From assembly GCA_963701985.1 (NCBI GenBank), contig OY969691.1, positions 1,219,088-1,283,087 of the forward strand: a stretch of 64,000 nt of DNA, in the 5' to 3' direction. Position numbers and translations under genes: made by a program. This DNA is from an uncultured Coriobacteriia bacterium (GTDB lineage Bacteria > Actinomycetota > Coriobacteriia > Anaerosomatales > PALSA-660). Below the pieces are notes generated by a model that saw only the letters and a list, made by a program, of their open reading frames with translations, was not told the DNA's origin and ran no database searches. The stretch's first letter is position 1. Each line of letters opens with the position of its first letter. This document shows, in pieces, positions 1 through 64,000 of the stretch.

Positions 1-144
1 GCGCTCCTGCTCACCACCTCCGCGGAGATGATGCCGCTCGCCCAGCACCTCTACGATTCGCTGGGCTTCACCGAGACCGTCCCGTACCGCAACGACATGC
101 CGTGGCCGCACATCCGCTGGATGCGCAAGCGGATCGCCGGGTAG
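1..144 (+). CDS. GNAT-family acetyltransferase, C-terminal fragment (5' end outside window)
   Basis: Frame 1 is open from the window edge to TAG 142-144. The tail ..MMPLAQHLYDSLGFTETVPYRND.. resembles the C-terminal end of GNAT enzymes. Short fragment, weak call. Confidence 0.4.
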   Translation, partial: ALLLTTSAEMMPLAQHLYDSLGFTETVPYRNDMPWPHIRWMRKRIAG

Positions 145-171
145 ATACCTCCGGTACGCGAGTGAGGGAAG

Positions 172-465
172 GTGTCTCAGATGGCGCAGAGATGCGCGGT
201 GACGGACGAGCGGCCCGTGGGCGTGGTGACCCACTACTGGTCGAGGATCGGTGTCGCGGGCGTGCACCTCGACGCTCCGATCGACGTCGGCGACCACATC
301 CACGTCTGCGGGCATTCCGACGATTTCGAACAGGACGTGCGGTCGCTCGAGTTCGACCACCATCAGCTCATGCACGCGGAGGCCGGGTCGGACATCGCCA
401 TCCAGACGACGGCGCAGGCGCACGTCCACGACCGGGTGTTCAAGGCGACGGCGGGCACGTTGTAG
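172..465 (+). CDS. small translation-elongation-factor-like (EF-Tu domain-2 type beta-barrel) protein
   Basis: 97-aa ORF. ..VGVVTHYWSRIGVAGVHLDAPIDVGDHIHVCGHSDDFEQDVRSLEFDHHQL.. matches the ~90-aa family usually annotated 'translation elongation factor-like protein'. Confidence 0.55.
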   Translation: MSQMAQRCAVTDERPVGVVTHYWSRIGVAGVHLDAPIDVGDHIHVCGHSDDFEQDVRSLEFDHHQLMHAEAGSDIAIQTTAQAHVHDRVFKATAGTL

Positions 466-536
466 GGCGGCCCGGCGGGCGGCCGGCGCGTGACGCGTGA
501 CGGGCGCGCGCCGAAAGCGGCCGGGGCGGCCCGGCC

Positions 537-1880
537 TCAGAACTCGAGCGCCTGCAGACGCTCGAAGAGCACACCGACCCGCCGCACAAACGCCTAGGGG
601 TCGAAGCACGCGTCGAGCACCTCGGGCGGTGATGACCGAGTTCGCCTCCGGGTCCGCCTCGAGCTGCTCGCGGAAGGTCGCGCCCCGCGGCGCGCCTGCT
701 GGAGGTCGTCCCAGACCCTCATCGCGTTGCGCTGCACGATCGCGTACGCGTCCTCGCGGGTGATGCCCGGCGTCGACCAGCGCGAGCAGCACGCGTGCTC
801 GAGTAGATGAGGCCGCGCGTCGCTTCGAGGTTCGCCCGCATGTCGCTCGGGATAGACGCACGAGCCCGTCGAGGATCCACTCGAGCTTGCCGAGCAGGTA
901 GTCGAGCGCGATCGTAGGAGTCGGCGAGCACGACGCGCTCGGCCGACGAGTGCGAGATGTCGCGCTCGTGCCACAGCGCCACGTCGTCGAAGCCGACCTG
1001 CGCGTTCGCCTTCACGACGCGCGCGAGGCCGCACGACGCGCTCGGCGGTGATCGGGTTGCGCTTGTGCGGCATCGCCGAGGAGCCCTTCTGGCCCGCGGC
1101 GAACGGCTCCTCGGCCTCGAGCGTGTCGGACTTCTGCAGCGCGCGGACCTCGGTGGCGATCTCCTCGGCGGTGGCGGCCACGGTCGCGAGCACCGCGAGG
1201 AAGTGCGCGTGGCGGTCGCGCGCGATGACCTGCGTCGAGAGCGGGTCCGGGCTGCAGGCCGAGCTTCTCGCAGACGTACTGCTCGACGAACGGGTCGATG
1301 TTGCGAGTAGCTGCCGACCGCGCCCGAGATCGCGCCCCACGGCGCACGAGTTCTCGCGGGCGCGCGAGCAGGCGCTGCTCGGCGCGCTTGCAGCGCCCAC
1401 GCCCACGCGCCGAACTTCATGCCGAACGTCATCGGCTCGGCGTGGATGCCGTGCGTGCGCCCGACGCAGAGCGTGTCGCGCGAACTCGAGCGCGCGGCGC
1501 TTGCAGATCTCGCCGAGCCGGCGGACGTCGTCGATGATGATGTCGATGCGCCTGCGTCATCTGGTAGCACAGCGCCGTGTCGCCGAGGTCGGAGGAGGTC
1601 ATGCCGTAGTGGACCCACTTCGACTCGGCGCCCGATGTGCTCGGCCATGTTGGTGAGGAACGCGATGACGTCGTGGTTGAGTCGTCGCGCTCGATCTCGT
1701 CGATGCGCTCGACCTCGAAGGCCGCCCTCGTCGCGGATGGCGGCCAGCTCGTCGCGCCGGGATCGACGCCGAGCTCGGCCTGGGCCTCGCACGCGAGGAC
1801 CTCGATCTCCTTCCAGATCTCGAACTTGTTCGCCAGCGACCAGATCGGCCCATCTCGGGCCGCGTGTAGCGTTCGATCAT
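537..1880 (-). pseudogene. purB: adenylosuccinate lyase PurB, multiply frameshifted and with an in-frame TAG as assembled
   Basis: Fragments lie in three frames: MIERYTRPEMG, HDVIAFLTNMAEHIG, SSAMPHKRNPITAERV (lyase signature), and LDACFDP-TAG(594-596)-AFVRRVGVLFERLQALEF-TGA(537-539). Confidence 0.85.
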
Positions 1881-2047
1881 CGGGGCTCCCTCAAGCGGCG
1901 TCGGCGCTCACGCGGCCATTATCGCAGGTTTGCCTTCCCCCATCGGCGCGGCGTGCCTCACATCGCGCTCGTCCGCTCGGCGCGAGCCGGCGCGCGGACG
2001 TGTGAGCGGAGCGGCTCGCGGGCAATGTCTCCTCCGCGAAGTCCCAC

Positions 2048-2605
2048 GTGTTGGAGGCGATCCCCATGGCACCGATATCCACTCTGGAGGAGACGCAGCT
2101 GCCCACCCTGCGAGGCGCGCGCGTGACGATCCGCCCGCCCCGGCGGGGCGAGCTGAGCGAGATAGCGTCGATGATGGCGAGCGACCCGGAGGCGAGCGCG
2201 TGGTGGTCCCGCGACCCGAACGTCATCCGCCGCTGGTTCGAGGACCCCGAGTACAACGTGCTCGTCATCGAGGAAGGCGACCGCACGGCCGGCATCATCG
2301 CGTTCGAGGAGGAGGCCGACCCCGACTACCGGTCCGCCGGCATGGACATCACGCTGCTCGAGTGCTGCATCGGCCGCGGGCTGGGGAGCGAGGCGCTGCG
2401 GCTGCTCGCCGGCTGGCTGGTCGACCGGCGCGGCCACCATCGGCTGACGATCGATCCGGCGATGACGAACGGGCGGGCCATCCACGTCTACGAGAAGCTC
2501 GGCTTCCGGCCGATCGGCATCGCGCGCCAGTACGAGCGCGGCCCGAACGGCGAGTGGCACGACAACCTGCTCATGGACATGCTCGCGAGCGAGCTGGTGC
2601 GCTAG
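2048..2605 (+). CDS. GNAT-family N-acetyltransferase (aminoglycoside-6'-acetyltransferase-like)
   Basis: 185-aa ORF with NVLVIEEGDRTAGIIAFEEE, the acetyl-CoA motif IGRGLGSEALRLL, and AIHVYEKLGFRPIG. The start may instead be the Met at 2066. Confidence 0.8.
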   Translation: MLEAIPMAPISTLEETQLPTLRGARVTIRPPRRGELSEIASMMASDPEASAWWSRDPNVIRRWFEDPEYNVLVIEEGDRTAGIIAFEEEADPDYRSAGMDITLLECCIGRGLGSEALRLLAGWLVDRRGHHRLTIDPAMTNGRAIHVYEKLGFRPIGIARQYERGPNGEWHDNLLMDMLASELVR

Positions 2606-2654
2606 TCGGGCGCCGCTCGGCGCGACGCACCCGAGCCGGCAGCCGCCGGGGGCG

Positions 2655-3497
2655 CTAGTACACCTTCGGCACGAACCGCTGCGACGTGATCGGCGGCCGC
2701 ACGTAGTCCTCGCTCGGAGGCTTGCGCGGCGGCAGCTTGAACGGCTTCGGCAACACGTTCTCGTAGGGGATCATCGACAGCAGGTGCGCGATCACGTTGA
2801 GCCGCGCCCGCTTCTTGTCGTCGCCGTCGACCACCCACCACGGCGAGTCGGCCGTGTCGGTGCGCTCGAACATCTCGTCCTTGGCGCGCGAGTACTGCTC
2901 CCAGCGGTCGCGGCCGTCGAGGTCCATCTGGGAGAACTTCCACGACTTGAGCGGGTCGTTGATCCGCTCCTGCAGCCGCTTGTCCTGCTCAGCGTCCGAG
3001 ACCGAGAACCAATATTTGACGAGCACGATCCCGGACCGCACGAGCATCCGCTCGAACTCGGGACAGTCGCGGAAGAAGTCCGCGACGTCGTCCTCGGTGC
3101 AGAAGCCCATCACGCGCTCGACGCCCGCGCGGTTGTACCACGAGCGATCGAACAGGACGATCTCGCCGGCCGCCGGCAGTTCCTCGATGTAGCGCTGGAA
3201 GTACCACTGGGTCGCCTGGCGCTCCGTCGGCTTCGGCAATGCCGCGACGCGCGCGACGCGCGGGTTGAGCGCCTCGGTGATCCGTTGGATCGCGCCGCCT
3301 TTCCCGGCCGCGTCGCGGCCCTCGAAGATGACGACGACCTTGAGGCCTTTGACGCGCACCCACTCCTGCAGCTTGACCAGTTCGAGATGCAGCGCCTCCA
3401 GGTCGCGCTCGTAGGTCTCGACGTCGAGCTTCGGCGCGCGCTTCTTGCCGTCCTTCGCGTCCTTGGCGTCCTTGGCCATCGCGGTCCTCCTCGCCAT
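2655..3497 (-). CDS. ppk2: polyphosphate kinase 2 (PPK2)
   Basis: 280 aa with P-loop FEGRDAAGKGG, QWYFQRY and LFDRSWYNRAGVERVMGF, all typical PPK2 blocks. Confidence 0.9.
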   Translation of the reverse strand: MARRTAMAKDAKDAKDGKKRAPKLDVETYERDLEALHLELVKLQEWVRVKGLKVVVIFEGRDAAGKGGAIQRITEALNPRVARVAALPKPTERQATQWYFQRYIEELPAAGEIVLFDRSWYNRAGVERVMGFCTEDDVADFFRDCPEFERMLVRSGIVLVKYWFSVSDAEQDKRLQERINDPLKSWKFSQMDLDGRDRWEQYSRAKDEMFERTDTADSPWWVVDGDDKKRARLNVIAHLLSMIPYENVLPKPFKLPPRKPPSEDYVRPPITSQRFVPKVY

Positions 3498-3546
3498 CGA
3501 CCGTCACATCCGAGCCGAGCCGCCGGGCCCCGCGTCTCTCTTCGCG

Positions 3547-4014
3547 TCAGACCGTGGACCCGCGCGTCGCGAGCGCCGCGTTCCGGTACGAGGGATCGTC
3601 GGTGATCTCCCGGCCGAACCACCCCGGCGGGCGGAACGCCTTCGCCTCGCCCTCGGACGCGAACTCCACCTCCACGACGTCGAGCCCTTCCAACGCACCC
3701 TCGTAGACGTCGAGCTCCGCGACGACGTCGGTCGCGCCCTCCAGCGCGATCCTGCTGCGCCGCTTCTCGATGCGCCTCCCCGCGGTGGCCGGCCACAGCG
3801 TGTGGAACTGTTCCGCGGTGAGCGCGACCTCCGTCTCGGCGCGGGACAGTCCCCCGGCCGACTTCACCGTGAGCGTGCGCACTCCGTCGGCATCGCGCAC
3901 GCGGACCTCCCCGTCCCCGCACACGAGAAGGTACCCCTGCCGCAGGTGTGCCGTCCTCTCGTCCGGTTCCGGCGCCGGACGCTCGCGCACCAGGAACTTG
4001 CGTTCGATCTCCAT
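3547..4014 (-). CDS. CYTH-domain protein (triphosphate tunnel metalloenzyme family)
   Basis: 155 aa starting with the ExExK signature (MEIERKFLV). Repeated charged beta-strand pattern (EVRVRD, TLTVKS, EVEFAS). Confidence 0.8.
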   Translation of the reverse strand: MEIERKFLVRERPAPEPDERTAHLRQGYLLVCGDGEVRVRDADGVRTLTVKSAGGLSRAETEVALTAEQFHTLWPATAGRRIEKRRSRIALEGATDVVAELDVYEGALEGLDVVEVEFASEGEAKAFRPPGWFGREITDDPSYRNAALATRGSTV

Positions 4015-4032
4015 GCCGCCGACGCCTCCCCG

Positions 4033-6198
4033 CTAGCTCGCACCGGCCGACCTCGCCGCGGCCAGCAGCAGCGCCTCCTGCGCCTGTATCCGCGGCTCGC
4101 CCGGCGCGGGCTCGATCCGCGCGTACGTGCCGTCCGAGCGCATCTCGCGCGCCTTCACGTTGTCCGCCAAGTACGTCGCGAGCACCTCGTCGCGCAGCCG
4201 CCGGACGATCGCCGGGTCGCGCACGGGCGCGAGCACCTCCACGCGCCGGTCGAGGTTGCGCCGCATGAGATCGGCGCTGCCGATCAGCACCGTCGGGTCG
4301 CCACCGTTCTCGAAGTAGTAGATGCGCGAATGCTCCAGGAAACGTCCCACGATGCTCACCACGCGGATGTTGTCGCTCACCCCCGGAACGCCCGGCCTGA
4401 GGATGCACATGCCGCGCACGAGCAGGTCGATCCGCACTCCTGCCCGCGACGCCTCGTAGAGGCGGCGCGCCGTGAGCAGGTCGACGAGTGCGTTCATCTT
4501 GAGGATCATGTGCGCAGGACGCCCGGCGCGCGCGTGCTCGATCTCGCGCTCGATGTGCGCCTCCAGGCCGGACCGGATGGTCCCGGGCGCCACGAGGAAC
4601 CGCTCGTACGAGTGCTCGGTCGCGTACCCGGTGAGGTAGTTGAACAGCTCGGTGGCGTCCTCGCCCATCGCGGGCTCGACGGTGAACAGGTCGAGGTCCT
4701 CGTACTCCAGCGCGGTCACGACGTTGTAGTTGCCGGTCCCGACGTGCACATAGCGCGTGATGTGATCGCCTTCGCGGCGCACGAAGAGCGCGACCTTGGT
4801 GTGCGTCTTCAGGCCGAGCACACCGTAGACGACGTGGACGCCCGCCTGCTCGAGCTTCCGCGCCCATCCGATGTTGCTCTCCTCGTCGAAGCGCGCCTTG
4901 AGCTCGACGAGCGCCGCCACCTCCTTGCCGTTCTCGGCGGCGTCGAGGAGCGCCTCGACCACGGGAGAGTCGCGCCCGACCCGGTACAGCGTGATCTTGA
5001 TCGCCAGCACGTCCGGGTCCGCCGCGGCCTGCTGCACGAGGCGCACGAACGGTTCGAACGATTCGTACGGGCGGTGCAGCAGGATGTCGCGCTCGCGTAT
5101 GACCTCGAAGAGGTCGGGCTCTTCGGCGGCGTGCAGGTCCGGAGGCATGGCGGCATGGAACGGCGCGAATCTCAGGTCGGGGCGGTCGATCCCGTACAAC
5201 GCCATGAGCTGGCTCGCGCCGATCGGTGGGTCGAGCACCACGATGTCGTCGGCCTCGAGCCCCAGGTTCTCCACGAGCACGTCACGCAGGAAGTCGGGCA
5301 ACGAGGGCGTGACCGTGACGCGGACCACCGAGCCGAACCGCCGGCGCCGTACACCCTCCTCGATCGTCTCGAGCAGGTCGGGGGCCTCGAGTTCCTGGAT
5401 GGCGTACTCGGCGTCGCGCGTGACGCGGAACGGGTGGGCGGCGAGGACCTCCACCCCCGGGAACAACTCGCCGAGATGGGCCGTGATGAGCTGCTCCATC
5501 CACACGAAGTAGTACGAACGGTCCGTCGTCACGGTGCACAGGGCGCCGCTGTCTCCCGGCGCCGAGAGCGGCACCAGGCGCGGCAGTGAGCTCGGGACCT
5601 TGACGCGGGCGAAATGCGTCTCGCCGTCCGGCGTGCGGACGTGCACCGCGAGATTCATGCTCAGGTTGGAGATGTGTGGGAAGGGCCGCGCGGGGTCGAA
5701 CGCCAGCGGAGTGAGCACGGGGAAGACGTAGTCGCCGAAGTACGCGTCCGCGCAGCTCTTCTGCGTCTCGTCCAGCTCGTCGTAGTCGAGCAGCCACACC
5801 CCCGCCTCGCGGAGCAGCGGCTTCAGCCGTCCGTATGCGTCGCGCGTGCGCTTGAGGAGTCCGCGCGCGACGCGGCGGCATGTCTCGAGCTGCTGCGCCG
5901 GGGTCATCCCGTCCACGGACAGGTCGCTCACGCCGGCGGCGACCTGCTTCTTCAGCACGGCGATCCGCACCATGTAGAACTCGGCGATGTTCGAGCTCAA
6001 GATCGACAGGAACTTCACCCGCTCGAGCAGCGGATTGCTCTCGTCGTCGGCCTCTTCGAGGACCCTGTCCTGGAAGGCCAGCAAGCTGAGCTCGCGGTTG
6101 ACGTACAGGTCGCGCGAGAGCAGGTCGGGCGCCCGGTCCGCGCCCGGCTCGGAGGCTTCGTCATGCGCTCGCTCGCCGACCGCCGATGTCCGCGCCAT
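4033..6198 (-). CDS. ppk: polyphosphate kinase 1 (PPK1)
   Basis: 721 aa with YVNRELSLLAFQDRVLEEA, KTHTKVALFVRRE and RFLEHSRIYYFENGG. The start ATG shares one base with the ppx stop (TGATG at 6196-6200). Confidence 0.95.
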   Translation of the reverse strand: MARTSAVGERAHDEASEPGADRAPDLLSRDLYVNRELSLLAFQDRVLEEADDESNPLLERVKFLSILSSNIAEFYMVRIAVLKKQVAAGVSDLSVDGMTPAQQLETCRRVARGLLKRTRDAYGRLKPLLREAGVWLLDYDELDETQKSCADAYFGDYVFPVLTPLAFDPARPFPHISNLSMNLAVHVRTPDGETHFARVKVPSSLPRLVPLSAPGDSGALCTVTTDRSYYFVWMEQLITAHLGELFPGVEVLAAHPFRVTRDAEYAIQELEAPDLLETIEEGVRRRRFGSVVRVTVTPSLPDFLRDVLVENLGLEADDIVVLDPPIGASQLMALYGIDRPDLRFAPFHAAMPPDLHAAEEPDLFEVIRERDILLHRPYESFEPFVRLVQQAAADPDVLAIKITLYRVGRDSPVVEALLDAAENGKEVAALVELKARFDEESNIGWARKLEQAGVHVVYGVLGLKTHTKVALFVRREGDHITRYVHVGTGNYNVVTALEYEDLDLFTVEPAMGEDATELFNYLTGYATEHSYERFLVAPGTIRSGLEAHIEREIEHARAGRPAHMILKMNALVDLLTARRLYEASRAGVRIDLLVRGMCILRPGVPGVSDNIRVVSIVGRFLEHSRIYYFENGGDPTVLIGSADLMRRNLDRRVEVLAPVRDPAIVRRLRDEVLATYLADNVKAREMRSDGTYARIEPAPGEPRIQAQEALLLAAARSAGAS

Positions 6199-7730
6199 CA
6201 GGACCCGCCCTCCGTGTCGCTGTCGTTCTCCACCACGACCGTGCGCCCGAACGTCTCCTCGAACAGGTCACGCTTCTTGCGAACGCTGTAGAGCTCCGCC
6301 GTCAGGTCCGGGCCGCCGCGCAGGAGCAGCCGCGTGCTCGCCCCGTCATCGATCACGCGCACGCTCTCCACGCGCTCGCCGCCGCCGCGATCGAGCCCGT
6401 CGGCGATGCGCAGGAGCGACGCGAGCGCGCGGACCGCCGGGCGGTCCGCCGGCTCGATCGCCGACCACGACTCGTGCCGCGACTTCGGCAGCGCCTTCGT
6501 GTGGTACCGGGCGACGGACGCGACGATGCCGAGCTCCCGTCTCGTGAGCGGAGCGAGCGTCGAGTGGAGGATGAGGTGGTAGGAGTGCTCGTGGTGGCGG
6601 TCGTACGAGATGAAGTAGCCGATGTCGTGGAGCATCGCGGCCGCCTCGAGGAGCGGGCGGCACGCGGGATCCAAGTCCAACGTCTCCTCCAGCTGGTCGA
6701 ACAGCGAGAGGGCGAGCCTGGTCACCTGCTCCGCGTGCGCGCGGTCGTAGTCGTAGCGCGTCGCGAGGTCCCGCACCGCGCGCATCAGATCGGGCGTCGC
6801 ATCCGCCACGCCCTGCCGAGCGAGCGTGTCGATGACGATGCCTTCCCGGATGCCGCGCGCGTTGACGAGCACGCGCGGCGCGTCGAAGAGCGCCATCGCC
6901 TCGGCGAGCACGACCACCCCGGGCAGGATGATGTCGGCACGGTCGGCCGGCATGCCCGGCATCTTGAGGCGCTCGGCCGTCGTGCTCGCGCCGAGGACGA
7001 TCCGCAGCCGCATCACCTCTGACCGCTCGACCTCGACGCCGTGGAGTGACTCGTACCGGCGGCCCCGCATCCCGGCCACGAGCGCGGCGATGCTCGTCAC
7101 CGTGCCTCCCGAGCCGACCAGCGACGGCGGGCTCGCCTCGACCGGTACCACGCGTGCTCGCAACGTCCGTCGGACATGCCGCTTCAGCCGCTTGAACGAG
7201 TGCTCGGAGAGCGGGTCCTCCGTCTCGAAGCGCTCCGCGAGGACGCGGGCGCCGAGGCGCATGGACGAGACGGCCGCGGGCTCGCCGTCGAGGGCTTGCA
7301 CGACCTCGACCGACCCTCCACCGATGTCGATCACCGCCGAGAAGTGGGCGCCGCGCGTCTGAGCGCTGGCGCTCAACCAGACGAGCCGCCCCTCCTCCTC
7401 CGCCGACACGACCTCGATCTCCAGCCCGAGCTCCGCGCGCACCCGCTCGACGAAGCCGGCACCGTTCGAGGCGCGGCGCACGGCCTCCGTCGCGACCGCG
7501 CGCACCTCTTGGACGCCGAGGCGCGCGCCGATGTCCGCCACGGCCCTGAGGGCGGCGATCGTGCGTTCCGTCGCGGCGTCCGACAACGCGCCCGTCAGCT
7601 CGAGCCCTTCGCCGAGCCGCGTCATGTCGCGCTCCTCGTCGACGACCCGCCACGGGCCGCCGACCGGCACCTCCACCACGATGGACCGCACGGAGTTCGT
7701 GCCGATGTCGATGACCTGCAGCAGCCTCAC
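6198..7730 (-). CDS. ppx: Ppx/GppA-family exopolyphosphatase with C-terminal HD domain
   Basis: 510 aa. N-terminal ASKHA motif VIDIGTNSVR, DIGGGSVE, and HD region MLHDIGYFISYDRHHEHSYHLI. Confidence 0.9.
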   Translation of the reverse strand: MRLLQVIDIGTNSVRSIVVEVPVGGPWRVVDEERDMTRLGEGLELTGALSDAATERTIAALRAVADIGARLGVQEVRAVATEAVRRASNGAGFVERVRAELGLEIEVVSAEEEGRLVWLSASAQTRGAHFSAVIDIGGGSVEVVQALDGEPAAVSSMRLGARVLAERFETEDPLSEHSFKRLKRHVRRTLRARVVPVEASPPSLVGSGGTVTSIAALVAGMRGRRYESLHGVEVERSEVMRLRIVLGASTTAERLKMPGMPADRADIILPGVVVLAEAMALFDAPRVLVNARGIREGIVIDTLARQGVADATPDLMRAVRDLATRYDYDRAHAEQVTRLALSLFDQLEETLDLDPACRPLLEAAAMLHDIGYFISYDRHHEHSYHLILHSTLAPLTRRELGIVASVARYHTKALPKSRHESWSAIEPADRPAVRALASLLRIADGLDRGGGERVESVRVIDDGASTRLLLRGGPDLTAELYSVRKKRDLFEETFGRTVVVENDSDTEGGS

Positions 7731-8707
7731 ATGGCGCCCTTCAGCGCCGGCGTGAGCGGTGCGAGGAGCGCCTGCATCAGCATCCGCGGCTCGTGCTCGG
7801 CCGCCAGCGCGCGAAATCGCTCGTACTCGTCATGGGAACGCCGTTCCAACAGATCCGCCACCTCGTCGAGATCGTCGGCCGAGACGCCGGCGCGCAGCGC
7901 CTTCTCCCGCCGCTCCGGATCCCGCACGAGCTCGGTGAAGAGGTACAGGTCGTGCATCGTGCCCAAGGTGTCCTGGAACCCGGTGAGCGTGTCGTGCAGC
8001 TCGTCGAACGCCTCACCGTAGCACGGAGCGAACACCTCCACCGCGTAGCGCAGCCGCTTGTAGCAGATGCGGAGCGCGTGCTGCCGGAGCGGCCGCGCCT
8101 CGTCGAGTGCTTCCGGCTGCACGCTGAACGCGGCCTGCGCGCGCCGCTCGACCTCCGCGTGAGCGAACTCGGCGAGCGAGCGCTGGGCGGCCGCTCCGCT
8201 CTCGACCGCGCGCACGAGGCCGCCGAACGACGCCCGTCTCCGCGTCAGATCGAGACGGCCCAGTTCGCGGTCGAGCGTCTCGAGCTCCTGCTCCCGCTGC
8301 CCCATGCGATATCCGATGATGAACGCGACCGCGCGCTTCCCGCCGGCGCCGAGATCGCCGACCAGCGCCGCGAAGGAGTCGATGAAGACGTCCGCGTCCC
8401 TGACGGGCCCCAGCGCGCGCGTGATCCGCTTGACCCGCCGGTACCAGCGACGGAAGTCGCGAGCCGGGTAGACCGGCGCCAGCAGGCGCATCGCCTCTCG
8501 CAGGCGGCGCGACGCGACGCGCATGTCGTGCACGGCGTCCATGTCGGTGCCGGCGCGCGCCTTCGACTCGAGCCGGAAGAGCGGCTTCGCCTTGGCCAGG
8601 AGCAGCAACGGCGCGGCCTCGCCGACGGGCGTTCCGGCCGCCACGCCCGGCACCGCGAAGCGCTCGTCCATCGGTTCGGCCTCCGTTGGCGACAGTGTGC
8701 GCGACAC
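7727..8707 (-). CDS. CHAD-domain protein
   Basis: 326 aa, helical and Arg/His-rich, with the CHAD hallmark AVHDMRVASRRLREAMRLL and a second copy HALRICYKRLRYAVEVF. 4-nt ATGA overlap with the ppx start. Confidence 0.85.
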   Translation of the reverse strand: MSRTLSPTEAEPMDERFAVPGVAAGTPVGEAAPLLLLAKAKPLFRLESKARAGTDMDAVHDMRVASRRLREAMRLLAPVYPARDFRRWYRRVKRITRALGPVRDADVFIDSFAALVGDLGAGGKRAVAFIIGYRMGQREQELETLDRELGRLDLTRRRASFGGLVRAVESGAAAQRSLAEFAHAEVERRAQAAFSVQPEALDEARPLRQHALRICYKRLRYAVEVFAPCYGEAFDELHDTLTGFQDTLGTMHDLYLFTELVRDPERREKALRAGVSADDLDEVADLLERRSHDEYERFRALAAEHEPRMLMQALLAPLTPALKGAM

Positions 8708-8995
8708 GTCCCGGCGGCGGTCAGGCGCGCGACGGGCTCATCGCTCAATCTACCCAAGCATGCCACGCCGTGCGGGGCCACCGCTCGGAGCGTACCGCCG
8801 GCCGCGTGCGCGCGACGAAAGCGCTCGTATCTTTTCGGTTAACTCTCCGCGGCCTTGGCGCGACCCCCGCGCGTGCTCGAGCGGGAAGCGGCGTCGGGGG
8901 GCATCCCGAAGAGGCGCCGCTCCGCCGCGCGAGCACGGGTATGTACCGTTGCGCCATCCCGTCGGGCACGTCACACGCGAGGGAGGAACGCCGAA

Positions 8996-9400
8996 ATGGC
9001 CACGTTCCATGTCCGCAACCAGATCGTGTTCCGGGCGCCGACCCGGGTCGGCTTGCTCTCCGACGTCGCCGAGCGGCTGGAAGGCGCGGGCGTCAACGTG
9101 CTCGCGGTGCGGGGCTACGAAGAAGGCGACGAAGGAGTCGTCCTCATCGACCCGGACGACAGCCGAGCGGCGATGGAGGCGCTCGCCACGCTCGACGGCC
9201 GGGCGGCCACGATGCCGATGATCGTGGCCGAGGTGCCGAACACGCCCGGCCAGCTGGCCGCCGTCGCCCTCACGCTCTCCAACGCGAACGTCAACGTGTC
9301 GCAGCTGTACGCGACCGCCTCGCCGGGCTGCGCGGAAGCGCTCATCGTCCTCGACACGTCCGACAACGTTCGCGCGCTCGAAGCGCTGCAGAAGCTCTAG
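8996..9400 (+). CDS. ACT-domain protein
   Basis: I take the ATG at 8996, preceded by GGGAGGA. Two ACT-like repeats (VGLLSDVAERLEGAGVNVLAV and PGQLAAVALTLSNANVNVSQL). The longer ORF-track start lacks an RBS. Confidence 0.7.
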   Translation: MATFHVRNQIVFRAPTRVGLLSDVAERLEGAGVNVLAVRGYEEGDEGVVLIDPDDSRAAMEALATLDGRAATMPMIVAEVPNTPGQLAAVALTLSNANVNVSQLYATASPGCAEALIVLDTSDNVRALEALQKL

Positions 9401-9416
9401 CGCTACACTCCGCGCC

Positions 9417-10253
9417 ATGGCCACGCCGTACGATCACTCATCCGCGTATCACCACATCCATGTCGACGACGATGGCGGCTCCCGCGTCCTGCGCTTCGAG
9501 CACAACCACCAGTCGTCGATGCGGCTCGACGACCCGTTCGCGACCGACATCCTCTACATCGCGTACCTCCATCTCACGCTCGCCGTGGCGCCGCTGGCGA
9601 CGCGGACACTCGTGATCGGGCTCGGCGGCGGGTCGGTCGTGAAGCAGATGTGGCGCGACTACCCCGGCATGCGGCTCGACGTCGTCGAGATCGACCCGGA
9701 GATCGTCGAGGTCGCGCGCCGCTACTTCGCGCTGCCCGACGACGAGCGCATCCGCGTGATCGTCGGGGACGGGCGCGAGTTCGTCCGGATGGCCTCCGGC
9801 ACCTACGACATCGTCATCGTGGACGCGTTCGACGACGACCACGTCCCGCGGCCGCTGCTGAGCGAGGACTTCATGCGCGACGTCCGGGACCGGCTCGCTC
9901 CGGGCGGCGTCGTCGCGTGGAACGTCCTCGGCTACCTGAGCGGGCCGCGCAGCAGACCGTTCCGGAGTCTGCACCGCACCGCCGAGAACGTCTTCCGCAA
10001 CGTGTGGACCTTCCCCGTCGGCACGTGGGACGACCTCGTGGAGGTCGAGCACAACATCGTCGTACTGGGCTCCGACGCGGAGGTCTCCGACGACGAGCTC
10101 ATCGAGCGCATCATCGACGGCGCGGGCGGCGTGGTGCGCTCCGCGGGGTTCGACCTGCTCGCGGACGAGATGTACCGCGGGCGCGTCAGGGGCGGAGACG
10201 TTCCGCTGATCGTCGAGTCTCCGCGGCGCGAACGCGGGCGGCGCCGGCGCTGA
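9417..10253 (+). CDS. spermidine-synthase-like SAM-dependent transferase
   Basis: 278 aa with LVIGLGGGSVV (SAM glycine loop), VVEIDPEIVEVARRYF, and YDIVIVDAFDDDHVPRPLLSEDF. Confidence 0.7.
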   Translation: MATPYDHSSAYHHIHVDDDGGSRVLRFEHNHQSSMRLDDPFATDILYIAYLHLTLAVAPLATRTLVIGLGGGSVVKQMWRDYPGMRLDVVEIDPEIVEVARRYFALPDDERIRVIVGDGREFVRMASGTYDIVIVDAFDDDHVPRPLLSEDFMRDVRDRLAPGGVVAWNVLGYLSGPRSRPFRSLHRTAENVFRNVWTFPVGTWDDLVEVEHNIVVLGSDAEVSDDELIERIIDGAGGVVRSAGFDLLADEMYRGRVRGGDVPLIVESPRRERGRRRR

Positions 10254-10391
10254 CGCCGTGCTCGCGACCCGTCGCGCCACCACGCCGCTCCCGCGACCGC
10301 TCCGTCCATCTCATCCGTTCTCGGGTGGCACGCGTTCGCCGCGGGGTAGGAACGACCCCGTACGGCATGCCACGGGAGACGGGAGAAGGAC

Positions 10392-11207
10392 ATGGCCACT
10401 TCCACGATGACGAACACGGCGCCCGCCGTGCGGACGAAGCGAGGCGAGCTCATGTGGGCCGACCTCGCGGCCACGGACTTGGAACGCCAGACGGCCTTCT
10501 ACGAGGGACTGTTCGGCTGGACGCACACCGACATGGCGACCGCTCCGGGACAGCCGGCGTACCGCTTCTTCATGCTCGGCGGATCGATGGTCGCGGGCGC
10601 CTCGCCGAGGGACCCGCGGCTCGACCCGGACATCCCCAGCATGTGGAGCGTGTACTTCGCGGCGGACGACGCTGAGGAAATGGCGCGCACGGCCACCGGG
10701 CTGGGCGGCGGCGTCGCCGTCCCGGCCAGGGACGTGATGGACCAAGGCCGCATCGTGGGCATCAAGGACCCGTCCGGCGCCACGTTCTTCCTCTGGCAGG
10801 GGAAGGAACGCGCCGGGGCGCAGGTCTTCGGCCAGCCCGGCTCGATCGCGTGGGCGGACCTCTCCTCGCGTGACCCCGAGGCGGTCGCTCCGTTCTACCA
10901 GAAGGTCGTCGGTTGGGAGATCGAGCGCTACGAGTCCGGCTCGATGCCCTACTGGATGGCGAAGATCGGCGGGCAGGGCGAGGCCGGCATCATGCCGATG
11001 GCTCCGGACATGCCGGAGAGCGCGCCATCGAGCTGGCTCGTCTACTTCGGTGTCGAGGACGCTGCAAGAGCGACCGACAAAGCGCTATCGTTGGGAGCGA
11101 AGCCGCTCATGGACGCGCCCATGGACGTGGGCACGACCATCTTCGACATCCTGCAGGACCCGGCCGGAGCGGTGTTCGCGATCATGACCCCGGTCCGCGA
11201 GATGTAG
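10392..11207 (+). CDS. two-domain VOC (glyoxalase/bleomycin-resistance/dioxygenase) family protein
   Basis: 271 aa with a duplicated module (WADLAATDLERQTAFYEGLFGW and WADLSSRDPEAVAPFYQKVVGW), each followed by ..DPSGATFFLWQ / ..DPAGAVFAIM. Confidence 0.75.
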   Translation: MATSTMTNTAPAVRTKRGELMWADLAATDLERQTAFYEGLFGWTHTDMATAPGQPAYRFFMLGGSMVAGASPRDPRLDPDIPSMWSVYFAADDAEEMARTATGLGGGVAVPARDVMDQGRIVGIKDPSGATFFLWQGKERAGAQVFGQPGSIAWADLSSRDPEAVAPFYQKVVGWEIERYESGSMPYWMAKIGGQGEAGIMPMAPDMPESAPSSWLVYFGVEDAARATDKALSLGAKPLMDAPMDVGTTIFDILQDPAGAVFAIMTPVREM

Positions 11208-11296
11208 CAGCCACCGCATCGGGAGCGGCCGCGAGCGTCAGCGCGCCGCTCCCACGTGGTGTGCGACCTTCGAGCCGTTCCTTACAGGGAGGGACG

Positions 11297-12613
11297 ATGA
11301 GCCAGACGTCGCTGGGTGAACGCGAGGCACGGGTGGTACGTGACGACACCATGGCGGTGCTCACGCAGATCCTGGGACCGGAGGAGCGCTGGCCGGTCGC
11401 CGTCCGCCTGCCGGACGGCACGGAGCACGGCCCCGCGGCGGCCGACGCGACGGTCGTGCTGCCTCATGCATGGTCGCTGCGCAGCCTGCTGTGGCCGCCG
11501 ACCGAGGTGAACGCCGGAGAGGCGTACATCTTCGGGGACGTCGACCTCGTCGGGAACATGGAACGCATGTTCGACGCGCTGGACAGCCTCGCCGATCTCG
11601 AATGGAAGCGCCCGGCGTTCTTCGCGCGACTCGCGGCGAGGCTTCTCGCCCTGCCGGCGCCGCCCTCGTCGCACGACCGCGGCCGCGCTGCGGACCCGCA
11701 CGGCATCCTTCATTCGCGCCAGCGCGACCGCGCGGCGGTCCGTTACCACTACGATGTCTCGAACACCTTCTACGGCATGTGGCTCGACCAGCGGATGCAG
11801 TACTCGTGCGGGTACTTCCGCTCACCCGGCGACACCTTGGACGCGGCGCAGACCGCCAAGCTCGAGCACATCTGCCGGAAGCTCCGGCTCAAGGCGGGGG
11901 ACCGTCTCCTCGACATCGGATGCGGATGGGGTGGCCTGCTGGAGTACGCGGCCAGCCACCACGGCGCCCGGGGGCTCGGCGTGACGCTGTCGGAGCCGCA
12001 GGCCGCCCTCGCCAACGAGCGGCTCGCCCGCGCGGGCGTGGCCGATCGGGCACGCGCCGAAGTCCGCGACTACCGGGAGGTGTCCGGCACCTTCGACAAG
12101 ATCGTGAGCGTCGGGATGGTCGAGCACGTGGGCGAATCCAAACTGCGAGAGTACTTCGGCAAGGCGATGAGCGTGCTCGAACCGGGCGGCCTCTTCCTCA
12201 ACCACGGCATCACGACCGAGCAGTCCCAGCAGCCGTCACCGGGGAGGAACAGCTTCGTCGCGCGTTACGTGTTCCCCGACGGCGAGCTGCAGACGGTCTC
12301 CACGGTCCTGAAGGCGGCCGAGCGCGAGGGCTTCGAGATCCGCGACGTGGAGAGCCTCCGGGAACACTACGCGCGCACCCTGCGTCACTGGGTGGCGAAC
12401 CTCGAGGCGCATCACGATGAGGTCGTGGCGGAGACCGATGAGGTCACGTATCGGATCTGGCGGCTGTACATGAGCGGTTCCGCGCACAACTTCGACGCGG
12501 GCCGCCTCAGCCTGTTCCAGTCGCTGCTCGTGAAGCCGAACGGCGGCCCCGCGCCGTTGCCTCCGACGCGCGAAGACCTGTACGCCGACGCGGGCATGGA
12601 GCGCCCGGCCTGA
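11297..12613 (+). CDS. cyclopropane-fatty-acyl-phospholipid-synthase-family SAM methyltransferase
   Basis: ATG at 11297 lies after GGGAGGGA. Motifs: HYDVSNTFYGMWLDQRMQYSCGYF, SAM motif LLDIGCGWGGL, SVGMVEHVG, LRHWVANLE. Confidence 0.85.
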   Translation: MSQTSLGEREARVVRDDTMAVLTQILGPEERWPVAVRLPDGTEHGPAAADATVVLPHAWSLRSLLWPPTEVNAGEAYIFGDVDLVGNMERMFDALDSLADLEWKRPAFFARLAARLLALPAPPSSHDRGRAADPHGILHSRQRDRAAVRYHYDVSNTFYGMWLDQRMQYSCGYFRSPGDTLDAAQTAKLEHICRKLRLKAGDRLLDIGCGWGGLLEYAASHHGARGLGVTLSEPQAALANERLARAGVADRARAEVRDYREVSGTFDKIVSVGMVEHVGESKLREYFGKAMSVLEPGGLFLNHGITTEQSQQPSPGRNSFVARYVFPDGELQTVSTVLKAAEREGFEIRDVESLREHYARTLRHWVANLEAHHDEVVAETDEVTYRIWRLYMSGSAHNFDAGRLSLFQSLLVKPNGGPAPLPPTREDLYADAGMERPA

Positions 12614-12664
12614 TCCGCGCCGGCGCGGCCCGACCGAGGATCGTCCGCGCCGCGCCGGCGCGGA
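12614..12664 (+). terminator. 15-nt perfect inverted repeat (tccgcgccggcgcgg / ccgcgccggcgcgga), putative terminator or attenuator
   Basis: Arms at 12614-12628 and 12650-12664 with a 21-nt spacer. Starts 1 nt after the methyltransferase stop and ends 23 nt before the next start. No U-tract. Confidence 0.35.
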
Positions 12665-12687
12665 CGCGTGAGCGGGAGGAACCGGCC

Positions 12688-13512
12688 ATGACCGCCGACA
12701 CCGCGACCGATGTCGTGACACGGCTCGACGTCCCATACGGGGAGGACGCCGACGATCGCTCGCGCACGCTCGACGTGGTGGCGCGGAAGGACGCCGAGGG
12801 CGTGCCGGTGCTCGTGTTCGCGCACGGCGGAGGCTGGCTCTCCGGAGACAAGTCGCAGGCGTGGCAGCCGTCGGGCGGTCTCGGCGGCGCGCTCGTGAGA
12901 CGCGGTATCGCCGTGGTGAGCGCGAACTACCGCCTCGTCCGCAGGCGCTGGCGCGAGCAGGCCGCCGACCTCGCCGCCGCCGTCGCCTGGACGCTCGCGC
13001 ATGCGGCGGAGTTCGGTGGCGATCCGCTCGAGGTCCATCTGGGCGGCCATTCCGCGGGCGCCCACCTCGCGGCTCTCGTCGCCCTCGACCCCTCGTTCCT
13101 CGCGGCGCACTCCCTGCAGCCCACCGAGCTGGCGGGCGTCATATGCATCGCCGGCCTGTACGACCTCGGCGCGTTCAAGGACGCGGCGCTGGCCCGCTAC
13201 GACGAGATCTGCTCCCAGGTCATCCAGCCGGTGTTCGGCGCGCCCTCGGACGTCTGGGCCGAGGCCTCGCCGATCGCCTACGCCGGCCGCGCGCCCGCGC
13301 CACCGTTCCTGCTGATCGCCGGGGATGTCGACCCGCTCGACCGCCAGATCGCCCCCTTCGAGGAGCGGCTCGCCGTCTTCGGGATCGACATCGAGAGCGT
13401 GATCGTCCCCGGTGCCGACCATACCGGGATCATCGGGCGCCCCAGCGGCGCGAACCCCGTGACGGTCCGCCGCATCGCACGGTTCGTGGAGGCCGCCCGC
13501 GCCAGAGCATGA
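12688..13512 (+). CDS. alpha/beta hydrolase (esterase/lipase HGGG type)
   Basis: 274 aa with oxyanion motif FAHGGGWLSG and nucleophile elbow LGGHSAGAHL. A C-terminal His lies in GADHTGI. Confidence 0.8.
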   Translation: MTADTATDVVTRLDVPYGEDADDRSRTLDVVARKDAEGVPVLVFAHGGGWLSGDKSQAWQPSGGLGGALVRRGIAVVSANYRLVRRRWREQAADLAAAVAWTLAHAAEFGGDPLEVHLGGHSAGAHLAALVALDPSFLAAHSLQPTELAGVICIAGLYDLGAFKDAALARYDEICSQVIQPVFGAPSDVWAEASPIAYAGRAPAPPFLLIAGDVDPLDRQIAPFEERLAVFGIDIESVIVPGADHTGIIGRPSGANPVTVRRIARFVEAARARA

Positions 13513-13642
13513 GACGGCCGTCTCCTCGCGTCGCCGGTGACGCCGCCACCCCGTGGCGCCGCCGGTGTCGCCGCCCTGCCGCGAAGCCGGTTCCGCGCGC
13601 GGGTATGTAGAGAGGGCGCACCCGAGGTGAAGGGAGCCGGCC

Positions 13643-14044
13643 GTGCCCGAGGTGGAGACCTCACCGCTCTACGCCGCCCGCATCTACACCGTCCTGCCGG
13701 CGGAGGATAGCGGTCGCGCGCTGCACTTCTGGCGCGACACCGTCGGGCTGCGCGTGAGGGAGTACGAGGAGCAGCCGGGATACTTCTCCGCCTACGCGGG
13801 CGACGGTACCGAGATCCTCGTCTATCAGCGCGAGCGCACGAAGGCCGAACACACGGTCGCGGGCTTCCGCGTCCACGACATCCACGAGGCTGTCGAGTGG
13901 CTCCGCGAGCGTGGGGTCGTGTTCCAGACCTACGACGTCCCTGGCGTCACCATGCGGGACTTCATCGCGGACAACGGCCCGGTGTGGTCGGCTTGGTTCC
14001 TCGACACCGAAGGCAACATCATCGGAGTGACCCAGGAGAAGTGA
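13643..14044 (+). CDS. VOC/glyoxalase-family protein (single module pair)
   Basis: 133 aa with ALHFWRDTVGLRV and ..SAWFLDTEGNIIGVTQ. Confidence 0.75.
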   Translation: MPEVETSPLYAARIYTVLPAEDSGRALHFWRDTVGLRVREYEEQPGYFSAYAGDGTEILVYQRERTKAEHTVAGFRVHDIHEAVEWLRERGVVFQTYDVPGVTMRDFIADNGPVWSAWFLDTEGNIIGVTQEK

Positions 14045-14102
14045 TCGGGACCTGCACGCCGTCCGGACGCACGGGCGATCCACCCAAGGAGGAGCGACAA
14101 CG

Positions 14103-14966
14103 ATGGCCGCGATCGACAGGAGCCAACTCACCATCCTCGTGACCGGCGGAACGGGTCATCAGGGAGGCGCCGCCGCCAGGCACCTGCTCCAGGACGGCTG
14201 GAGGGTGCGCGCCTTGGTGCGCGACCCTCGCAAGCCGGCCGCGCGAGACCTCGCCGGAGCGGGGGCCGAACTGGTCGTGGGCGACCTCCTCGATCGTCCC
14301 TCGATCGACGCGGCCGTGGACGGCTGCCACGGCGTCTACAGCGTCGAGACGTTCCGCGAGGTGGGCGCCGACGGCGAGGTCAGGGAGGGATTCAACGTCG
14401 CGGACGCCGCCTATGAGGCGGGCGTCGCGCACTTCGTGTACAGCTCGGTCATCGGCGCCGACCGTGACGACGGGCCGGCGTGGATGCAGTCCAAGCACCG
14501 CATCGAGCACCACATCGGCGACCTCGGGCTGCCCGCGACGATATGGCGGCCCGCCACGTTCATGGAGAACTGGCTCCGGCAGAAGGACGACATACTGGCG
14601 GGGCACCTGCAAGGTCCCCAAGACCCCGACGAGCAGCACCAGTACATCGCGGTCGACGACATCGGGCGCTTCGTCGCACTCGCCTTCGCGGAGCACGACC
14701 GCTTCATCGGCGTCACACGCGAGATCGCGGGCGACGAGACCACGCCGAGCAAGGTCGCGGAGATCTTCTCGCTTGTGCTGGACAGACCGGTGACGTACGA
14801 GAAGACCGAGCCGCCCACGACCGTGCTGCCGGTGGCGAGGCCGCCGGTATCGCCGCTCCCGCCGCGACGCGCGGACATAGAGTCGCTGCGGCAGCTCATC
14901 CCCGACCTGGTCACGATCGAGCGATGGATACGGGCTCGCGACTGGTCGCCGGTGGCGGTGCGCTGA
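14103..14966 (+). CDS. NmrA-family NAD(P)-binding protein
   Basis: 287 aa with Rossmann motif ILVTGGTGHQGGAAARHL and typical NmrA spacing (FVYSSV.., WRPATFMEN). Confidence 0.85.
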   Translation: MAAIDRSQLTILVTGGTGHQGGAAARHLLQDGWRVRALVRDPRKPAARDLAGAGAELVVGDLLDRPSIDAAVDGCHGVYSVETFREVGADGEVREGFNVADAAYEAGVAHFVYSSVIGADRDDGPAWMQSKHRIEHHIGDLGLPATIWRPATFMENWLRQKDDILAGHLQGPQDPDEQHQYIAVDDIGRFVALAFAEHDRFIGVTREIAGDETTPSKVAEIFSLVLDRPVTYEKTEPPTTVLPVARPPVSPLPPRRADIESLRQLIPDLVTIERWIRARDWSPVAVR

Positions 14967-14988
14967 GACACCGCGCCACGGGACAGAA

Positions 14989-15018
14989 GGAGGGCCACCT
15001 CATGTGAGGTGGCCCTCC
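14989..15018. terminator. perfect 14-nt palindromic hairpin (ggagggccacctca tg tgaggtggccctcc)
   Basis: Read directly from the sequence. Lies 23 nt after the NmrA stop in a convergent gap. No U-tract. Confidence 0.5.
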
Positions 15019-15269
15019 GCATCGCTGCCGAACAGCGACGTGACGTCCATCACGTGGAGCCGATGAATCGCCCGGGTTCACGTCACCCGGGCGTCGCCGT
15101 CCTAGGAGGCCGGCTTCTCCGCGCACGGAGCAACGGACCGGACCAGCGCAGCGATGTCAGGTCTACACATCTGCTGGATCACCTCCCCTGTCGGCGGGTC
15201 GCCGGAGTGCGCCCTCGGGAATCCCCGTGCCGACCTGCGCAGCAAGAGTCCGGCCAACCTCGGCCGGCG

Positions 15270-16133
15270 CTAGCGCAACGTGCCGCCGATGTCGGGATGC
15301 CTGCCGACCCGGTCGCCGGTGTCGAGCGCGTCGATGGCGGCCATCTCGTCCTCGCCGAGCGTGAAGTCGAACACGTCCGCGTTCTCCGCGATGCGCTCGT
15401 CGTGGACCGACTTCGGGATCGTCACCACGCCGTGCTGCAGGATCCAGCGGATGCTCACCTGCGCGGGCGTCTTGCCGTGGCGTCGAGCGATCCTGACGAT
15501 CTCGGGGATCTCGGCGACGCGACCGCGCATGAGCGGCGCCCACGCCTGCATGGTGATGTGCTCGCGGAAGAGCAGGTCGCGGAGCTCCGGCTGCTGCAGC
15601 CGAGGGTGATGCTCGACCTGATCCACCGCGGGCGGCACGTGCGCGAACGACAGCAGGTCCACGATGTTGCCGGTGAGGAAATTGCACACGCCGATGGCAC
15701 GGGTCAGGCCCTGGACCTGCAGTTCTTCCATCGCGCGCCACGTCTGACGAGTGAGCTGGGCCACCGGCCAATGGATGAGATACAGGTCGACGTGGTCGAG
15801 CCCGAGACGTGACAGGCTGCGTTCGCACGCGGCCAGCGTGCCCTCGTACCCCTGCTCGTCGTTCCAGACTTTGGTGGCGACGAAGACGTCGTCCCGCGGC
15901 AGGCCGCTGGCCACGATCGCGCGGCCGACGCTCTCCTCGTTACCGTACATCGAGGCCGTGTCGACACCCCGGTAGCCGATGCTGAGCGCGTACTCCACCT
16001 CGTGCTGCGTCTCCTCGCCCGCCCGAGAGCGGAACGTCCCGATGCCGAGGCGCGGCATCGGGACGCCGGGGGCGATCTCCACCCGGTCTTCGAGCGAGTG
16101 CAGCTCGAGGTGCGTTCTCGTCGCCTGTGCCAT
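15270..16133 (-). CDS. aldo/keto reductase (2,5-diketo-D-gluconate-reductase-like)
   Basis: 287 aa with MPRLGIGTF, GYRGVDTASMYGNE, LDHVDLYLIHWP, AIGVCNF, VTIPKSVHDERIAEN. Confidence 0.9.
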   Translation of the reverse strand: MAQATRTHLELHSLEDRVEIAPGVPMPRLGIGTFRSRAGEETQHEVEYALSIGYRGVDTASMYGNEESVGRAIVASGLPRDDVFVATKVWNDEQGYEGTLAACERSLSRLGLDHVDLYLIHWPVAQLTRQTWRAMEELQVQGLTRAIGVCNFLTGNIVDLLSFAHVPPAVDQVEHHPRLQQPELRDLLFREHITMQAWAPLMRGRVAEIPEIVRIARRHGKTPAQVSIRWILQHGVVTIPKSVHDERIAENADVFDFTLGEDEMAAIDALDTGDRVGRHPDIGGTLR

Positions 16134-16134
16134 G

Positions 16135-16977
16135 TCACGCCGCCCCCTGAGTGCCGCTCCGGTCGAGAGAGTCGATCATCGACATCTCGGCGTCGGTCAG
16201 TTCGAAACCGAAGATGTCGGCGTTCTCCGCGATGCGCTCGCGGTGCACCGACTTCGGGATCGTGGTCATGCCCTGCTGCAGTATCCAGCGCAGCGTCACC
16301 TGCGCCGCGGTCTTGCCGTGGCGCCGGCCGATCGCCGCCAGCTCGGGGATCCGCGTCACCCCGCCGCGCATGAGCGGGGCCCAGGCCTGCGCGGTGATCC
16401 CGGCCGCGGCGCAGTGGTCGCGCAGCGCGCGCCGCGCATAGCCCGGGTGGTACTCGAACTGGTCGACCGCCGGCGGGACGCGAGCGAAGGACCGCAGGTC
16501 CTCCAGGTCGGCGATCCCGAAGTTGCACACGCCGATCGCACGCACCCGACCGGACGCCCGGAGCTCCTCCATGGCCCGCCACGTCTCGCGGGTCAGATCC
16601 CCGCGCGGCCAATGGATGAGGTAGAGGTCGACGTAGTCGAGGCCGAGCCGGCTCAGGCTGTGATCGCAGGCGGTGAGCGTCGCTCGATACCCCTGATCGG
16701 AGTTCGCCACCTTCGTCGCTACGAACACCTCCTCGCGCGGAACGCCGCTCGCGCGGATCCCCGCGCCCACGCCCGCCTCGTTGTCGTACATCGCCGCGGT
16801 GTCGACGCCGCGGTAGCCGATGCTGAAGCCGAAGGCGATCTCGTCCTCGACGGCGCCGCCCTCGTCCGAGCGCGAGGTGCCCAGCCCGAGCCGAGGCATC
16901 GCGACGCCCGGAGCTATCTCGACCCGCTCCATGATGGAGCGCGGTCCCGCGCGGAGATCGGTGCGAACGGGGGACAT
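16135..16977 (-). CDS. aldo/keto reductase, tandem paralogue
   Basis: Same motif set (MPRLGLGTS, GYRGVDTAAMYDNE, LDYVDLYLIHWP, AIGVCNF, TTIPKSVHRERIAEN). Start chosen at Met 16977 by alignment to the neighbour. Only 1 nt separates the two genes. Confidence 0.85.
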   Translation of the reverse strand: MSPVRTDLRAGPRSIMERVEIAPGVAMPRLGLGTSRSDEGGAVEDEIAFGFSIGYRGVDTAAMYDNEAGVGAGIRASGVPREEVFVATKVANSDQGYRATLTACDHSLSRLGLDYVDLYLIHWPRGDLTRETWRAMEELRASGRVRAIGVCNFGIADLEDLRSFARVPPAVDQFEYHPGYARRALRDHCAAAGITAQAWAPLMRGGVTRIPELAAIGRRHGKTAAQVTLRWILQQGMTTIPKSVHRERIAENADIFGFELTDAEMSMIDSLDRSGTQGAA

Positions 16978-17154
16978 CCGGCTCACCTCCGCGGGTGTGT
17001 GTACCCGTCGCGCGAGAGGACGGCGCACGCCGGCAGATCGCCGCGGGACCGCCGGTCGTCGGGCACGGCCGTTGCAGTCTCGTGCTAGCATTCACATGTT
17101 CACAAGCTCGCCCCGCCGGACGGACGCGGGGCCCCGTCGACCGAGGGTCAGCCG

Positions 17155-18364
17155 ATGGCACACGTGCGCTCGCTCTTCTTCAAAGGTCCGCTCGCGGACG
17201 TCGAGAACAAGGCCGTCACGGCCTTCAAGCTCGGACGTCCCAGCGACGTCATCTGGAACATCACCAACCGCTGCAACCTGCTCTGCGACCACTGCTACAT
17301 GGCCGCCGACGCTCACTCGCGTCCCGACGAGCTCACCGACGAGGAGGCGATCGCGCTCGTCGACCAGATGGGCGAGCGCGGGCTCCCGGCGCTGTTCCTC
17401 TCCGGCGGCGAGCCGATGATGCGCCGCAACTTCTGGGAGATCCTCGAGCGCGCGCGCAGCTATGGCATCCGCGTGACCGTCTCGACCAACTGCACGCTCA
17501 TGACGCGCGAAGCCGCGCGACGGCTGAAGGCGGATGGCGTCGACTGGATCGCCACCTCGCTGTACGGCCCCGACGAGTTCCACGACGCGATGGTCGGCGT
17601 GCCCGGCACGCGCCGACCGCGTGGTCGAGGCGATCAGGATCCTGCGCGAAGAGGGCGTCGGCGTCGCGATCAAGACCGCGATCAGCCAGGCCACGTGGCC
17701 GTACGTCTACGACCTCATCCAGGAGGCGCGCGACCTCGATTGCGGCCTCATCTACTTCTGCGACCTCATCACCGCCGGGCCGCAGCGAGGGCGAGGACGA
17801 CGGCCGCATCACTCCGGAGCAGTGGCGCGAACTGGCCGACTACATCATCGAGGACCTCGTCGCCGGCCAGCGCGACGGCGCGAAGGGGCTCGAGTGGGAC
17901 ATCGGCGCGATGCCGTCGCTTCATCCCATACGTGGCCGAGCGCTTCATGGAACGCGGCATCGACGTGAGCAACGGCCTCGAACGGCTGAAGACCATCTCC
18001 GCGTGTCCCGGTCGGCAAGGGGCACATGAACATCAACTCCGAGGGCGGCATCATGCCGTGCCAGTTCGCCCAGGACTGGACGATCGGCAGCGTGCGCGAG
18101 ATGACGCTGCAGGAGGCCGTCGGCGAGCTCTACAAACTCGACGTGCAGGAGTCCGAGGGCGTGTGCGCACCCGAGGCGTGCGAGTACTCGCGCATCTGTC
18201 GCGGATGCCGCGCGAAAGCGTGGCAGCGCACCGGCGACCCGATGGCGGAGGACGTGACCTGCCTGCTGCATGCCGGCGAGGACCGTTCCGCGCTCGCCCG
18301 GCGCATCGCCGCCACGCCCGAGTTCGCGCGCTCCGCGCCATGCTCGGCGCCCGGCAGCTGCTAG
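17155..18364 (+). pseudogene. radical SAM/SPASM-domain protein (AhbD/NirJ-like), frameshifted as assembled
   Basis: Fragments: WNITNRCNLLCDHCY (CxxxCxxC), FLSGGEPMMR, then in other frames ADRVVEAIRILREEGVGVAIKT, ITPEQWRELADYIIEDL, and the Cys-rich SPASM end CPVGKGHMNINSEGGIMPCQF...CRGCRAKAW. At least 3 frame changes between ~17.56 and 18.03 kb. Confidence 0.75.
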
Positions 18365-18399
18365 GCTGAGCCGAGGCCGTCGGCCCGTGCCGTTCGCGG

Positions 18400-20208
18400 T
18401 CAGGACACGCGGAGGGAGCGGATCGGCGAGGTGCTGCGCTTCTCGCGCGCGGTCCCGAGGAACCGGGCCTGGACGTGCCACACTCCCCGCCGCGTCGGCG
18501 CGAAGGTGTAGTGCCAGGCGATGCCGCTGTGGCCGTCGCTCGAACGAGCGACCATAGCCGTCAGGCATGTGTAGGTCGACGAGCCCGGCCGCTCCACGTA
18601 CAGCCGCACGATGTCCGTCGTCGTCCCCGGCTTCAGCGAGCCCGAGAGCGTCACCCGGTGGTCCACCGCGACCGAGGCGTGGCCGAGCACGAGGGTGAGC
18701 GACGTGGCCTTCGGCTGGATGCTCGCGGGTACCGGGGCGGCCGCGGTGATGGTGAAGTCGACGGTGTGCGGCTGCTCGCTGTTGCCCGCGGCGTCGACCG
18801 ACCAGAACGTGAGCGAATGCGCGCCGACGGCCGAGACGGAGACGGTCGTGCCTTCGACCGCGCGTACGCCGTCGAGGCTGTACCACGTGCTCGCGACTCC
18901 GGACCCGCCGGTATCGGTGGCCGTCAGCCTGATGGTGGCTGAGCCCGTGTAGGTCGCCTGTGCGTCCGACACCGTCGTCGGCGGCGTCGTGTCGGGCGCG
19001 GACGGCGACGCCAGCGAAGCCAGAGCGAGGTCCGGACGGACGAGACCGTAGCCGTACGTCGCATCGACGCCCTTGGCCCCGAGGTCCTGCGCGGTGTTCT
19101 CGAGCACCTGGGCCACCTGGACGGCGGTGAGACCGGGATGCGCCGACCACACGAGCGCGGCGGCGCCCGTCACGAACGGGGTCGCCATCGACGTGCCGCT
19201 CCAGCTCTGCGTCGTCGATCCGGGCACCGTCGAGACGATGTTCACGCCCGGCGCGACGAGCTTCTCGTCCGTCGATCCGTAGTTCGAGAAACTCGCGAGG
19301 TGGTTGCTCGAGTCCACGGCGCCCACGCCGATGACGCCGGGGAGCGAAGCGGGCACGAACGCGCTCGACGTCGCGCTGTTGCCGGCCGCGGCCACGACGA
19401 GCGCGCCCTTCGACTCGGCGTACGTGACCGCTGAGGAGAGCACCTCGTCGGCCGCCGCGCCGCCGGACGGACCGCCCAGGCTCATCGTGATGATCCTGCA
19501 CGGCGTGTCGTCGACCGCGTCGCGGATGGCGGAGGCGATGTCGTCGTCGTATCCCTCGCCGTTCGCGTCGAGCGCCTTGAACGCGTACACCGTGGCCTGC
19601 GGAGCGGTGCCGACCCCCTCGATGCCGTTGTTGCGGATCGCCGCGATGATGCCCGCGACGTGCGTCCCGTGGCCGTTGTCGTCACTCGCCGAGGCGCCGG
19701 GCGTCACGTAGTTGCGGAAGAGGACGACCTGGCCGGCCAGATCGGGCTGGCTGGCGTCGATGCCGGTGTCGATCTCGGCGACGTCGACGCCGGACCCCTG
19801 GCTCGTCGCCCATGCGGCGGGAGCCCCGATGTCGGGCAGGCCCCATTGCTGCGTGTACTCGGGGTCGTCGGCCGGCAGCGCCATCAGGTGGACGAGGTGG
19901 TTGACCTGCGCGTAGGCGACACCTGGGACCGCGCGCACGAGCGCGGCGAACGCGGTCGCATCCGAACTCGCCGGCACGGTCGCCTGAAGCGCGTTCCAAC
20001 GGAACTGCTCCGTGACGGTGCCGCCGTCCTTCTCGACCGCGGAACGCACCGACGCCAGCCGCGCGCCGCTGGTCACGGCGACGACGATGGAAGCCGGGGT
20101 GCCGTCCGAGGCCGGGCCCGCGGCCGCGGCGATCGCCGGCATGCCGGCGAGGCTCGCGGCGAGGAGCGCGGTAGCGGCGAGCGCGATCACTCTTTGGAGG
20201 TGGTGCAT
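18400..20208 (-). CDS. secreted S8 (subtilisin-like) serine peptidase with C-terminal Ig-like domains
   Basis: Start at ATG 20208, followed by the signal peptide MHHLQRVIALAATALLAASLAGMPAIAAA. Catalytic triad: VAEIDTGID, HGTHVAGI, GTSMATPFVTGAAAL. Ig-like repeat TATDTGGSGVASTWYSLDG. Confidence 0.9.
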   Translation of the reverse strand: MHHLQRVIALAATALLAASLAGMPAIAAAAGPASDGTPASIVVAVTSGARLASVRSAVEKDGGTVTEQFRWNALQATVPASSDATAFAALVRAVPGVAYAQVNHLVHLMALPADDPEYTQQWGLPDIGAPAAWATSQGSGVDVAEIDTGIDASQPDLAGQVVLFRNYVTPGASASDDNGHGTHVAGIIAAIRNNGIEGVGTAPQATVYAFKALDANGEGYDDDIASAIRDAVDDTPCRIITMSLGGPSGGAAADEVLSSAVTYAESKGALVVAAAGNSATSSAFVPASLPGVIGVGAVDSSNHLASFSNYGSTDEKLVAPGVNIVSTVPGSTTQSWSGTSMATPFVTGAAALVWSAHPGLTAVQVAQVLENTAQDLGAKGVDATYGYGLVRPDLALASLASPSAPDTTPPTTVSDAQATYTGSATIRLTATDTGGSGVASTWYSLDGVRAVEGTTVSVSAVGAHSLTFWSVDAAGNSEQPHTVDFTITAAAPVPASIQPKATSLTLVLGHASVAVDHRVTLSGSLKPGTTTDIVRLYVERPGSSTYTCLTAMVARSSDGHSGIAWHYTFAPTRRGVWHVQARFLGTAREKRSTSPIRSLRVS

Positions 20209-20373
20209 CCGGATCCTCGTGCTCCCTGTGTCCCGTTGACGGACGCGAGCCGGCCGGCGGCCCTTCGCTGCCGTCGAACCCTGTATCGGCCGGAGACCGG
20301 CGCGCGATAACCGAGCAAGAACGGTGCCCGGCGCGGACGCGCCGGGCGCGCGCGCATACTGGGGGTACACAGG

Positions 20374-21036
20374 GTGCGGAGGTGGACGGTGAACGACGTC
20401 GCGGCGTTGGCGTTCGGATACCTGCTCGGATCCTTCCTGCCCGCGTACTTCCTCGGCCGGGAGCGCGGTGTCGACCTGCGGTTCGTCGGGACGCGCAACC
20501 CGGGCGCCACGAACGCGTACCACGTCCTCGGGCCGTGGGCCGGCGCCGTGGCGCTGGCCGTGGACGGGTCCAAGGGACTGATCGCTATGGCGCTGGCCAG
20601 CGCGATCCGCGTACCCGCGCTCGTCGTCTACGGCGCCGGGCTGATGACGATCGTCGGTCACCGCTTCCCGTTCTACCTGCGCTTCAAAGGCGGACAAGGC
20701 GTCGGGACGAGCGCCGGGATGCTGCTCTTCGCGATCGTCGTCGCGCTCCTGCAGGGCCGCGTGGCGTCGAACGCGCTCGTCGGCCTCGCGGTGGTCGCGC
20801 TCGCCGCGTTCGTTCTGTTCAGGAGCGGAGCCGTGGTGGCGCTGTGCGTGCTGCCCCCGCTCTTCCTGCTGTTCCTGTTCGGAGGGCTCGACCTGCTGCT
20901 GTTCGCCTTCGCCGCCGTGGTCCTCGCGCACATCTGGATCGTCGACCTCGACCTGGTGCGCGCGAATCATCTGATAGCGAGCGGGCCGGGATGGCGTGTC
21001 CTGCGCCGCGCGCTCTCGGACAGGTCCCAGCGCTAG
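20374..21036 (+). CDS. plsY: glycerol-3-phosphate acyltransferase PlsY
   Basis: 220 aa and polytopic, with GYLLGSFLPAYF, GTRNPGATNAY, DGSKG, and HRFPFYLRFKGGQGVGTSAG. Confidence 0.9.
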   Translation: MRRWTVNDVAALAFGYLLGSFLPAYFLGRERGVDLRFVGTRNPGATNAYHVLGPWAGAVALAVDGSKGLIAMALASAIRVPALVVYGAGLMTIVGHRFPFYLRFKGGQGVGTSAGMLLFAIVVALLQGRVASNALVGLAVVALAAFVLFRSGAVVALCVLPPLFLLFLFGGLDLLLFAFAAVVLAHIWIVDLDLVRANHLIASGPGWRVLRRALSDRSQR

Positions 21037-21108
21037 CGGCCCGGGCTCGTCCGCCCGGCGACGCGAGGGGACCCGGACGGGTACCATCATCTGCTAGGAC
21101 CCACATGG

Positions 21109-21696
21109 ATGAAGGAGGTCACGATGCCGATCAAGGGCAGCCGAACGGAAGCCAACCTGCTCAAGGCGTTCGCCGGCGAGAGTCAGGCGCGGAACCGCTA
21201 CTGGTTCTTCGCGACGAAGGCGAGGAAGGAAGGTTTCGAGCAGATCAGCGCGTTGTTCCTGGAAACCGCCGAGAACGAGAAGGAGCACGCCAAGGTCTTC
21301 TTCAAGTATCTCGAGGGCGGCGACGCTGAGATCACCGCGACCTATCCCGCCGGCCGCATCGGCACCACCGCGGAGAACCTCCTGGCCGCCGCGGAGGGCG
21401 AGAAGCTCGAATGGGGCGTGCTCTATCCCGACTTCGCGACCGTGGCCGACGAGGAGGGGCTCGGCGAGGTGGCCGAGTCGTTCCGGCAGATCGCGAAGGT
21501 CGAGGAGCGGCACGAGGCCCGCTACCGCAAGCTCTTGGCGAACGTCGAGGGCGACCGCGTGTTCACGAAGGACCACCCGATCCGCTGGAAGTGCCGCAAC
21601 TGCGGGTACGTCTTCGAGGGGACGACCGCTCCCGCGATCTGCCCCGCGTGCAAGCATCCGCAGTCGTACTACGAGGTGTGGACCGAGGCATACTAG
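21109..21696 (+). CDS. rbr: rubrerythrin
   Basis: 195 aa. Di-iron helices (NLLKAFAGESQARNRY, ETAENEKEHAKVFF, AAAEGEKLEW, IAKVEERHEARY) plus the C-terminal rubredoxin CRNCGY...CPACKHP. Confidence 0.9.
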   Translation: MKEVTMPIKGSRTEANLLKAFAGESQARNRYWFFATKARKEGFEQISALFLETAENEKEHAKVFFKYLEGGDAEITATYPAGRIGTTAENLLAAAEGEKLEWGVLYPDFATVADEEGLGEVAESFRQIAKVEERHEARYRKLLANVEGDRVFTKDHPIRWKCRNCGYVFEGTTAPAICPACKHPQSYYEVWTEAY

Positions 21697-21749
21697 GGGC
21701 CGTTCGCGGCGCCGATCCATCTCAGCGCTCGACGCCCGGCACCAGCGCC

Positions 21750-21781
21750 GGAAGGGCCGTCCCGGCAGGGGCGGCCCTTCC
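21750..21781. terminator. 10-bp GC hairpin (ggaagggccg ... cggcccttcc) between convergent genes
   Basis: Read directly. 12-nt loop. Sits between the rubrerythrin stop (21696) and the stop of the minus-strand reductase gene (21792). Confidence 0.5.
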
Positions 21782-21791
21782 GCGGGTCCCG

Positions 21792-22436
21792 TCAGGTCGT
21801 CAACATCTTGAAGGCGTGGTCCCACACGCCGTAGTGCGTGCCGTACAGGAGCCAGGCGAGGGTGACCGGCTCGATCGCGCGGCTGGCCGTGATGTCGCCC
21901 AGATCGGCTGTCTCCCATCCGAAATCGTCCAAGATGCGCGTGACCGCGGCCTTCGCGCCGTTGTCGTTCCCGCAGATGAGCATGGTCGGCGGACCGCCGG
22001 GAAGCTGCGGGTGCACCATCTGCCGGTAGCCGACGATGTTGAAGGCCTTCACCACGTGCGCCTGCGGCAGCATGCGCTGGACCTGCTCTCCGGCGGAATC
22101 GGTGCATCCGACCGAGAGGCCCGGCCCGTGCTGCGAGTCGGGGGCGAGGGGGTTGGTCACGTCGATGACCACCTTGCCCGCGAGGTTGTCGGGTCCGCAC
22201 AGCTCGACGACGTGCGGGGCCGCCATCCACGCCGGCACGAAGCAGGCGAGCTCACACCACCCGGCGGCCCGCTCGTACGTGTCCACGCAGGCCCGAGAGC
22301 CGCTGCGCCGCAGCCAGGCGGCGGCGACCTCTCCCTTCGGGTCACGCGTCCCCATCACCACATCGTCGCCGCGAGCGATGAAGCCCGACCCCAAGGTCCT
22401 GCCGACTTGGCCCGAGCCAAGGATACCGACGCGCAT
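21792..22436 (-). CDS. NAD(P)-binding oxidoreductase (NADPH-dependent F420 reductase / ProC-N-terminal-like family)
   Basis: Start ATG at 22436 gives MRVGILGSGQVGRTLG (Rossmann). Also VVIDVTNPL and VVKAFN. The upstream part of the long ORF has no support. Confidence 0.7.
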   Translation of the reverse strand: MRVGILGSGQVGRTLGSGFIARGDDVVMGTRDPKGEVAAAWLRRSGSRACVDTYERAAGWCELACFVPAWMAAPHVVELCGPDNLAGKVVIDVTNPLAPDSQHGPGLSVGCTDSAGEQVQRMLPQAHVVKAFNIVGYRQMVHPQLPGGPPTMLICGNDNGAKAAVTRILDDFGWETADLGDITASRAIEPVTLAWLLYGTHYGVWDHAFKMLTT

Positions 22437-22631
22437 GGCCCCCTCCTCCGGATCGACCGGTCCCGAGGACGCCGGGATCGGGGACACACCATGGTTCGTA
22501 CCCGCGTCATCGCCGGCCGTTCGATGCCGGATCGTCGACGATCGCCGTCGCGCACGGACGCCAGACGCCGAAGCGGCGCACAATGTGCTCGAGCGGCAGG
22601 AAGAGGACGCCGGGATCGAAGGAGCCGGGAC

Positions 22632-23216
22632 ATGGATGTGCTCACTCGCGCGTTCTGGAGGTGGCTGCCTCTGGGGATCGCCATCTCGATGCTGTGCGGC
22701 GTCGCCTACGTCTTCAGCCAGCAGGTCTACCGGATGTCGGCGAACGACCCCCAGATCCAGATGGCCGAGGACGCCGCGCGCGCGATCGCGGACGGCGCCC
22801 GGCCTCTGACCGAGACCGGGCCCACCCATGTCGATCCGTCGGCGAGCCTGGCGCCGTTCCTCATCGTCACCGACTCCAGCGGCAGAGTCGTCGCGTCGTC
22901 GGCCCTGTTGGGTGCCACCGCGCCGACACCGCCCGCGGGCGTCCTGCAGGCCGCCAAGGTCAGCGGCGAGGACCGCGTGACGTGGCAGCCGAGGGCCGAC
23001 GCGCGCATCGCCGCCGTCGTCGTGCCCATCTCCGGCGGCGCGAGAGGGTACGTCCTCGCCGGCCGCAGTCTGCGCGCCGTCGAGGAACGCGAGGATGCGC
23101 TTCTCGAGCTCATGTGGGCGGGGTGGGCGGCCACCATCGTGGTGACCCTGATCGCCACGTGGGCGGTCACGCGATACGTCACGCCGCCCGCGGCCGTGTC
23201 GGGGGACAGCGCCTGA
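22632..23216 (+). CDS. hypothetical membrane protein (TM helices at both ends flanking a ~130-aa external domain)
   Basis: ATG at 22632. N-terminal TM WLPLGIAISMLCGVAYVF and C-terminal TM WAGWAATIVVTLIATWAV. No recognisable family. Confidence 0.45.
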   Translation: MDVLTRAFWRWLPLGIAISMLCGVAYVFSQQVYRMSANDPQIQMAEDAARAIADGARPLTETGPTHVDPSASLAPFLIVTDSSGRVVASSALLGATAPTPPAGVLQAAKVSGEDRVTWQPRADARIAAVVVPISGGARGYVLAGRSLRAVEEREDALLELMWAGWAATIVVTLIATWAVTRYVTPPAAVSGDSA

Positions 23217-23274
23217 GGAGAGGGCGCGCGTCGTCGAGTCGCGGCCCGCGCGTCCTCATGCCGCCGGCCGAGGC

Positions 23275-23967
23275 TCAGGAGCGCGGCCGGAGAAGCTCCC
23301 GCACCGAACCGTCGGGGGAGCCGAGCAGGAGGAAGTCCGCCGGGCGCAGCGCGAAGATGCCGCACGCGACCACGCCGGCGATCGAGTCGAGAGCGCTCTC
23401 CGCCGCGACCGGGTCCGAGAGATCGAGGCCGATGACGTCCAGCACCTCGTTACCGTTGTCCGTGAGCGCGCCCGGGCGGGGCGACGCCGACGCGCCGAGG
23501 TCCGCGATCGCGCGTTCGACGTACGCCTTGGCCATCGGCAGGACCTCGACCGGGACCGGATGCGACTCGCCGAGCTCTCGCACGAGCTTCTCCTCCGACG
23601 CGATGCAGACGAAGAGGTCGGCAGCGGATGCGAGCACCTTCTCCCGAGCGTGCGCTCCGCCGGCGCCCTTGATGAGCCGCAGGCGCACGTCCGCCTCGTC
23701 GGCGCCGTCGACGTAGACGGGCAGCCGGCCGGTCGCGGGAAGCTCGACGACCCGGATGCCCACCTCTCGCAGTCGGCGCGTCACCGCGACCGAACTGGCC
23801 ACGGCGGCCTTGGGCAGTCGGGCGGAGGCGGCCATGGCGTCCACGAACGTGGCCGTCGTCGAGCCCGTGCCGACACCGATGAGCGCGTCCGAGTCCACGA
23901 ACCGTAACGCGGCGTCGGCCGCGGCGACGCGACCTTCGCTCCCCGTGGTGACCTCCATCACGTCCAC
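23275..23967 (-). CDS. rpiA: ribose-5-phosphate isomerase A
   Basis: 230 aa with LIGVGTGSTTATFVDAM, VYVDGADE, LIKGAGGAHAREKVLA. Confidence 0.9.
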   Translation of the reverse strand: MDVMEVTTGSEGRVAAADAALRFVDSDALIGVGTGSTTATFVDAMAASARLPKAAVASSVAVTRRLREVGIRVVELPATGRLPVYVDGADEADVRLRLIKGAGGAHAREKVLASAADLFVCIASEEKLVRELGESHPVPVEVLPMAKAYVERAIADLGASASPRPGALTDNGNEVLDVIGLDLSDPVAAESALDSIAGVVACGIFALRPADFLLLGSPDGSVRELLRPRS

Positions 23968-24746
23968 TTCCCCCTTGACGGCGCCGGGTCCGCCGGCGAC
24001 CCGATCCGTTCGGGCCCGCCCGATCCGATCCCGTCCACGACTTCATTCCCGACGGCGGCCGGCACGGGTGTCGGCGACGTCTCGGCCGCGGCGCGACGTG
24101 AGGCGACTGCTCGCTCGACGGCGCGGCGTTCCGCCGCGAACCGTTCGCGCGCGGCCCTCACGGCCCCGACGCCGTCCGACGTGCCGCTCGCCGCAGGGCA
24201 CCCGGCGTCGAGGGGCGCGGGCGACGGCCGACGGGAGGGGCTCGTGAGATCCCACAGCTCACGGTCGCCCAACCGCTCGTTCACCGCACGGAGCGCCTCA
24301 AGGATGTGCGGCCGGAGCTCCTCGCTGACCGGCACGCCGCCGTCATCGATCGCGGACGCGGACGCGAGGCGGCCGGACTCGGGATTCGCGGGCGCGGACT
24401 GCTCGACCTCGTGGCCGGCTGCCCTCCCGCCCCGGTCGGCGACCGCCGTGGGCATGCCCGGGTCTTCCGCCGCCGCCGCGGACTCGTCGGAGATCCCGCG
24501 GGCGAGCGCGGCCAGACCGCTCGCCAGCTCCTGGAGCCTCTCCCGCTCGGCGCGCCCGCCGGCGTGCCCGACACGCGCGCTCGCCGCCCCCAAGGCGTCG
24601 AGCGCGGCCACCACGTCCGACCAGTCGGTCCGCGACGCGTGCCGATCGGCCTGCGGCCCGTGCACGCTCGCGGACACCGCCGCCTGTCGCGACGTCCGGG
24701 ACGCGCCGCGAGCCGGCGCGAGCTCGTGGCCGGCGCGAACGCTCAT
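23958..24746 (-). CDS. hypothetical Ala/Arg/Glu-rich protein
   Basis: Start ATG at 24746 forms an ATGA overlap with the msrB stop. The 3' end overlaps the rpiA start by 10 nt. No family recognised and composition is low-complexity. Coding status is supported mainly by operon geometry. Confidence 0.4.
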   Translation of the reverse strand: MSVRAGHELAPARGASRTSRQAAVSASVHGPQADRHASRTDWSDVVAALDALGAASARVGHAGGRAERERLQELASGLAALARGISDESAAAAEDPGMPTAVADRGGRAAGHEVEQSAPANPESGRLASASAIDDGGVPVSEELRPHILEALRAVNERLGDRELWDLTSPSRRPSPAPLDAGCPAASGTSDGVGAVRAARERFAAERRAVERAVASRRAAAETSPTPVPAAVGNEVVDGIGSGGPERIGSPADPAPSRGKWT

Positions 24747-25138
24747 CGAGGGTGGAACACCAACGCGGCGGAGTTCATGCAGTACCTCGTATGCAGTGGT
24801 GCGGGCCCGTCGTCGAACAGGTGGCCGAGGTGACCGCCGCACCGACGGCAGCGGACCTCGGTACGGGCCATGCCGAGGCTCGTGTCGGTCGCGGTCTCGG
24901 TCGCGTCATCGTCGATGGGTCGCGTGAACGAGGGCCATCCGGTGCCCGAGTCGAACTTGTCGGCGGCGTCGAACAGCGGCCGGTCGCACCCCGCGCACCG
25001 GTAGACGCCGTCCGCGTGGTTGTCCCAATACGCGTTGTGGAAGGGCGGCTCGGTCCCCACCCGTCGAAGCACCCGGAACGCGTCCGGGCTGAGGATGTGG
25101 CGCCACTCCTCGTCGGTGTGCTCGACCTCGTACGGCAT
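24743..25138 (-). CDS. msrB: peptide-methionine (R)-S-oxide reductase MsrB
   Basis: 131 aa with zinc CxxC pairs (YRCAGCDRPLF, RCRRCGGHLGHLF), GTGWPSF, and catalytic RYCMNSAAL. Confidence 0.95.
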   Translation of the reverse strand: MPYEVEHTDEEWRHILSPDAFRVLRRVGTEPPFHNAYWDNHADGVYRCAGCDRPLFDAADKFDSGTGWPSFTRPIDDDATETATDTSLGMARTEVRCRRCGGHLGHLFDDGPAPLHTRYCMNSAALVFHPR

Positions 25139-25195
25139 GCCTCGCCTCTCTCTCCGAGCGCCCGCCGCCAGCGGCGCGGGCCTCGATGGAACGCC

Positions 25196-25819
25196 CTACA
25201 GCATCGCGGCCGCACCGCGCGGCGTGGCGATGCGCCGCACCTCCTCCTGCGCGGACGCTGAGAGCCCCGTCCTCGGCAGGTCCCGCCGCATCTGCTCGAT
25301 GTCGCGGCATCCGCCCAGCCACCCGTTGACCCGGGCCGCGGCCGTCGAGTCGACGAAGGCGCGGTCCTCCGGGTACATGGCGCGGAACTCGGCCATGATG
25401 GAACGGCGCGAGCGCAGCGAGTACTTCTGGTGATAGTCCTCCGCGCGGTAGAACCGCTGAAGCGGTTCGATCGCGGTGTTCACGACGCCGACGCGCGCCG
25501 CGATCCGGTCACGCGCCCGTTCCGCGACGAGGCGCTCCTCGTCCGTCCGGAAGAACAGCGCCGACCGATACTGCCGCGAGTATGCGGCGCGTCGCGGGTC
25601 GTGACTGAGCCAGAAGACGTCCACGAGGTCCTCGTAGGCGATCGTGGAGGGATCGAAGTCGATCTCGAGCGATTCCGTGTGATCGCCGAGGCGATGGTAG
25701 GTCGGGTCGGCCGTCGTCCCGCCCGCGTACCCCACGCGCGTGCGCACGACGCCGTCCATGCACCCGAACTGGGCGTCCGGTCCCCAGAATCAACCGAGGG
25801 CGAACGTGGCGGTGCGCAC
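25196..25819 (-). CDS. msrA: peptide-methionine (S)-S-oxide reductase MsrA with in-frame TGA at the catalytic position (candidate selenocysteine; start uncertain)
   Basis: The frame reads V(GTG 25819)RTATFALG-TGA(25790-25792)-FWGPDAQFGCMDGVVRTRVGYAGG...FWLSHDP...QYRSALFF...EDYHQKY. The ORF track begins only at Met 25759, downstream of the motif. Confidence 0.75.
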
Positions 25820-25943
25820 CTCGAGTGTGCGGCTCCAGGTCGAGCTCCGGCAACGCTCGCGGCTCGGCCGGCGTGCGATCGAACAACGGCATGGGCGACC
25901 TCCTCGGACAGCCGGTTCCTACCCATCCGGGAGCACGGCGATG

Positions 25944-27193
25944 TCAGCGGCTCGGCCGGCCGTCGTCCAGCTCGTTCGCGAGCATCTCCAGGAACAGGCC
26001 CACGTCGGTCACGACGCCGATCGTCTGGAACGAGCCCCGGTCGGCGAGCTTCGTCACGACCGCCGGGTTGATGTCGACGCACACGGTCGTCGTCGCGGCG
26101 GGCAGCATGTTGCCGGTCGCGATCGAGTGCAGCATCGTCGAGAACATGAGGCAGGCGCCCGCGTCGCGGCAGTACGCGCGCATCGCGGCCTGCGCCTCGA
26201 GCGCGTCGGTGATCACGCCGGGCATGGGCCCGTCGTCGCGGATCGATCCGGCGAGCACGTACGGCGTCCCGGTCTTCACGAGCGTGTACATGAGCCCCTC
26301 GGTGAGCACGCCCGTCCTCCACCGCCGCCTCGAAGCCGCCGGCGGCTCGGATGCGGTTGATCGCGCGGAGGTGGTGCTCGTGCCCGCCGGGCACGATCGT
26401 CCCGTCGTCGAGCCGCACGCCGAGCGAGGTGCCGAACAGGGCCGCTTCGAGCGTCGTGCGTGGCGACGGCGTTCCCGCCGAAGCATGACGGTCAGGTAGC
26501 CCATCTCGAACAGCCGCGCGAGGTGCGGCCGCCGCGCCGGTGTGCACGACGGCCGGCCCGACGACGGCGATCGCGGAGCGGCCCGTCCTCCCTGCATGCG
26601 TCGCAGCAGCTTCGCGACCTCGCACGACGATCTGCGCCTTCGGCTTCTCGCTGACGAGACCGCGGAGTTCATGAACTCGAACGCCGCCTTCTCGCGCGGG
26701 CGCTCGACCGGGATGACGCGCAGTCCCGCGTGTCCCACGAGCGAGCAGGTCGCCCGCGCGCACGTCGTTGATCGCGACGAGCTCGGCCGCACGGCTGGCC
26801 GTGTCGACGCGGATCCCGAGATCCATCTCGGCGCCGTCCACCGCGGCCCAACGGCCGCCGAGCCGCACCCACGTCTCCATGTTGGTGGTCGAGTAGAAGC
26901 CCTCGGGGAAGACGCCGTCGGCGGGCGCGGGCTCGACGTCCGCGTCGTCCTGCTGGAGCGGGACGGCGCCATGCTCCTGCACCGCCGGTCACTATGCGGT
27001 CGAGCGTCGCCTGGTCCGGCCCGATCACCCGGATGACCGCTCGCGAGACATCCTCGTTCGTCCGGCCGACGTCGAACGACAGCGTCTCGAACTCTCCACC
27101 GAGCTCGATGATGTCGTCCATGATGCGGCTGACTATCTGCGAGTCGATGAGGTGGCCCTCGACGACGACGTCCTCGTAGTAGCGAGCGGGCAT
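25944..27193 (-). pseudogene. LOR/SDH-type (TIGR00300-family) protein, frameshifted as assembled
   Basis: N-terminus MPARYYEDVVVEGHLIDSQIVSRIMDDIIELGGEFE (ATG 27193). The middle lies in other frames (FPEGFYSTTNMETWVRLGGRW, LFGTSLGVRLDDGTIVPGGHEHHLRAINRIRAAGG). The C-terminal ~115 aa are intact (YVLAGSIRDDGPMPGVITD...MLHSIATGNMLP...VDINPAVVTKLADRGS). Confidence 0.7.
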
Positions 27194-27403
27194 GCGGATC
27201 CCTTCGGTGTGGCGTGTCCGGGGCGGCGGCGCGGTACGTCGTCTATACGGTCGTCCGCGCATCCTATGCGTCCCGTATGATAGCCGTCCGCCGTGCGCGA
27301 GAGACCCGCGCGTGGGACCCCGCCCCGCAGGAGGGACGCGGCCATGGCCGCGGTGGCGCGCGCACGTGCGTCGCGAGGGAAGAGCGGTGGCCGCGGTGGC
27401 GCG

Positions 27404-28024
27404 TCAGTACGCCGCGTACTCGATGCGCCGCGTGTACAGGGACGTCTCGGCGCACTTGAGGAGCAGCGCGGCAGCATCGGCCCGCGCGATGCGCGTGCCC
27501 CCCGGCACCGGCGCCCCATCGACCACGCGGTACCTGCCCCGCTGCGGCCCGTTCGTGAGACGGGCGGCGCGCACGATCGTCCACTCGAGGTCCGAGAGCA
27601 TGATGTCGCCCTCCATGTGCTCGAGATCGTCACGCGCCTCCCGGGAGCACGCGACGAGCAGGAGGGCCCGGGCGCTCAGCGGCAGCGCGCCGCGCGAGGC
27701 GCCGACACCGAACGAGGAGAGCGCCACGAGACGCCGGACGCCTCGTGCCGTCATCGCGCGCACGACCGTGGCCGCGGCATCGGCGGCGTCGTGCGTCGAC
27801 CCCGCCGAGGACGGCTCCAGGCAAAGAACCACGGCCCGCTGGCCCTCCACGGCCTCGGCCACGGCGGACGCGTCGGAGAACGCCCCGGTCACGAGCCGCG
27901 GCCGGCGTCCGGCGGTGTCGCCCGCCTCCGCGCGCGCGAACACGGTGACGTCGTGGCCGTGGCCGATCGCCTGCGACATCACGAGACGGGCCGTGGCACC
28001 TTCTCCGAGGACGAGGACGCGCAT
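27404..28024 (-). CDS. NAD(P)H-binding (atypical SDR / NmrA-like) protein
   Basis: 206 aa with MRVLVLGEGATARLV (degenerate Rossmann), RLVALSSFGV and EWTIVRAARLTNG. Confidence 0.65.
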   Translation of the reverse strand: MRVLVLGEGATARLVMSQAIGHGHDVTVFARAEAGDTAGRRPRLVTGAFSDASAVAEAVEGQRAVVLCLEPSSAGSTHDAADAAATVVRAMTARGVRRLVALSSFGVGASRGALPLSARALLLVACSREARDDLEHMEGDIMLSDLEWTIVRAARLTNGPQRGRYRVVDGAPVPGGTRIARADAAALLLKCAETSLYTRRIEYAAY

Positions 28025-28046
28025 GGGATGCCTCCGCCGGCCCGGC

Positions 28047-28505
28047 CTAACCTTCGGCCATCTCCCGCTTCAAGCGCTCGACCGCGTCCGCGTACACGGG
28101 CATGGAGGTGGCGAGAACCTGCGTGGCGAGGATCGCCGCGTTCTTCGCACCGTTGATGGCCACGCACGCCACCGGCACGCCCGACGGCATCTGTACCATC
28201 GAGAGCAGCGAGTCTAGGCCGCCCAGGTCCGACGTCTTCATCGGCACGGTGACGACGGGGAGCGTCGTATGGGCCGCGACCACGCCGCCGAGGTGCGCGG
28301 CCTTCCCCGCCGCCGCGATGACGACCTTGACCCCGCGGCCGCTGAGCGCTTCCGCCCACGCGGTCACCTTCTCGGGCTGACGGTGCGCGGACGCGACGAT
28401 CAGCTCGAACGGGACGCCCAGCGCCTCCAGCGTCCCCGTGCACTGCTCCATGACGTCCAGGTCGGACTTCGACCCGACGATCACGCCGACGAGGGGTTCA
28501 GCCAC
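28047..28505 (-). CDS. purE: 5-(carboxyamino)imidazole ribonucleotide mutase PurE
   Basis: 152 aa with VGVIVGSKSDL, VASAHRQPEKV, AAGKAAHLGGVVAAHTTLPVV. Intact. Confidence 0.95.
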   Translation of the reverse strand: MAEPLVGVIVGSKSDLDVMEQCTGTLEALGVPFELIVASAHRQPEKVTAWAEALSGRGVKVVIAAAGKAAHLGGVVAAHTTLPVVTVPMKTSDLGGLDSLLSMVQMPSGVPVACVAINGAKNAAILATQVLATSMPVYADAVERLKREMAEG

Positions 28506-28508
28506 GGT

Positions 28509-28724
28509 TCACTCCTTGTCCTTCGGCTCGTCGCCCAGCCTGCTCGCCGGGCCTCGGAAGACGAGCAGCGCCAGCGCGATGAGCACGATCGCGACGATGA
28601 CGGCGATCGCGATCGCCGACAGCTCCAGGAGCGACGCGATCACGGCCACGCCGAAACCCACGATCACCGCCGCGACGACGTAGGCGACCAGCAGTATCCC
28701 GAGGCCGGTCCGCGTCGATCTCAT
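28509..28724 (-). CDS. small two-TM membrane protein, hypothetical
   Basis: 71 aa, almost entirely hydrophobic (GILLVAYVVAAVIVGFGVAVIA..IAIAVIVAIVLIALALLVF). ATGA overlap with the upstream gene's stop, and a stop 3 nt before the purE start. Confidence 0.5.
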   Translation of the reverse strand: MRSTRTGLGILLVAYVVAAVIVGFGVAVIASLLELSAIAIAVIVAIVLIALALLVFRGPASRLGDEPKDKE

Positions 28725-30092
28725 GGCACGTCTCCTTCTTCTTCGGTCACTCGCGCGGCCCGACGGGAGGCGGCGGCGCGCTGCCCTCGGCGGGGCACGG
28801 CTCGCCCTCGCCGAAGAGCAGCTCGCGCTCGTCGGGCTTCAGGCGCCGCGCGCGCCTGGTCGCGCACGTTGTTCACGCCGATGAAGAACTCCCGCATCAT
28901 CGCGACCATGCAGGTAGCTGCCCGCGCTCGGTGAGCGTGAGCGACCTCCGGCGTCGTCGCGGTCGAACGCGCCCGCCGCGCGCATGAACGCCATCTCGAT
29001 CGCAGCCCCCGGTCGATCTGACGCCGAAGTCGCGCTCGAAACGGCCTCTTGTCGAGCTTCAGGCCGAACAGCTCCATGAGGAACCGGTACCGCATGCGCT
29101 CGTGCGATGCCGAACGCCTTCCTGCCCGCGACGCTCATCCGGCCGGCGCCCAGCCGCTCGCCGTACTCGCGCAGCGAGAACGTGTTCACGTACAGCGTGC
29201 CGTCGAGGAACGAGAACGCGCCGCGAGCCGATCCCGACGTACTCCTCGTAGTCGACGATGTACTCGTCGATCATGCCGCCCGCCGATGCGCGAGAACGTC
29301 CACGCGCTGCCGTTCTCGAACGTGTCGGACAGCTCCTCCGAGAGGATGCGGTAGAACTGGGCCTCGCGCTCGTAGTCGACCGGGCCGACCGTGCGCGCGA
29401 GCTCGCGCGAGACGACGGGCGAGGCCATGAGCGGGTAGAACGTGGTCTGGTTGCAGCCGCTGCTCCTTCAGCAGCTCGACGTCGCGGCGCAGCATCGCTC
29501 GCGTCTGCTCGGGAAGTTGAAGATCATGTCGACGTTCATCGAGTGGAACGCGCCGGCGGTCGCCTGGATGCGCTCGAGGATCTCCGCGCCGGAGCCGTAC
29601 TTGTCGTAGCGGTCCATCTGCCTGCAGCAGCCCGTCGTCGAAGCTCTGGACGCCGACGCTGAAGCCGCTGCACGCGCGGCGCGAGCGCCTCGACGTACTC
29701 GGGCGTCAGGTGGTTCGGGTTGGTCTCCGAGGAGACCTCGCGGATGGAGAAGAGCTCGCGCGCCAGGTCGATCGTGTCGGCGAGCTCGTCGAGCATGATC
29801 GTCGGCGTGCCGCCGCCGACGTACATGGACGCGAAGTCGTAGCCGAGGTCGGCGACCATGCGCATCTCTTCGCGCAGACGCTCGAAGTACGGGACGGCGC
29901 GCTCCTCCGTGAACGGGAAGCGGTTGAACGAGCAGTACGGGCAGAGCCGCTGGCAGAACGGCACGTGCACGTAGAGCAGGTACTCCCGGCCCGGCCGGGG
30001 CCCGGCAGCCGCGGCACGTCGGCATGCTCGAGGGCGAGGTAGCGCGAGTTCAGCGTCCGGACGACCGGGGTGAGGAGCCGCTCAGCGAGCAC
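28721..30092 (-). pseudogene. HemN/HemW-like radical SAM protein (coproporphyrinogen-III-oxidase family), frameshifted as assembled
   Basis: Fragments: LLYVHVPFCQRLCPYCSFNRF (CxxxCxxC), MYVGGGTPTIM, SSETNPNHLTPEYVEAL, then MDRYDKYGSGAEILERI, MNVDMIFNFP, MIDEYIVDYEEYVGIGS and MRYRFLMELFGLKLDK in other frames. Confidence 0.75.
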
Positions 30093-31406
30093 CTAGCACT
30101 CCGCCGTGTCCGGCTGCGCGTCGAGCGCCCGCGACGCGATGTCGCTGCGGTAGAACATGCCGTCGAAGCTGATCTTGCCCGCACGCCTCGTACGCGCGCT
30201 CGCGTGCTTGCGCGAAGCGTGGGCGCGACCGCGGTGACGTCGAGCACGCGGCCGCCGGCGGTGACGAGCGTGCCGTCGTCGCGCAGCGCCGTGCCGGCGT
30301 GGAAGACCGTGACGCCCGGCGACGCTCTCGGCGTCGGCGATGCCGCTGATCGGCTTGCCTTTCTCGTAGTCGCCCGGGTAGCCGCCGGACGCGAGCACGA
30401 CGCAGACCGCCACGTCGTCGCGCCCACTCGAGCTCCGTGCCCTCGAGCGTCGCCGTCCGCGACCGCGAGCATGCACGTCGAGCGAGGTCGGTGTCGAGCC
30501 GCGGCAGGAGCACCTGGGTCTCCGGGTCGCCGAAGCGCGCGTTGTACTCGAGCACCTTCGGGCCGTCGCTCGGTGAGGATGAACCCGCCGTAGAGGACGC
30601 CGCGGTAACCGAGGCCCTCCGCGTGCAGCCCCGCGACGGTCCGCTCCAGGATGTCGACCATCTCGCGTGCGTCGTCGACGTCGCACGCCGGGCACCGGAG
30701 AGTACACGCCCATGCCGCCGGTGTTCGGGCCCGGTGTCGCCGTCGAGCGCGCGCTTGTGGTCCTGCGCGGGCACCATCGGCATGACGGTCGCGCCGTCGA
30801 CGAACGCGAGGAGCGAGCACTCCGGCCCTCGACAGGAACTCCTCGATGACGACGCGTCTCGCCGGCCTCGCCGAACCGGCCGTCGAAGCACTCCTCGACG
30901 GCGCGCTCCGCGCCTCGCGCGAGTCTGTCGCGACGGTCACGCCCTTGCCCGCCGCGAGGCCGTCGGCCTTGACCACGATCGGGCACGGCTCGCGACTCGA
31001 CGTACGTCGAGCGCCGCGTGACTCCGTCGGCTGGAAGGCGTGCGAATCGGCGGTCGGGATGCGTGGCGGCGCATGACGCCCTTCGCGAACGCCTTGCTGC
31101 CCTCGAGCCGCGCCGCGAGCGCGCTCGGTCCGAACACCTTGACGTCGCGCGCGTGCAGCGCGTCGGCGACGCCGGCCACCAGCGGCCCCTCGGGCCCGAC
31201 GACGACGAGGTCGATGCCGTTCGCAGCCGCGAAGTCGGCCACCGCTCGCGGCGTCCTCGATGTCGAGCTCGGGACGTTGGTCGCGATGGCGGCGGTGCCG
31301 CCGTTGCCGGGCGCGACGAGGATTTCGGGTCGAGCGCGCCGAGCGTCGCGAGCGCCCACACGATCGCGTGCTCGCGGCCGCCGCCGCCGAGAACGAGGAT
31401 GCGCAT
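30093..31406 (-). pseudogene. purD: phosphoribosylamine-glycine ligase PurD, multiply frameshifted as assembled
   Basis: Fragments: MRILVLGGGGREHAIVWALA (ATG 31406 after GGAGGGG), PEILVAPGNGGTA, LVVVGPEGPLVAGVADAL, SKAFAKGVM, NTGGMGVYSPVP, VVLASGGYPGDYEKGKPI, MFYRSDIASRAL. The frame alternates many times, but total length is a multiple of 3. Confidence 0.9.
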
Positions 31407-31470
31407 CGCCGACCCCTCCGATGCGACGGCGGCGTCCCGCAGACCCGCCCGCCGACGGCGCATGCCGGCT

Positions 31471-32841
<1,371 letters not shown>

Positions 32842-33016
32842 TCATCGCCGCCGCTCCCGGACCGGGTGCGAAGGCCTCGCCGGCCCCGCACGCGCGCGCA
32901 CGACCGCCACGGGCCGCGCCTGGCACAGTATGACGGACGCTCCCCGACGATGCCACCCGAAGGCGCTCCGGTCCGCTGCAGCGCGAAAGCGGCACCGCCG
33001 CCGGAACCGGCCGCGG

Positions 33017-33658
33017 TCAGGCCGCCGTTCGGCCCGCCCAGCCCATGACGGCGAGCATCGCGTCGACGATCGCTGCGTCGTCGTCGGGCATCCCGAGCAC
33101 CTTGGCGGTGGCGAAGTAGCCGACGAGCAGCGACGTGAAGGCGCGCACCGCGCTCTCCAGCTGCTCCGGAGACCTCGTGATGCCGAAGAAGGCGTCGACG
33201 CGCGGCACGAACGCGCGGATGGATGCGACCATCGGCCGCGCCAAGTGGTCGCGGAACGTGTCGAGCAGCGCCTGGTTGTGCGGGGCGGACGCGAGGAGGA
33301 TCCCCATCATGCCCCCCGTCCCGGCACGTTGCGGCTGCGGACCGCCGCGCGCGACGAGGGCCGTCAGCGCCGCGTGGAGCGTCTCCGGCCGGACGTCCGC
33401 CATGCGGCTCGCCGCGACCTCGACGATGTGGTCTCCCGCCAGGCCGAGCAGGTCGGCGTAGAGCGCCTCCTTGCCGGCGTAGTGGCGATAGAGAGCGGGC
33501 TCGGTCACGCCCGAGGCGCGCCGCGATCTCGCTCATGGTGCCGCCTGCGTAGCCCTTCTCGCAGAAGACCGCGAGCGCCGCGTCGAGGATCGTCCCGCGC
33601 CGTCCCGCCACGAAATCGGCGAAGTACGGCGACGCGGGCGGCGCGACCCGCCCATCAT
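33017..33658 (-). pseudogene. TetR-family transcriptional regulator, frameshifted as assembled
   Basis: The HTH region ILDAALAVFCEKGYAGGTMSEIAARLGVTEPALYRHYAGKEALY is split over two frames. The C-terminal 163 aa are intact. The ATG at 33658 overlaps the stop of the ATPase gene. Confidence 0.7.
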
Positions 33659-34649
33659 GCCCGCCCCCCCTGCTCGCCGACGAGGTGCACGAACGCGTCC
33701 TCGAGCGTCGGCTCGACGCGTTCGACACCGTGGACCACGAATCCCGCCGCGCCGAGGACGGCCGGAAGGTCGGCCTCCTCCGCGCTCAGGTGGCCGATGT
33801 TCACCTGGAGCATCGCGCCCTGCATGTACGCCTCGGCCACGACGCGGGTTGTCCCTGCAGCGCCGCGAGAGCGCCCTCGCCGTCATCCACGTCGAGCCGC
33901 AGGATCGTGTCCTTCTCGAGGCCCGACCTTGATCTCCTGCGGGGTGCCGTCGGCGATGATGTCGCCCCGGTAGATGAACGCGAGGCGGTTGCAGTGCGTC
34001 GCCTCGTCCATGTAGTGCGTGGTCACGAACAGCGTCACGCCGGCGTTGGCGAGGTCGTAGAGCAGCTCCCAGAACTGCCGGCGGGCGTTCGGGTCCACGC
34101 CTGAGGTGGGCTCGTCGAGGAAGATGAGCTTGGGCTCGTGGAGCGTCGCGCAGCCGAGCGCGAGGCGCTGCTTCCAGCCGACCGACAGGTTCTCGGTGAG
34201 TTCGCGCTCGCGGCCCTCGAGGTCGGCCATCTTGAGGATGTAGGCGCGGCGCTCGGCGAACTTCTCGGCGGTCAGCCCGTAGACACCGGAGTAGAAGCGC
34301 AGGTTCTCGTCGACGGTCAGGTCCTGGAACAGCGAGAACTTCTGCGACATGTAGCCGATGTTGCAGCGGACACTGCTCGGGGTCCCGGCGCGATGTCGTA
34401 GCCCATGACCGTCGCGGTCCCGGCGGTGGGCTCGATCGTGCCGCACAGCATGCGGATCGTGGTCGTCTTCCCCGAGCCGTTCGGGCCGAGGAACCCGAAG
34501 ATCTCGCCCGCTTGCCGACCATGAGGTCGATCGAGTCGACCGCCACGAAGTCGCCGAACATCTTGCGCAGCTTGCTGACGACGATGGCGTCGTCGCACGG
34601 GCGCGATCAGCTCGGGTGCCTGGTTCTTTCTGTCCAGGGGAGATGCCAT
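33655..34649 (-). pseudogene. ABC transporter ATP-binding protein (ABC-2/YbhF-like half), frameshifted as assembled
   Basis: Fragments: Walker [29 protein letters not shown], signature LSVGWKQRLAL, Walker B LIFLDEPTSGVDP, H-loop VTTHYMDEA. ATG at 34649. Confidence 0.85.
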
Positions 34650-34668
34650 CGGTGCCTGCCTTCGAAGA

Positions 34669-35811
34669 TTAGTCGGCGAGGCGCTTCTGGAAGCGCGACA
34701 GGCGCGAACGATGAAGATGGCGAGGGAGAATACCGCCATCGCGGCGAACTGCGGCCACAGCGCGCCGAAGCCGGACCCCTTGAGGAAGTTCGAGCGCACG
34801 ATGACGAGGATGTAGCGCAGCGGGATGAGGAAGGTGAGCGCGTACAGCCACGTCGGCAACGACGCCAGCGGGAACATGAAGCCGGACAGCATCATCTGCG
34901 GCATCTGGAGGAACGACGACGATCTGCTGCGCCTGCTGCCGGGTGCGCGAGATCAGCGACAGCAGCATGCCGACGCCCAGCGAGCAGAGCATGAAGAGCA
35001 GCAGGCCCGCGCCGATGACGAGCAGCGACCCGTTGAACGGCACCTGGAACCACAGGACGCCGACGATGAACACGAGCGATGACCTGCATCGTCCCCAGCA
35101 GGAAGTAGGGCGACGAGCTTGCCGAGCAGGTAGTCGGTGCGCCCGATGGGCGTCACGAACAGCTGCTCGAGCGTGCCGCGCTCGCGTTCCTTCACGATCG
35201 CCTGGCTCATGAGGTTCGTGGTCGACATCAGCAGGATGAACGCGAGCAGGGCCGGCACCATCGTGTTCACGGCGCGCAGCGTCGGGTTGTACAGCACCCG
35301 TGTCCGCGCGTCGATCCCCACCGCCGGCGAGGCGCCGGGCGCTATCGCGCCGCTGCGCCGTAGAACTCGGAGCTCAGGCTCTGGACGATCTCGGCCCCGT
35401 AGCCTGAGGCCAGCTGGCCCACCTGGCTGTCGGAGCCGTCGACGATGATGCCCAACTGCGACGGCTTGCGCTCCTCGACGAGCTTCCCAAAACCCTTCGG
35501 GATGATGATCGCCGTCGACCGCGGTGTTGCCGTCCACCGCGTTCTCCATGCGCCTGCTCGTCTGGCTGGCCGCGTCACGACGGTGAAGTAGCCCGGAGTC
35601 GACGAACGCCTGCGACCACGACGCGCGATTGCACGGTGTGGTCCTGGTCGAGCACCGCGAGGTCGATGTTGCGCACGCTGGAGCCGACCACGTAGCCGAA
35701 CAGCAGCAGCTGGATGATCGGCATGATGAACAGGATGGGCAGCATCGAGCGGTCGCGCCGAGCTGCGATGAACTCCTTCCAGATGAGAAGGCGGATGCGT
35801 CGCCACGACAT
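34669..35811 (-). pseudogene. ABC-2 type permease (YbhR/YbhS-like), frameshifted as assembled
   Basis: Fragments: [89 protein letters not shown], and the end SRFQKRLAD*. Confidence 0.8.
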
Positions 35812-35816
35812 GCGCG

Positions 35817-36960
35817 TCACGCCCTCTCTCGGTAGGTGGCCGCCGCGAGCGACCACGATGGCGACCGCGAAGACGGCGAGAGCCGCGAACTGGGGCCAGA
35901 GGATCGCGAACGAGCCGCCCTTCAGGAAGATCGTGCGCGTGATCACCATGAAGTAGCGCGTCGGGAACAGGTACGAGATCGCCTGCAGCGCCAAGCGGCA
36001 GGTTGGCTGATCGGGAAGATGAAGCCGGACAGCATGAACGCCGGGAAGGATCGCGAGCAGCGCCGACGAGCTGGTTGGCGGTCTCCACCGACGATGCGCG
36101 GGCGGAGACGATGAGTCCCAGGCCGAGCGTGCAGACGACGTAGAGCAGGCTGCCGAGCGCGAACAGCACCACGGACCCGCGGAACGGGATCTGGAAGGCG
36201 AGGATCCCGATCACCGAGATGATGACGACCTCGAGCGCGCCGATGATGCGCCCACGGCGCGATCTTGCCGACCATCAGCTCGATCCTGCGGATCGGGGAC
36301 ACGACGAGCTGCTCGTAGGTGCCGTTCTCCTTCTCGCGCACGAGCGTGTAGCGCGGTCTGCTGGATGGTCACCATCGTCAGCAGGATGACGATGAGCCCC
36401 GGGACGAAGTAGTTGGCCGACTTGTCCTCGGGGTTGTACCAGCGTGCGGATCGACGCGGTGATGCCCGAGAGGAGTGAGGTGTTCGCGCCCTTCGCCTCG
36501 AGCCTCGCTCAGGGCGACGCGGCCGCCGAAGACGCCGCGACAGCGCCGCGGCGTAGCCCTGCGCGACCTGTGCGGTGTTCGGGTCGGAGCCGTCGATCAG
36601 CACCTGGACCGCCCCGAGCCGTCCCGCGGCGATGTCGCTGCCGAAGCGTCGGCGAGAGCACCACGACGACCTCGGCCTGGTTCTGCGAGAACACGTTGTT
36701 CAACCTGGGTCATCGACGTCAGGTTCTCGGTCGACCTGTGAAGTAGTTCGACTGCTGCAGGGCCGCCACGTACTGCCGGCTGTAGGACGAGTTGTCCTGG
36801 TCGAGGACGGCGGTCGGGATGTTCTTCACGTTGAACGACAGCGCGTAGGAGAAGAGGAAGAGCTGGATGAGCGGCATCAGCAGGATCGATGGCGAGGAGC
36901 CGCGCGGTCGCGCATGATGTGGATGAACTCCTTGCGCGCGATGGCGAGAATGCGGTTCAT
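35817..36960 (-). pseudogene. ABC-2 type permease (YbhS/YbhR-like), frameshifted as assembled
   Basis: Fragments: MNRILAIARKEFIHIMRD, LLMPLIQLFLFSYALSF, REKENGTYEQLVVSPI, MLSGFIFPI, YLFPTRYFMVITRTIFLKG. The likely end AATYRERA-TGA (35817) needs a further frame change. Confidence 0.8.
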
Positions 36961-37952
36961 CTCGGCACCGCCAGGACCCGCGTCGCTCGCCGGTACGATC
37001 GTCGTGTCGGGCATGAGCGTCGCGAACGCCATCTCGAGATCGGTGGGCGCCTCTCGCACGCGCTCGACCGCGAAGCCCGCGCCTCCCAGCGCCGCCCGCA
37101 GCTCGCCCTCGCGCTCCCGCGGCGTCCATCGACTTGCCGACGAGCACCCGCAGGAGCTCACCCGATACCTCGACGCTCGTGACGAACGGCAGCGACCTCA
37201 CGAGCGCCATCGCCCGCCGGTAGTCGCTCACGGCGACCTCGAACATGCGTCCCGGCACGCGCCGCTTCATGCCGGCTGGCGTGTCGCGCAGGATGATCCT
37301 GCCCTGCGTCATGAACGCGATCTCGTTGCAGCGCTCCGCCTCGTCCATGTACGGCGTCGCGACGAACACCGTGATGCCCTGCCGGTGCAGGTCGGAGATG
37401 ATGCGCCAGAACTCGCGCCGCGAGACCGGGTCGACGCCCGTGGTCGGCTCGTCGAGGAAGAGCAGGTCCGGCTCGGAGATCAGCGTCGCCGCCAGCGCGA
37501 GCTTCTGCTTCATGCCGCCGGAGAGGAACTGCGCCTGCCGCTTCGCGAACTCCGTGAGCCCCGAGAACTCGAGCAGCCGCTTCGCCCGCTCCTCCATGGC
37601 GTGTCGCGCCACGCCGCGCAGCTCGGCGAAGAAGTCGAGGTTCTCGCGCACGGTGAGATCGCCATAGAGGGAGAACGCCTGCGACATGTAGCCGATGCGC
37701 GGCTTGATGTCGTGCGCCTGCGGTCACGACCGACTTGCCGAAGATCAGCGCGTCCCCCGATGTCGGGATGAGCACCGTCGTGAGCATCCGGATGAGCGTG
37801 GACTTGCCGGCGCCGTCGGGGCCGACGAGCCCGAAGACCTCGCCACGCGGCACGCTGAACGTCTGGGCGTCGACGGCCGTGATCGAGCGGAAGCGCTTGG
37901 TGAGCTCCCGGGCCTCGATCGCGTTCTCGGTGCCGTGGTACCGATCGGTCAC
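36957..37952 (-). pseudogene. ABC transporter ATP-binding protein (second ATPase), frameshifted as assembled
   Basis: GTG start at 37952 (GTGA overlap with the upstream stop). Walker A GLVGPDGAGKST, IGYMSQAFSLYGDLTV, LSGGMKQKLALA, LLFLDEPTTGVDP, VATPYMDEA. TGA at 36957-36959 overlaps the permease ATG and is in frame with the start. Confidence 0.85.
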
Positions 37953-38727
37953 TTGAGCACCACGTCGGCCGGCATGCCCGGCTTGAGCGAAGTGTCGGCG
38001 TCGGTGATCCGCAGCTTGACCTGATAGACGAGCTTCACGCGCTGGTCCTTGGTCTCGATCGATGACGGCGTGAACTCGGCCTGTGAGTTCACGAAGACGA
38101 CGACCGCCGTGATAGACCTTCGTCGTCGAGTCGGTGGTGAGCGTGCCCGCCTGACCGACGCTGGACCTTGCCGATCTCGTTCTCGGCGATGTAGATCGTG
38201 ACCGTGAGGCTCGCGGGGTTGCTCAGGATGGCGAGCGTGCTGCCGGGCACGGCGTTCTCGCCGACGTTGGCCGCGATGTTGGTCAGAACGCCGCTGAACG
38301 GCGCCGTGATCGTCACGTAGCCCGCTTGCACACGGGTCATGGACAGTGCGACTTCCGCCTGCTGCAGCTGCGCCTTGGCGGCGTCTATCTGCGCGGACGT
38401 CGAGCCCGACGCGTCCTTCACGTCGCTGTAGTTCGCCTTCGCCGCGCTCACGCCCACTTCCGCCTGCTTGACCTGCAGGTCGGCGAGCGTCGGGTCCAGC
38501 CGGAAGAGCACGGCGTTCTTCGTGACCGCGACACCCTCTTCAGGCGGAGCCACGATGATGCGGCCCGACGTCTGCGGCGTGATCGAGATCTGGTCGGTCT
38601 CGATCGTGCCGCTGCCGGTGAGGCCGCTCACGTTGGCGCCGGTCGAGGTCTCGTAGTACTGGTAGCCGTAGTACCCGATCGCCGCGAGCACGACGACCAC
38701 GACGACGATCACGATGATCCGTCTCAT
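37949..38727 (-). pseudogene. HlyD-family membrane-fusion/adaptor protein (short), frameshifted near its 3' third
   Basis: N-terminal TM IIVIVVVVVVLAAIGYYGY, ITPQTSGRII, coiled-coil QIDAAKAQLQQAEVAL, VTITAPFSGVLT. After ~38.15 kb the frame changes to ..GQAGTLTTDSTTKVYHG..FTPSSIETKDQRVKLVYQVKL..GMPADVVLK*. Confidence 0.75.
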
Positions 38728-38775
38728 TTCGCCTTCGGACTCCTTCTTGGTCGGCGCCTGTCCCTGTCTCGTCGC

Positions 38776-40029
38776 TCAGCCGTGCGTGTGGATGACCAGA
38801 TCCACGGGAGTGCCCGGCGGCGGTGCGGGACCGCGGTCGAGCGTGATGGTCACTTCGAGTGCGCGCGTGAGATGGATGAGGTTCGTCGGGAACGAGGTCG
38901 GCGGGAACGTCGAGCTCGCCGCGATGATCGTCACGCGCCCGTGCAGCACCGCTCCCGGCGCCGAGTCGTAGCTCACGTCGGCACGCTCGCCCACCGACAC
39001 TCCGGCGATCTGGTTGTCGGCGACATACGTGTCCACCAGGACGGGGCGGTCCGGCGTGATCGCGTCCAGCGGCGTGCCCACCATCGCCGTGGAACCGGCC
39101 GCCAGCACGTAGGTCACGACCCCGGAGACGGGCGAGAGGATGCGTGCCTGGTCGCGCTCGACCTCGGCGACCGACACGCCGAGTTCCTGCGCCCCCACCA
39201 TGATGTTCGCGACGTCGCGCGCGGTCTCGAGCTGGGAGCGGGCGGTGTCGAGCTGGGAGCTCGCAGACGCCAGCTGCGCCTTGCCGCTGGCCAGCAGAGC
39301 GAGCCCGCTCCGCAGCTTCACGATGGCGGCATCGAGCTGCGCCAGCTGCGCCTTCAGCTGGGCGAGCACGACGACCGGGTTCGGGCTCCGGCGGCCGGGC
39401 GGCACCGTCGACGTCGGCGGCATCGGCGTGGACGTCGGCAGGTGCGAGATGACCTGCTCGAGCGCCGCGATGGCCGACAGCAGTTTCACGCGTCCCGCCT
39501 CGGCCTGTGAGAGCGCGGCGGTGAGGGTCGAGCCGGTCGCGAGGAGCTTCGCGCGCGCGGTGGCGACCGTCTGCGCGCTGCCGCCGAGGGTGTCCAGGAG
39601 GGAGTCGAGCACGTCCACCTGCGTGCGCGCCCTCGTCGCGTTCGCCTCGGCCTGCTCGACGCCGAGGTCGAGCATGGCCGTGTCCAGTTGCACGAGCGGT
39701 TGGCCGGTGGTGACGCGGCTGCCGAGACCCACGTAGACCGCGGCCAGCCGGCCGGACACGACCGGCAGGCGCGACATCGAGACCGACATGCCCGCCGAAG
39801 AGCGCGCCGGCGGCCCGGCCGTCGCGGTCGTCGCGATGCCGACCGAGGTGTCTATCGCCGGGTAGACGATCGCCGGGGCGTTGACGGTCACGCTCTGCGC
39901 GCGCACGTCGCCGGCGAGCGCGAGGGTCCCCGAAGCCGGCGCGCTGAGCGCGCTTCCCCACGCGATGCCGACGACGGCCGCGATCACCACGACGACGGCT
40001 GCGATCCAGGCGAGCGTCTTGCGCGTCAT
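38776..40029 (-). CDS. HlyD-family membrane-fusion/adaptor protein (long coiled-coil), intact
   Basis: 417 aa. TM anchor LAWIAAVVVVIAAVVGIAW, lipoyl-like RLAAVYVGLGSRVTTGQPLVQLD, very long Ala/Leu/Gln coiled-coil, SPVSGVVTYV, and a C-terminal beta-domain. Confidence 0.8.
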   Translation of the reverse strand: MTRKTLAWIAAVVVVIAAVVGIAWGSALSAPASGTLALAGDVRAQSVTVNAPAIVYPAIDTSVGIATTATAGPPARSSAGMSVSMSRLPVVSGRLAAVYVGLGSRVTTGQPLVQLDTAMLDLGVEQAEANATRARTQVDVLDSLLDTLGGSAQTVATARAKLLATGSTLTAALSQAEAGRVKLLSAIAALEQVISHLPTSTPMPPTSTVPPGRRSPNPVVVLAQLKAQLAQLDAAIVKLRSGLALLASGKAQLASASSQLDTARSQLETARDVANIMVGAQELGVSVAEVERDQARILSPVSGVVTYVLAAGSTAMVGTPLDAITPDRPVLVDTYVADNQIAGVSVGERADVSYDSAPGAVLHGRVTIIAASSTFPPTSFPTNLIHLTRALEVTITLDRGPAPPPGTPVDLVIHTHG

Positions 40030-40326
40030 CGGGTCCCCGGTCGTGCCGGGACGCGTTCCGGGAGCGGAGAAGTCACTCGTGCACCTTTTCGCGAAGGAGG
40101 GGCGAGCCGGACCGCATGCCCTGCGGCCGGCACGATCGAGGGCGCGGCGCGCGGCACGCCATGCCCGTAGTTATCAATCACTCACATTCCGAAGCTACAA
40201 CCGCCGGTCGCGCATGTCAACGGGTTCCTGCCCCTGACGGCGCCCTGTCACGCTCTCCTCCCGGTAGAGCACAATCATCCCGACGATATCCGCCGGTCGC
40301 TGGGGGAACGTCCCAGAGGGGTAGAG

Positions 40327-41466
40327 ATGCTCGATTCGCTCAGGCGCATGACCGCGATCGCGCGCAAGGAGTTCATCCACATCGCGCGCGACTGGCGCAT
40401 GATCGTCGCCGTCCTCGTCCTCCCGCTCATCCAACTGCTTCTCTTCGCGTACGCCATCAGCTTCGACGTCCGCAACGTGCCCAGCGTGGTGTTGGATCTC
40501 GACAGGACCGCCCAGAGCCGTGCGTACGTGCGAGCGTACGGCACCTCGGGCTTCTTCGACCTGCGCGGATCGGTCGCCGACTACGCCGCCATCGACGCGG
40601 CCTTCCGGCGCGGCGACGCGCGCGTCGCGATCGTCGTGCAGCCAGGGTTCGGCGACGCGATCGCGGCCGGGCGCGCCGGCTCGGTCGGCGTGTTCGTCGA
40701 CGGGAGCGAGCCGAACTCGGCGCAGCTCGGTCAGACGTACGCGGCCTCGCTCAACGACGTCCTCAGCCGCGACGCGCTCGCCACGTGGATGGCCGCGCGC
40801 GGCTCGGGCGGCACGGTGGTCGGCTCTCTCCAGCCCTTCATCCGCACGTGGTACAACCCCGAACGGCGCTCGGCCGACTTCCTCGTTCCCGGGCTCATGG
40901 TCGTCATCATCATGATCGTCACCATCCAGCAGACGTCCGTGACCCTGGTGAGGGAGCGCGTCAACGGGACGCTCGAGCAACTGCTGGAATCGCCGCTCAC
41001 CCACGGCGAGCTGGTCGTCGGCAAGATCGCGCCGTGGGCGGCGCTGGGCGTGCTCGACACGGTGGCGATCACCGCCGTCGCGCTGGGCGTCTTCGGCGTC
41101 CCCTTGCGAGGAGACGTGAGCGTCCTGGCGGTCGGCGTCGCGCTCTTCATCCTGTGCTCGCTCTCGCTCGGGCTCGTCATCTCCGCGGTCGCGCCGACGC
41201 TCGAGAGCGCGAACATCGCGGCGCTCCTCATATCGTTCCTGCCGGGCTTCATGCTGTCCGGCATGGCGTTCCCGCTGTCGTCGATCCCCGTGCCGCTCCA
41301 GATCGTGTCGTACGCGTTCCCGGGCCGCTACATGGTCGAGATCGCGCGCGGCGTCTTCCTGCGAGGCTCGTCGTGGAACATCCTCGGTCCGCAGGTGCTC
41401 CAACTCTTCGCGTACGCGGTCGTGGCGCTCGCCGTCGCCACGCTCCTGAATCGCAGGAGCGCATGA
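40327..41466 (+). CDS. ABC-2 type permease, intact
   Basis: 379 aa with MTAIARKEFIHIARDWRMIVAVLVLPLIQLLLFAYAISF, RERVNGTLEQLLESPL, MLSGMAFPLSSIP, AFPGRYMVEIARGVFLRG. Paralogue of 35817..36960. Confidence 0.85.
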   Translation: MLDSLRRMTAIARKEFIHIARDWRMIVAVLVLPLIQLLLFAYAISFDVRNVPSVVLDLDRTAQSRAYVRAYGTSGFFDLRGSVADYAAIDAAFRRGDARVAIVVQPGFGDAIAAGRAGSVGVFVDGSEPNSAQLGQTYAASLNDVLSRDALATWMAARGSGGTVVGSLQPFIRTWYNPERRSADFLVPGLMVVIIMIVTIQQTSVTLVRERVNGTLEQLLESPLTHGELVVGKIAPWAALGVLDTVAITAVALGVFGVPLRGDVSVLAVGVALFILCSLSLGLVISAVAPTLESANIAALLISFLPGFMLSGMAFPLSSIPVPLQIVSYAFPGRYMVEIARGVFLRGSSWNILGPQVLQLFAYAVVALAVATLLNRRSA

Positions 41467-41509
41467 ATCGCCGCGGCCGAACGCGCTGCCCCGGCGAAGG
41501 AGGCGCGCG

Positions 41510-42631
41510 ATGAGCCTGCGCCGTCTCCGCCTCGTCATGTGGAAGGAGCTGCTGCAGCTCCGCCGCGACCGCCTGCTGCTGCCGCTCATCTTCATCATGC
41601 CGATCATGTACGTGATCATGTTCGGCTACGTCGTCGGCGCCGACGTGCGCAACCTGCCGACGGCCGTCGTCGACGGGGACAACACCGCCATGTCCCGTCA
41701 GATCGCCGACGCGTTCTCGTCGAGCGGCTACTTCGTGATCACGCGGCACGTGTCGAGCGAAGCGTCGCTCCAGCCGCTCATCGACAGCGGGCGGGCCGAG
41801 GTCGGCCTCATCATCGAGCGGGGCACGTCCGACGCGATCGACGAGGGACGGACCGTGCCCATCGGCATCGTCGTCGACGGGGCCGACTCCAAGACGGCGT
41901 CGGTGGCCAGCGGCTACGCCGCCGAGATCGTCGCGGCCTTCGACCGGGACCTGCTCGCGGCGGCGGGCCGCGCGACGGGCGGTCCCACGATCGATGCACG
42001 CGTGCGGGTGCTGTACAACCCGGGACTCAAGAACGTGAACGCGATGGTGCCCGGCCTGGTGGGCTCGATCCTCATGCTGTCCATCATGGTGATCATGAGC
42101 CAGGCGGTCGTGCGCGAGCGCGCCGCGGGGACCCTCGAACAGATGATGGTCACGCCGATCACGCGTGCCGAGTACCTCACCGGCAAGGTCCTGCCGTACG
42201 TCGTGATCGCCAGCGTCCAGATGACCTTCATCGTGCTCATCGGCCGCTACTGGTTCGACGTGCCGTTCAACGGAAGCGTCCTGACCGTGGCGGCCGGGCT
42301 CGTGCTGTTCACGCTGACGTCGATCGGGATGGGGCTTCTGATCTCCCTCGTCTCGCGGACACAGCAGCAGGCACAGCAGACCGTGATGTTCATCATGATC
42401 CCGACGATGGTCCTGTCCGGGTTCATCTTCCCGATAGAGTCGATGCCGGCGGCGATCGTCCCGCTGACGTACCTGATCCCCTTGCGCTACGCGCTCGTCG
42501 TCCTGCGCGGCGCCTTCCTCAAGGGGTCGGACATCGCGGACCTGTGGGCCCCGCTCGCGGCGATGGTCGTGTTCGCCGTCGCCATCTTCGGGCTGGCGGT
42601 CACCCGGTTCCACAAGCGGCTGTCCGAGTAG
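41510..42631 (+). CDS. ABC-2 type permease, intact
   Basis: 373 aa with LRLVMWKELLQLRRDRLLLPLIFIMPIMYVIMFGYVV, RERAAGTLEQMMVTPI, VLSGFIFPIESMP, LIPLRYALVVLRGAFLKG. Paralogue of 34669..35811. Confidence 0.85.
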   Translation: MSLRRLRLVMWKELLQLRRDRLLLPLIFIMPIMYVIMFGYVVGADVRNLPTAVVDGDNTAMSRQIADAFSSSGYFVITRHVSSEASLQPLIDSGRAEVGLIIERGTSDAIDEGRTVPIGIVVDGADSKTASVASGYAAEIVAAFDRDLLAAAGRATGGPTIDARVRVLYNPGLKNVNAMVPGLVGSILMLSIMVIMSQAVVRERAAGTLEQMMVTPITRAEYLTGKVLPYVVIASVQMTFIVLIGRYWFDVPFNGSVLTVAAGLVLFTLTSIGMGLLISLVSRTQQQAQQTVMFIMIPTMVLSGFIFPIESMPAAIVPLTYLIPLRYALVVLRGAFLKGSDIADLWAPLAAMVVFAVAIFGLAVTRFHKRLSE

Positions 42632-42637
42632 CCGGCC

Positions 42638-44023
42638 TCAGACGGCGGCGAGTATCGCGCGCGCGGCGATGACGCCGCTGGCGCTCGATTGCACGAGCCC
42701 GCGCGTGACGCCCGCACCGTCGCCGACCGCGTACAGGCCCGCCACCTTCGTGCACAGCGTCGCGTCGACCTCGACGCGCGACGAGTAGAACTTGACCTCG
42801 ACACCGTACAGCAGGGTGCCGGGCCCGTTCACGCCCGGCGCGAGCCGGTCGAGCACCTCGATGAACTCGAGGATGTCCGCGAGATGGCGGTACGGCAGCA
42901 CGAACGCGAGGTCGCCGGGGACGGCGCACGTCATGGTCGGCGTGACCTCGGACTGCTCCATCCTCGCCGGCGTCGACCGGCGTCCGGCCTTCAGGTCGGC
43001 GAGGCGCTGCACGATCACGCCGCCGGAAAGCAGGTTGGCGAGGTGGGCGATCTCCTCGCCGTAGGCGATCGGATCGTCGAAGGGCTCCGTGAAGCGCTGC
43101 GACACGAGCACGGCGAAGTTGGTGTTCGCCGTGCGCGTCTCGGCGAACGAGTGGCCGTTGACCGTGGTGATGCTGCCGTAGCACTCGGTCGTCACCTCGC
43201 CGTACGGGTTCATGCAGAAGGTGCGCACGCGGTCGCCGAACTGGCGCGAGTGGTAGATGAGCTTGGCCTCGTAGAGCGCGTCGGTGAGCCGCTCCATGAT
43301 CGGCGCGGGCACTTCGACACGCACCCCGATGTCCACCGCGTTCTGCACGAGGCCGATGCCGAGACGCTTGGCCTCGCCCGCGAGCCAGTCGGCGCCTTCG
43401 CGGCCCGGCGCCGCCACGACCGTGGCCGCTTCGATACGGGTCCCATCGGCGAGCTGGACGCCCGCCACGCGCGTCCCGTCGTCGGTCAGCAGCGCCAGGA
43501 CCGCCGTGCCGGTCCGTATCGCGACGCCGCGGGACTCGAGCTCGGAGCGCATCGCCGCCAGGACCGAGGGCGCGCGATCGGTGCCGATGTGGCGCACGCG
43601 CATCGGCACGAGCCGCATGCCGGCGAGCGTCGCTTCGTGCGCGAGCAGTTCGGCCGTCGCGGGATCGGGCTCGGTGACGGTCGGGGGCGCTCCGAAACGT
43701 ATCCAGGTCCCGTCCACGTCGGCGATCAGCCGCTCGAGCTGCTCGTGCTCGACGTAGTCTCCGAGCCAGCCGCCGACCTCGGTGGTCAGCGTGAGCTTGC
43801 CGTCCGAGAACGCACCGGCCCCGCCCCAGCCGGTCATGACGTCGCAGACGCGGCACTCGACGCAGCCGAGTTCGCGGCCCGGGCATCTGCGCTCGTCCAG
43901 CGGCCGGCCCTTCTCGAGGAGGAGCACGCGGCCGCGATAGCCGTTGTGCGTGAGCTCGAGCGCCGTGAAGATGCCCGCCGGCCCGGCACCGACGATGACC
44001 ACGTCGTACCGCTCGCTCGACAT
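42638..44023 (-). CDS. FAD-dependent oxidoreductase (uncharacterised FAD-dehydrogenase family)
   Basis: ATG at 44023 gives MSSERYDVVIVGAGPAGIFTALEL (GxGxxG). C-terminal GLYAVGDGAGVTRG. The longer ORF-track start adds an Arg-rich leader with no support. Confidence 0.8.
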   Translation of the reverse strand: MSSERYDVVIVGAGPAGIFTALELTHNGYRGRVLLLEKGRPLDERRCPGRELGCVECRVCDVMTGWGGAGAFSDGKLTLTTEVGGWLGDYVEHEQLERLIADVDGTWIRFGAPPTVTEPDPATAELLAHEATLAGMRLVPMRVRHIGTDRAPSVLAAMRSELESRGVAIRTGTAVLALLTDDGTRVAGVQLADGTRIEAATVVAAPGREGADWLAGEAKRLGIGLVQNAVDIGVRVEVPAPIMERLTDALYEAKLIYHSRQFGDRVRTFCMNPYGEVTTECYGSITTVNGHSFAETRTANTNFAVLVSQRFTEPFDDPIAYGEEIAHLANLLSGGVIVQRLADLKAGRRSTPARMEQSEVTPTMTCAVPGDLAFVLPYRHLADILEFIEVLDRLAPGVNGPGTLLYGVEVKFYSSRVEVDATLCTKVAGLYAVGDGAGVTRGLVQSSASGVIAARAILAAV

Positions 44024-44118
44024 CCCGTCTCCCCTCAGCCGACCGTCGCGGACCGCGCCGTGACAGGATCGTCTCACACGGTGCCGCCGATCGTGCATTC
44101 CCGCGCGGGGCCGGATGC

Positions 44119-45555
44119 CTACAGCGGGGGCGCCTCGACCGCGGCCGGAGCTTGGACGAGCCCCGAGGCGGGATGCGGGGTGACGAAGCGCATGAACGGC
44201 TCGTGGTAGATCAGCTGCACCGTGTCCGTCGGACCGTTGCGGTGCTTCGCCACGATGATCTCGGCGACGCCCTTCGGAGGCACGTGCCCGCGCTGCCCGT
44301 CGTCGCCGGGATCGTCACGCTTGTAGGTGTCGCGGTGGATGAACATGACCACGTCGCTGTCCTGCTCGATCGCGCCGGATTCGCGCAGGTCGGAGAGCAT
44401 CGGCCGCTTGTCGGCGCGCTGCTCGACGGCGCGGGACAGCTGCGACAGGGCGACGACGGGTATGTCGAGCTCCTTGGCGAGGATCTTGAGCCCGCGCGAG
44501 ATCTCGGCGATCTCGACCTGGCGGTTCTCGGAACGCGCCCGCTGCGGCTGCATCAGCTGCAGATAGTCGACGATGAGAAGACCGTTCGGCTTCCCTCGGA
44601 ACATGCGGCGGGCCTTCGCCCGCAACTCCATGATGGAGAGCGCGGGCGTGTCGTCCACGTGCAGATCGCACTGGTCGAGGCGGCCCATGGCGTTCATGAT
44701 CGGCGTCCAGTCGCCGTCCGAGAGCCGGCCCGTGCGCAGCTTCTGGCCGTCGACCTTCGACTCCGACGAGAGGATCCGCATCACCAGCTGTTCGGCGGAC
44801 ATCTCGAGCGAGAACACGCCGACGGAAACGCCGCGCTTCGCGGCGTTCACGGCCATGTTGAGCGCGAAGGCCGTCTTACCGACCGACGGCCGCGCGGCGA
44901 CCACGATGAGGTCGCCGCGGTGGAGCCCCGCCAGCAACTTGTCGAGCTCATCCCAGCCGGTGGGCACGCCGGTGAGGTGCTCCTGGCGCTCGTAGAGCTC
45001 CTCGAGCTTCTTCCAGCCGTCCTCCATGAGCGCGTCGATCGGGCGGAACGTGGTCTCGATGCGCTCGTTCGTCACGTCGAAGAGTTGCCGCTCGGCCTCC
45101 TCGATGACGCCGTCGATGTCGTCAGGCGCCTCATAGCCGAGCGCGGCGATGCGCGTGGCCGCCACGATGAGCCTGCGCAGGGTGGACATGCGCTTGACGA
45201 TGTCGGCGTACATCCCCACGTTGCCCGCGAGCGGCACCGTGTTGACGACGTCGAGCAGGTACGGCTTGCCGCCGGCCTGCTCGAGCTCACCGGTCGATTC
45301 GAGCCGAGCCGCGAGGGTGACGACGTCGCAGGGCTCGCCCTTCGCGAAGAGCGCGGCGGCGGCGTCGAAGATGCGCCGATGAGCGGGCCGGTAGAAATCC
45401 TCGGTCTTCACCTTGCTGAGCGCGGTCGCAGTGGCCTCCGCGGTCAGCAGCATCGCACCGAGCAGGGACTTCTCCGCGTCGAGATCGTGCGGCGGCACGC
45501 GGTCGGCTCCCCACACCGGGCCGCGTTCGCTCCGGCGTGCGCTGTCCTCCGCCAC
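44119..45555 (-). CDS. dnaB: replicative DNA helicase DnaB
   Basis: Motifs: PPHDLDAEKSLLGAMLL, Walker A ARPSVGKTAFALN, LLIVDYLQLM, ALSQLSRAVEQR, IEQDSDVVMFIHR. GTG at 45555 is preceded by GGGAAGGGGAG. The longer ORF would run into rplI. Confidence 0.9.
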   Translation of the reverse strand: MAEDSARRSERGPVWGADRVPPHDLDAEKSLLGAMLLTAEATATALSKVKTEDFYRPAHRRIFDAAAALFAKGEPCDVVTLAARLESTGELEQAGGKPYLLDVVNTVPLAGNVGMYADIVKRMSTLRRLIVAATRIAALGYEAPDDIDGVIEEAERQLFDVTNERIETTFRPIDALMEDGWKKLEELYERQEHLTGVPTGWDELDKLLAGLHRGDLIVVAARPSVGKTAFALNMAVNAAKRGVSVGVFSLEMSAEQLVMRILSSESKVDGQKLRTGRLSDGDWTPIMNAMGRLDQCDLHVDDTPALSIMELRAKARRMFRGKPNGLLIVDYLQLMQPQRARSENRQVEIAEISRGLKILAKELDIPVVALSQLSRAVEQRADKRPMLSDLRESGAIEQDSDVVMFIHRDTYKRDDPGDDGQRGHVPPKGVAEIIVAKHRNGPTDTVQLIYHEPFMRFVTPHPASGLVQAPAAVEAPPL

Positions 45556-45592
45556 CGCTCCCCTTCCCGCGCGCTCCTTGGAGGAGCGGCTC

Positions 45593-46231
45593 CTACTCGC
45601 TGCTCGGCGGAACCTCTTCGGCACCGTCGTCGCTGGCCGGCTCGGTGGCTTCCTCGTCGGACGTCGTGTCCTCGCCGGTGGATGATGGGCTCTCGGCGGC
45701 GTCCGCCCCGGCATCGGCCGGCTCGGACGCGGGCTCGGTCTCGGGCGCCGCGACCGCGCCTGCCCGGCTCGGCTCCGCGGCTCCGCCCTCGGGCACCACG
45801 TTCACCAGCAATTCCGCCTTGACGTCGCCGAAGACCGACAGCGTCACGCGGTGCTCGCCCGTCGTCTTGATCGGCTTGTGCAGCTCCATGCGCTTGTGGT
45901 CGATGTCCTCGCCGAGCTGCGCCGCGACCGCTTCCTCGATCATGAGCCCGGTGACCGACCCGAAGAGCTTGCCCTCGTCGCCGGCCTTCGCCTCGATGAC
46001 GACCGACTTGCCGTCGAGCGCCCCGGCGACGCCGCGGGCGGCGGTCTCCCTCTGCTCGTTGCGCTTGCGGATGTTGCTCATCCGAGCTTCGAGCTGCTTC
46101 ACATTGCCGGCGCTTGCCTGGATGGCCAGGTGCCGAGGCAGCAGATAGTTCACGGCGTAGCCACGAGCGACCTCGACGACGTCGCCCTCGTGGCCCTTGC
46201 CCTTCACCTCTGCGGTCAGGATGACCTTCAT
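45593..46231 (-). CDS. rplI: 50S ribosomal protein L9 with ~64-aa acidic C-terminal extension
   Basis: MKVILTAEVKGKGHEGDVVEVARGYAVNYLLPRHLA and KLFGSVT are canonical L9 blocks. The tail GGAAEPS...TEPASEPADAGADAAESPSSTGEDTTSDEEATEPASDDGAEEVPPSSE follows the canonical end. Confidence 0.9.
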   Translation of the reverse strand: MKVILTAEVKGKGHEGDVVEVARGYAVNYLLPRHLAIQASAGNVKQLEARMSNIRKRNEQRETAARGVAGALDGKSVVIEAKAGDEGKLFGSVTGLMIEEAVAAQLGEDIDHKRMELHKPIKTTGEHRVTLSVFGDVKAELLVNVVPEGGAAEPSRAGAVAAPETEPASEPADAGADAAESPSSTGEDTTSDEEATEPASDDGAEEVPPSSE

Positions 46232-46447
46232 GAACGTCTCTCCTTCGTCCGCGACGCCCCGGAGACGCCCGGAACGCCGCATCCATCACTGTAGCGGCCC
46301 GCTTCGCCGTCGGGAGCCTGAGCCCCGTCCTCGGAACCGCTTTTCCACAGGCCGTTGGCGACGAGTCCTGCGATTTCCACACTATCCACCGATATGACAC
46401 GTTCCCGCCGAACGGTCGCTTTCGCTGACCCGATGGCGATCGGTACG

Positions 46448-47395
46448 TCAGGCGAGCGGAGCACCTGCCAGCGGCCGAGCCCCGCCACGCGGCAGCTTCC
46501 TCAGGTTGAAGAAGATGTCGATCAGGCCGAGCAGGGACACGAGCGGGATGAAGAGTTCGGTCGCCAGGAGCAGCGTGTACCCCAACCCCTTCATGAACCG
46601 CCCCGCGTTCGCACGCCGATACAGTGCGGCGAAGTCGCCGAGCCCTTGGGCCACGAGCACGGGCCGGACGAACAACAGGATGTCGAGCCCGATCGTGCCG
46701 AGCAGCGGCATCTTCGCGAACGACCCGCCCGCGAGCGCCGCGATCCCAGCGATCGCCGGCCACACGAAATGGAAGCTGACGTCGATCTGCGCGAGCGGCG
46801 GATACCGCCGGACGTCCACGGCCAGCGAACGCGCCGCCCTCGATGCGAGCGGCACCACGATGAGCGCGGTCAGGCCCATCAGGTAGTAGGCGATCCACGG
46901 CCACGCCTGCCGGTACAGCATGACCGTTGCGCTGATCTGCCGTGTCTGGGTGGTCGACGCCCCGGTCGCGATGAGCCCGCTCTTCACGAACGCGGGCACC
47001 GACGCGATCATCGCGGACAGTGTCGCCGCGCCGGTCGGCGACGCGACGAACACCGCGGTCAGCGCGAGCGCGACTCCGAGGAGCACGCCGAGCGCCGGGA
47101 ACCGCCGCAACGCTGAGGCCGTGGCCGGGCCGACGATGGCGAGCGCCAACACCACGAAGATCGCGTCGAGGGGGTCTGCGAGCCCGAGGAACTGGCCGAA
47201 TGCACCGACGAGAGCGGCCGCGACGAGCGCGGTCGCCACCCCGGCCGGCAGGCCGAAACGGTACGTGATCCAGCACAGCGCGAAGGCGGCCAGCGGCAGG
47301 CCCAGGAAGGGCAGACCGGGCGTGAGGAACCCGCCCGCGACGGTCGCCAGACTGAGCAATATCAGGTTTCGGACGTCGGCTCCGGAGGTTCGCAC
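46448..47395 (-). CDS. polytopic membrane protein (DUF2232/YybS-like by position)
   Basis: About 8 hydrophobic segments. GTG at 47395 lies 2 nt after the rpsR stop. The ORF track fuses it to frameshifted rpsR. It has the same position as yybS in Firmicutes rpsR-rplI clusters. Confidence 0.55.
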
Positions 47396-47397
47396 GG

Positions 47398-47665
47398 CTA
47401 GCCTCTGCGCCCCCGGCCTTCGACCTTCGTGCTGATGACAGGGACCGTGTACGGCAGCAGCGCCATCTCGCGAGCGCGCTTGATCGCCACCGACATCGAG
47501 TGCTGGTGCTGCGCGCAGTTGCCCGGTCACGCGGCGCGGCTTGATCTTGCCGCGGTCGGTCATGAACTTGCGCAGGCCCTGGACGTCCTTGTAGTCGATG
47601 TACTCGGTGTGATCCTTGCAGAACTGGCAGTACTTCCGCTTCGGCTTGCGGGTGTATTCACTCAT
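47398..47665 (-). pseudogene. rpsR: 30S ribosomal protein S18, single +1 frameshift as assembled
   Basis: [48 protein letters not shown], then after removing one C from the CCC run at 47522-47524: [28 protein letters not shown]...*. Length is 268 nt. Confidence 0.9.
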
Positions 47666-47791
47666 GTGCGTCTATCCTCCTTCCCCGTCTCGCCCCGCGA
47701 ACGGGGTGGAGATCGAGGCGTGCTGATCTCGTCACCGGCGGGCGGGAGGGTACCGCCCTCCTCGCCGGTGCTTGCGAACGTCGTGCGGGAC

Positions 47792-48209
47792 TCAGAACGG
47801 GATGTCCTCGCCGCTGACATCCTCGGCGGCGGCCTCGAAGGCGGGCGCGGGACGAGAGGCGCCGCCCGCGGTGTCGCCTCGGCCGCCCAGGAGCTCGAGA
47901 TCGTCGGCGACGACTTCCAGCTTGCTGCGCTTCTCGCCGGCTTGGCTCTCCCATTCGTGCCAGCGGAGCTTGCCCTCGACGGCGATCTGCTTGCCCTTGC
48001 TCAGGAAGCGGGACACCGCTTCGGCCGCGGGAGCCGAACATCGTCACGTCGACGTAGTTCGGAGCGTCCTCCCACTGCCCGCTCTGGGCGTTCTTGCGCC
48101 GGTCGTTGACCGCGAGCCGGAGGCTCACGATCGCGGTCCCGCCCGATGTCTGCTTGAGTTCCGCGTCCCGCGTGAGGTTCCCCGTCAGGACGACCCTGTT
48201 GATGCTCAT
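47792..48209 (-). pseudogene. ssb: single-stranded DNA-binding protein, single +1 frameshift as assembled
   Basis: MSINRVVLTGNLTRDAELKQTSGGTAIVSLRLAVNDRR...NYVDVTMFGS, then with one G removed from the GGG run at 48029-48031: AAEAVSRFLSKGKQIAVEGKLRWHEW...GEDIPF* (canonical acidic tip). Confidence 0.9.
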
Positions 48210-48264
48210 CTATCCACTCCTGCTCTGATTCCTGGCCGATCGGAGGCGGCGCCTCCGTGGCGGC

Positions 48265-48558
48265 CTAGTCCAGATCGTCGCGGCGCACGATCATGAACCG
48301 GACCACCGAGTCCGTGATGTGGAGCACGCGGTCGAGTTCGGCGACCGCCTCGGGACCGGCATGGAACTGCATGACGGTATAGCTGCCGTCACCAAGGCCG
48401 CCGATCTCGTACGCGAGATGGCGCTTGCCCCAGTCGTCCGAGGAATCGACCGTGCCGCCGAGGCCGGTCACGACGCCGCTCGCCTTCTCGACGACGGCCG
48501 CGTGCGCCTCTTCCTCGAGGGAGGGATCGATGAGAAGCATGACTTCATAAGCCTTCAT
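48265..48558 (-). CDS. rpsF: 30S ribosomal protein S6
   Basis: ATG at 48558 after GGAGGTGAACCT. MKAYEVMLLIDPSLEEE...WGKRHLAYEI...GSYTVMQF. Confidence 0.95.
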   Translation of the reverse strand: MKAYEVMLLIDPSLEEEAHAAVVEKASGVVTGLGGTVDSSDDWGKRHLAYEIGGLGDGSYTVMQFHAGPEAVAELDRVLHITDSVVRFMIVRRDDLD

Positions 48559-48632
48559 AGGTTCACCTCCCTTGGACTGTTCGGCCCCGGAACCGTGAAG
48601 GCAGCTGTCCGGAGCAGGAAATGAGCTTCCGA

Positions 48633-48661
48633 AGTGTAGCACCGCCCCGCATGCTCCACAA
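48633..48661 (-). promoter_or_regulatory. candidate sigma-A type promoter of the rpsF operon (TTGTGG-17 nt-TACACT)
   Basis: On the minus strand: TTGTGG at 48661-48656, a 17-nt spacer, and TACACT at 48638-48633, about 75 nt upstream of the rpsF ATG. Motif match only. Confidence 0.3.
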
Positions 48662-48715
48662 CGATGCGTATCGTGACCCGACGGTCTGGCACACTTCGGC
48701 ATTCCCTCGTGTCGC

Positions 48716-49684
48716 TCACGCTCGGACTCGCCGGGCCACGGCGGCCCGCGGACCGGCGGACGCAGCGCGCCACACCGGCAGGATGCAGGCGATCGCGGCG
48801 GCGGCCGCGAGGAGTCGCACCAGCCACGCCATGGCTCGCTCGCTCGCCGCAGCCACGGCCTCCACCAGGTCGGACACCCGGAGGGGCGATATCGGGAGCC
48901 ATGCCGACGACCTCTGCGCCGAGCGGGACCCGGAGCTCGCGGCCCCTCCCTCGCCGGTCGCCGGCATCGGGACCGGCGACGCGGAGACGCGGGCGCCGGA
49001 GGGCGGCGCCGACACGCCTCGCTCGGTGCACGCGCCGGTGACGGGCGAGCCGACCGCGCCGGACACCGCGACGCGGACGGGCGCCCGAGGCCGCGGGACG
49101 CCCGGTCTCGCGGGCGCCGCGGGCACCGGCGCCGGGACTGACGGCGGCCCGACCACGGGCGCGACGGCAGTCGGATCGGCTGCAGGCGATGCGGGCGCGC
49201 CGGGAGCGGAGCAGAGGAAAGCGGAGGGGTCGAGCCGACGGTCACCGCGTCGTACCCCCAGATGCAGATGGGGGATGTCGCTCGAGGCATCTCCGCCGGC
49301 CGCCAGGAACCCGACGGTGTCTCCCGCGGAGACCCGCGCGCCGGCGGTCACCGGCGGACGGTCCAAGGGCACGTAACTGATCGTGAGCCCGTCGTCCGTG
49401 AGCACGGAGACCGCGAACGAGCGCGATCCCGCGCCGGCCGGCACGAGACCGGCGAAGCTGACGATGCCGTCGGCGCACGCACGTACCGGCGTCCCCGCGG
49501 CCGCCGGGATGTCGACGCCGCCGTGCGTGCATCGGCGTCCGTCGGGCGCCGTGTACGAAGCTCCGTAGCCGAGAGCGATCGTGGACCCGAGAGGCCACGG
49601 CCAGCAGCCCGCCGCACGTGCCGTGACACACGGTATCCCTACGGCGGCGATCAGGATGGCCGCCGCCACGCGACGATGGAACAT
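48716..49684 (-). CDS. M23-family metallopeptidase with Pro-rich linker and C-terminal hydrophobic segment
   Basis: Signal-like N-terminus, HGGVD (HxxxD), FAGLV, and DIPHLHLGV (HxH). Followed by a PAPVPAAPARPGVPRP linker and a terminal hydrophobic helix. Confidence 0.8.
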   Translation of the reverse strand: MFHRRVAAAILIAAVGIPCVTARAAGCWPWPLGSTIALGYGASYTAPDGRRCTHGGVDIPAAAGTPVRACADGIVSFAGLVPAGAGSRSFAVSVLTDDGLTISYVPLDRPPVTAGARVSAGDTVGFLAAGGDASSDIPHLHLGVRRGDRRLDPSAFLCSAPGAPASPAADPTAVAPVVGPPSVPAPVPAAPARPGVPRPRAPVRVAVSGAVGSPVTGACTERGVSAPPSGARVSASPVPMPATGEGGAASSGSRSAQRSSAWLPISPLRVSDLVEAVAAASERAMAWLVRLLAAAAAIACILPVWRAASAGPRAAVARRVRA

Positions 49685-49833
49685 GACGAAAACGCCCCTT
49701 CCTCCTCGTAGCGCGACGAGAGGGAGGGGCGTCCGCGCGATCGACCTTCAGCGTTGTAGTTCGACACAGGGCCGCCGAATCCTGCCGAGAGCACGAGAGC
49801 CGCCCCGACGGACGGCCCTCGCGTTGTGGAGGA

Positions 49834-49908
<75 letters not shown>

Positions 49909-50114
49909 GTGCGGCCGCCGCGTGCCTCTGGCCGCGCGGCGGCGTCGGCCATTGTACCTGCGCCTCGTTCACCCGGCAAACGCCCCGCAAGGCCGCTCGG
50001 GGACGGCGCTCGACCGAGCCACCGGGCCCCGATACCACAGGGACCGGCCCGCGTATCGCGAGTCGGTCCCTGTCACAAGAAGCGGCGCTCTCAGTGCGCC
50101 GCGGGTCTTGAGAG

Positions 50115-50261
50115 CTACTTGCCGATCTTGAAGATCTTCGTGCCGCAGTCCGGGCAGAGACCCTGCGTCGCAGGCCGGCCGTTCTTCATGACGATGTCCT
50201 TGGGATCCTTGATGGCCTTCTTGGCCTTGCACTTGACGCAATAACCTTCCTTGGCTGCCAT
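50115..50261 (-). CDS. DUF5679-type zinc-ribbon mini-protein
   Basis: 48 aa: MAAKEGYCVKCKAKKAIKDPKDIVMKNGRPATQGLCPDCGTKIFKIGK. Strong RBS GAGGAGGTG. Below the track's length cut-off on its own, and hidden inside a 300-aa ORF. Confidence 0.75.
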   Translation of the reverse strand: MAAKEGYCVKCKAKKAIKDPKDIVMKNGRPATQGLCPDCGTKIFKIGK

Positions 50262-50371
50262 GCTCGAGCCCACCTCCTCATCGTGCGCGCTTGCGCGCAG
50301 TCCTGACCCACCCCGAACGAGGGCGATGTTCAAGGGCTGACGCCGCGAACGGGCGTGTCCCCCGTATAACT

Positions 50372-51070
50372 TTACACGTTGTCGGCTGTTCGTGAAGCGG
50401 AAAACCCGCTCGCGCGAGCGCGCAGCATGCGCGCGGCCACGGCGAGCACGCCGGCGCCCGCGAGCGACAGCCCCGCCCACATGGCCCCGGCCGTCTCCCA
50501 GAAGCGCTCCGGGAAGAGCCGTATCAGCAGCGAATCGGCGGGGAACATCCAGGTCCCGGCCTTGAAGAAGATCCCGTGGAACGCGGCGAAGAAGGCGTCG
50601 AAACTGGTCGCGGCGCCGACCACCGAGACCACCGCGACGAGGCCGATGACCAGGGCGCCCGCCCACATCCCCTCCCAGAGCAGGTCCGTCCTGCGCTGCG
50701 CCACGCACGCCGCCACGAGCACCGCGAGCAGCAGCGCGCTGGCCCCCGTGGCCACTCGCGCCGCCGACATCACCGCCCGCACGTCGAGCAGGTGCGAGAC
50801 GGCCGCCCGATCGAACGCGGGCCGTCCCCTCCAAGTGGAAGGGAGCGGCTTGTAACGCGCGTCCGCCACGAGCGCCCTGACCTGCTCCGACAGCGTGATG
50901 ACATCGGCGCGCGACAACCCCGCGGTCGCCGGGACGCGGAGCACCTGCTCGGCGGCCGACGTGTAGACGGGGAGGGTGAGCGCGATCTCGCAACAACCGA
51001 CGACGAACGCCGCCCACACCAGCGCCGTCAGCGCGACCGCGAGGGGCCGGACCACGCGCGCCGCTCTCAC
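50372..51070 (-). CDS. TIGR01906/DUF1461-family integral membrane protein (Lit-like)
   Basis: Motifs: LTALVWAAFVVGCCEIALTLPVYT, HLLDVRAVM, FDAFFAAFHGIFF..GTWMFPADSLLIRLFPERFW. GTG at 51070 forms a GTGA overlap with the upstream stop. Confidence 0.65.
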   Translation of the reverse strand: MRAARVVRPLAVALTALVWAAFVVGCCEIALTLPVYTSAAEQVLRVPATAGLSRADVITLSEQVRALVADARYKPLPSTWRGRPAFDRAAVSHLLDVRAVMSAARVATGASALLLAVLVAACVAQRRTDLLWEGMWAGALVIGLVAVVSVVGAATSFDAFFAAFHGIFFKAGTWMFPADSLLIRLFPERFWETAGAMWAGLSLAGAGVLAVAARMLRARASGFSASRTADNV

Positions 51071-52287
51071 TGCTCCCCCGCGTTCCCGAGGCGACCGCGG
51101 GCGACCCGGTTGCGTCCCTCCGCGGCCGCCCGAACGAGCGCGGCGTCGGCCGCGCCCAGGAGCTCGGACGACGTGCGCCCGTCGCGCGGGTAGGCAGCGA
51201 TGCCGACGCTCACGGTCACGCTGCGGTCCTCGTCGCGTATGTCCGCCACTCGCGCACGGAACGATTCGGCCATCGATTCGCCGTGGTCGGTGCCGCCGGC
51301 GGTGTCCTCCGGCACGATCAGCGCGAACTCCTCGCCGCTGTATCGCGCGATGACCACCAGGCACGGCCCGTTGCCGCTGCAGCCCGACACGTCGCGCATC
51401 ACACCCGCCACGCGCTCGATCATGCGGTTCCCCGCTTCGACGCCGAACAGCTGGTTGAATTGCGCGAAGTGGTCGATGTCGGCGAGCACCACGGAGACGC
51501 CGCGACCGGAGCGCTGCGAGCGTTCTATCTCGACGGCCAAGGCGCCCAGGAGCCAGTCGCGGTCGTACAGACCGGTCCGCGCGTCCCGGACCGACTGCTG
51601 GAGGAGACGGTCGACCCGCGCCTGGTTCTCGCGCATGAACAGTGTGCCGAGCGTCGCCGTCACCCCGAGCATGGTCATCGTCCACAGCACCCTGACGGCC
51701 ACGTACGTTCCCATGAAGGGCAGGTCGTTGTGGACGAACGGCATGGCCATGTGAGGCAGGACGCGGAAGTAGACGAGCGCGAGAACGCCCACGTAGCCGG
51801 CCGCTCCGGCCACGGCGATCAGCCAGACCTGAGCGCGCGACGGCAGGATGAGCGCCGCCTCGACGACGAAGAGGAAGAGCATGCCCTCGAACCACGAGTA
51901 CACGCCGCCGGAGTAGTAGATCAGCACCAGGACGACGCAGATGTCGAGGAGCAGCTGCGCGACGTTGAACTGGGCGACGTTCGCCAGCCGCCGGTAGGTG
52001 CGCTGGTAGTAGGAGTTGTAGACGAGGACGAAGACGAGCGCGACGGCCGGAACGATCATCTGACGCCACAGCCCCGCGATCGCGGGCTCGTCCACCGTCG
52101 CGTACACCGCGATCGCGACGGCAGAGAAGATGGCGATGGCGGCGACGATCGCCCAACGCAGACGTATCACGAGCCCGACGCGGCCGACGTTCGCCTCGAG
52201 GGCCTCGATGTCGCTCTGGCTCGGCTGCTCCCGCCACGAGACTTTGCTCAGCCGCCGAAGGTTCTTGGTGATGCGGCCGGGGCTCAT
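51067..52287 (-). CDS. membrane-bound GGDEF-domain protein (putative diguanylate cyclase, SGEEF variant)
   Basis: ATG at 52287. About 6 N-terminal TM helices, then DARTGLYDRDWL, ADIDHFAQFNQLFG, ARYSGEEFALIV, VSVGIAAYP. Confidence 0.85.
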   Translation of the reverse strand: MSPGRITKNLRRLSKVSWREQPSQSDIEALEANVGRVGLVIRLRWAIVAAIAIFSAVAIAVYATVDEPAIAGLWRQMIVPAVALVFVLVYNSYYQRTYRRLANVAQFNVAQLLLDICVVLVLIYYSGGVYSWFEGMLFLFVVEAALILPSRAQVWLIAVAGAAGYVGVLALVYFRVLPHMAMPFVHNDLPFMGTYVAVRVLWTMTMLGVTATLGTLFMRENQARVDRLLQQSVRDARTGLYDRDWLLGALAVEIERSQRSGRGVSVVLADIDHFAQFNQLFGVEAGNRMIERVAGVMRDVSGCSGNGPCLVVIARYSGEEFALIVPEDTAGGTDHGESMAESFRARVADIRDEDRSVTVSVGIAAYPRDGRTSSELLGAADAALVRAAAEGRNRVARGRLGNAGEQ

Positions 52288-52297
52288 ACTCGCACGC

Positions 52298-54115
52298 TCA
52301 CAACTCCTTGATGAGCGCCGCCACGAAGTCGACCGCCGACTCCAGGTTCGCCTCGCTGACGTTGTCCGCCGTGTCGGTCGGCCAATGCCAGTTCGGCAAG
52401 CGCCCATTGATGTCGAACGCCATCACGGAGACCGCCCGGAACCGGCGGGCGAGAGCGGCCGTCGCGTCCGTCGAGAGGCCTCGGTACTCGCGGCCGGTGA
52501 TGGGGAGTCCGTTCTCGCGGACGGCGCGTTTGGCCGCGCTGATCAACCGGCGATCCGCGTCGTAGCGCTTCGCCATGCCCTCGCGGGTCACGTACGAGAC
52601 CGCGCCAGCCCCGATGTTGTCGATGTTGATGATGGCGGCTTCGCGCAGATCCGGTCCGTACTCCTTGAGGAAGGCCTTCATGCCGACCGTGCCGGCCTCT
52701 TCCGCACCGGTCGCGACGAACCAGATCTCCTTCTCGACGAGCTCGCGGTCCACGTTCATCGTGACGCGGCGCCGGATGCGAGCCGCTTCGCTGGCGGCGA
52801 AGTCGGGGTCGTCCAGGCCCTCGATGACCGCGGTGCCGCCCTTCCAGCCGAAGTCGTCGTCGTCCTCACCCGGGAAGTTGTCCCACGATCCGATGCCCCG
52901 ACCGGTCTTCTTCGCGTCGAAATCCTGGTCGATACCGAGCCAGTCGTGCACGTCGCGGTCCTCGGGATTCTTGCGCCGGCCGAAGATGCCCTTGCGCTTG
53001 CCCTCGGACCGGCGGGCCGAGGTCTCGGTCGCCCCCTCCTCGGGAGCGGGGTCTCCGAACGGATCGTCGTCCTCCTCGGGTTCCGCCGGCCGCGAAGCAC
53101 GCCGCGGCCGGGCCGGCGCCGCGCCGAACAGACGCGCGGACACCTCGGAGTCCTGCTCCGGCGCCTCGTTCTCCGATGCGGCCGGGGTCGCTCCGCCCCG
53201 GTCGAGCGTCATCGAGGTCTGCCCCGCGATCGCGCCGGTGTCCCACGAGATGTCCTCGTCCTCCGTCCACGACTCCGGCGGGGCGGCGGGTGCCGACACG
53301 GGCGAGTACGTCAGGACCGAGCCTTCCGGGACCACGTCGGCGGCGAACGCGTCCTCCTCGGTCCGCATCCGCGCCGTGTCGCGCGCGACGGCCGCCGCGG
53401 CGTCCGGCTCCGGCACGAGCCGTTCGAACACGCCGAGCATCGCCGCGACGCCGGAGGCGTTGTCGTTGGCTCCGCGCGTGAACTTCCCCAGCGTCTCGCG
53501 CTGGATGTTGATCACCGTCGGCACGAGCAGGTACACGGCCGGCACCAGGGTGACGTACCAGGCCCACGGCTCGAGCCTGCTCACATACGGGAGTATCCGC
53601 ACCAAGATGAGGACCGGGATCGCGTACATGGCGGCCTTCATCAGGCGGAACGTGAGAGCGAAGTGCTTGACCATGCCGGGGGAGAAGGCCCACGACGATC
53701 GCGCGGAGTCGCAGTGCGCGACGATCACGACCCGCGACACGCGCTCGTTCCGGCCGGCATGCGGCGTGTGGCGCGCGATCACGTTCTGGCTCGTGCGCCT
53801 CGGCATCAGTGCCGTGAGTCCCCAACGGGTGTCGAGATCGAAGTGGAACATGACCGCCACGAGCACCGCGACGACGAGCGCGGGCCAGGCGTACCAGTGC
53901 GACACGACCGCCGCCAGCATCGCGACCACGTAGTAGAGCACGTAGGCCCAGCTGTAGGTCCGCGGGGTCGAGAACGGCTGCGTCTCGACGTCGATCCCAC
54001 GGGACCCGAAGGCGTCGCGGACGTAGGCCCCCGCCTGCTCCTCGGCGTCGCTGGCGGCCGGCCTCGGCCCGACGACGTTGGCGAGCTGCTCGACGTGCGA
54101 CATCAGCGTGCCCAT
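52298..54115 (-). CDS. M28-family metallopeptidase with TM hairpins and a large acidic insertion
   Basis: 605 aa with VVIVAHCDS, GANDNASGVAAMLGV, FVATGAEEAGTVGMKAF and NWHWPTD. TM stretches at aa ~55-95 and ~160-205, and a low-complexity insertion at aa ~235-460. Confidence 0.8.
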   Translation of the reverse strand: MGTLMSHVEQLANVVGPRPAASDAEEQAGAYVRDAFGSRGIDVETQPFSTPRTYSWAYVLYYVVAMLAAVVSHWYAWPALVVAVLVAVMFHFDLDTRWGLTALMPRRTSQNVIARHTPHAGRNERVSRVVIVAHCDSARSSWAFSPGMVKHFALTFRLMKAAMYAIPVLILVRILPYVSRLEPWAWYVTLVPAVYLLVPTVINIQRETLGKFTRGANDNASGVAAMLGVFERLVPEPDAAAAVARDTARMRTEEDAFAADVVPEGSVLTYSPVSAPAAPPESWTEDEDISWDTGAIAGQTSMTLDRGGATPAASENEAPEQDSEVSARLFGAAPARPRRASRPAEPEEDDDPFGDPAPEEGATETSARRSEGKRKGIFGRRKNPEDRDVHDWLGIDQDFDAKKTGRGIGSWDNFPGEDDDDFGWKGGTAVIEGLDDPDFAASEAARIRRRVTMNVDRELVEKEIWFVATGAEEAGTVGMKAFLKEYGPDLREAAIINIDNIGAGAVSYVTREGMAKRYDADRRLISAAKRAVRENGLPITGREYRGLSTDATAALARRFRAVSVMAFDINGRLPNWHWPTDTADNVSEANLESAVDFVAALIKEL

Positions 54116-54210
54116 GACGCTCCCCTTCGTGCGCTGACGGCCTGAACGGACGGTCCACCGCTCTCAGACTCGAAGGATATACCACCCGCGCCGCGACCCG
54201 CCCGAGCGGC

Positions 54211-54513
54211 TCACCCGTGGCAGCTCGCACACTCCGAGAGGTGATAGACCGAATGCGTCATCTGGATGGCCGGATCCGGACTGTGGCACACGCATCCGGG
54301 GATCGGGATCACGAAAGCGGCGCGAACGGGAGCCTGCGCGCCGGCGTCGACCTCTGCCGCGTAGGCGTTCCGGATGGACGCCGCGGGCGGCATCTCCCCG
54401 CCGACGAAGTACAGCGTGACCGCGACGAGCGCGAGCCCGAGGAGCACGGCGCTCACGATGAGGGCGGAACGGCGCAGCCACGGATGGCCGCGGCGGAGCG
54501 CGCGGTCAGCCAT
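54211..54513 (-). CDS. small membrane-anchored Cys/His-rich protein with C-terminal CxxCH
   Basis: 100 aa with one TM (SALIVSAVLLGLALVAVTLYFV), then PGCVCHSPDP and a terminal ECASCHG. 8-nt overlap with the upstream ferredoxin gene. Confidence 0.45.
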   Translation of the reverse strand: MADRALRRGHPWLRRSALIVSAVLLGLALVAVTLYFVGGEMPPAASIRNAYAAEVDAGAQAPVRAAFVIPIPGCVCHSPDPAIQMTHSVYHLSECASCHG

Positions 54514-54895
54514 GGATCAGCGAGGGCAGGCAGCGCGTGCAGACCCAGGTGGACGTTCCGGAGGTGCGCACGGGGAGCAGCGGCGTCGAGTCCTCGTCCG
54601 CGCCGCAACGGAAACACACCTGCCGCACGTAGTCGACGGCGCGCTCGGCCATGCGCTCTTCGGCGGCCGCGTGGTCGAACGCGACCGCGTCGCGCTCCTC
54701 GACGCTCAGCGCGCCGGTGGGGCACACAGCGAGGCAGAAGCCCGCGCCGTCGCACAGCGAGTCCGAGATCACCTTCGCCGTGCCGTCGACGATCGCGATG
54801 GCGCCCTCCGCGCAGGGCGTCACGCATGCGCCGCACCCGGTGCACAGCTCCTCGTCGATGCGGACGATCTGTCGCCTGCGCGTCGTTCCGCTCAT
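54506..54895 (-). CDS. 4Fe-4S dicluster-domain protein with C-terminal CxxC...CxxC zinc-ribbon
   Basis: 129 aa with CTGCGACVTPC and CDGAGFCLAVCP, then VCFRCG...VCTRC. Confidence 0.8.
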   Translation of the reverse strand: MSGTTRRRQIVRIDEELCTGCGACVTPCAEGAIAIVDGTAKVISDSLCDGAGFCLAVCPTGALSVEERDAVAFDHAAAEERMAERAVDYVRQVCFRCGADEDSTPLLPVRTSGTSTWVCTRCLPSLIHG

Positions 54896-55326
54896 CGCTC
54901 CTCCTTCGCGCCCGCAGAGGGGCGGGTGGTCTTCTTCTTCATGCGCAACCCCTCCAGCACATGCCGTACCCCGTCCGCGGCATGGCGCGTGAACAGCGAG
55001 CGGGGGCCGGCGTAGCGCATCACGTCACGCATGCGTTCTCGCATCTCAGGGCGGTAGCAGTGGGTGTCGCAATGGCTGCAGAACGGCTTCGGGTGCTTGG
55101 GGCAGAAGACCCTTCGCCGTTCGCCGTAGCGGAGCAGCTCCGCGCATTCCTCGCAGACCGCCGGCACGTGACCGCGGTACACGCCCAGCTCGGTCCCCGC
55201 GGAGGTGAGCGGCGAGCGCGGCCGGCCTCGATGCCTTCCGCGGCAGTACATGGCGGTGAAGTCCGCCAGCAGCCGCATGTCCGCGCACGCGGGCGGGGTC
55301 AGCCGCTCCGCGAATCCTTCCGGCAT
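54892..55326 (-). CDS. nitrous-oxide-stimulated-promoter (YgbA_NO) family protein
   Basis: 144 aa with AMYCRGRH, CEECAELLRYGERRRVFCP..KPFCSHCDTHCYRPEMRERMRDVMRYAGPR, the Cys pattern typical of the YgbA family. Confidence 0.7.
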   Translation of the reverse strand: MPEGFAERLTPPACADMRLLADFTAMYCRGRHRGRPRSPLTSAGTELGVYRGHVPAVCEECAELLRYGERRRVFCPKHPKPFCSHCDTHCYRPEMRERMRDVMRYAGPRSLFTRHAADGVRHVLEGLRMKKKTTRPSAGAKEER

Positions 55327-55447
55327 GCTGCTCCAGTCGAGGGGTCGTCCGACACGTCGACCGGCTTACAAGAAAGATGCGTGCCGAGTACGCGGGACGT
55401 CCGAGCCGGAATGGTCCCGGCCTCGAGCGTCAGCCGGCGACGTCAGG

Positions 55448-55603
55448 CTACCACCGCCACCAGGGCGGCCCCTGGATGAGCCTGATGACGAGCACGATGA
55501 GGGCGATCACGAGGAGCAGGTAGACCAGGCCGCCCAAGGTGTTGCCGGAGATGAAGCCGAGAAGCCACAGGATGATGAGGATCAACACGATCGTCCACAG
55601 CAT
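55448..55603 (-). CDS. lmo0937-family small membrane protein
   Basis: 51 aa, not in the ORF track: MLWTIVLILIILWLLGFISGNTLGGLVYLLLVIALIVLVIRLIQGPPWWRW. RBS GGGAGG. Confidence 0.7.
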   Translation of the reverse strand: MLWTIVLILIILWLLGFISGNTLGGLVYLLLVIALIVLVIRLIQGPPWWRW

Positions 55604-55962
55604 GTTCCCGCCTCCCTGATCGGCGACGGCGACGTGAGCGTTCGAGCGCTCTCTCGTCCCGGACCTTCCACGCGACGAGACCTCACGGACCGTCGCATGC
55701 GACGTGTACCCATCCGGCGGCGGTCCATCCTTGGCACGGGCGTTGCTTTTTTTCGGGGCGAGGCCGTGGCGGCCCGCTCTCCTCCCCCCTCAGTGCGGGG
55801 CTCGCCCACCTCACGAGACGAGATGCGTTCCCCCCAGCGCGTCTCGTTCGCACACAAGGCCTCCGGCCCGTCCGCGGCGACGCTGGCGGGCCGGAGGCGT
55901 GTCCGCGGGGGATACAATCGCGGGTCGAAGGCTTCGCACGGCGGTGAGGGCGGGGTGACGGC

Positions 55963-56949
55963 ATGGCTGATGCCACGGAGCGGATCGTGAACCTGGCGCT
56001 GTACCTGGCGTCGTCCGCGCGGCCGGTCACCGCGGATGAGATCGCCGCCGACGTGGCCGGATACCCGCCCGGTCAGGACGAAGACGCGTTCCTCCGCATG
56101 TTCGAGCGCGACAAGGCCGACCTGCGCGCAGCCGGTTTCATCATCGCCGTCGACTCGAGTGAAGACACCGACGCGTACCGGCTCGACGCCTCCTCGACGT
56201 TCGCGGAGCCGATCGAGCTCGATCGCCGCGAAGTGGCGGAGCTGCGCGCGGCCGGCGCCGCGCTGCTCACCGATCCGTCGTTCCCGTACGCCCGCGACCT
56301 CAGGTTCGCGCTGGCGAAGCTCATGGTCGAGGCCGACGCGGCGGGCCGCTCGCCCGTCGGCGTGGCCGCGCTCACCGCCGACGAGGACCCGGAGGCGCAG
56401 AGCCGTTTCGTCGCGGCGCTCACGGCCGCCGCATCCGCGCGAAAGCGCGCGGCGTTCGCGTACGCCGGAGCCAACGGCAGGCGCAGCGCACGCGAGGTCG
56501 AGCCGTGGGGGCTGTTCGCCCGTGACGGGCGATGGTATCTGGTCGCCTGGGACGCGTCCGCCGAAGCGGCCCGCGTCTTCGCCGTCACCCGGATGCGCGA
56601 CGTGCGCGTCTCCTCGTCCAAGCCCAAGACGCCGGACTTCGAGCGTCCCGCGGATTTCGACGTGAGACGCTGGATGCTCATGCCGTTCCAGTACGGCGCA
56701 TGCACCCGGGAGGCGCTCCTGCGCCTGCACGGTGCGTGTGCCCGCAGCGCGCCCGCGCTCACCGCGGGGCAGGGTACGCTGACGCGGAGCGGCCAGGGCA
56801 CGGTCGAGTGGCGGGTGCCCGTCGCGGACGAGCGCCTGCTCGCGCAGTGGGTGGTCGAACACGGGCCGGGCATCGAGATCGTCGAGCCCTCGAGCGCGCG
56901 GAAGGCGCTCGTCGACGGCCTGCGCAAGGCGGTGGCGCTCCATGGCTAG
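55963..56949 (+). CDS. HTH-WYL-WCX transcriptional regulator (PafB-like)
   Basis: 328 aa. N-terminal wHTH RIVNLALYLASSARPVTADEIA and WYL core VEPWGLFARDGRWYLVAWD..ARVFAVTRM. Confidence 0.8.
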   Translation: MADATERIVNLALYLASSARPVTADEIAADVAGYPPGQDEDAFLRMFERDKADLRAAGFIIAVDSSEDTDAYRLDASSTFAEPIELDRREVAELRAAGAALLTDPSFPYARDLRFALAKLMVEADAAGRSPVGVAALTADEDPEAQSRFVAALTAAASARKRAAFAYAGANGRRSAREVEPWGLFARDGRWYLVAWDASAEAARVFAVTRMRDVRVSSSKPKTPDFERPADFDVRRWMLMPFQYGACTREALLRLHGACARSAPALTAGQGTLTRSGQGTVEWRVPVADERLLAQWVVEHGPGIEIVEPSSARKALVDGLRKAVALHG

Positions 56950-57898
56950 GCCGAGCTCCTCGGAGCGGGCGCGCCGCCTGCTGGCCCTGCTCCCGTACCT
57001 GGGCGAGCGCGGTGCGGTGCCGCTCGCGCGGCTGGCGGAGGTGGCGGGCACGAACGCGGAGACCGTGGCCGCCGACGTCACCGTGCTGTCCATGTGCGGC
57101 GCGGGTGCCGGCGATCCGCTCGACCTCATCGGCGTCTACGTGGACGGCGACACCGCGGAGGTGTTCGCCGACCTGCCCGCGCTCGACAGGCCCGTCAGGC
57201 TCACGGCCGCCGAGGCGCTCGCGCTCGCGACGGCGCTCGAGATCGTCGGCATCGACCCCGGCGGAGCCCTCGCCGGCCGGCTCGACGCGCTCGCGGGTCG
57301 CGGCGTCGACCTCGAGGAGCTCGCTCGCGGCATCAGGTCGGCCTTCGTGCAGGGCGGACACGCCGCGGTGATCGCGGCTCTCAGTGCCGCGGCGAACGAA
57401 CGCGTGTCCGTGCGCATCGCCTACGAGCCCGCCGCCGGGACGCCGGGCGCTCCCGCCGCTCCGCGCGTCGTGCGCCCCTTCCTCCTCTACCTCTGGCGAG
57501 GCGCCTGGTACCTTCTCGCCTACGACGAGAAGCGCCGCGAGGAGCGGACGTTCCGCGTGGATCGCATCGCCTCGATCGCCTCGACGGGTGAACGCTTCGA
57601 GCGTCCGCCGGGGCTGCCGGTCTCGCCCACCCCCCTGCCCGACCTCGAGTCGCTGCCCGTGGCGACCGTGCGTTTCGACGCGGACGCTCCCGATCTGAGC
57701 GACCGCGAATGGCCCGGCGGGCGCTTCGCGCGGGCAGGGGACGGCAGCGTGACGGCGAAGATCCCTTATGCGGGGACGGGGTGGCTCGCGCGGAAGGTCG
57801 CCGCCAGGCTCGGCACCGCGGAGGTGCTCTTCCCCGAAGAGCTGCGGTCGGCCGTCGCCGAGGCGGCACGCCATATGCTCGAGGACGCCCACAGATAG
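56942..57898 (+). CDS. HTH-WYL-WCX transcriptional regulator (PafC-like)
   Basis: 318 aa with RLLALLPYLGERGAVPLARLAE and a WYL core VRPFLLYLWRGAWYLLAYDE..RTFRVDRI. 8-nt overlap with the preceding gene. Confidence 0.8.
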   Translation: MARPSSSERARRLLALLPYLGERGAVPLARLAEVAGTNAETVAADVTVLSMCGAGAGDPLDLIGVYVDGDTAEVFADLPALDRPVRLTAAEALALATALEIVGIDPGGALAGRLDALAGRGVDLEELARGIRSAFVQGGHAAVIAALSAAANERVSVRIAYEPAAGTPGAPAAPRVVRPFLLYLWRGAWYLLAYDEKRREERTFRVDRIASIASTGERFERPPGLPVSPTPLPDLESLPVATVRFDADAPDLSDREWPGGRFARAGDGSVTAKIPYAGTGWLARKVAARLGTAEVLFPEELRSAVAEAARHMLEDAHR

Positions 57899-57975
57899 GT
57901 CCGGCGGGCCGGGACCGGCCGCCGGCATCGTGCGGGCGCCGACAGCGCCAGGATCCTGGGAGGTCGCCTCACCGC

Positions 57976-58293
57976 ATGGCTGAGCTCGATAGACATCCTC
58001 GGGTCGTGCCCCAGGTCAAACATGACGGCGCGGCTTCGTGCCGTCTCTGCGCCGACGGCATCCCCGCGGCGGATCGCGAGTGGTGCCTAGCCGCCGGATG
58101 CCTCGTCTGCGACGAGTGCTGCCGGCGCCTCGTGCACGGAGACGTCGCCAGGCTCACGCGCATACGGCTCGAGGGCGGGCGGGCGATGACGCTGCCCGAG
58201 CTCTACCGCGCCTGCGCCCACTGCGAGCGCGGACATCACCGTTTCGCGGAGCATCTCCTCGACATCGCCGCGCCGGAGGGCCCTCCCTGCTAG
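57976..58293 (+). CDS. hypothetical Cys-rich protein
   Basis: 105 aa from ATG 57976 with CRLCADG, CLAAGCLVCDECCRRL and CAHCERGHH. No family recognised. The stop overlaps the dinG stop by 4 nt (convergent). Confidence 0.4.
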   Translation: MAELDRHPRVVPQVKHDGAASCRLCADGIPAADREWCLAAGCLVCDECCRRLVHGDVARLTRIRLEGGRAMTLPELYRACAHCERGHHRFAEHLLDIAAPEGPPC

Positions 58294-61245
58294 TCTCGCC
58301 CCCGCGCGAGCGGGACCGGGCGTCCGAACCGCAGGCGCACCCTGCGCACGACCTCGTCCGTCGACGCGACCTCGACGTCCCGCACCGGCAGCGCCTCGAG
58401 GAAGTGCCGCGCGTATCCCTTGCCGCCGGTCAGCCGACCGTCCGCGACGATCACGCAGCCTTCGTCGGTGGACGAGCGCACCAGCCTGCCCGCCGCCTGC
58501 TTGAGCTCGAGCACCGCCTCGGGCAGGTAGAAGTCGTCCCACGCCGATCGGCCGAAGCGCTGCTGGCGCTCCTCGTAGAGCGGGTCGCGCACGCGCCCGA
58601 AGGGCAGCCGGGCGATCACGACGCAGCGCAGCGTGTCGCCCTTCGCGTCGAACCCCTCCCAGAACGACTTCGTCGCGAAGAGCGAGAGCCGCTCTTCCGC
58701 GAGGAACTCGTCGCGCACCCGCTTGTTCGACACGCCGCGGCCTTGGAGCAGGAGCGGCAGGCCTCGCTCCTCGAGCTGCGGGGAGAGGCGGTCGTACAGC
58801 AGCTCCATCTCCCGCTTGCTCGTGAAGAGCGTGAGCACGCTGCCGCCCATCGCGTCGTGCACGCCGAGCAGCAACCGCTCGAGCGCCGCCAGGTGGGCGG
58901 TCCCGCGCGGTTCGGGCAGGTCGTCCGGCACGAACACCGCCATCTGCCGATCGAAGTCGTAGCTCGACTCGAGCCGCATGGCGTTCCAGGCACCGGACGG
59001 CGAGGCGGTCGAGCCCGACGGTCCTGGCGAAGTGCGAGAAGTCGTCGCCGGTCGCCATCGTGGCGGACGTGAAGACGCACCGAGTGCACGTCGGGATAGA
59101 AGCGCTCGGCCAACGCGGACCCGACGTCGAGCATCGAGGCCGACAACGTGTCGCGGCGATCGTCGCGCCGTCGGCTCACGGCGACGCTGTAGACGAAGGA
59201 CGCGTCGGCGCCGTCGAGCACCGCCTCGAGGCCTTCGAGCTGGTCGCGCAAGCGTGAGAGCAGACCGGCGAGGTCGGCTCTCGCGTCCACGAACTCGTCT
59301 CCGGCCTCCTCGAGCGCCGTGAGAAGGTCGCGCCCGAGCGCCGTGACCCCCTCCAGCCGTCGCGCGAGCGAGTGCCCGACCCCGGCCGCCACGCTCCAGC
59401 CGGTGCGTGTCGCGCACCGCCTCGGTGATGTGGACCTCCGAGCTGTCGTAGCCTTCGTCCTCCCCGCGCAGGTCCTTGAGGAAGTCGAAGAAGGATCCGG
59501 CGATCGTCGCGGTGGTCGTGATCTCGGCACGCAGCCGCGAGGCGAGCGTCTCGACCCGCGACGCGAGGTCCTCGTTCCCGGCGAGGAACGCCGCCGCGCG
59601 CACCTTGGACCGCACCGCGTCGACGGCGCCGCCCCGGCCTTCGGCGTGCAGCGCCGCGAGCATCGCCGATATGGTGCGGTGGTCCGCGGACAGTGAGAGC
59701 TGCTTGCGAGCCTCGCTCTCGGCGGCGTGGGCCTCGTCGATCACCCAGTAGCGCAGGGGCGGGAGGATCCCGCCCGCCGCGGCGCGGTCGCGGAACAGCA
59801 GGGCGTGGTTCGTCACGACGATGTGCGCCGATCCGGCTCGGCGGCGCACGCCGTGGAGGTAGCACAGGGTCGGGTAGTAGCGGCAGCGCTTGTGCGTGCA
59901 GTCCTCGACGGAGCACGCGACCTGCCGCCGCGATTCCGGCGTCCAATGAAGGTTGATCGCGTCGAGGTCCCCCCACGACGATGCGGCCACCCACGCGACG
60001 AGCGCGGCGAGGTTGGCGACGTCCTCCGCGGGCAGCGACTCCTCGCCCAGGCGCCTCTCGATCTTGCGCATGCACGGGTAGTGCTCGTACCCCTTGAGCG
60101 CGACGAACCGGAGTCCTCCGCCGAGCGCCTCGGAAAGCCGCGGGAGCTCGCTGTGCACGAGCTGGTCCATCAGCGTGTTCGTCTTCGTCGCGACGCCGAC
60201 ACCGAGCCGGTTGTGCAGGGCGAACGCCGCGGCCGGCACGAGATACGCGACCGACTTCCCCACGCCCGTGCCGGCCTCCACGGCGAGGTGCTCGCGCGCC
60301 GCGAAAGCGTCGAGGACGCCGCGCGCCATCGCGCGCTGCTCGTCGCGCGACTCGTATCCGGGGTACATCCGGCCGACCGCGCCCTCCGCCGCGAACTCGG
60401 CGAGCACGGCGTCGACGTCGGGGCAGCCGAGCTCGCGCTCCTCCGCGTCCGCCAGCCCGGGATGCTGGTGCCCACGCGTGGACGCGGCGCGCACGGCCTT
60501 GAGATCGAGCGACCGCGCCGGAGCGGCGGCCGACAGGTGACGAAGCACCTCCCGGAGGGGCCATGCCGTCCCCGGAGAGATGCGCGCGAGCTCGGCGACG
60601 ACGTCGGCGCCCATGCCGTCGAGACCCGCGAGGGCGATGCGCCACACGTGGAACATCGCCTCGGCGTCGCCGGCGGCCCGATGGAACTCGGCCGTCAGCC
60701 CGAAGGCCTCCGCGATGTCCCGCAGCCGGTGGCTCCGCAGCCGCGGCAGGGCGATGCGCGCGAGCTCCAGCGAGTCCAGCCAGCGGCCTCCGGCATGCAC
60801 GCCGGCGTCCGCGGCCGCCGCGTGCACGAAGGCCCGATCGAAGGCCGCATGATGGGCCACGCAATCGCGCTCCCCGACCACCTCGGCCACCTCGCGGATG
60901 ACGGTGCCGATCCGCGGCGCGCCGGCGACGGTCGCGTCGTCGAGGCCGGTGAGCAGCGTGGTCTCATGCGGGATGGGAACGCCGGGATCCACGAGCGAGG
61001 AGTAGCGGGTCGAGGATCTCCGGGCCGCGCGCGACGATGACCGCCACCTCGATGATCGCGTCGCGGCGCGGATCGACGCCCGTCGTCTCGACGTCCAGGA
61101 AGGCGAGCTCGTCCTCGATGCCCCAGCTCGTGCCGCGCGCCGCCTCGGGCAGCGCGGCGTAGCGCAGCGCCACCTCGTCGTCGGTGCCCGGCGCGAGGAA
61201 GGAGGTCAGGGCGGCGAACCGGCCGTCCGGAGGCGTTGCGCTCAT
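58290..61245 (-). pseudogene. dinG: DinG-family helicase fused to N-terminal DnaQ-like 3'-5' exonuclease, frameshifted as assembled
   Basis: Fragments: exonuclease FLDVETTGVDPRRDAIIEVA, CVAHHAAFDRAF, HRAAGDAEA; helicase EAGTGVGKSVAYLVPA, Fe-S cysteines (CMRK..C..C..C), VIDEAHAAE, VVFTSATM, LFATKSFWEGFD, QAAGRLVRS. At least 4 frame changes (~61.0 kb and 58.9-59.45 kb). Confidence 0.85.
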
Positions 61246-61258
61246 CGGCCGACGATAG

Positions 61259-61296
61259 CACGGCGCCCCGGTACCGGAAGGTGCCGGGGCGCCGTG
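61259..61296 (-). terminator. 17-bp hairpin with GGAA tetraloop
   Basis: cacggcgccccgg-tacc-ggaa-ggtg-ccggggcgccgtg, read directly. Lies between the stop of gene 61319..61882 and the dinG start. No U-tract. Confidence 0.5.
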
Positions 61297-61318
61297 CGCG
61301 ATCGGACGGGGACGAGGC

Positions 61319-61882
61319 CTATGGAGCGGTCGGCGCGCCCATCTGGACGGCGCGGGCCTGCACGACCCAACCGCCGTTGTACTTCACGAGCGTCCACGTG
61401 GCGCCCCAGATGCCGTTGGTACCGAGGTCCTGCTGGATGACGACGGTGGCCGTCGCGTCCGAGACCTTCTGGCCGACGAACTTGAACGACTTCATGCCGT
61501 AGCTCGCCTCGGTCGCCTGGAAGTCGGCGACGCTCTGCCCGGCCTTGCTGGCGGCGGGCTGGCGGTCGAACGCGTCGTTCCACTTCTTGTCGAGGATGTC
61601 CTGGTAGTAGCCGGAGACGAAGTCCTTCGGCTGCATGCTCGCCGGTACCTTGGTGGCCGTCGAGGGGTCGAACGGCGCGCTCGTCGACGAGGCCAGCCCC
61701 GGCTGCGAGGTGGTCGCCGCCGTGGAAGCGGCGGTGTTGCTCGCCGTGGTGTTGGTGCCAGTGCTCGCGGTGCCGGCGGGCTGGCGCATGATCACGACGA
61801 TCACGAGAGCCGCGAGCAGGATGACGATCACACCGAGGAGCAGCATCACGGTGCGATTCGTGTTCGGCGCATTGTCCGACAT
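61319..61882 (-). CDS. membrane-anchored hypothetical protein (TM + Thr/Ser/Ala linker + ~110-aa globular domain)
   Basis: Start at Met 61882. TM VMLLLGVIVILLAALVIVVIM, linker GTASTGTNTTASNTAASTAATTS, and C-terminal domain ..FVSGYYQDILDKKWNDAF...WTLVKYNGGWVV. Confidence 0.5.
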   Translation of the reverse strand: MSDNAPNTNRTVMLLLGVIVILLAALVIVVIMRQPAGTASTGTNTTASNTAASTAATTSQPGLASSTSAPFDPSTATKVPASMQPKDFVSGYYQDILDKKWNDAFDRQPAASKAGQSVADFQATEASYGMKSFKFVGQKVSDATATVVIQQDLGTNGIWGATWTLVKYNGGWVVQARAVQMGAPTAP

Positions 61883-62078
61883 GTGGGTTCGATCCCTTCC
61901 CGATGCCTGTCTGAACGTGAGCGGGCGCTCCGCCCGTGCAAGGATATCCAGCATGGGCCGTGCCGTCCAACGCCGAATGGGAGCCGAACGGGCGCGCTAC
62001 ACTCTCGTTTGGACGCGTGACTCGACTATAGGGTTCCGGCGTGGCCGACGTGTGGAGAACGCGAGGAGGTTGCGCGAG

Positions 62079-62750
62079 GTGCCGAGGGTGCGGAGCGTCT
62101 TCGACGTGATCGGTCCGGTGATGATCGGGCCGAGCTCGAGCCACACGGCCGGAGCCGTCCGGCTGGGCAGGCTCGCGCGGGCGGTCTTCGGCGAGCGTCC
62201 CGCGAGCGCCGCGATCGCCCTGCACGGCTCCTTCGCGTCCACCGGGCACGGTCACGGCACCGATCTCGCGCTCATCGCCGGCCTTCTGGGATACGCGCCC
62301 GACGACGAGCGCATCCGGAGCTCCGAGCGGGAGGCGCAAACCGTCGGCATGTCCGTCACGTTCACGCGCGAGGACCTCGGCGAGGTGCACCCGAACACCG
62401 CTCGCATCACGATGACGTCGACCGACGGTCGCGTCGTGGTGGTGCAGGGCTCGTCGATCGGCGGCGCCGACGTCGTGCTGACCCGCATCGACGACTTCGA
62501 CGTCTCCATCACCGGCGAGCTGCCCGTGCTGATCGTCGAGCACCACGACCAGCCGGGCGTCGTCGCGTCGGTCTCGGCCGTGCTCGCCGAGCACCACGTC
62601 AACATCGCCAGCATGGAGGTCTCGCGCGAGCGTCGCGGCGCGCGGGCCCTCATGGTCATCGAGACCGATCAGGCGGCGGACGACAGGACCGTGCACGCGG
62701 TCGAGAGCGCCGACGGCGTGGAAGGCGTGCGGATGGTGCCGGCGGTCTAG
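62079..62750 (+). CDS. sdaAB: L-serine ammonia-lyase (iron-sulfur dependent), beta subunit
   Basis: SVFDVIGPVMIGPSSSHTAGAVRLG, HGSFASTGHGHGTDLAL, and a C-terminal ACT-like region LIVEHHDQPGVVASVSAVLAEHHVNIASMEV. GTG at 62079 lies 9 nt after GAGGAGG. Confidence 0.85.
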   Translation: MPRVRSVFDVIGPVMIGPSSSHTAGAVRLGRLARAVFGERPASAAIALHGSFASTGHGHGTDLALIAGLLGYAPDDERIRSSEREAQTVGMSVTFTREDLGEVHPNTARITMTSTDGRVVVVQGSSIGGADVVLTRIDDFDVSITGELPVLIVEHHDQPGVVASVSAVLAEHHVNIASMEVSRERRGARALMVIETDQAADDRTVHAVESADGVEGVRMVPAV

Positions 62751-62932
62751 CCCTTCCGGGCCCCGCAACCGGCGACCCGGCACGAGGCGCACGAGCCCGT
62801 GCAGCCGCGGAGCAGGAACGCGTGACACCGCGGGCATCGGATCGCGTCGGCGGCCACGTCGAGCCCGCAATCCGGACACACGGTGTGACGCTCGGGCTCG
62901 GCAGCGGTCGCGCGCTTCTTCCTGCGCTCCAT
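62747..62932 (-). CDS. small Cys-rich zinc-ribbon protein translationally coupled to feoB
   Basis: 61 aa: MERRKKRATAAEPERHTVCPDCGLDVAADAIRCPRCHAFLLRGCTGSCASCRVAGCGARKG. TGATG overlap with the feoB stop. Confidence 0.5.
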   Translation of the reverse strand: MERRKKRATAAEPERHTVCPDCGLDVAADAIRCPRCHAFLLRGCTGSCASCRVAGCGARKG

Positions 62933-64000
62933 CACATCACTCCCAACAGCCGCAGCACCTGGTGCACGATGCCGCCCAGCAGGAAGGCGGAGCCGAGCGA
63001 CCCGACGAACAGGCCGGCGAGGTAGCGCCAGCCGCGCTCCTTGAGCACGACGAGCGCGCTCGCCATGCACGGCACGAACAGTGTGATCGTCACCATCGCC
63101 ACGAGCATCTGAGGGCCGCTCAGGTGCAGCGTCAGGAAGCCCGCCGCGCCGAAGTCCCGCCGTATGAGTCCCATCACGAACGCCGTCGCGGCGGCGGCGG
63201 GCAGGCCGAGCCAACCGGACACCAGCGGCCGCGCGGCCGTCACGATCCACGCGAGCGCTCCCGTCACCTTGAGCACGCCGAGGAACAGCGACCCTCCGAT
63301 GAAGAACAGCGACACCTCTTTCATGAAGTTCCACACCTTGACGCCGCTCTTCTTGGCGATGTTGTCGAGACGCGGCAGGCGCAACGTCGGCAGGTCGATG
63401 AGCAGGTCGGTCGACTCGCCGGGGACGAGCTTGTTGAGCGCGGTCCCAAGGCCGACGAACACGGCGAGCAGGATGGCGAAGTAGATCGCCGTGTAGACGG
63501 GGGCGGTCGTGGCCATCAGCGCCGCGACGATGCCCAGCTGCGCGGAGCACGGCACCGCGATCGCCATGAGCGTGGTCGCGATGAAGCGCTCGCGCTTGCT
63601 GCCGAGGATCCGGGTGGTGAGCGTCCCCATCGTCACGCAGCCCAAGCCGAGTATCAGCGGGATCACCGCCCGGCCGTTCAGCCCCATCGATGTGAGCGAC
63701 CGGTCCATGAGTGCGGCGATCCTCGGCAGATAGCCGGTGTCCTCCAAGAAGGACAGGAGAAGGTAGAAGGTGGCGACGAGCGGCAGGATGACGCCGAACA
63801 ACGTGGCCGGGGTCATGGTCAGCACGCCGAACTGGCCGACGAGCAGTTCGAAGACCGGCGACCCGTGCGCGAACACGTGGCCGACGATGCCTTGGACGAA
63901 CGGATACCAGTGCTTCTCGAAGAGTGTGCCCTGCAGGAACCCGACCAGATCGCCCGCGACGAGCTGTCCGATCACGACGTACATCGCGCCCAACAGCACG
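62932..64000 (-). CDS. feoB: ferrous iron transporter FeoB, C-terminal membrane domain (5' part outside window)
   Basis: Motifs: SFLEDTGYLPRIAALMDR, GLNGRAVIPLILGLGCVTMG, ATTLMAIAVPCSAQLG. The frame is open to the window edge. Confidence 0.9.
   Translation of the reverse strand, partial: VLLGAMYVVIGQLVAGDLVGFLQGTLFEKHWYPFVQGIVGHVFAHGSPVFELLVGQFGVLTMTPATLFGVILPLVATFYLLLSFLEDTGYLPRIAALMDRSLTSMGLNGRAVIPLILGLGCVTMGTLTTRILGSKRERFIATTLMAIAVPCSAQLGIVAALMATTAPVYTAIYFAILLAVFVGLGTALNKLVPGESTDLLIDLPTLRLPRLDNIAKKSGVKVWNFMKEVSLFFIGGSLFLGVLKVTGALAWIVTAARPLVSGWLGLPAAAATAFVMGLIRRDFGAAGFLTLHLSGPQMLVAMVTITLFVPCMASALVVLKERGWRYLAGLFVGSLGSAFLLGGIVHQVLRLLGVM

Follow-up and report, generated by a model that had tools for sequence, protein, structure and literature searches.

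A probable selenoprotein methionine sulfoxide reductase A in an environmental Coriobacteriia genome: an in-frame TGA at the catalytic position and a conserved hairpin downstream of it

Background

The locus considered here raises a single question: does a TGA codon that stands in the msrA reading frame, exactly where the catalytic Cys is expected, encode selenocysteine (Sec), or does it reflect a sequencing error, a broken gene or an ordinary stop? The codon lies in a 64-kb stretch of DNA, the whole of which was analysed and is referred to below as the window. A preliminary description, made from the sequence alone, had proposed a candidate selenoprotein MsrA with a SECIS-like hairpin directly downstream. 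According to the analysis presented here, what the locus contains is very probably the 5' part of a gene for selenoprotein methionine-S-sulfoxide reductase A, from the genome of an environmental member of the Coriobacteriia, with UGA translated as Sec. The earlier proposal is supported by conservation of the TGA, an RNAalifold consensus, covariation, synonymous constraint, comparison with the published bSECIS model and a match to the MsrA of Clostridium oremlandii (CoMsrA).

Gene layout and the in-frame TGA

Direct reading of the minus strand bears out the in-frame TGA at 25792..25790, in the column of the catalytic Cys. The stretch 25819..25745 begins with GTG CGC ACC GCC ACG TTC GCC CTC GGT TGA TTC TGG GGA and goes on, after the TGA TTC TGG GGA part, with CCG GAC GCC CAG TTC GGG TGC ATG GAC; its translation from 25819 is V-R-T-A-T-F-A-L-G-*-F-W-G-P-D-A-Q-F-G-C-M-D. 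The active-site motif required of an MsrA where helix 1 has its N-terminal end is thereby found as G-TGA-F-W-G at 25795..25781, and 3' of the TGA the frame stays open down to the TAG codon. With Cys placed at the stop, the msrA product matches PF01625 (PMSR) with an E-value of 2.7e-38 over profile positions 1-147 of 153, and it scores 116.1 bits against TIGR00401 msrA (cut-off 108.1). Since the PMSR match starts from profile position 1, the TGA stands where the GCFWG motif has its nucleophile.

In its intact form msrA has 231 codons with Sec34; an extra G at 25822 adds one base to the copy in the window. The ORF that begins at the Met codon 25759 gives a 187-aa product from which the first beta-strand of PMSR is missing, together with the catalytic residue. 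As for the neighbours, msrB starts 57 nt downstream of msrA, the two being probably co-transcribed, and the msrA-msrB pair together with an upstream ArgZ-like gene is also kept in the related loci L086 and L088. The features and their coordinates are collected in Table 1.

Table 1. Features of the msrA locus, with positions numbered along the window.
Feature	Position	Strand	Evidence
Shine-Dalgarno GAGGAGG, 6 nt 5' of ATG	25899..25905	-	Sequence reading; similar motifs in related sequences
True start codon of msrA, ATG	25890..25892	-	L081/L082 and L086-L089; conserved N-terminus M-[PA]-L-F-[DN]
msrA, full coding region, probable selenoprotein MsrA	25196..25892	-	PF01625/TIGR00401; intact ORF in L081/L082; same layout in L086-L089
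Extra G, CACACTC[G]AGGTG	25822..25822	-	Missing from L081, L082, L086, L087, L088 and L089
UGA, probable selenocysteine codon, catalytic position of G-U-FWG	25790..25792	-	75 of 80 genome homologues have TGA in this column
Full hairpin of the preliminary description, with lower stem and 2x2 internal loop	25756..25780	-	-9.6 kcal/mol, MFE of segment
Conserved putative SECIS core, 5-bp stem and pentaloop AGUUC (25770..25766)	25761..25775	-	RNAalifold, covariation, codon constraints, bSECIS criteria
Internal Met codon, false start in gene calls	25757..25759	-	ORF 25196..25759; P0001; gene calls on L081/L082/L086
msrA stop codon TAG	25196..25198	-	Sequence reading
msrB, Cys-type MsrB/SelR	24743..25138	-	TIGR00357, E 2.3e-53; intact

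Start codon, leader and the extra G upstream of the TGA

Two further contigs, L081 and L082, were found by an exact match to the MsrB protein; they are independent assemblies made from different sequencing runs (ERR11593882 and ERR10755942). They are 99.5-99.9% identical to the window and differ from it by 44 substitutions, 31 synonymous and 13 non-synonymous; since these are mostly synonymous, the two contigs represent another strain. In both of them an ATG, corresponding to 25892..25890 of the window, is followed by 33 codons (MPLFDRTPAEPRALPELDLEPHTQVRTATFALG) up to the TGA and then by FWG. The same 33-codon leader between ATG and TGA is uninterrupted in five of five related sequences, and the N-terminus M-[PA]-L-F-[DN] is common to Sec and Cys orthologues, including the proteins P0002 and P0004. 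A GGAGG-type motif precedes the ATG in three of four related sequences, with AAGGAG in L088/L089. According to the related sequences and the Shine-Dalgarno motif, the start codon of msrA is this ATG, and GTG 25819, from which the preliminary description had begun the protein, is an internal Val codon. It was rejected as a start on account of the uninterrupted leader in relatives.

In the window, the extra G at 25822 throws the ATG out of frame with the Sec codon. Two earlier statements on the quality of the region had to be withdrawn in consequence of the comparison with other contigs: the nearest indel is not more than 450 nt away, as the extra G lies 30 nt upstream of the TGA, and the site is not outside the error-dense blocks, as the TGA falls within a variant-dense tract. 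The differences between the window and L081 are gathered in the tracts 25739-26297 and 17228-18250, which are separated by 7.5 kb of identical sequence. They include six indels, five of which are one-base insertions in the window; four of these insertions (18010, 17918, 17780 and 17616) belong to one radical-SAM/SPASM gene, and the sixth indel, at 26297, is a deletion of one base that coincides with the extreme end of L081. In comparison with a further contig, L083, the window has two indels, again both one-base insertions, which break rpsR (47521) and ssb (48027). All three genes (rpsR, ssb and the radical-SAM gene) are intact in independent contigs. Since similar insertions break the essential rpsR and ssb, intact in an independent contig, the extra G is read as a probable assembly artefact.

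Were the extra G real, the Sec-MsrA of this strain would be inactive, or made only from GTG 25819, 9 residues before Sec. This appears unlikely, given the like insertions in essential genes, the four more in the radical-SAM gene and the unbroken leader of all five related sequences, although the context TC[G]AGG is no homopolymer extension and is in this respect less typical of indel errors, and although the G is the sole indel in the 4.86 kb common to the window and L082. A start at GTG 25819 would keep the whole first beta-strand (TATFALG) before Sec; it has, however, no well-spaced Shine-Dalgarno sequence, whereas ATG 25892 has GAGGAGG at 6 nt.

Conservation of the TGA among strains, orthologues and phyla

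The TGA at the catalytic column of msrA is identical in L081 and L082. It is also present in a syntenic orthologue with 76% amino acid identity (L086/L087), which has the gene order ArgZ-like, msrA, msrB and rpiA, as in the window, and shows many synonymous changes over the 33-codon stretch that precedes the TGA. The alignment with MsrA homologues of relatives, which had been suggested as a check, was based on a scan with one genome per species and comprised the best 80 loci (44-64% identity). TGA occupies the column in 75 of these 80 homologues, and TGT or TGC in the other five. The carriers of TGA among the best 80 belong to more than 10 phyla, including Chloroflexota, deltaproteobacterial lineages, Planctomycetota, Synergistota, Firmicutes and Acidobacteriota. 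Cys homologues with TGT/TGC in the catalytic column are L004, L042, L078, L088 and P0002. On both sides of the TGA the flanking codons are under purifying selection.

These data bear directly on an explanation that the preliminary description had left open, namely that TGC/TGT was miscalled as TGA in sequencing or assembly, or that the TGA arose as a private nonsense mutation, so that msrA would be a Cys enzyme or a pseudogene. It is true that the window has assembly errors, with one-base insertions in rpsR, ssb, the radical-SAM gene and msrA itself, and that the TGA lies within the tract 25739-26297. However, the errors seen against independent contigs are insertions, and the substitutions are mostly synonymous strain differences. 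With the same TGA in L081/L082, in L086/L087 and in 75 of 80 homologues, and with purifying selection on the codons either side of it, a miscall or nonsense mutation is effectively excluded and retains only a minimal probability.

The DnaB protein encoded in the window is 81% identical to a protein labelled "Coriobacteriia bacterium" and 64-65% identical to proteins of Anaerosomatales and of an "Actinobacteria bacterium" MAG, which places the locus in the class Coriobacteriia of the Actinomycetota. Regarding Actinomycetota, the preliminary description was not aware of any Sec-containing MsrA in the phylum. As far as genomes are concerned, this does not hold: TGA-type msrA genes are found, unannotated, in public MAGs of Coriobacteriia (L034, L064), Thermoleophilia (L059) and Gaiellales (L007, L049). 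As far as the literature is concerned, a search for papers on Sec-MsrA in Actinomycetota or on selenoproteins in Coriobacteriia returned no relevant report.

The hairpin downstream of the UGA

The hairpin proposed at 25780..25756 exists as described, with an MFE of -9.6 kcal/mol for that 25-nt segment, and the loop AGUUC indeed places G-U at 21-22 nt after the UGA. The published bSECIS model, as given in a 2026 review, allows 4-16 bp for the upper stem and 3-9 nt for the apical loop, whose first or second base is a G, usually with G or U next to it; the loop lies 16-37 nt from the UGA, and the MFE is -7.5 kcal/mol or lower (PMC13188914). Judged by this model, the msrA hairpin agrees with it on four of four criteria: its stem of 5 bp closes a 5-nt loop that has G-U at positions 2-3, the loop lies 19 nt from the UGA, and the energy over positions 10-34 is -9.6 kcal/mol. 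In the genome set the energy threshold of -7.5 kcal/mol is passed by 73 of 75 Sec forms versus one of five Cys forms. In most known elements the first and last loop nucleotides additionally show a pairing pattern (PMC13188914); in contrast, the corresponding bases of the msrA hairpin (A..C) are unpaired, which speaks against the Sec reading.

The evidence that we consider decisive for the hairpin is comparative rather than taken from the folding of a single sequence. The TGA and the following 45 nt from the 75 Sec forms align without gaps (positions are counted from the first base after the UGA), and for this alignment RNAalifold reports a single helix, in which positions 15-19 pair with 25-29 and close the loop N-G-U-U-Y. 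Covariation is seen at pairs 15-29 (CG 42, UA 10, UG 8) and 16-28 (UA 37, GC 16, GU 6), and its observed level is matched by none of 500 shuffles. A 7-bp version of the stem is 82% paired, compared with 26-57% after a shift of the 3' strand by 1-3 columns. Of the two-part stem in the preliminary description, it is the upper part (15-19/25-29) that is conserved. The lower part is not: its pairs (10-12 with 32-34) are formed in 31-41% of the 75 Sec forms, and on these pair counts the lower stem was rejected as a family feature, being lineage-specific at best.

Codon usage around the hairpin is constrained as well, and these synonymous sites, fixed only in genes that carry TGA, bear on the hairpin independently of the protein sequence. 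Among the 75 Sec forms, codon 6 after the UGA is UCC or GCC in 73, codon 7 ends in G in all 75 (CGG 40 and CAG 33, and never CAA, CGC or AGR), and codon 9 is GGG in 73. By contrast, every synonym occurs at the Gly codons -1, 3 and 13. Wherever Ser is encoded, it is by UCC at codon 6 and by AGY at codon 10, a choice that yields the U16-A28 pair. Loop position 2 is G in 75 of 75 Sec forms and is followed by U-U.

The contrast between Sec and Cys forms points in the same direction. The core CCC-NGUUY-GGG is present in 72 of 78 distinct Sec forms versus 8 of 60 distinct Cys forms (Fisher p = 1.6e-22, a value inflated by relatedness), and the 5-bp stem averages -5.7 kcal/mol in Sec forms versus +3.8 and -1.1 kcal/mol for Cys forms of the genome and metagenome sets, respectively. 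The metagenome scan contributed 75 further Cys forms as controls; since its search pattern, TFALGCFW, is biased to Cys forms, it was used as a Cys control only and provides no Sec/Cys ratio. At the level of single orthologues, codon 6 is ACC in the Sec form L086, which turns G16.U28 into A16-U28, and codon 9 is GGA in the Cys form L088, which breaks the C17-G27 pair.

The single-sequence fold check, made over 25745-25795, did not favour the hairpin. The MFE structure is a different one (z = -0.17 versus shuffles), and within 63 nt of sequence the pairs of the stem reach a probability of about 0.02. Because the genome has 70% G+C, single-sequence folding was set aside as evidence either way.

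Stop-codon usage and selenocysteine genes in the window

Among the 45 compositionally gene-like ORFs of the window (those with high third-position G+C), 24 end with TGA, 21 with TAG and none with TAA. Since TGA terminates 24 of these 45 well-supported ORFs, it is an ordinary stop codon here, and an alternative genetic code is excluded. A Pfam scan of 30 window ORFs revealed no selA, selB or selD within the 64 kb, and neither Rfam at gathering thresholds nor ARAGORN reported a tRNA-Sec in the window. Likewise, no SECIS family matched in the window at the Rfam gathering thresholds, the sole Rfam hit being a tRNA-Gly. A search of the window for a second selenoprotein gene, that is, for an in-frame TGA within high-GC3 coding sequence, gave only gene junctions and one frameshifted spot. 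The segment 28.8-36.7 kb holds frameshifted hemW-like, purD, purA and ABC-transporter genes and no Sec genes.

It is highly improbable that the UGA is handled without Sec, whether by code 4 or 25 (as Trp or Gly), by near-cognate read-through, by a Cys-tRNA or as a true stop with a 187-aa product: public pipelines do call the 187-aa ORF (P0001), W is printed at the catalytic column in some database homologues and the window holds no Sec machinery, but TGA is a normal stop in the window, the 187-aa product would have neither the catalytic residue nor the first PMSR beta-strand, the characterised homologue CoMsrA has Sec, and a constrained, covarying hairpin tied to TGA-bearing genes is predicted only by SECIS-dependent recoding.

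Proposed mechanism

In the preferred reading, with UGA translated as Sec, translation would start at ATG 25892, and UGA codon 34 would be decoded as Sec when SelB, carrying Sec-tRNA(Sec), binds the hairpin 15-29 nt downstream. The bound element would consist of the 5-bp G+C stem and the loop A-G-U-U-C, with its G-U at 21-22 nt after the UGA. Sec, in place of the nucleophilic Cys of GCFWG, would then attack methionine-S-sulfoxide and be converted to a selenenic acid, which a thiol reductant would presumably recycle, as in the C. oremlandii MsrA. The extra G at 25822 would in this scheme be an assembly error and not biology. Decoding by SelB and tRNA-Sec, selenium in the protein and the reductant are the parts that we infer; the TGA codon, its conservation, the covarying hairpin and the membership of the family by sequence are direct observations.

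Several points count against this mechanism. None of selA, selB, selD and tRNA-Sec lies within the 64-kb window, the thermodynamics of the single sequence do not favour the hairpin, and the frameshift 30 nt upstream, if real, would leave the gene of this strain broken or in need of an alternative start.

Annotation and evolution of the family

The best 120 database homologues comprise 62 full-length Cys proteins, about 36 proteins with a truncation immediately past the UGA and 18 with Trp at the column. As judged from the sequence comparisons, the public 187-aa fragment without a catalytic residue would be corrected to a 231-aa selenoenzyme, and about half of the closest homologues in the database suffer from the same miscall, being either truncated or given W at the Sec position. 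Since Sec-MsrA (GUFWG) is already an established family, the window gene represents an unannotated new member of it, from a Coriobacteriia MAG, and existing knowledge of how selenoproteins or MsrA work is unchanged. The gene implies that UGA is read as Sec in an environmental lineage of Coriobacteriia, and it extends Sec-MsrA to MAGs of Actinomycetota. In addition, the core CCC-NGUUY-GGG may serve as a simple signature for finding and annotating Sec-MsrA and for studying Sec/Cys interconversion.

A broader suggestion, to which we give slightly less than an even chance, is that Sec is the majority and possibly the ancestral state of this MsrA subfamily, the Cys forms having arisen by repeated Sec-to-Cys conversion that left "fossil" hairpins behind. 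The first part is favoured by TGA in 75 of the 80 nearest homologues, by its spread over more than 10 phyla and by the one core common to them. As for fossil hairpins, 8 of 60 Cys forms still have the core, and the syntenic Cys form L088 is one base off it. If this suggestion is true, the window documents such a lineage in Actinomycetota (Coriobacteriia, with relatives in Thermoleophilia and Gaiellales). Public protein sets systematically miscall genes of this kind, either as 187-aa fragments or with Trp.

Comparison with related MsrA systems

As a recoding element, the msrA hairpin is of the same type as bSECIS and E. coli fdhF elements, i.e., a stem-loop within the coding region directly 3' of the UGA. 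Its core, however, is specific to the family and is imposed on the codons D-[A/S]-[Q/R]-F-G, in contrast with bSECIS elements in general. As to the fdhF geometry, to which the preliminary description had likened the loop, the msrA G-U falls at 24-25 when counted from the U of UGA, compared with G23/U24 in the fdhF element.

Selenoprotein MsrAs are known in prokaryotes and eukaryotes, according to reviews. A "GUFWG/H" MsrA is listed among the experimentally verified prokaryotic selenoproteins (PMC13188914), and the selenoproteome of Syntrophobacter fumaroxidans includes MsrA (Zhang et al. 2006). The Chlamydomonas reinhardtii selenoprotein MsrA likewise has Sec at the catalytic position. Its recoding, however, uses a eukaryotic 3'-UTR SECIS of unrelated type, whereas the hairpin in the window lies within the coding region.

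Within the syntenic group, the Cys-type genes L088/L089 and P0002 are 65% identical to the window MsrA and resemble it in the order ArgZ-like, msrA, msrB, in the length of 231 aa and in the MPLFD N-terminus. Their active-site motif equals that of the window except for the catalytic residue. L088/L089 have TGC where the window has TGA, and their hairpin core has decayed, with GGA as codon 9.

The best matches among solved structures are 4U66, 7C13 and 4LWJ-4LWM, with E-values of about 1e-50, compared with about 1e-25 for classical MsrAs. The structures 4U66, 4LWJ, 4LWK and 4LWM represent the MsrA of Clostridium (Alkaliphilus) oremlandii OhILAs (PMC4479559), a naturally occurring, experimentally verified selenoprotein whose catalytic residue is Sec. 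This enzyme exceeds its Cys form 20-fold in activity, has no Cys (1-Cys/1-Sec type) and is recycled by glutaredoxin (PMC4479559). The msrA product of the window is 43% identical to CoMsrA (4U66/4LWJ) over 198 columns (residues 23-219), and both share the active-site stretch FALG-U/C-FWGPDAQFG and a C-terminal helical extension. They differ in that the window MsrA has Cys44, 10 residues past Sec, and Cys195, whereas CoMsrA has no Cys (position 44 is Cys in 6 of 75 Sec forms), and in the N-terminal leader, which comprises 23 residues in the window MsrA versus 4-5 in CoMsrA. The hosts differ as well, CoMsrA belonging to a Firmicute and the window MsrA to high-G+C Coriobacteriia.

Synteny and variant forms of the msrA locus

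The gene order ArgZ-like, msrA, msrB, (hypothetical), rpiA is common to the window and to two syntenic relatives, one with a Sec-form msrA (L086) and the other with a Cys-form gene (L088). Since this order is kept across all three, Sec and Cys have been interchanged in place, inside a single syntenic locus.

As for the SECIS core, two metagenome msrA genes with TGA (L093/L094-type loci) do not carry the usual CCC-NGUUY-GGG, because codon 7 after the UGA is GAG and codon 9 is GGA. The 28 nt downstream, however, still fold at −7.5 kcal/mol or lower, and a variant SECIS may be present in these genes.

At the Sec column, 18 MsrA homologues (P0006, P0008, P0011, and 15 others) appear with Trp (GWFWG) in public metagenome gene calls, presumably through translation of TGA by genetic code 4. 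About 36 further homologues are cut off right after the UGA.

Probable consensus errors and broken genes

According to the comparison with two independently assembled, near-identical contigs (L081 and L083), differences in the window are grouped in short tracts rather than spread, and within these tracts substitutions, mostly synonymous, accompany one-base insertions on the window side. Across the 7.5 kb separating two of the tracts, the window and the independent contig show no differences. Judged from these alignments, the pattern looks like a consensus problem at sites where strains differ, e.g., in a long-read MAG.

Several genes of the window are broken. The frameshifted rpsR (S18) forms an artificial fusion with the DUF2232 membrane-protein gene that follows it, and ssb lies in two pieces; rpsR and ssb are both whole in L083. 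The ArgZ-like/LOR-SDH gene partly lacks its C-terminal domain profile; its orthologues in L086 and L088 are unbroken (407 aa). The highest frameshift density in the window appears to belong to 28800-36750, where G+C content is normal, yet no long clean ORF is present.

Features of the window and of syntenic contigs
Feature	Position	Strand	Details
Syntenic msrA locus	window 23275-27262; L086 3539-7420; L088 214-2649		shared gene order
ArgZ-like/LOR-SDH gene, upstream of msrA	25944-27262	-	two overlapping ORFs, 26669-27262 and 25944-26972
Variant tracts	17228-18250; 25739-26297; 47521-48177		contig comparison with L081/L083
One-base insertions	18010, 17918, 17780, 17616, 25822, 47521, 48027		relative to L081, L083
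rpsR/DUF2232 fusion and split ssb	46448-47665 and 47658-48209		intact counterparts in L083
Gene fragments, frames shifting	28800-36750		HemW-like radical-SAM gene, purD, purA, TetR regulator, ABC-transporter genes
Polyphosphate cluster	2655-8737	-	PPK2; PPK1 (four domains); Ppx/GppA with HD domain; CHAD-domain protein
WYL/WCX-domain regulators, two side by side	55948-57898	+	one with PafC-type HTH

Other gene clusters

The window also contains a polyphosphate gene cluster. Regarding the paired WYL/WCX regulators, they resemble the actinobacterial PafB/PafC pair.
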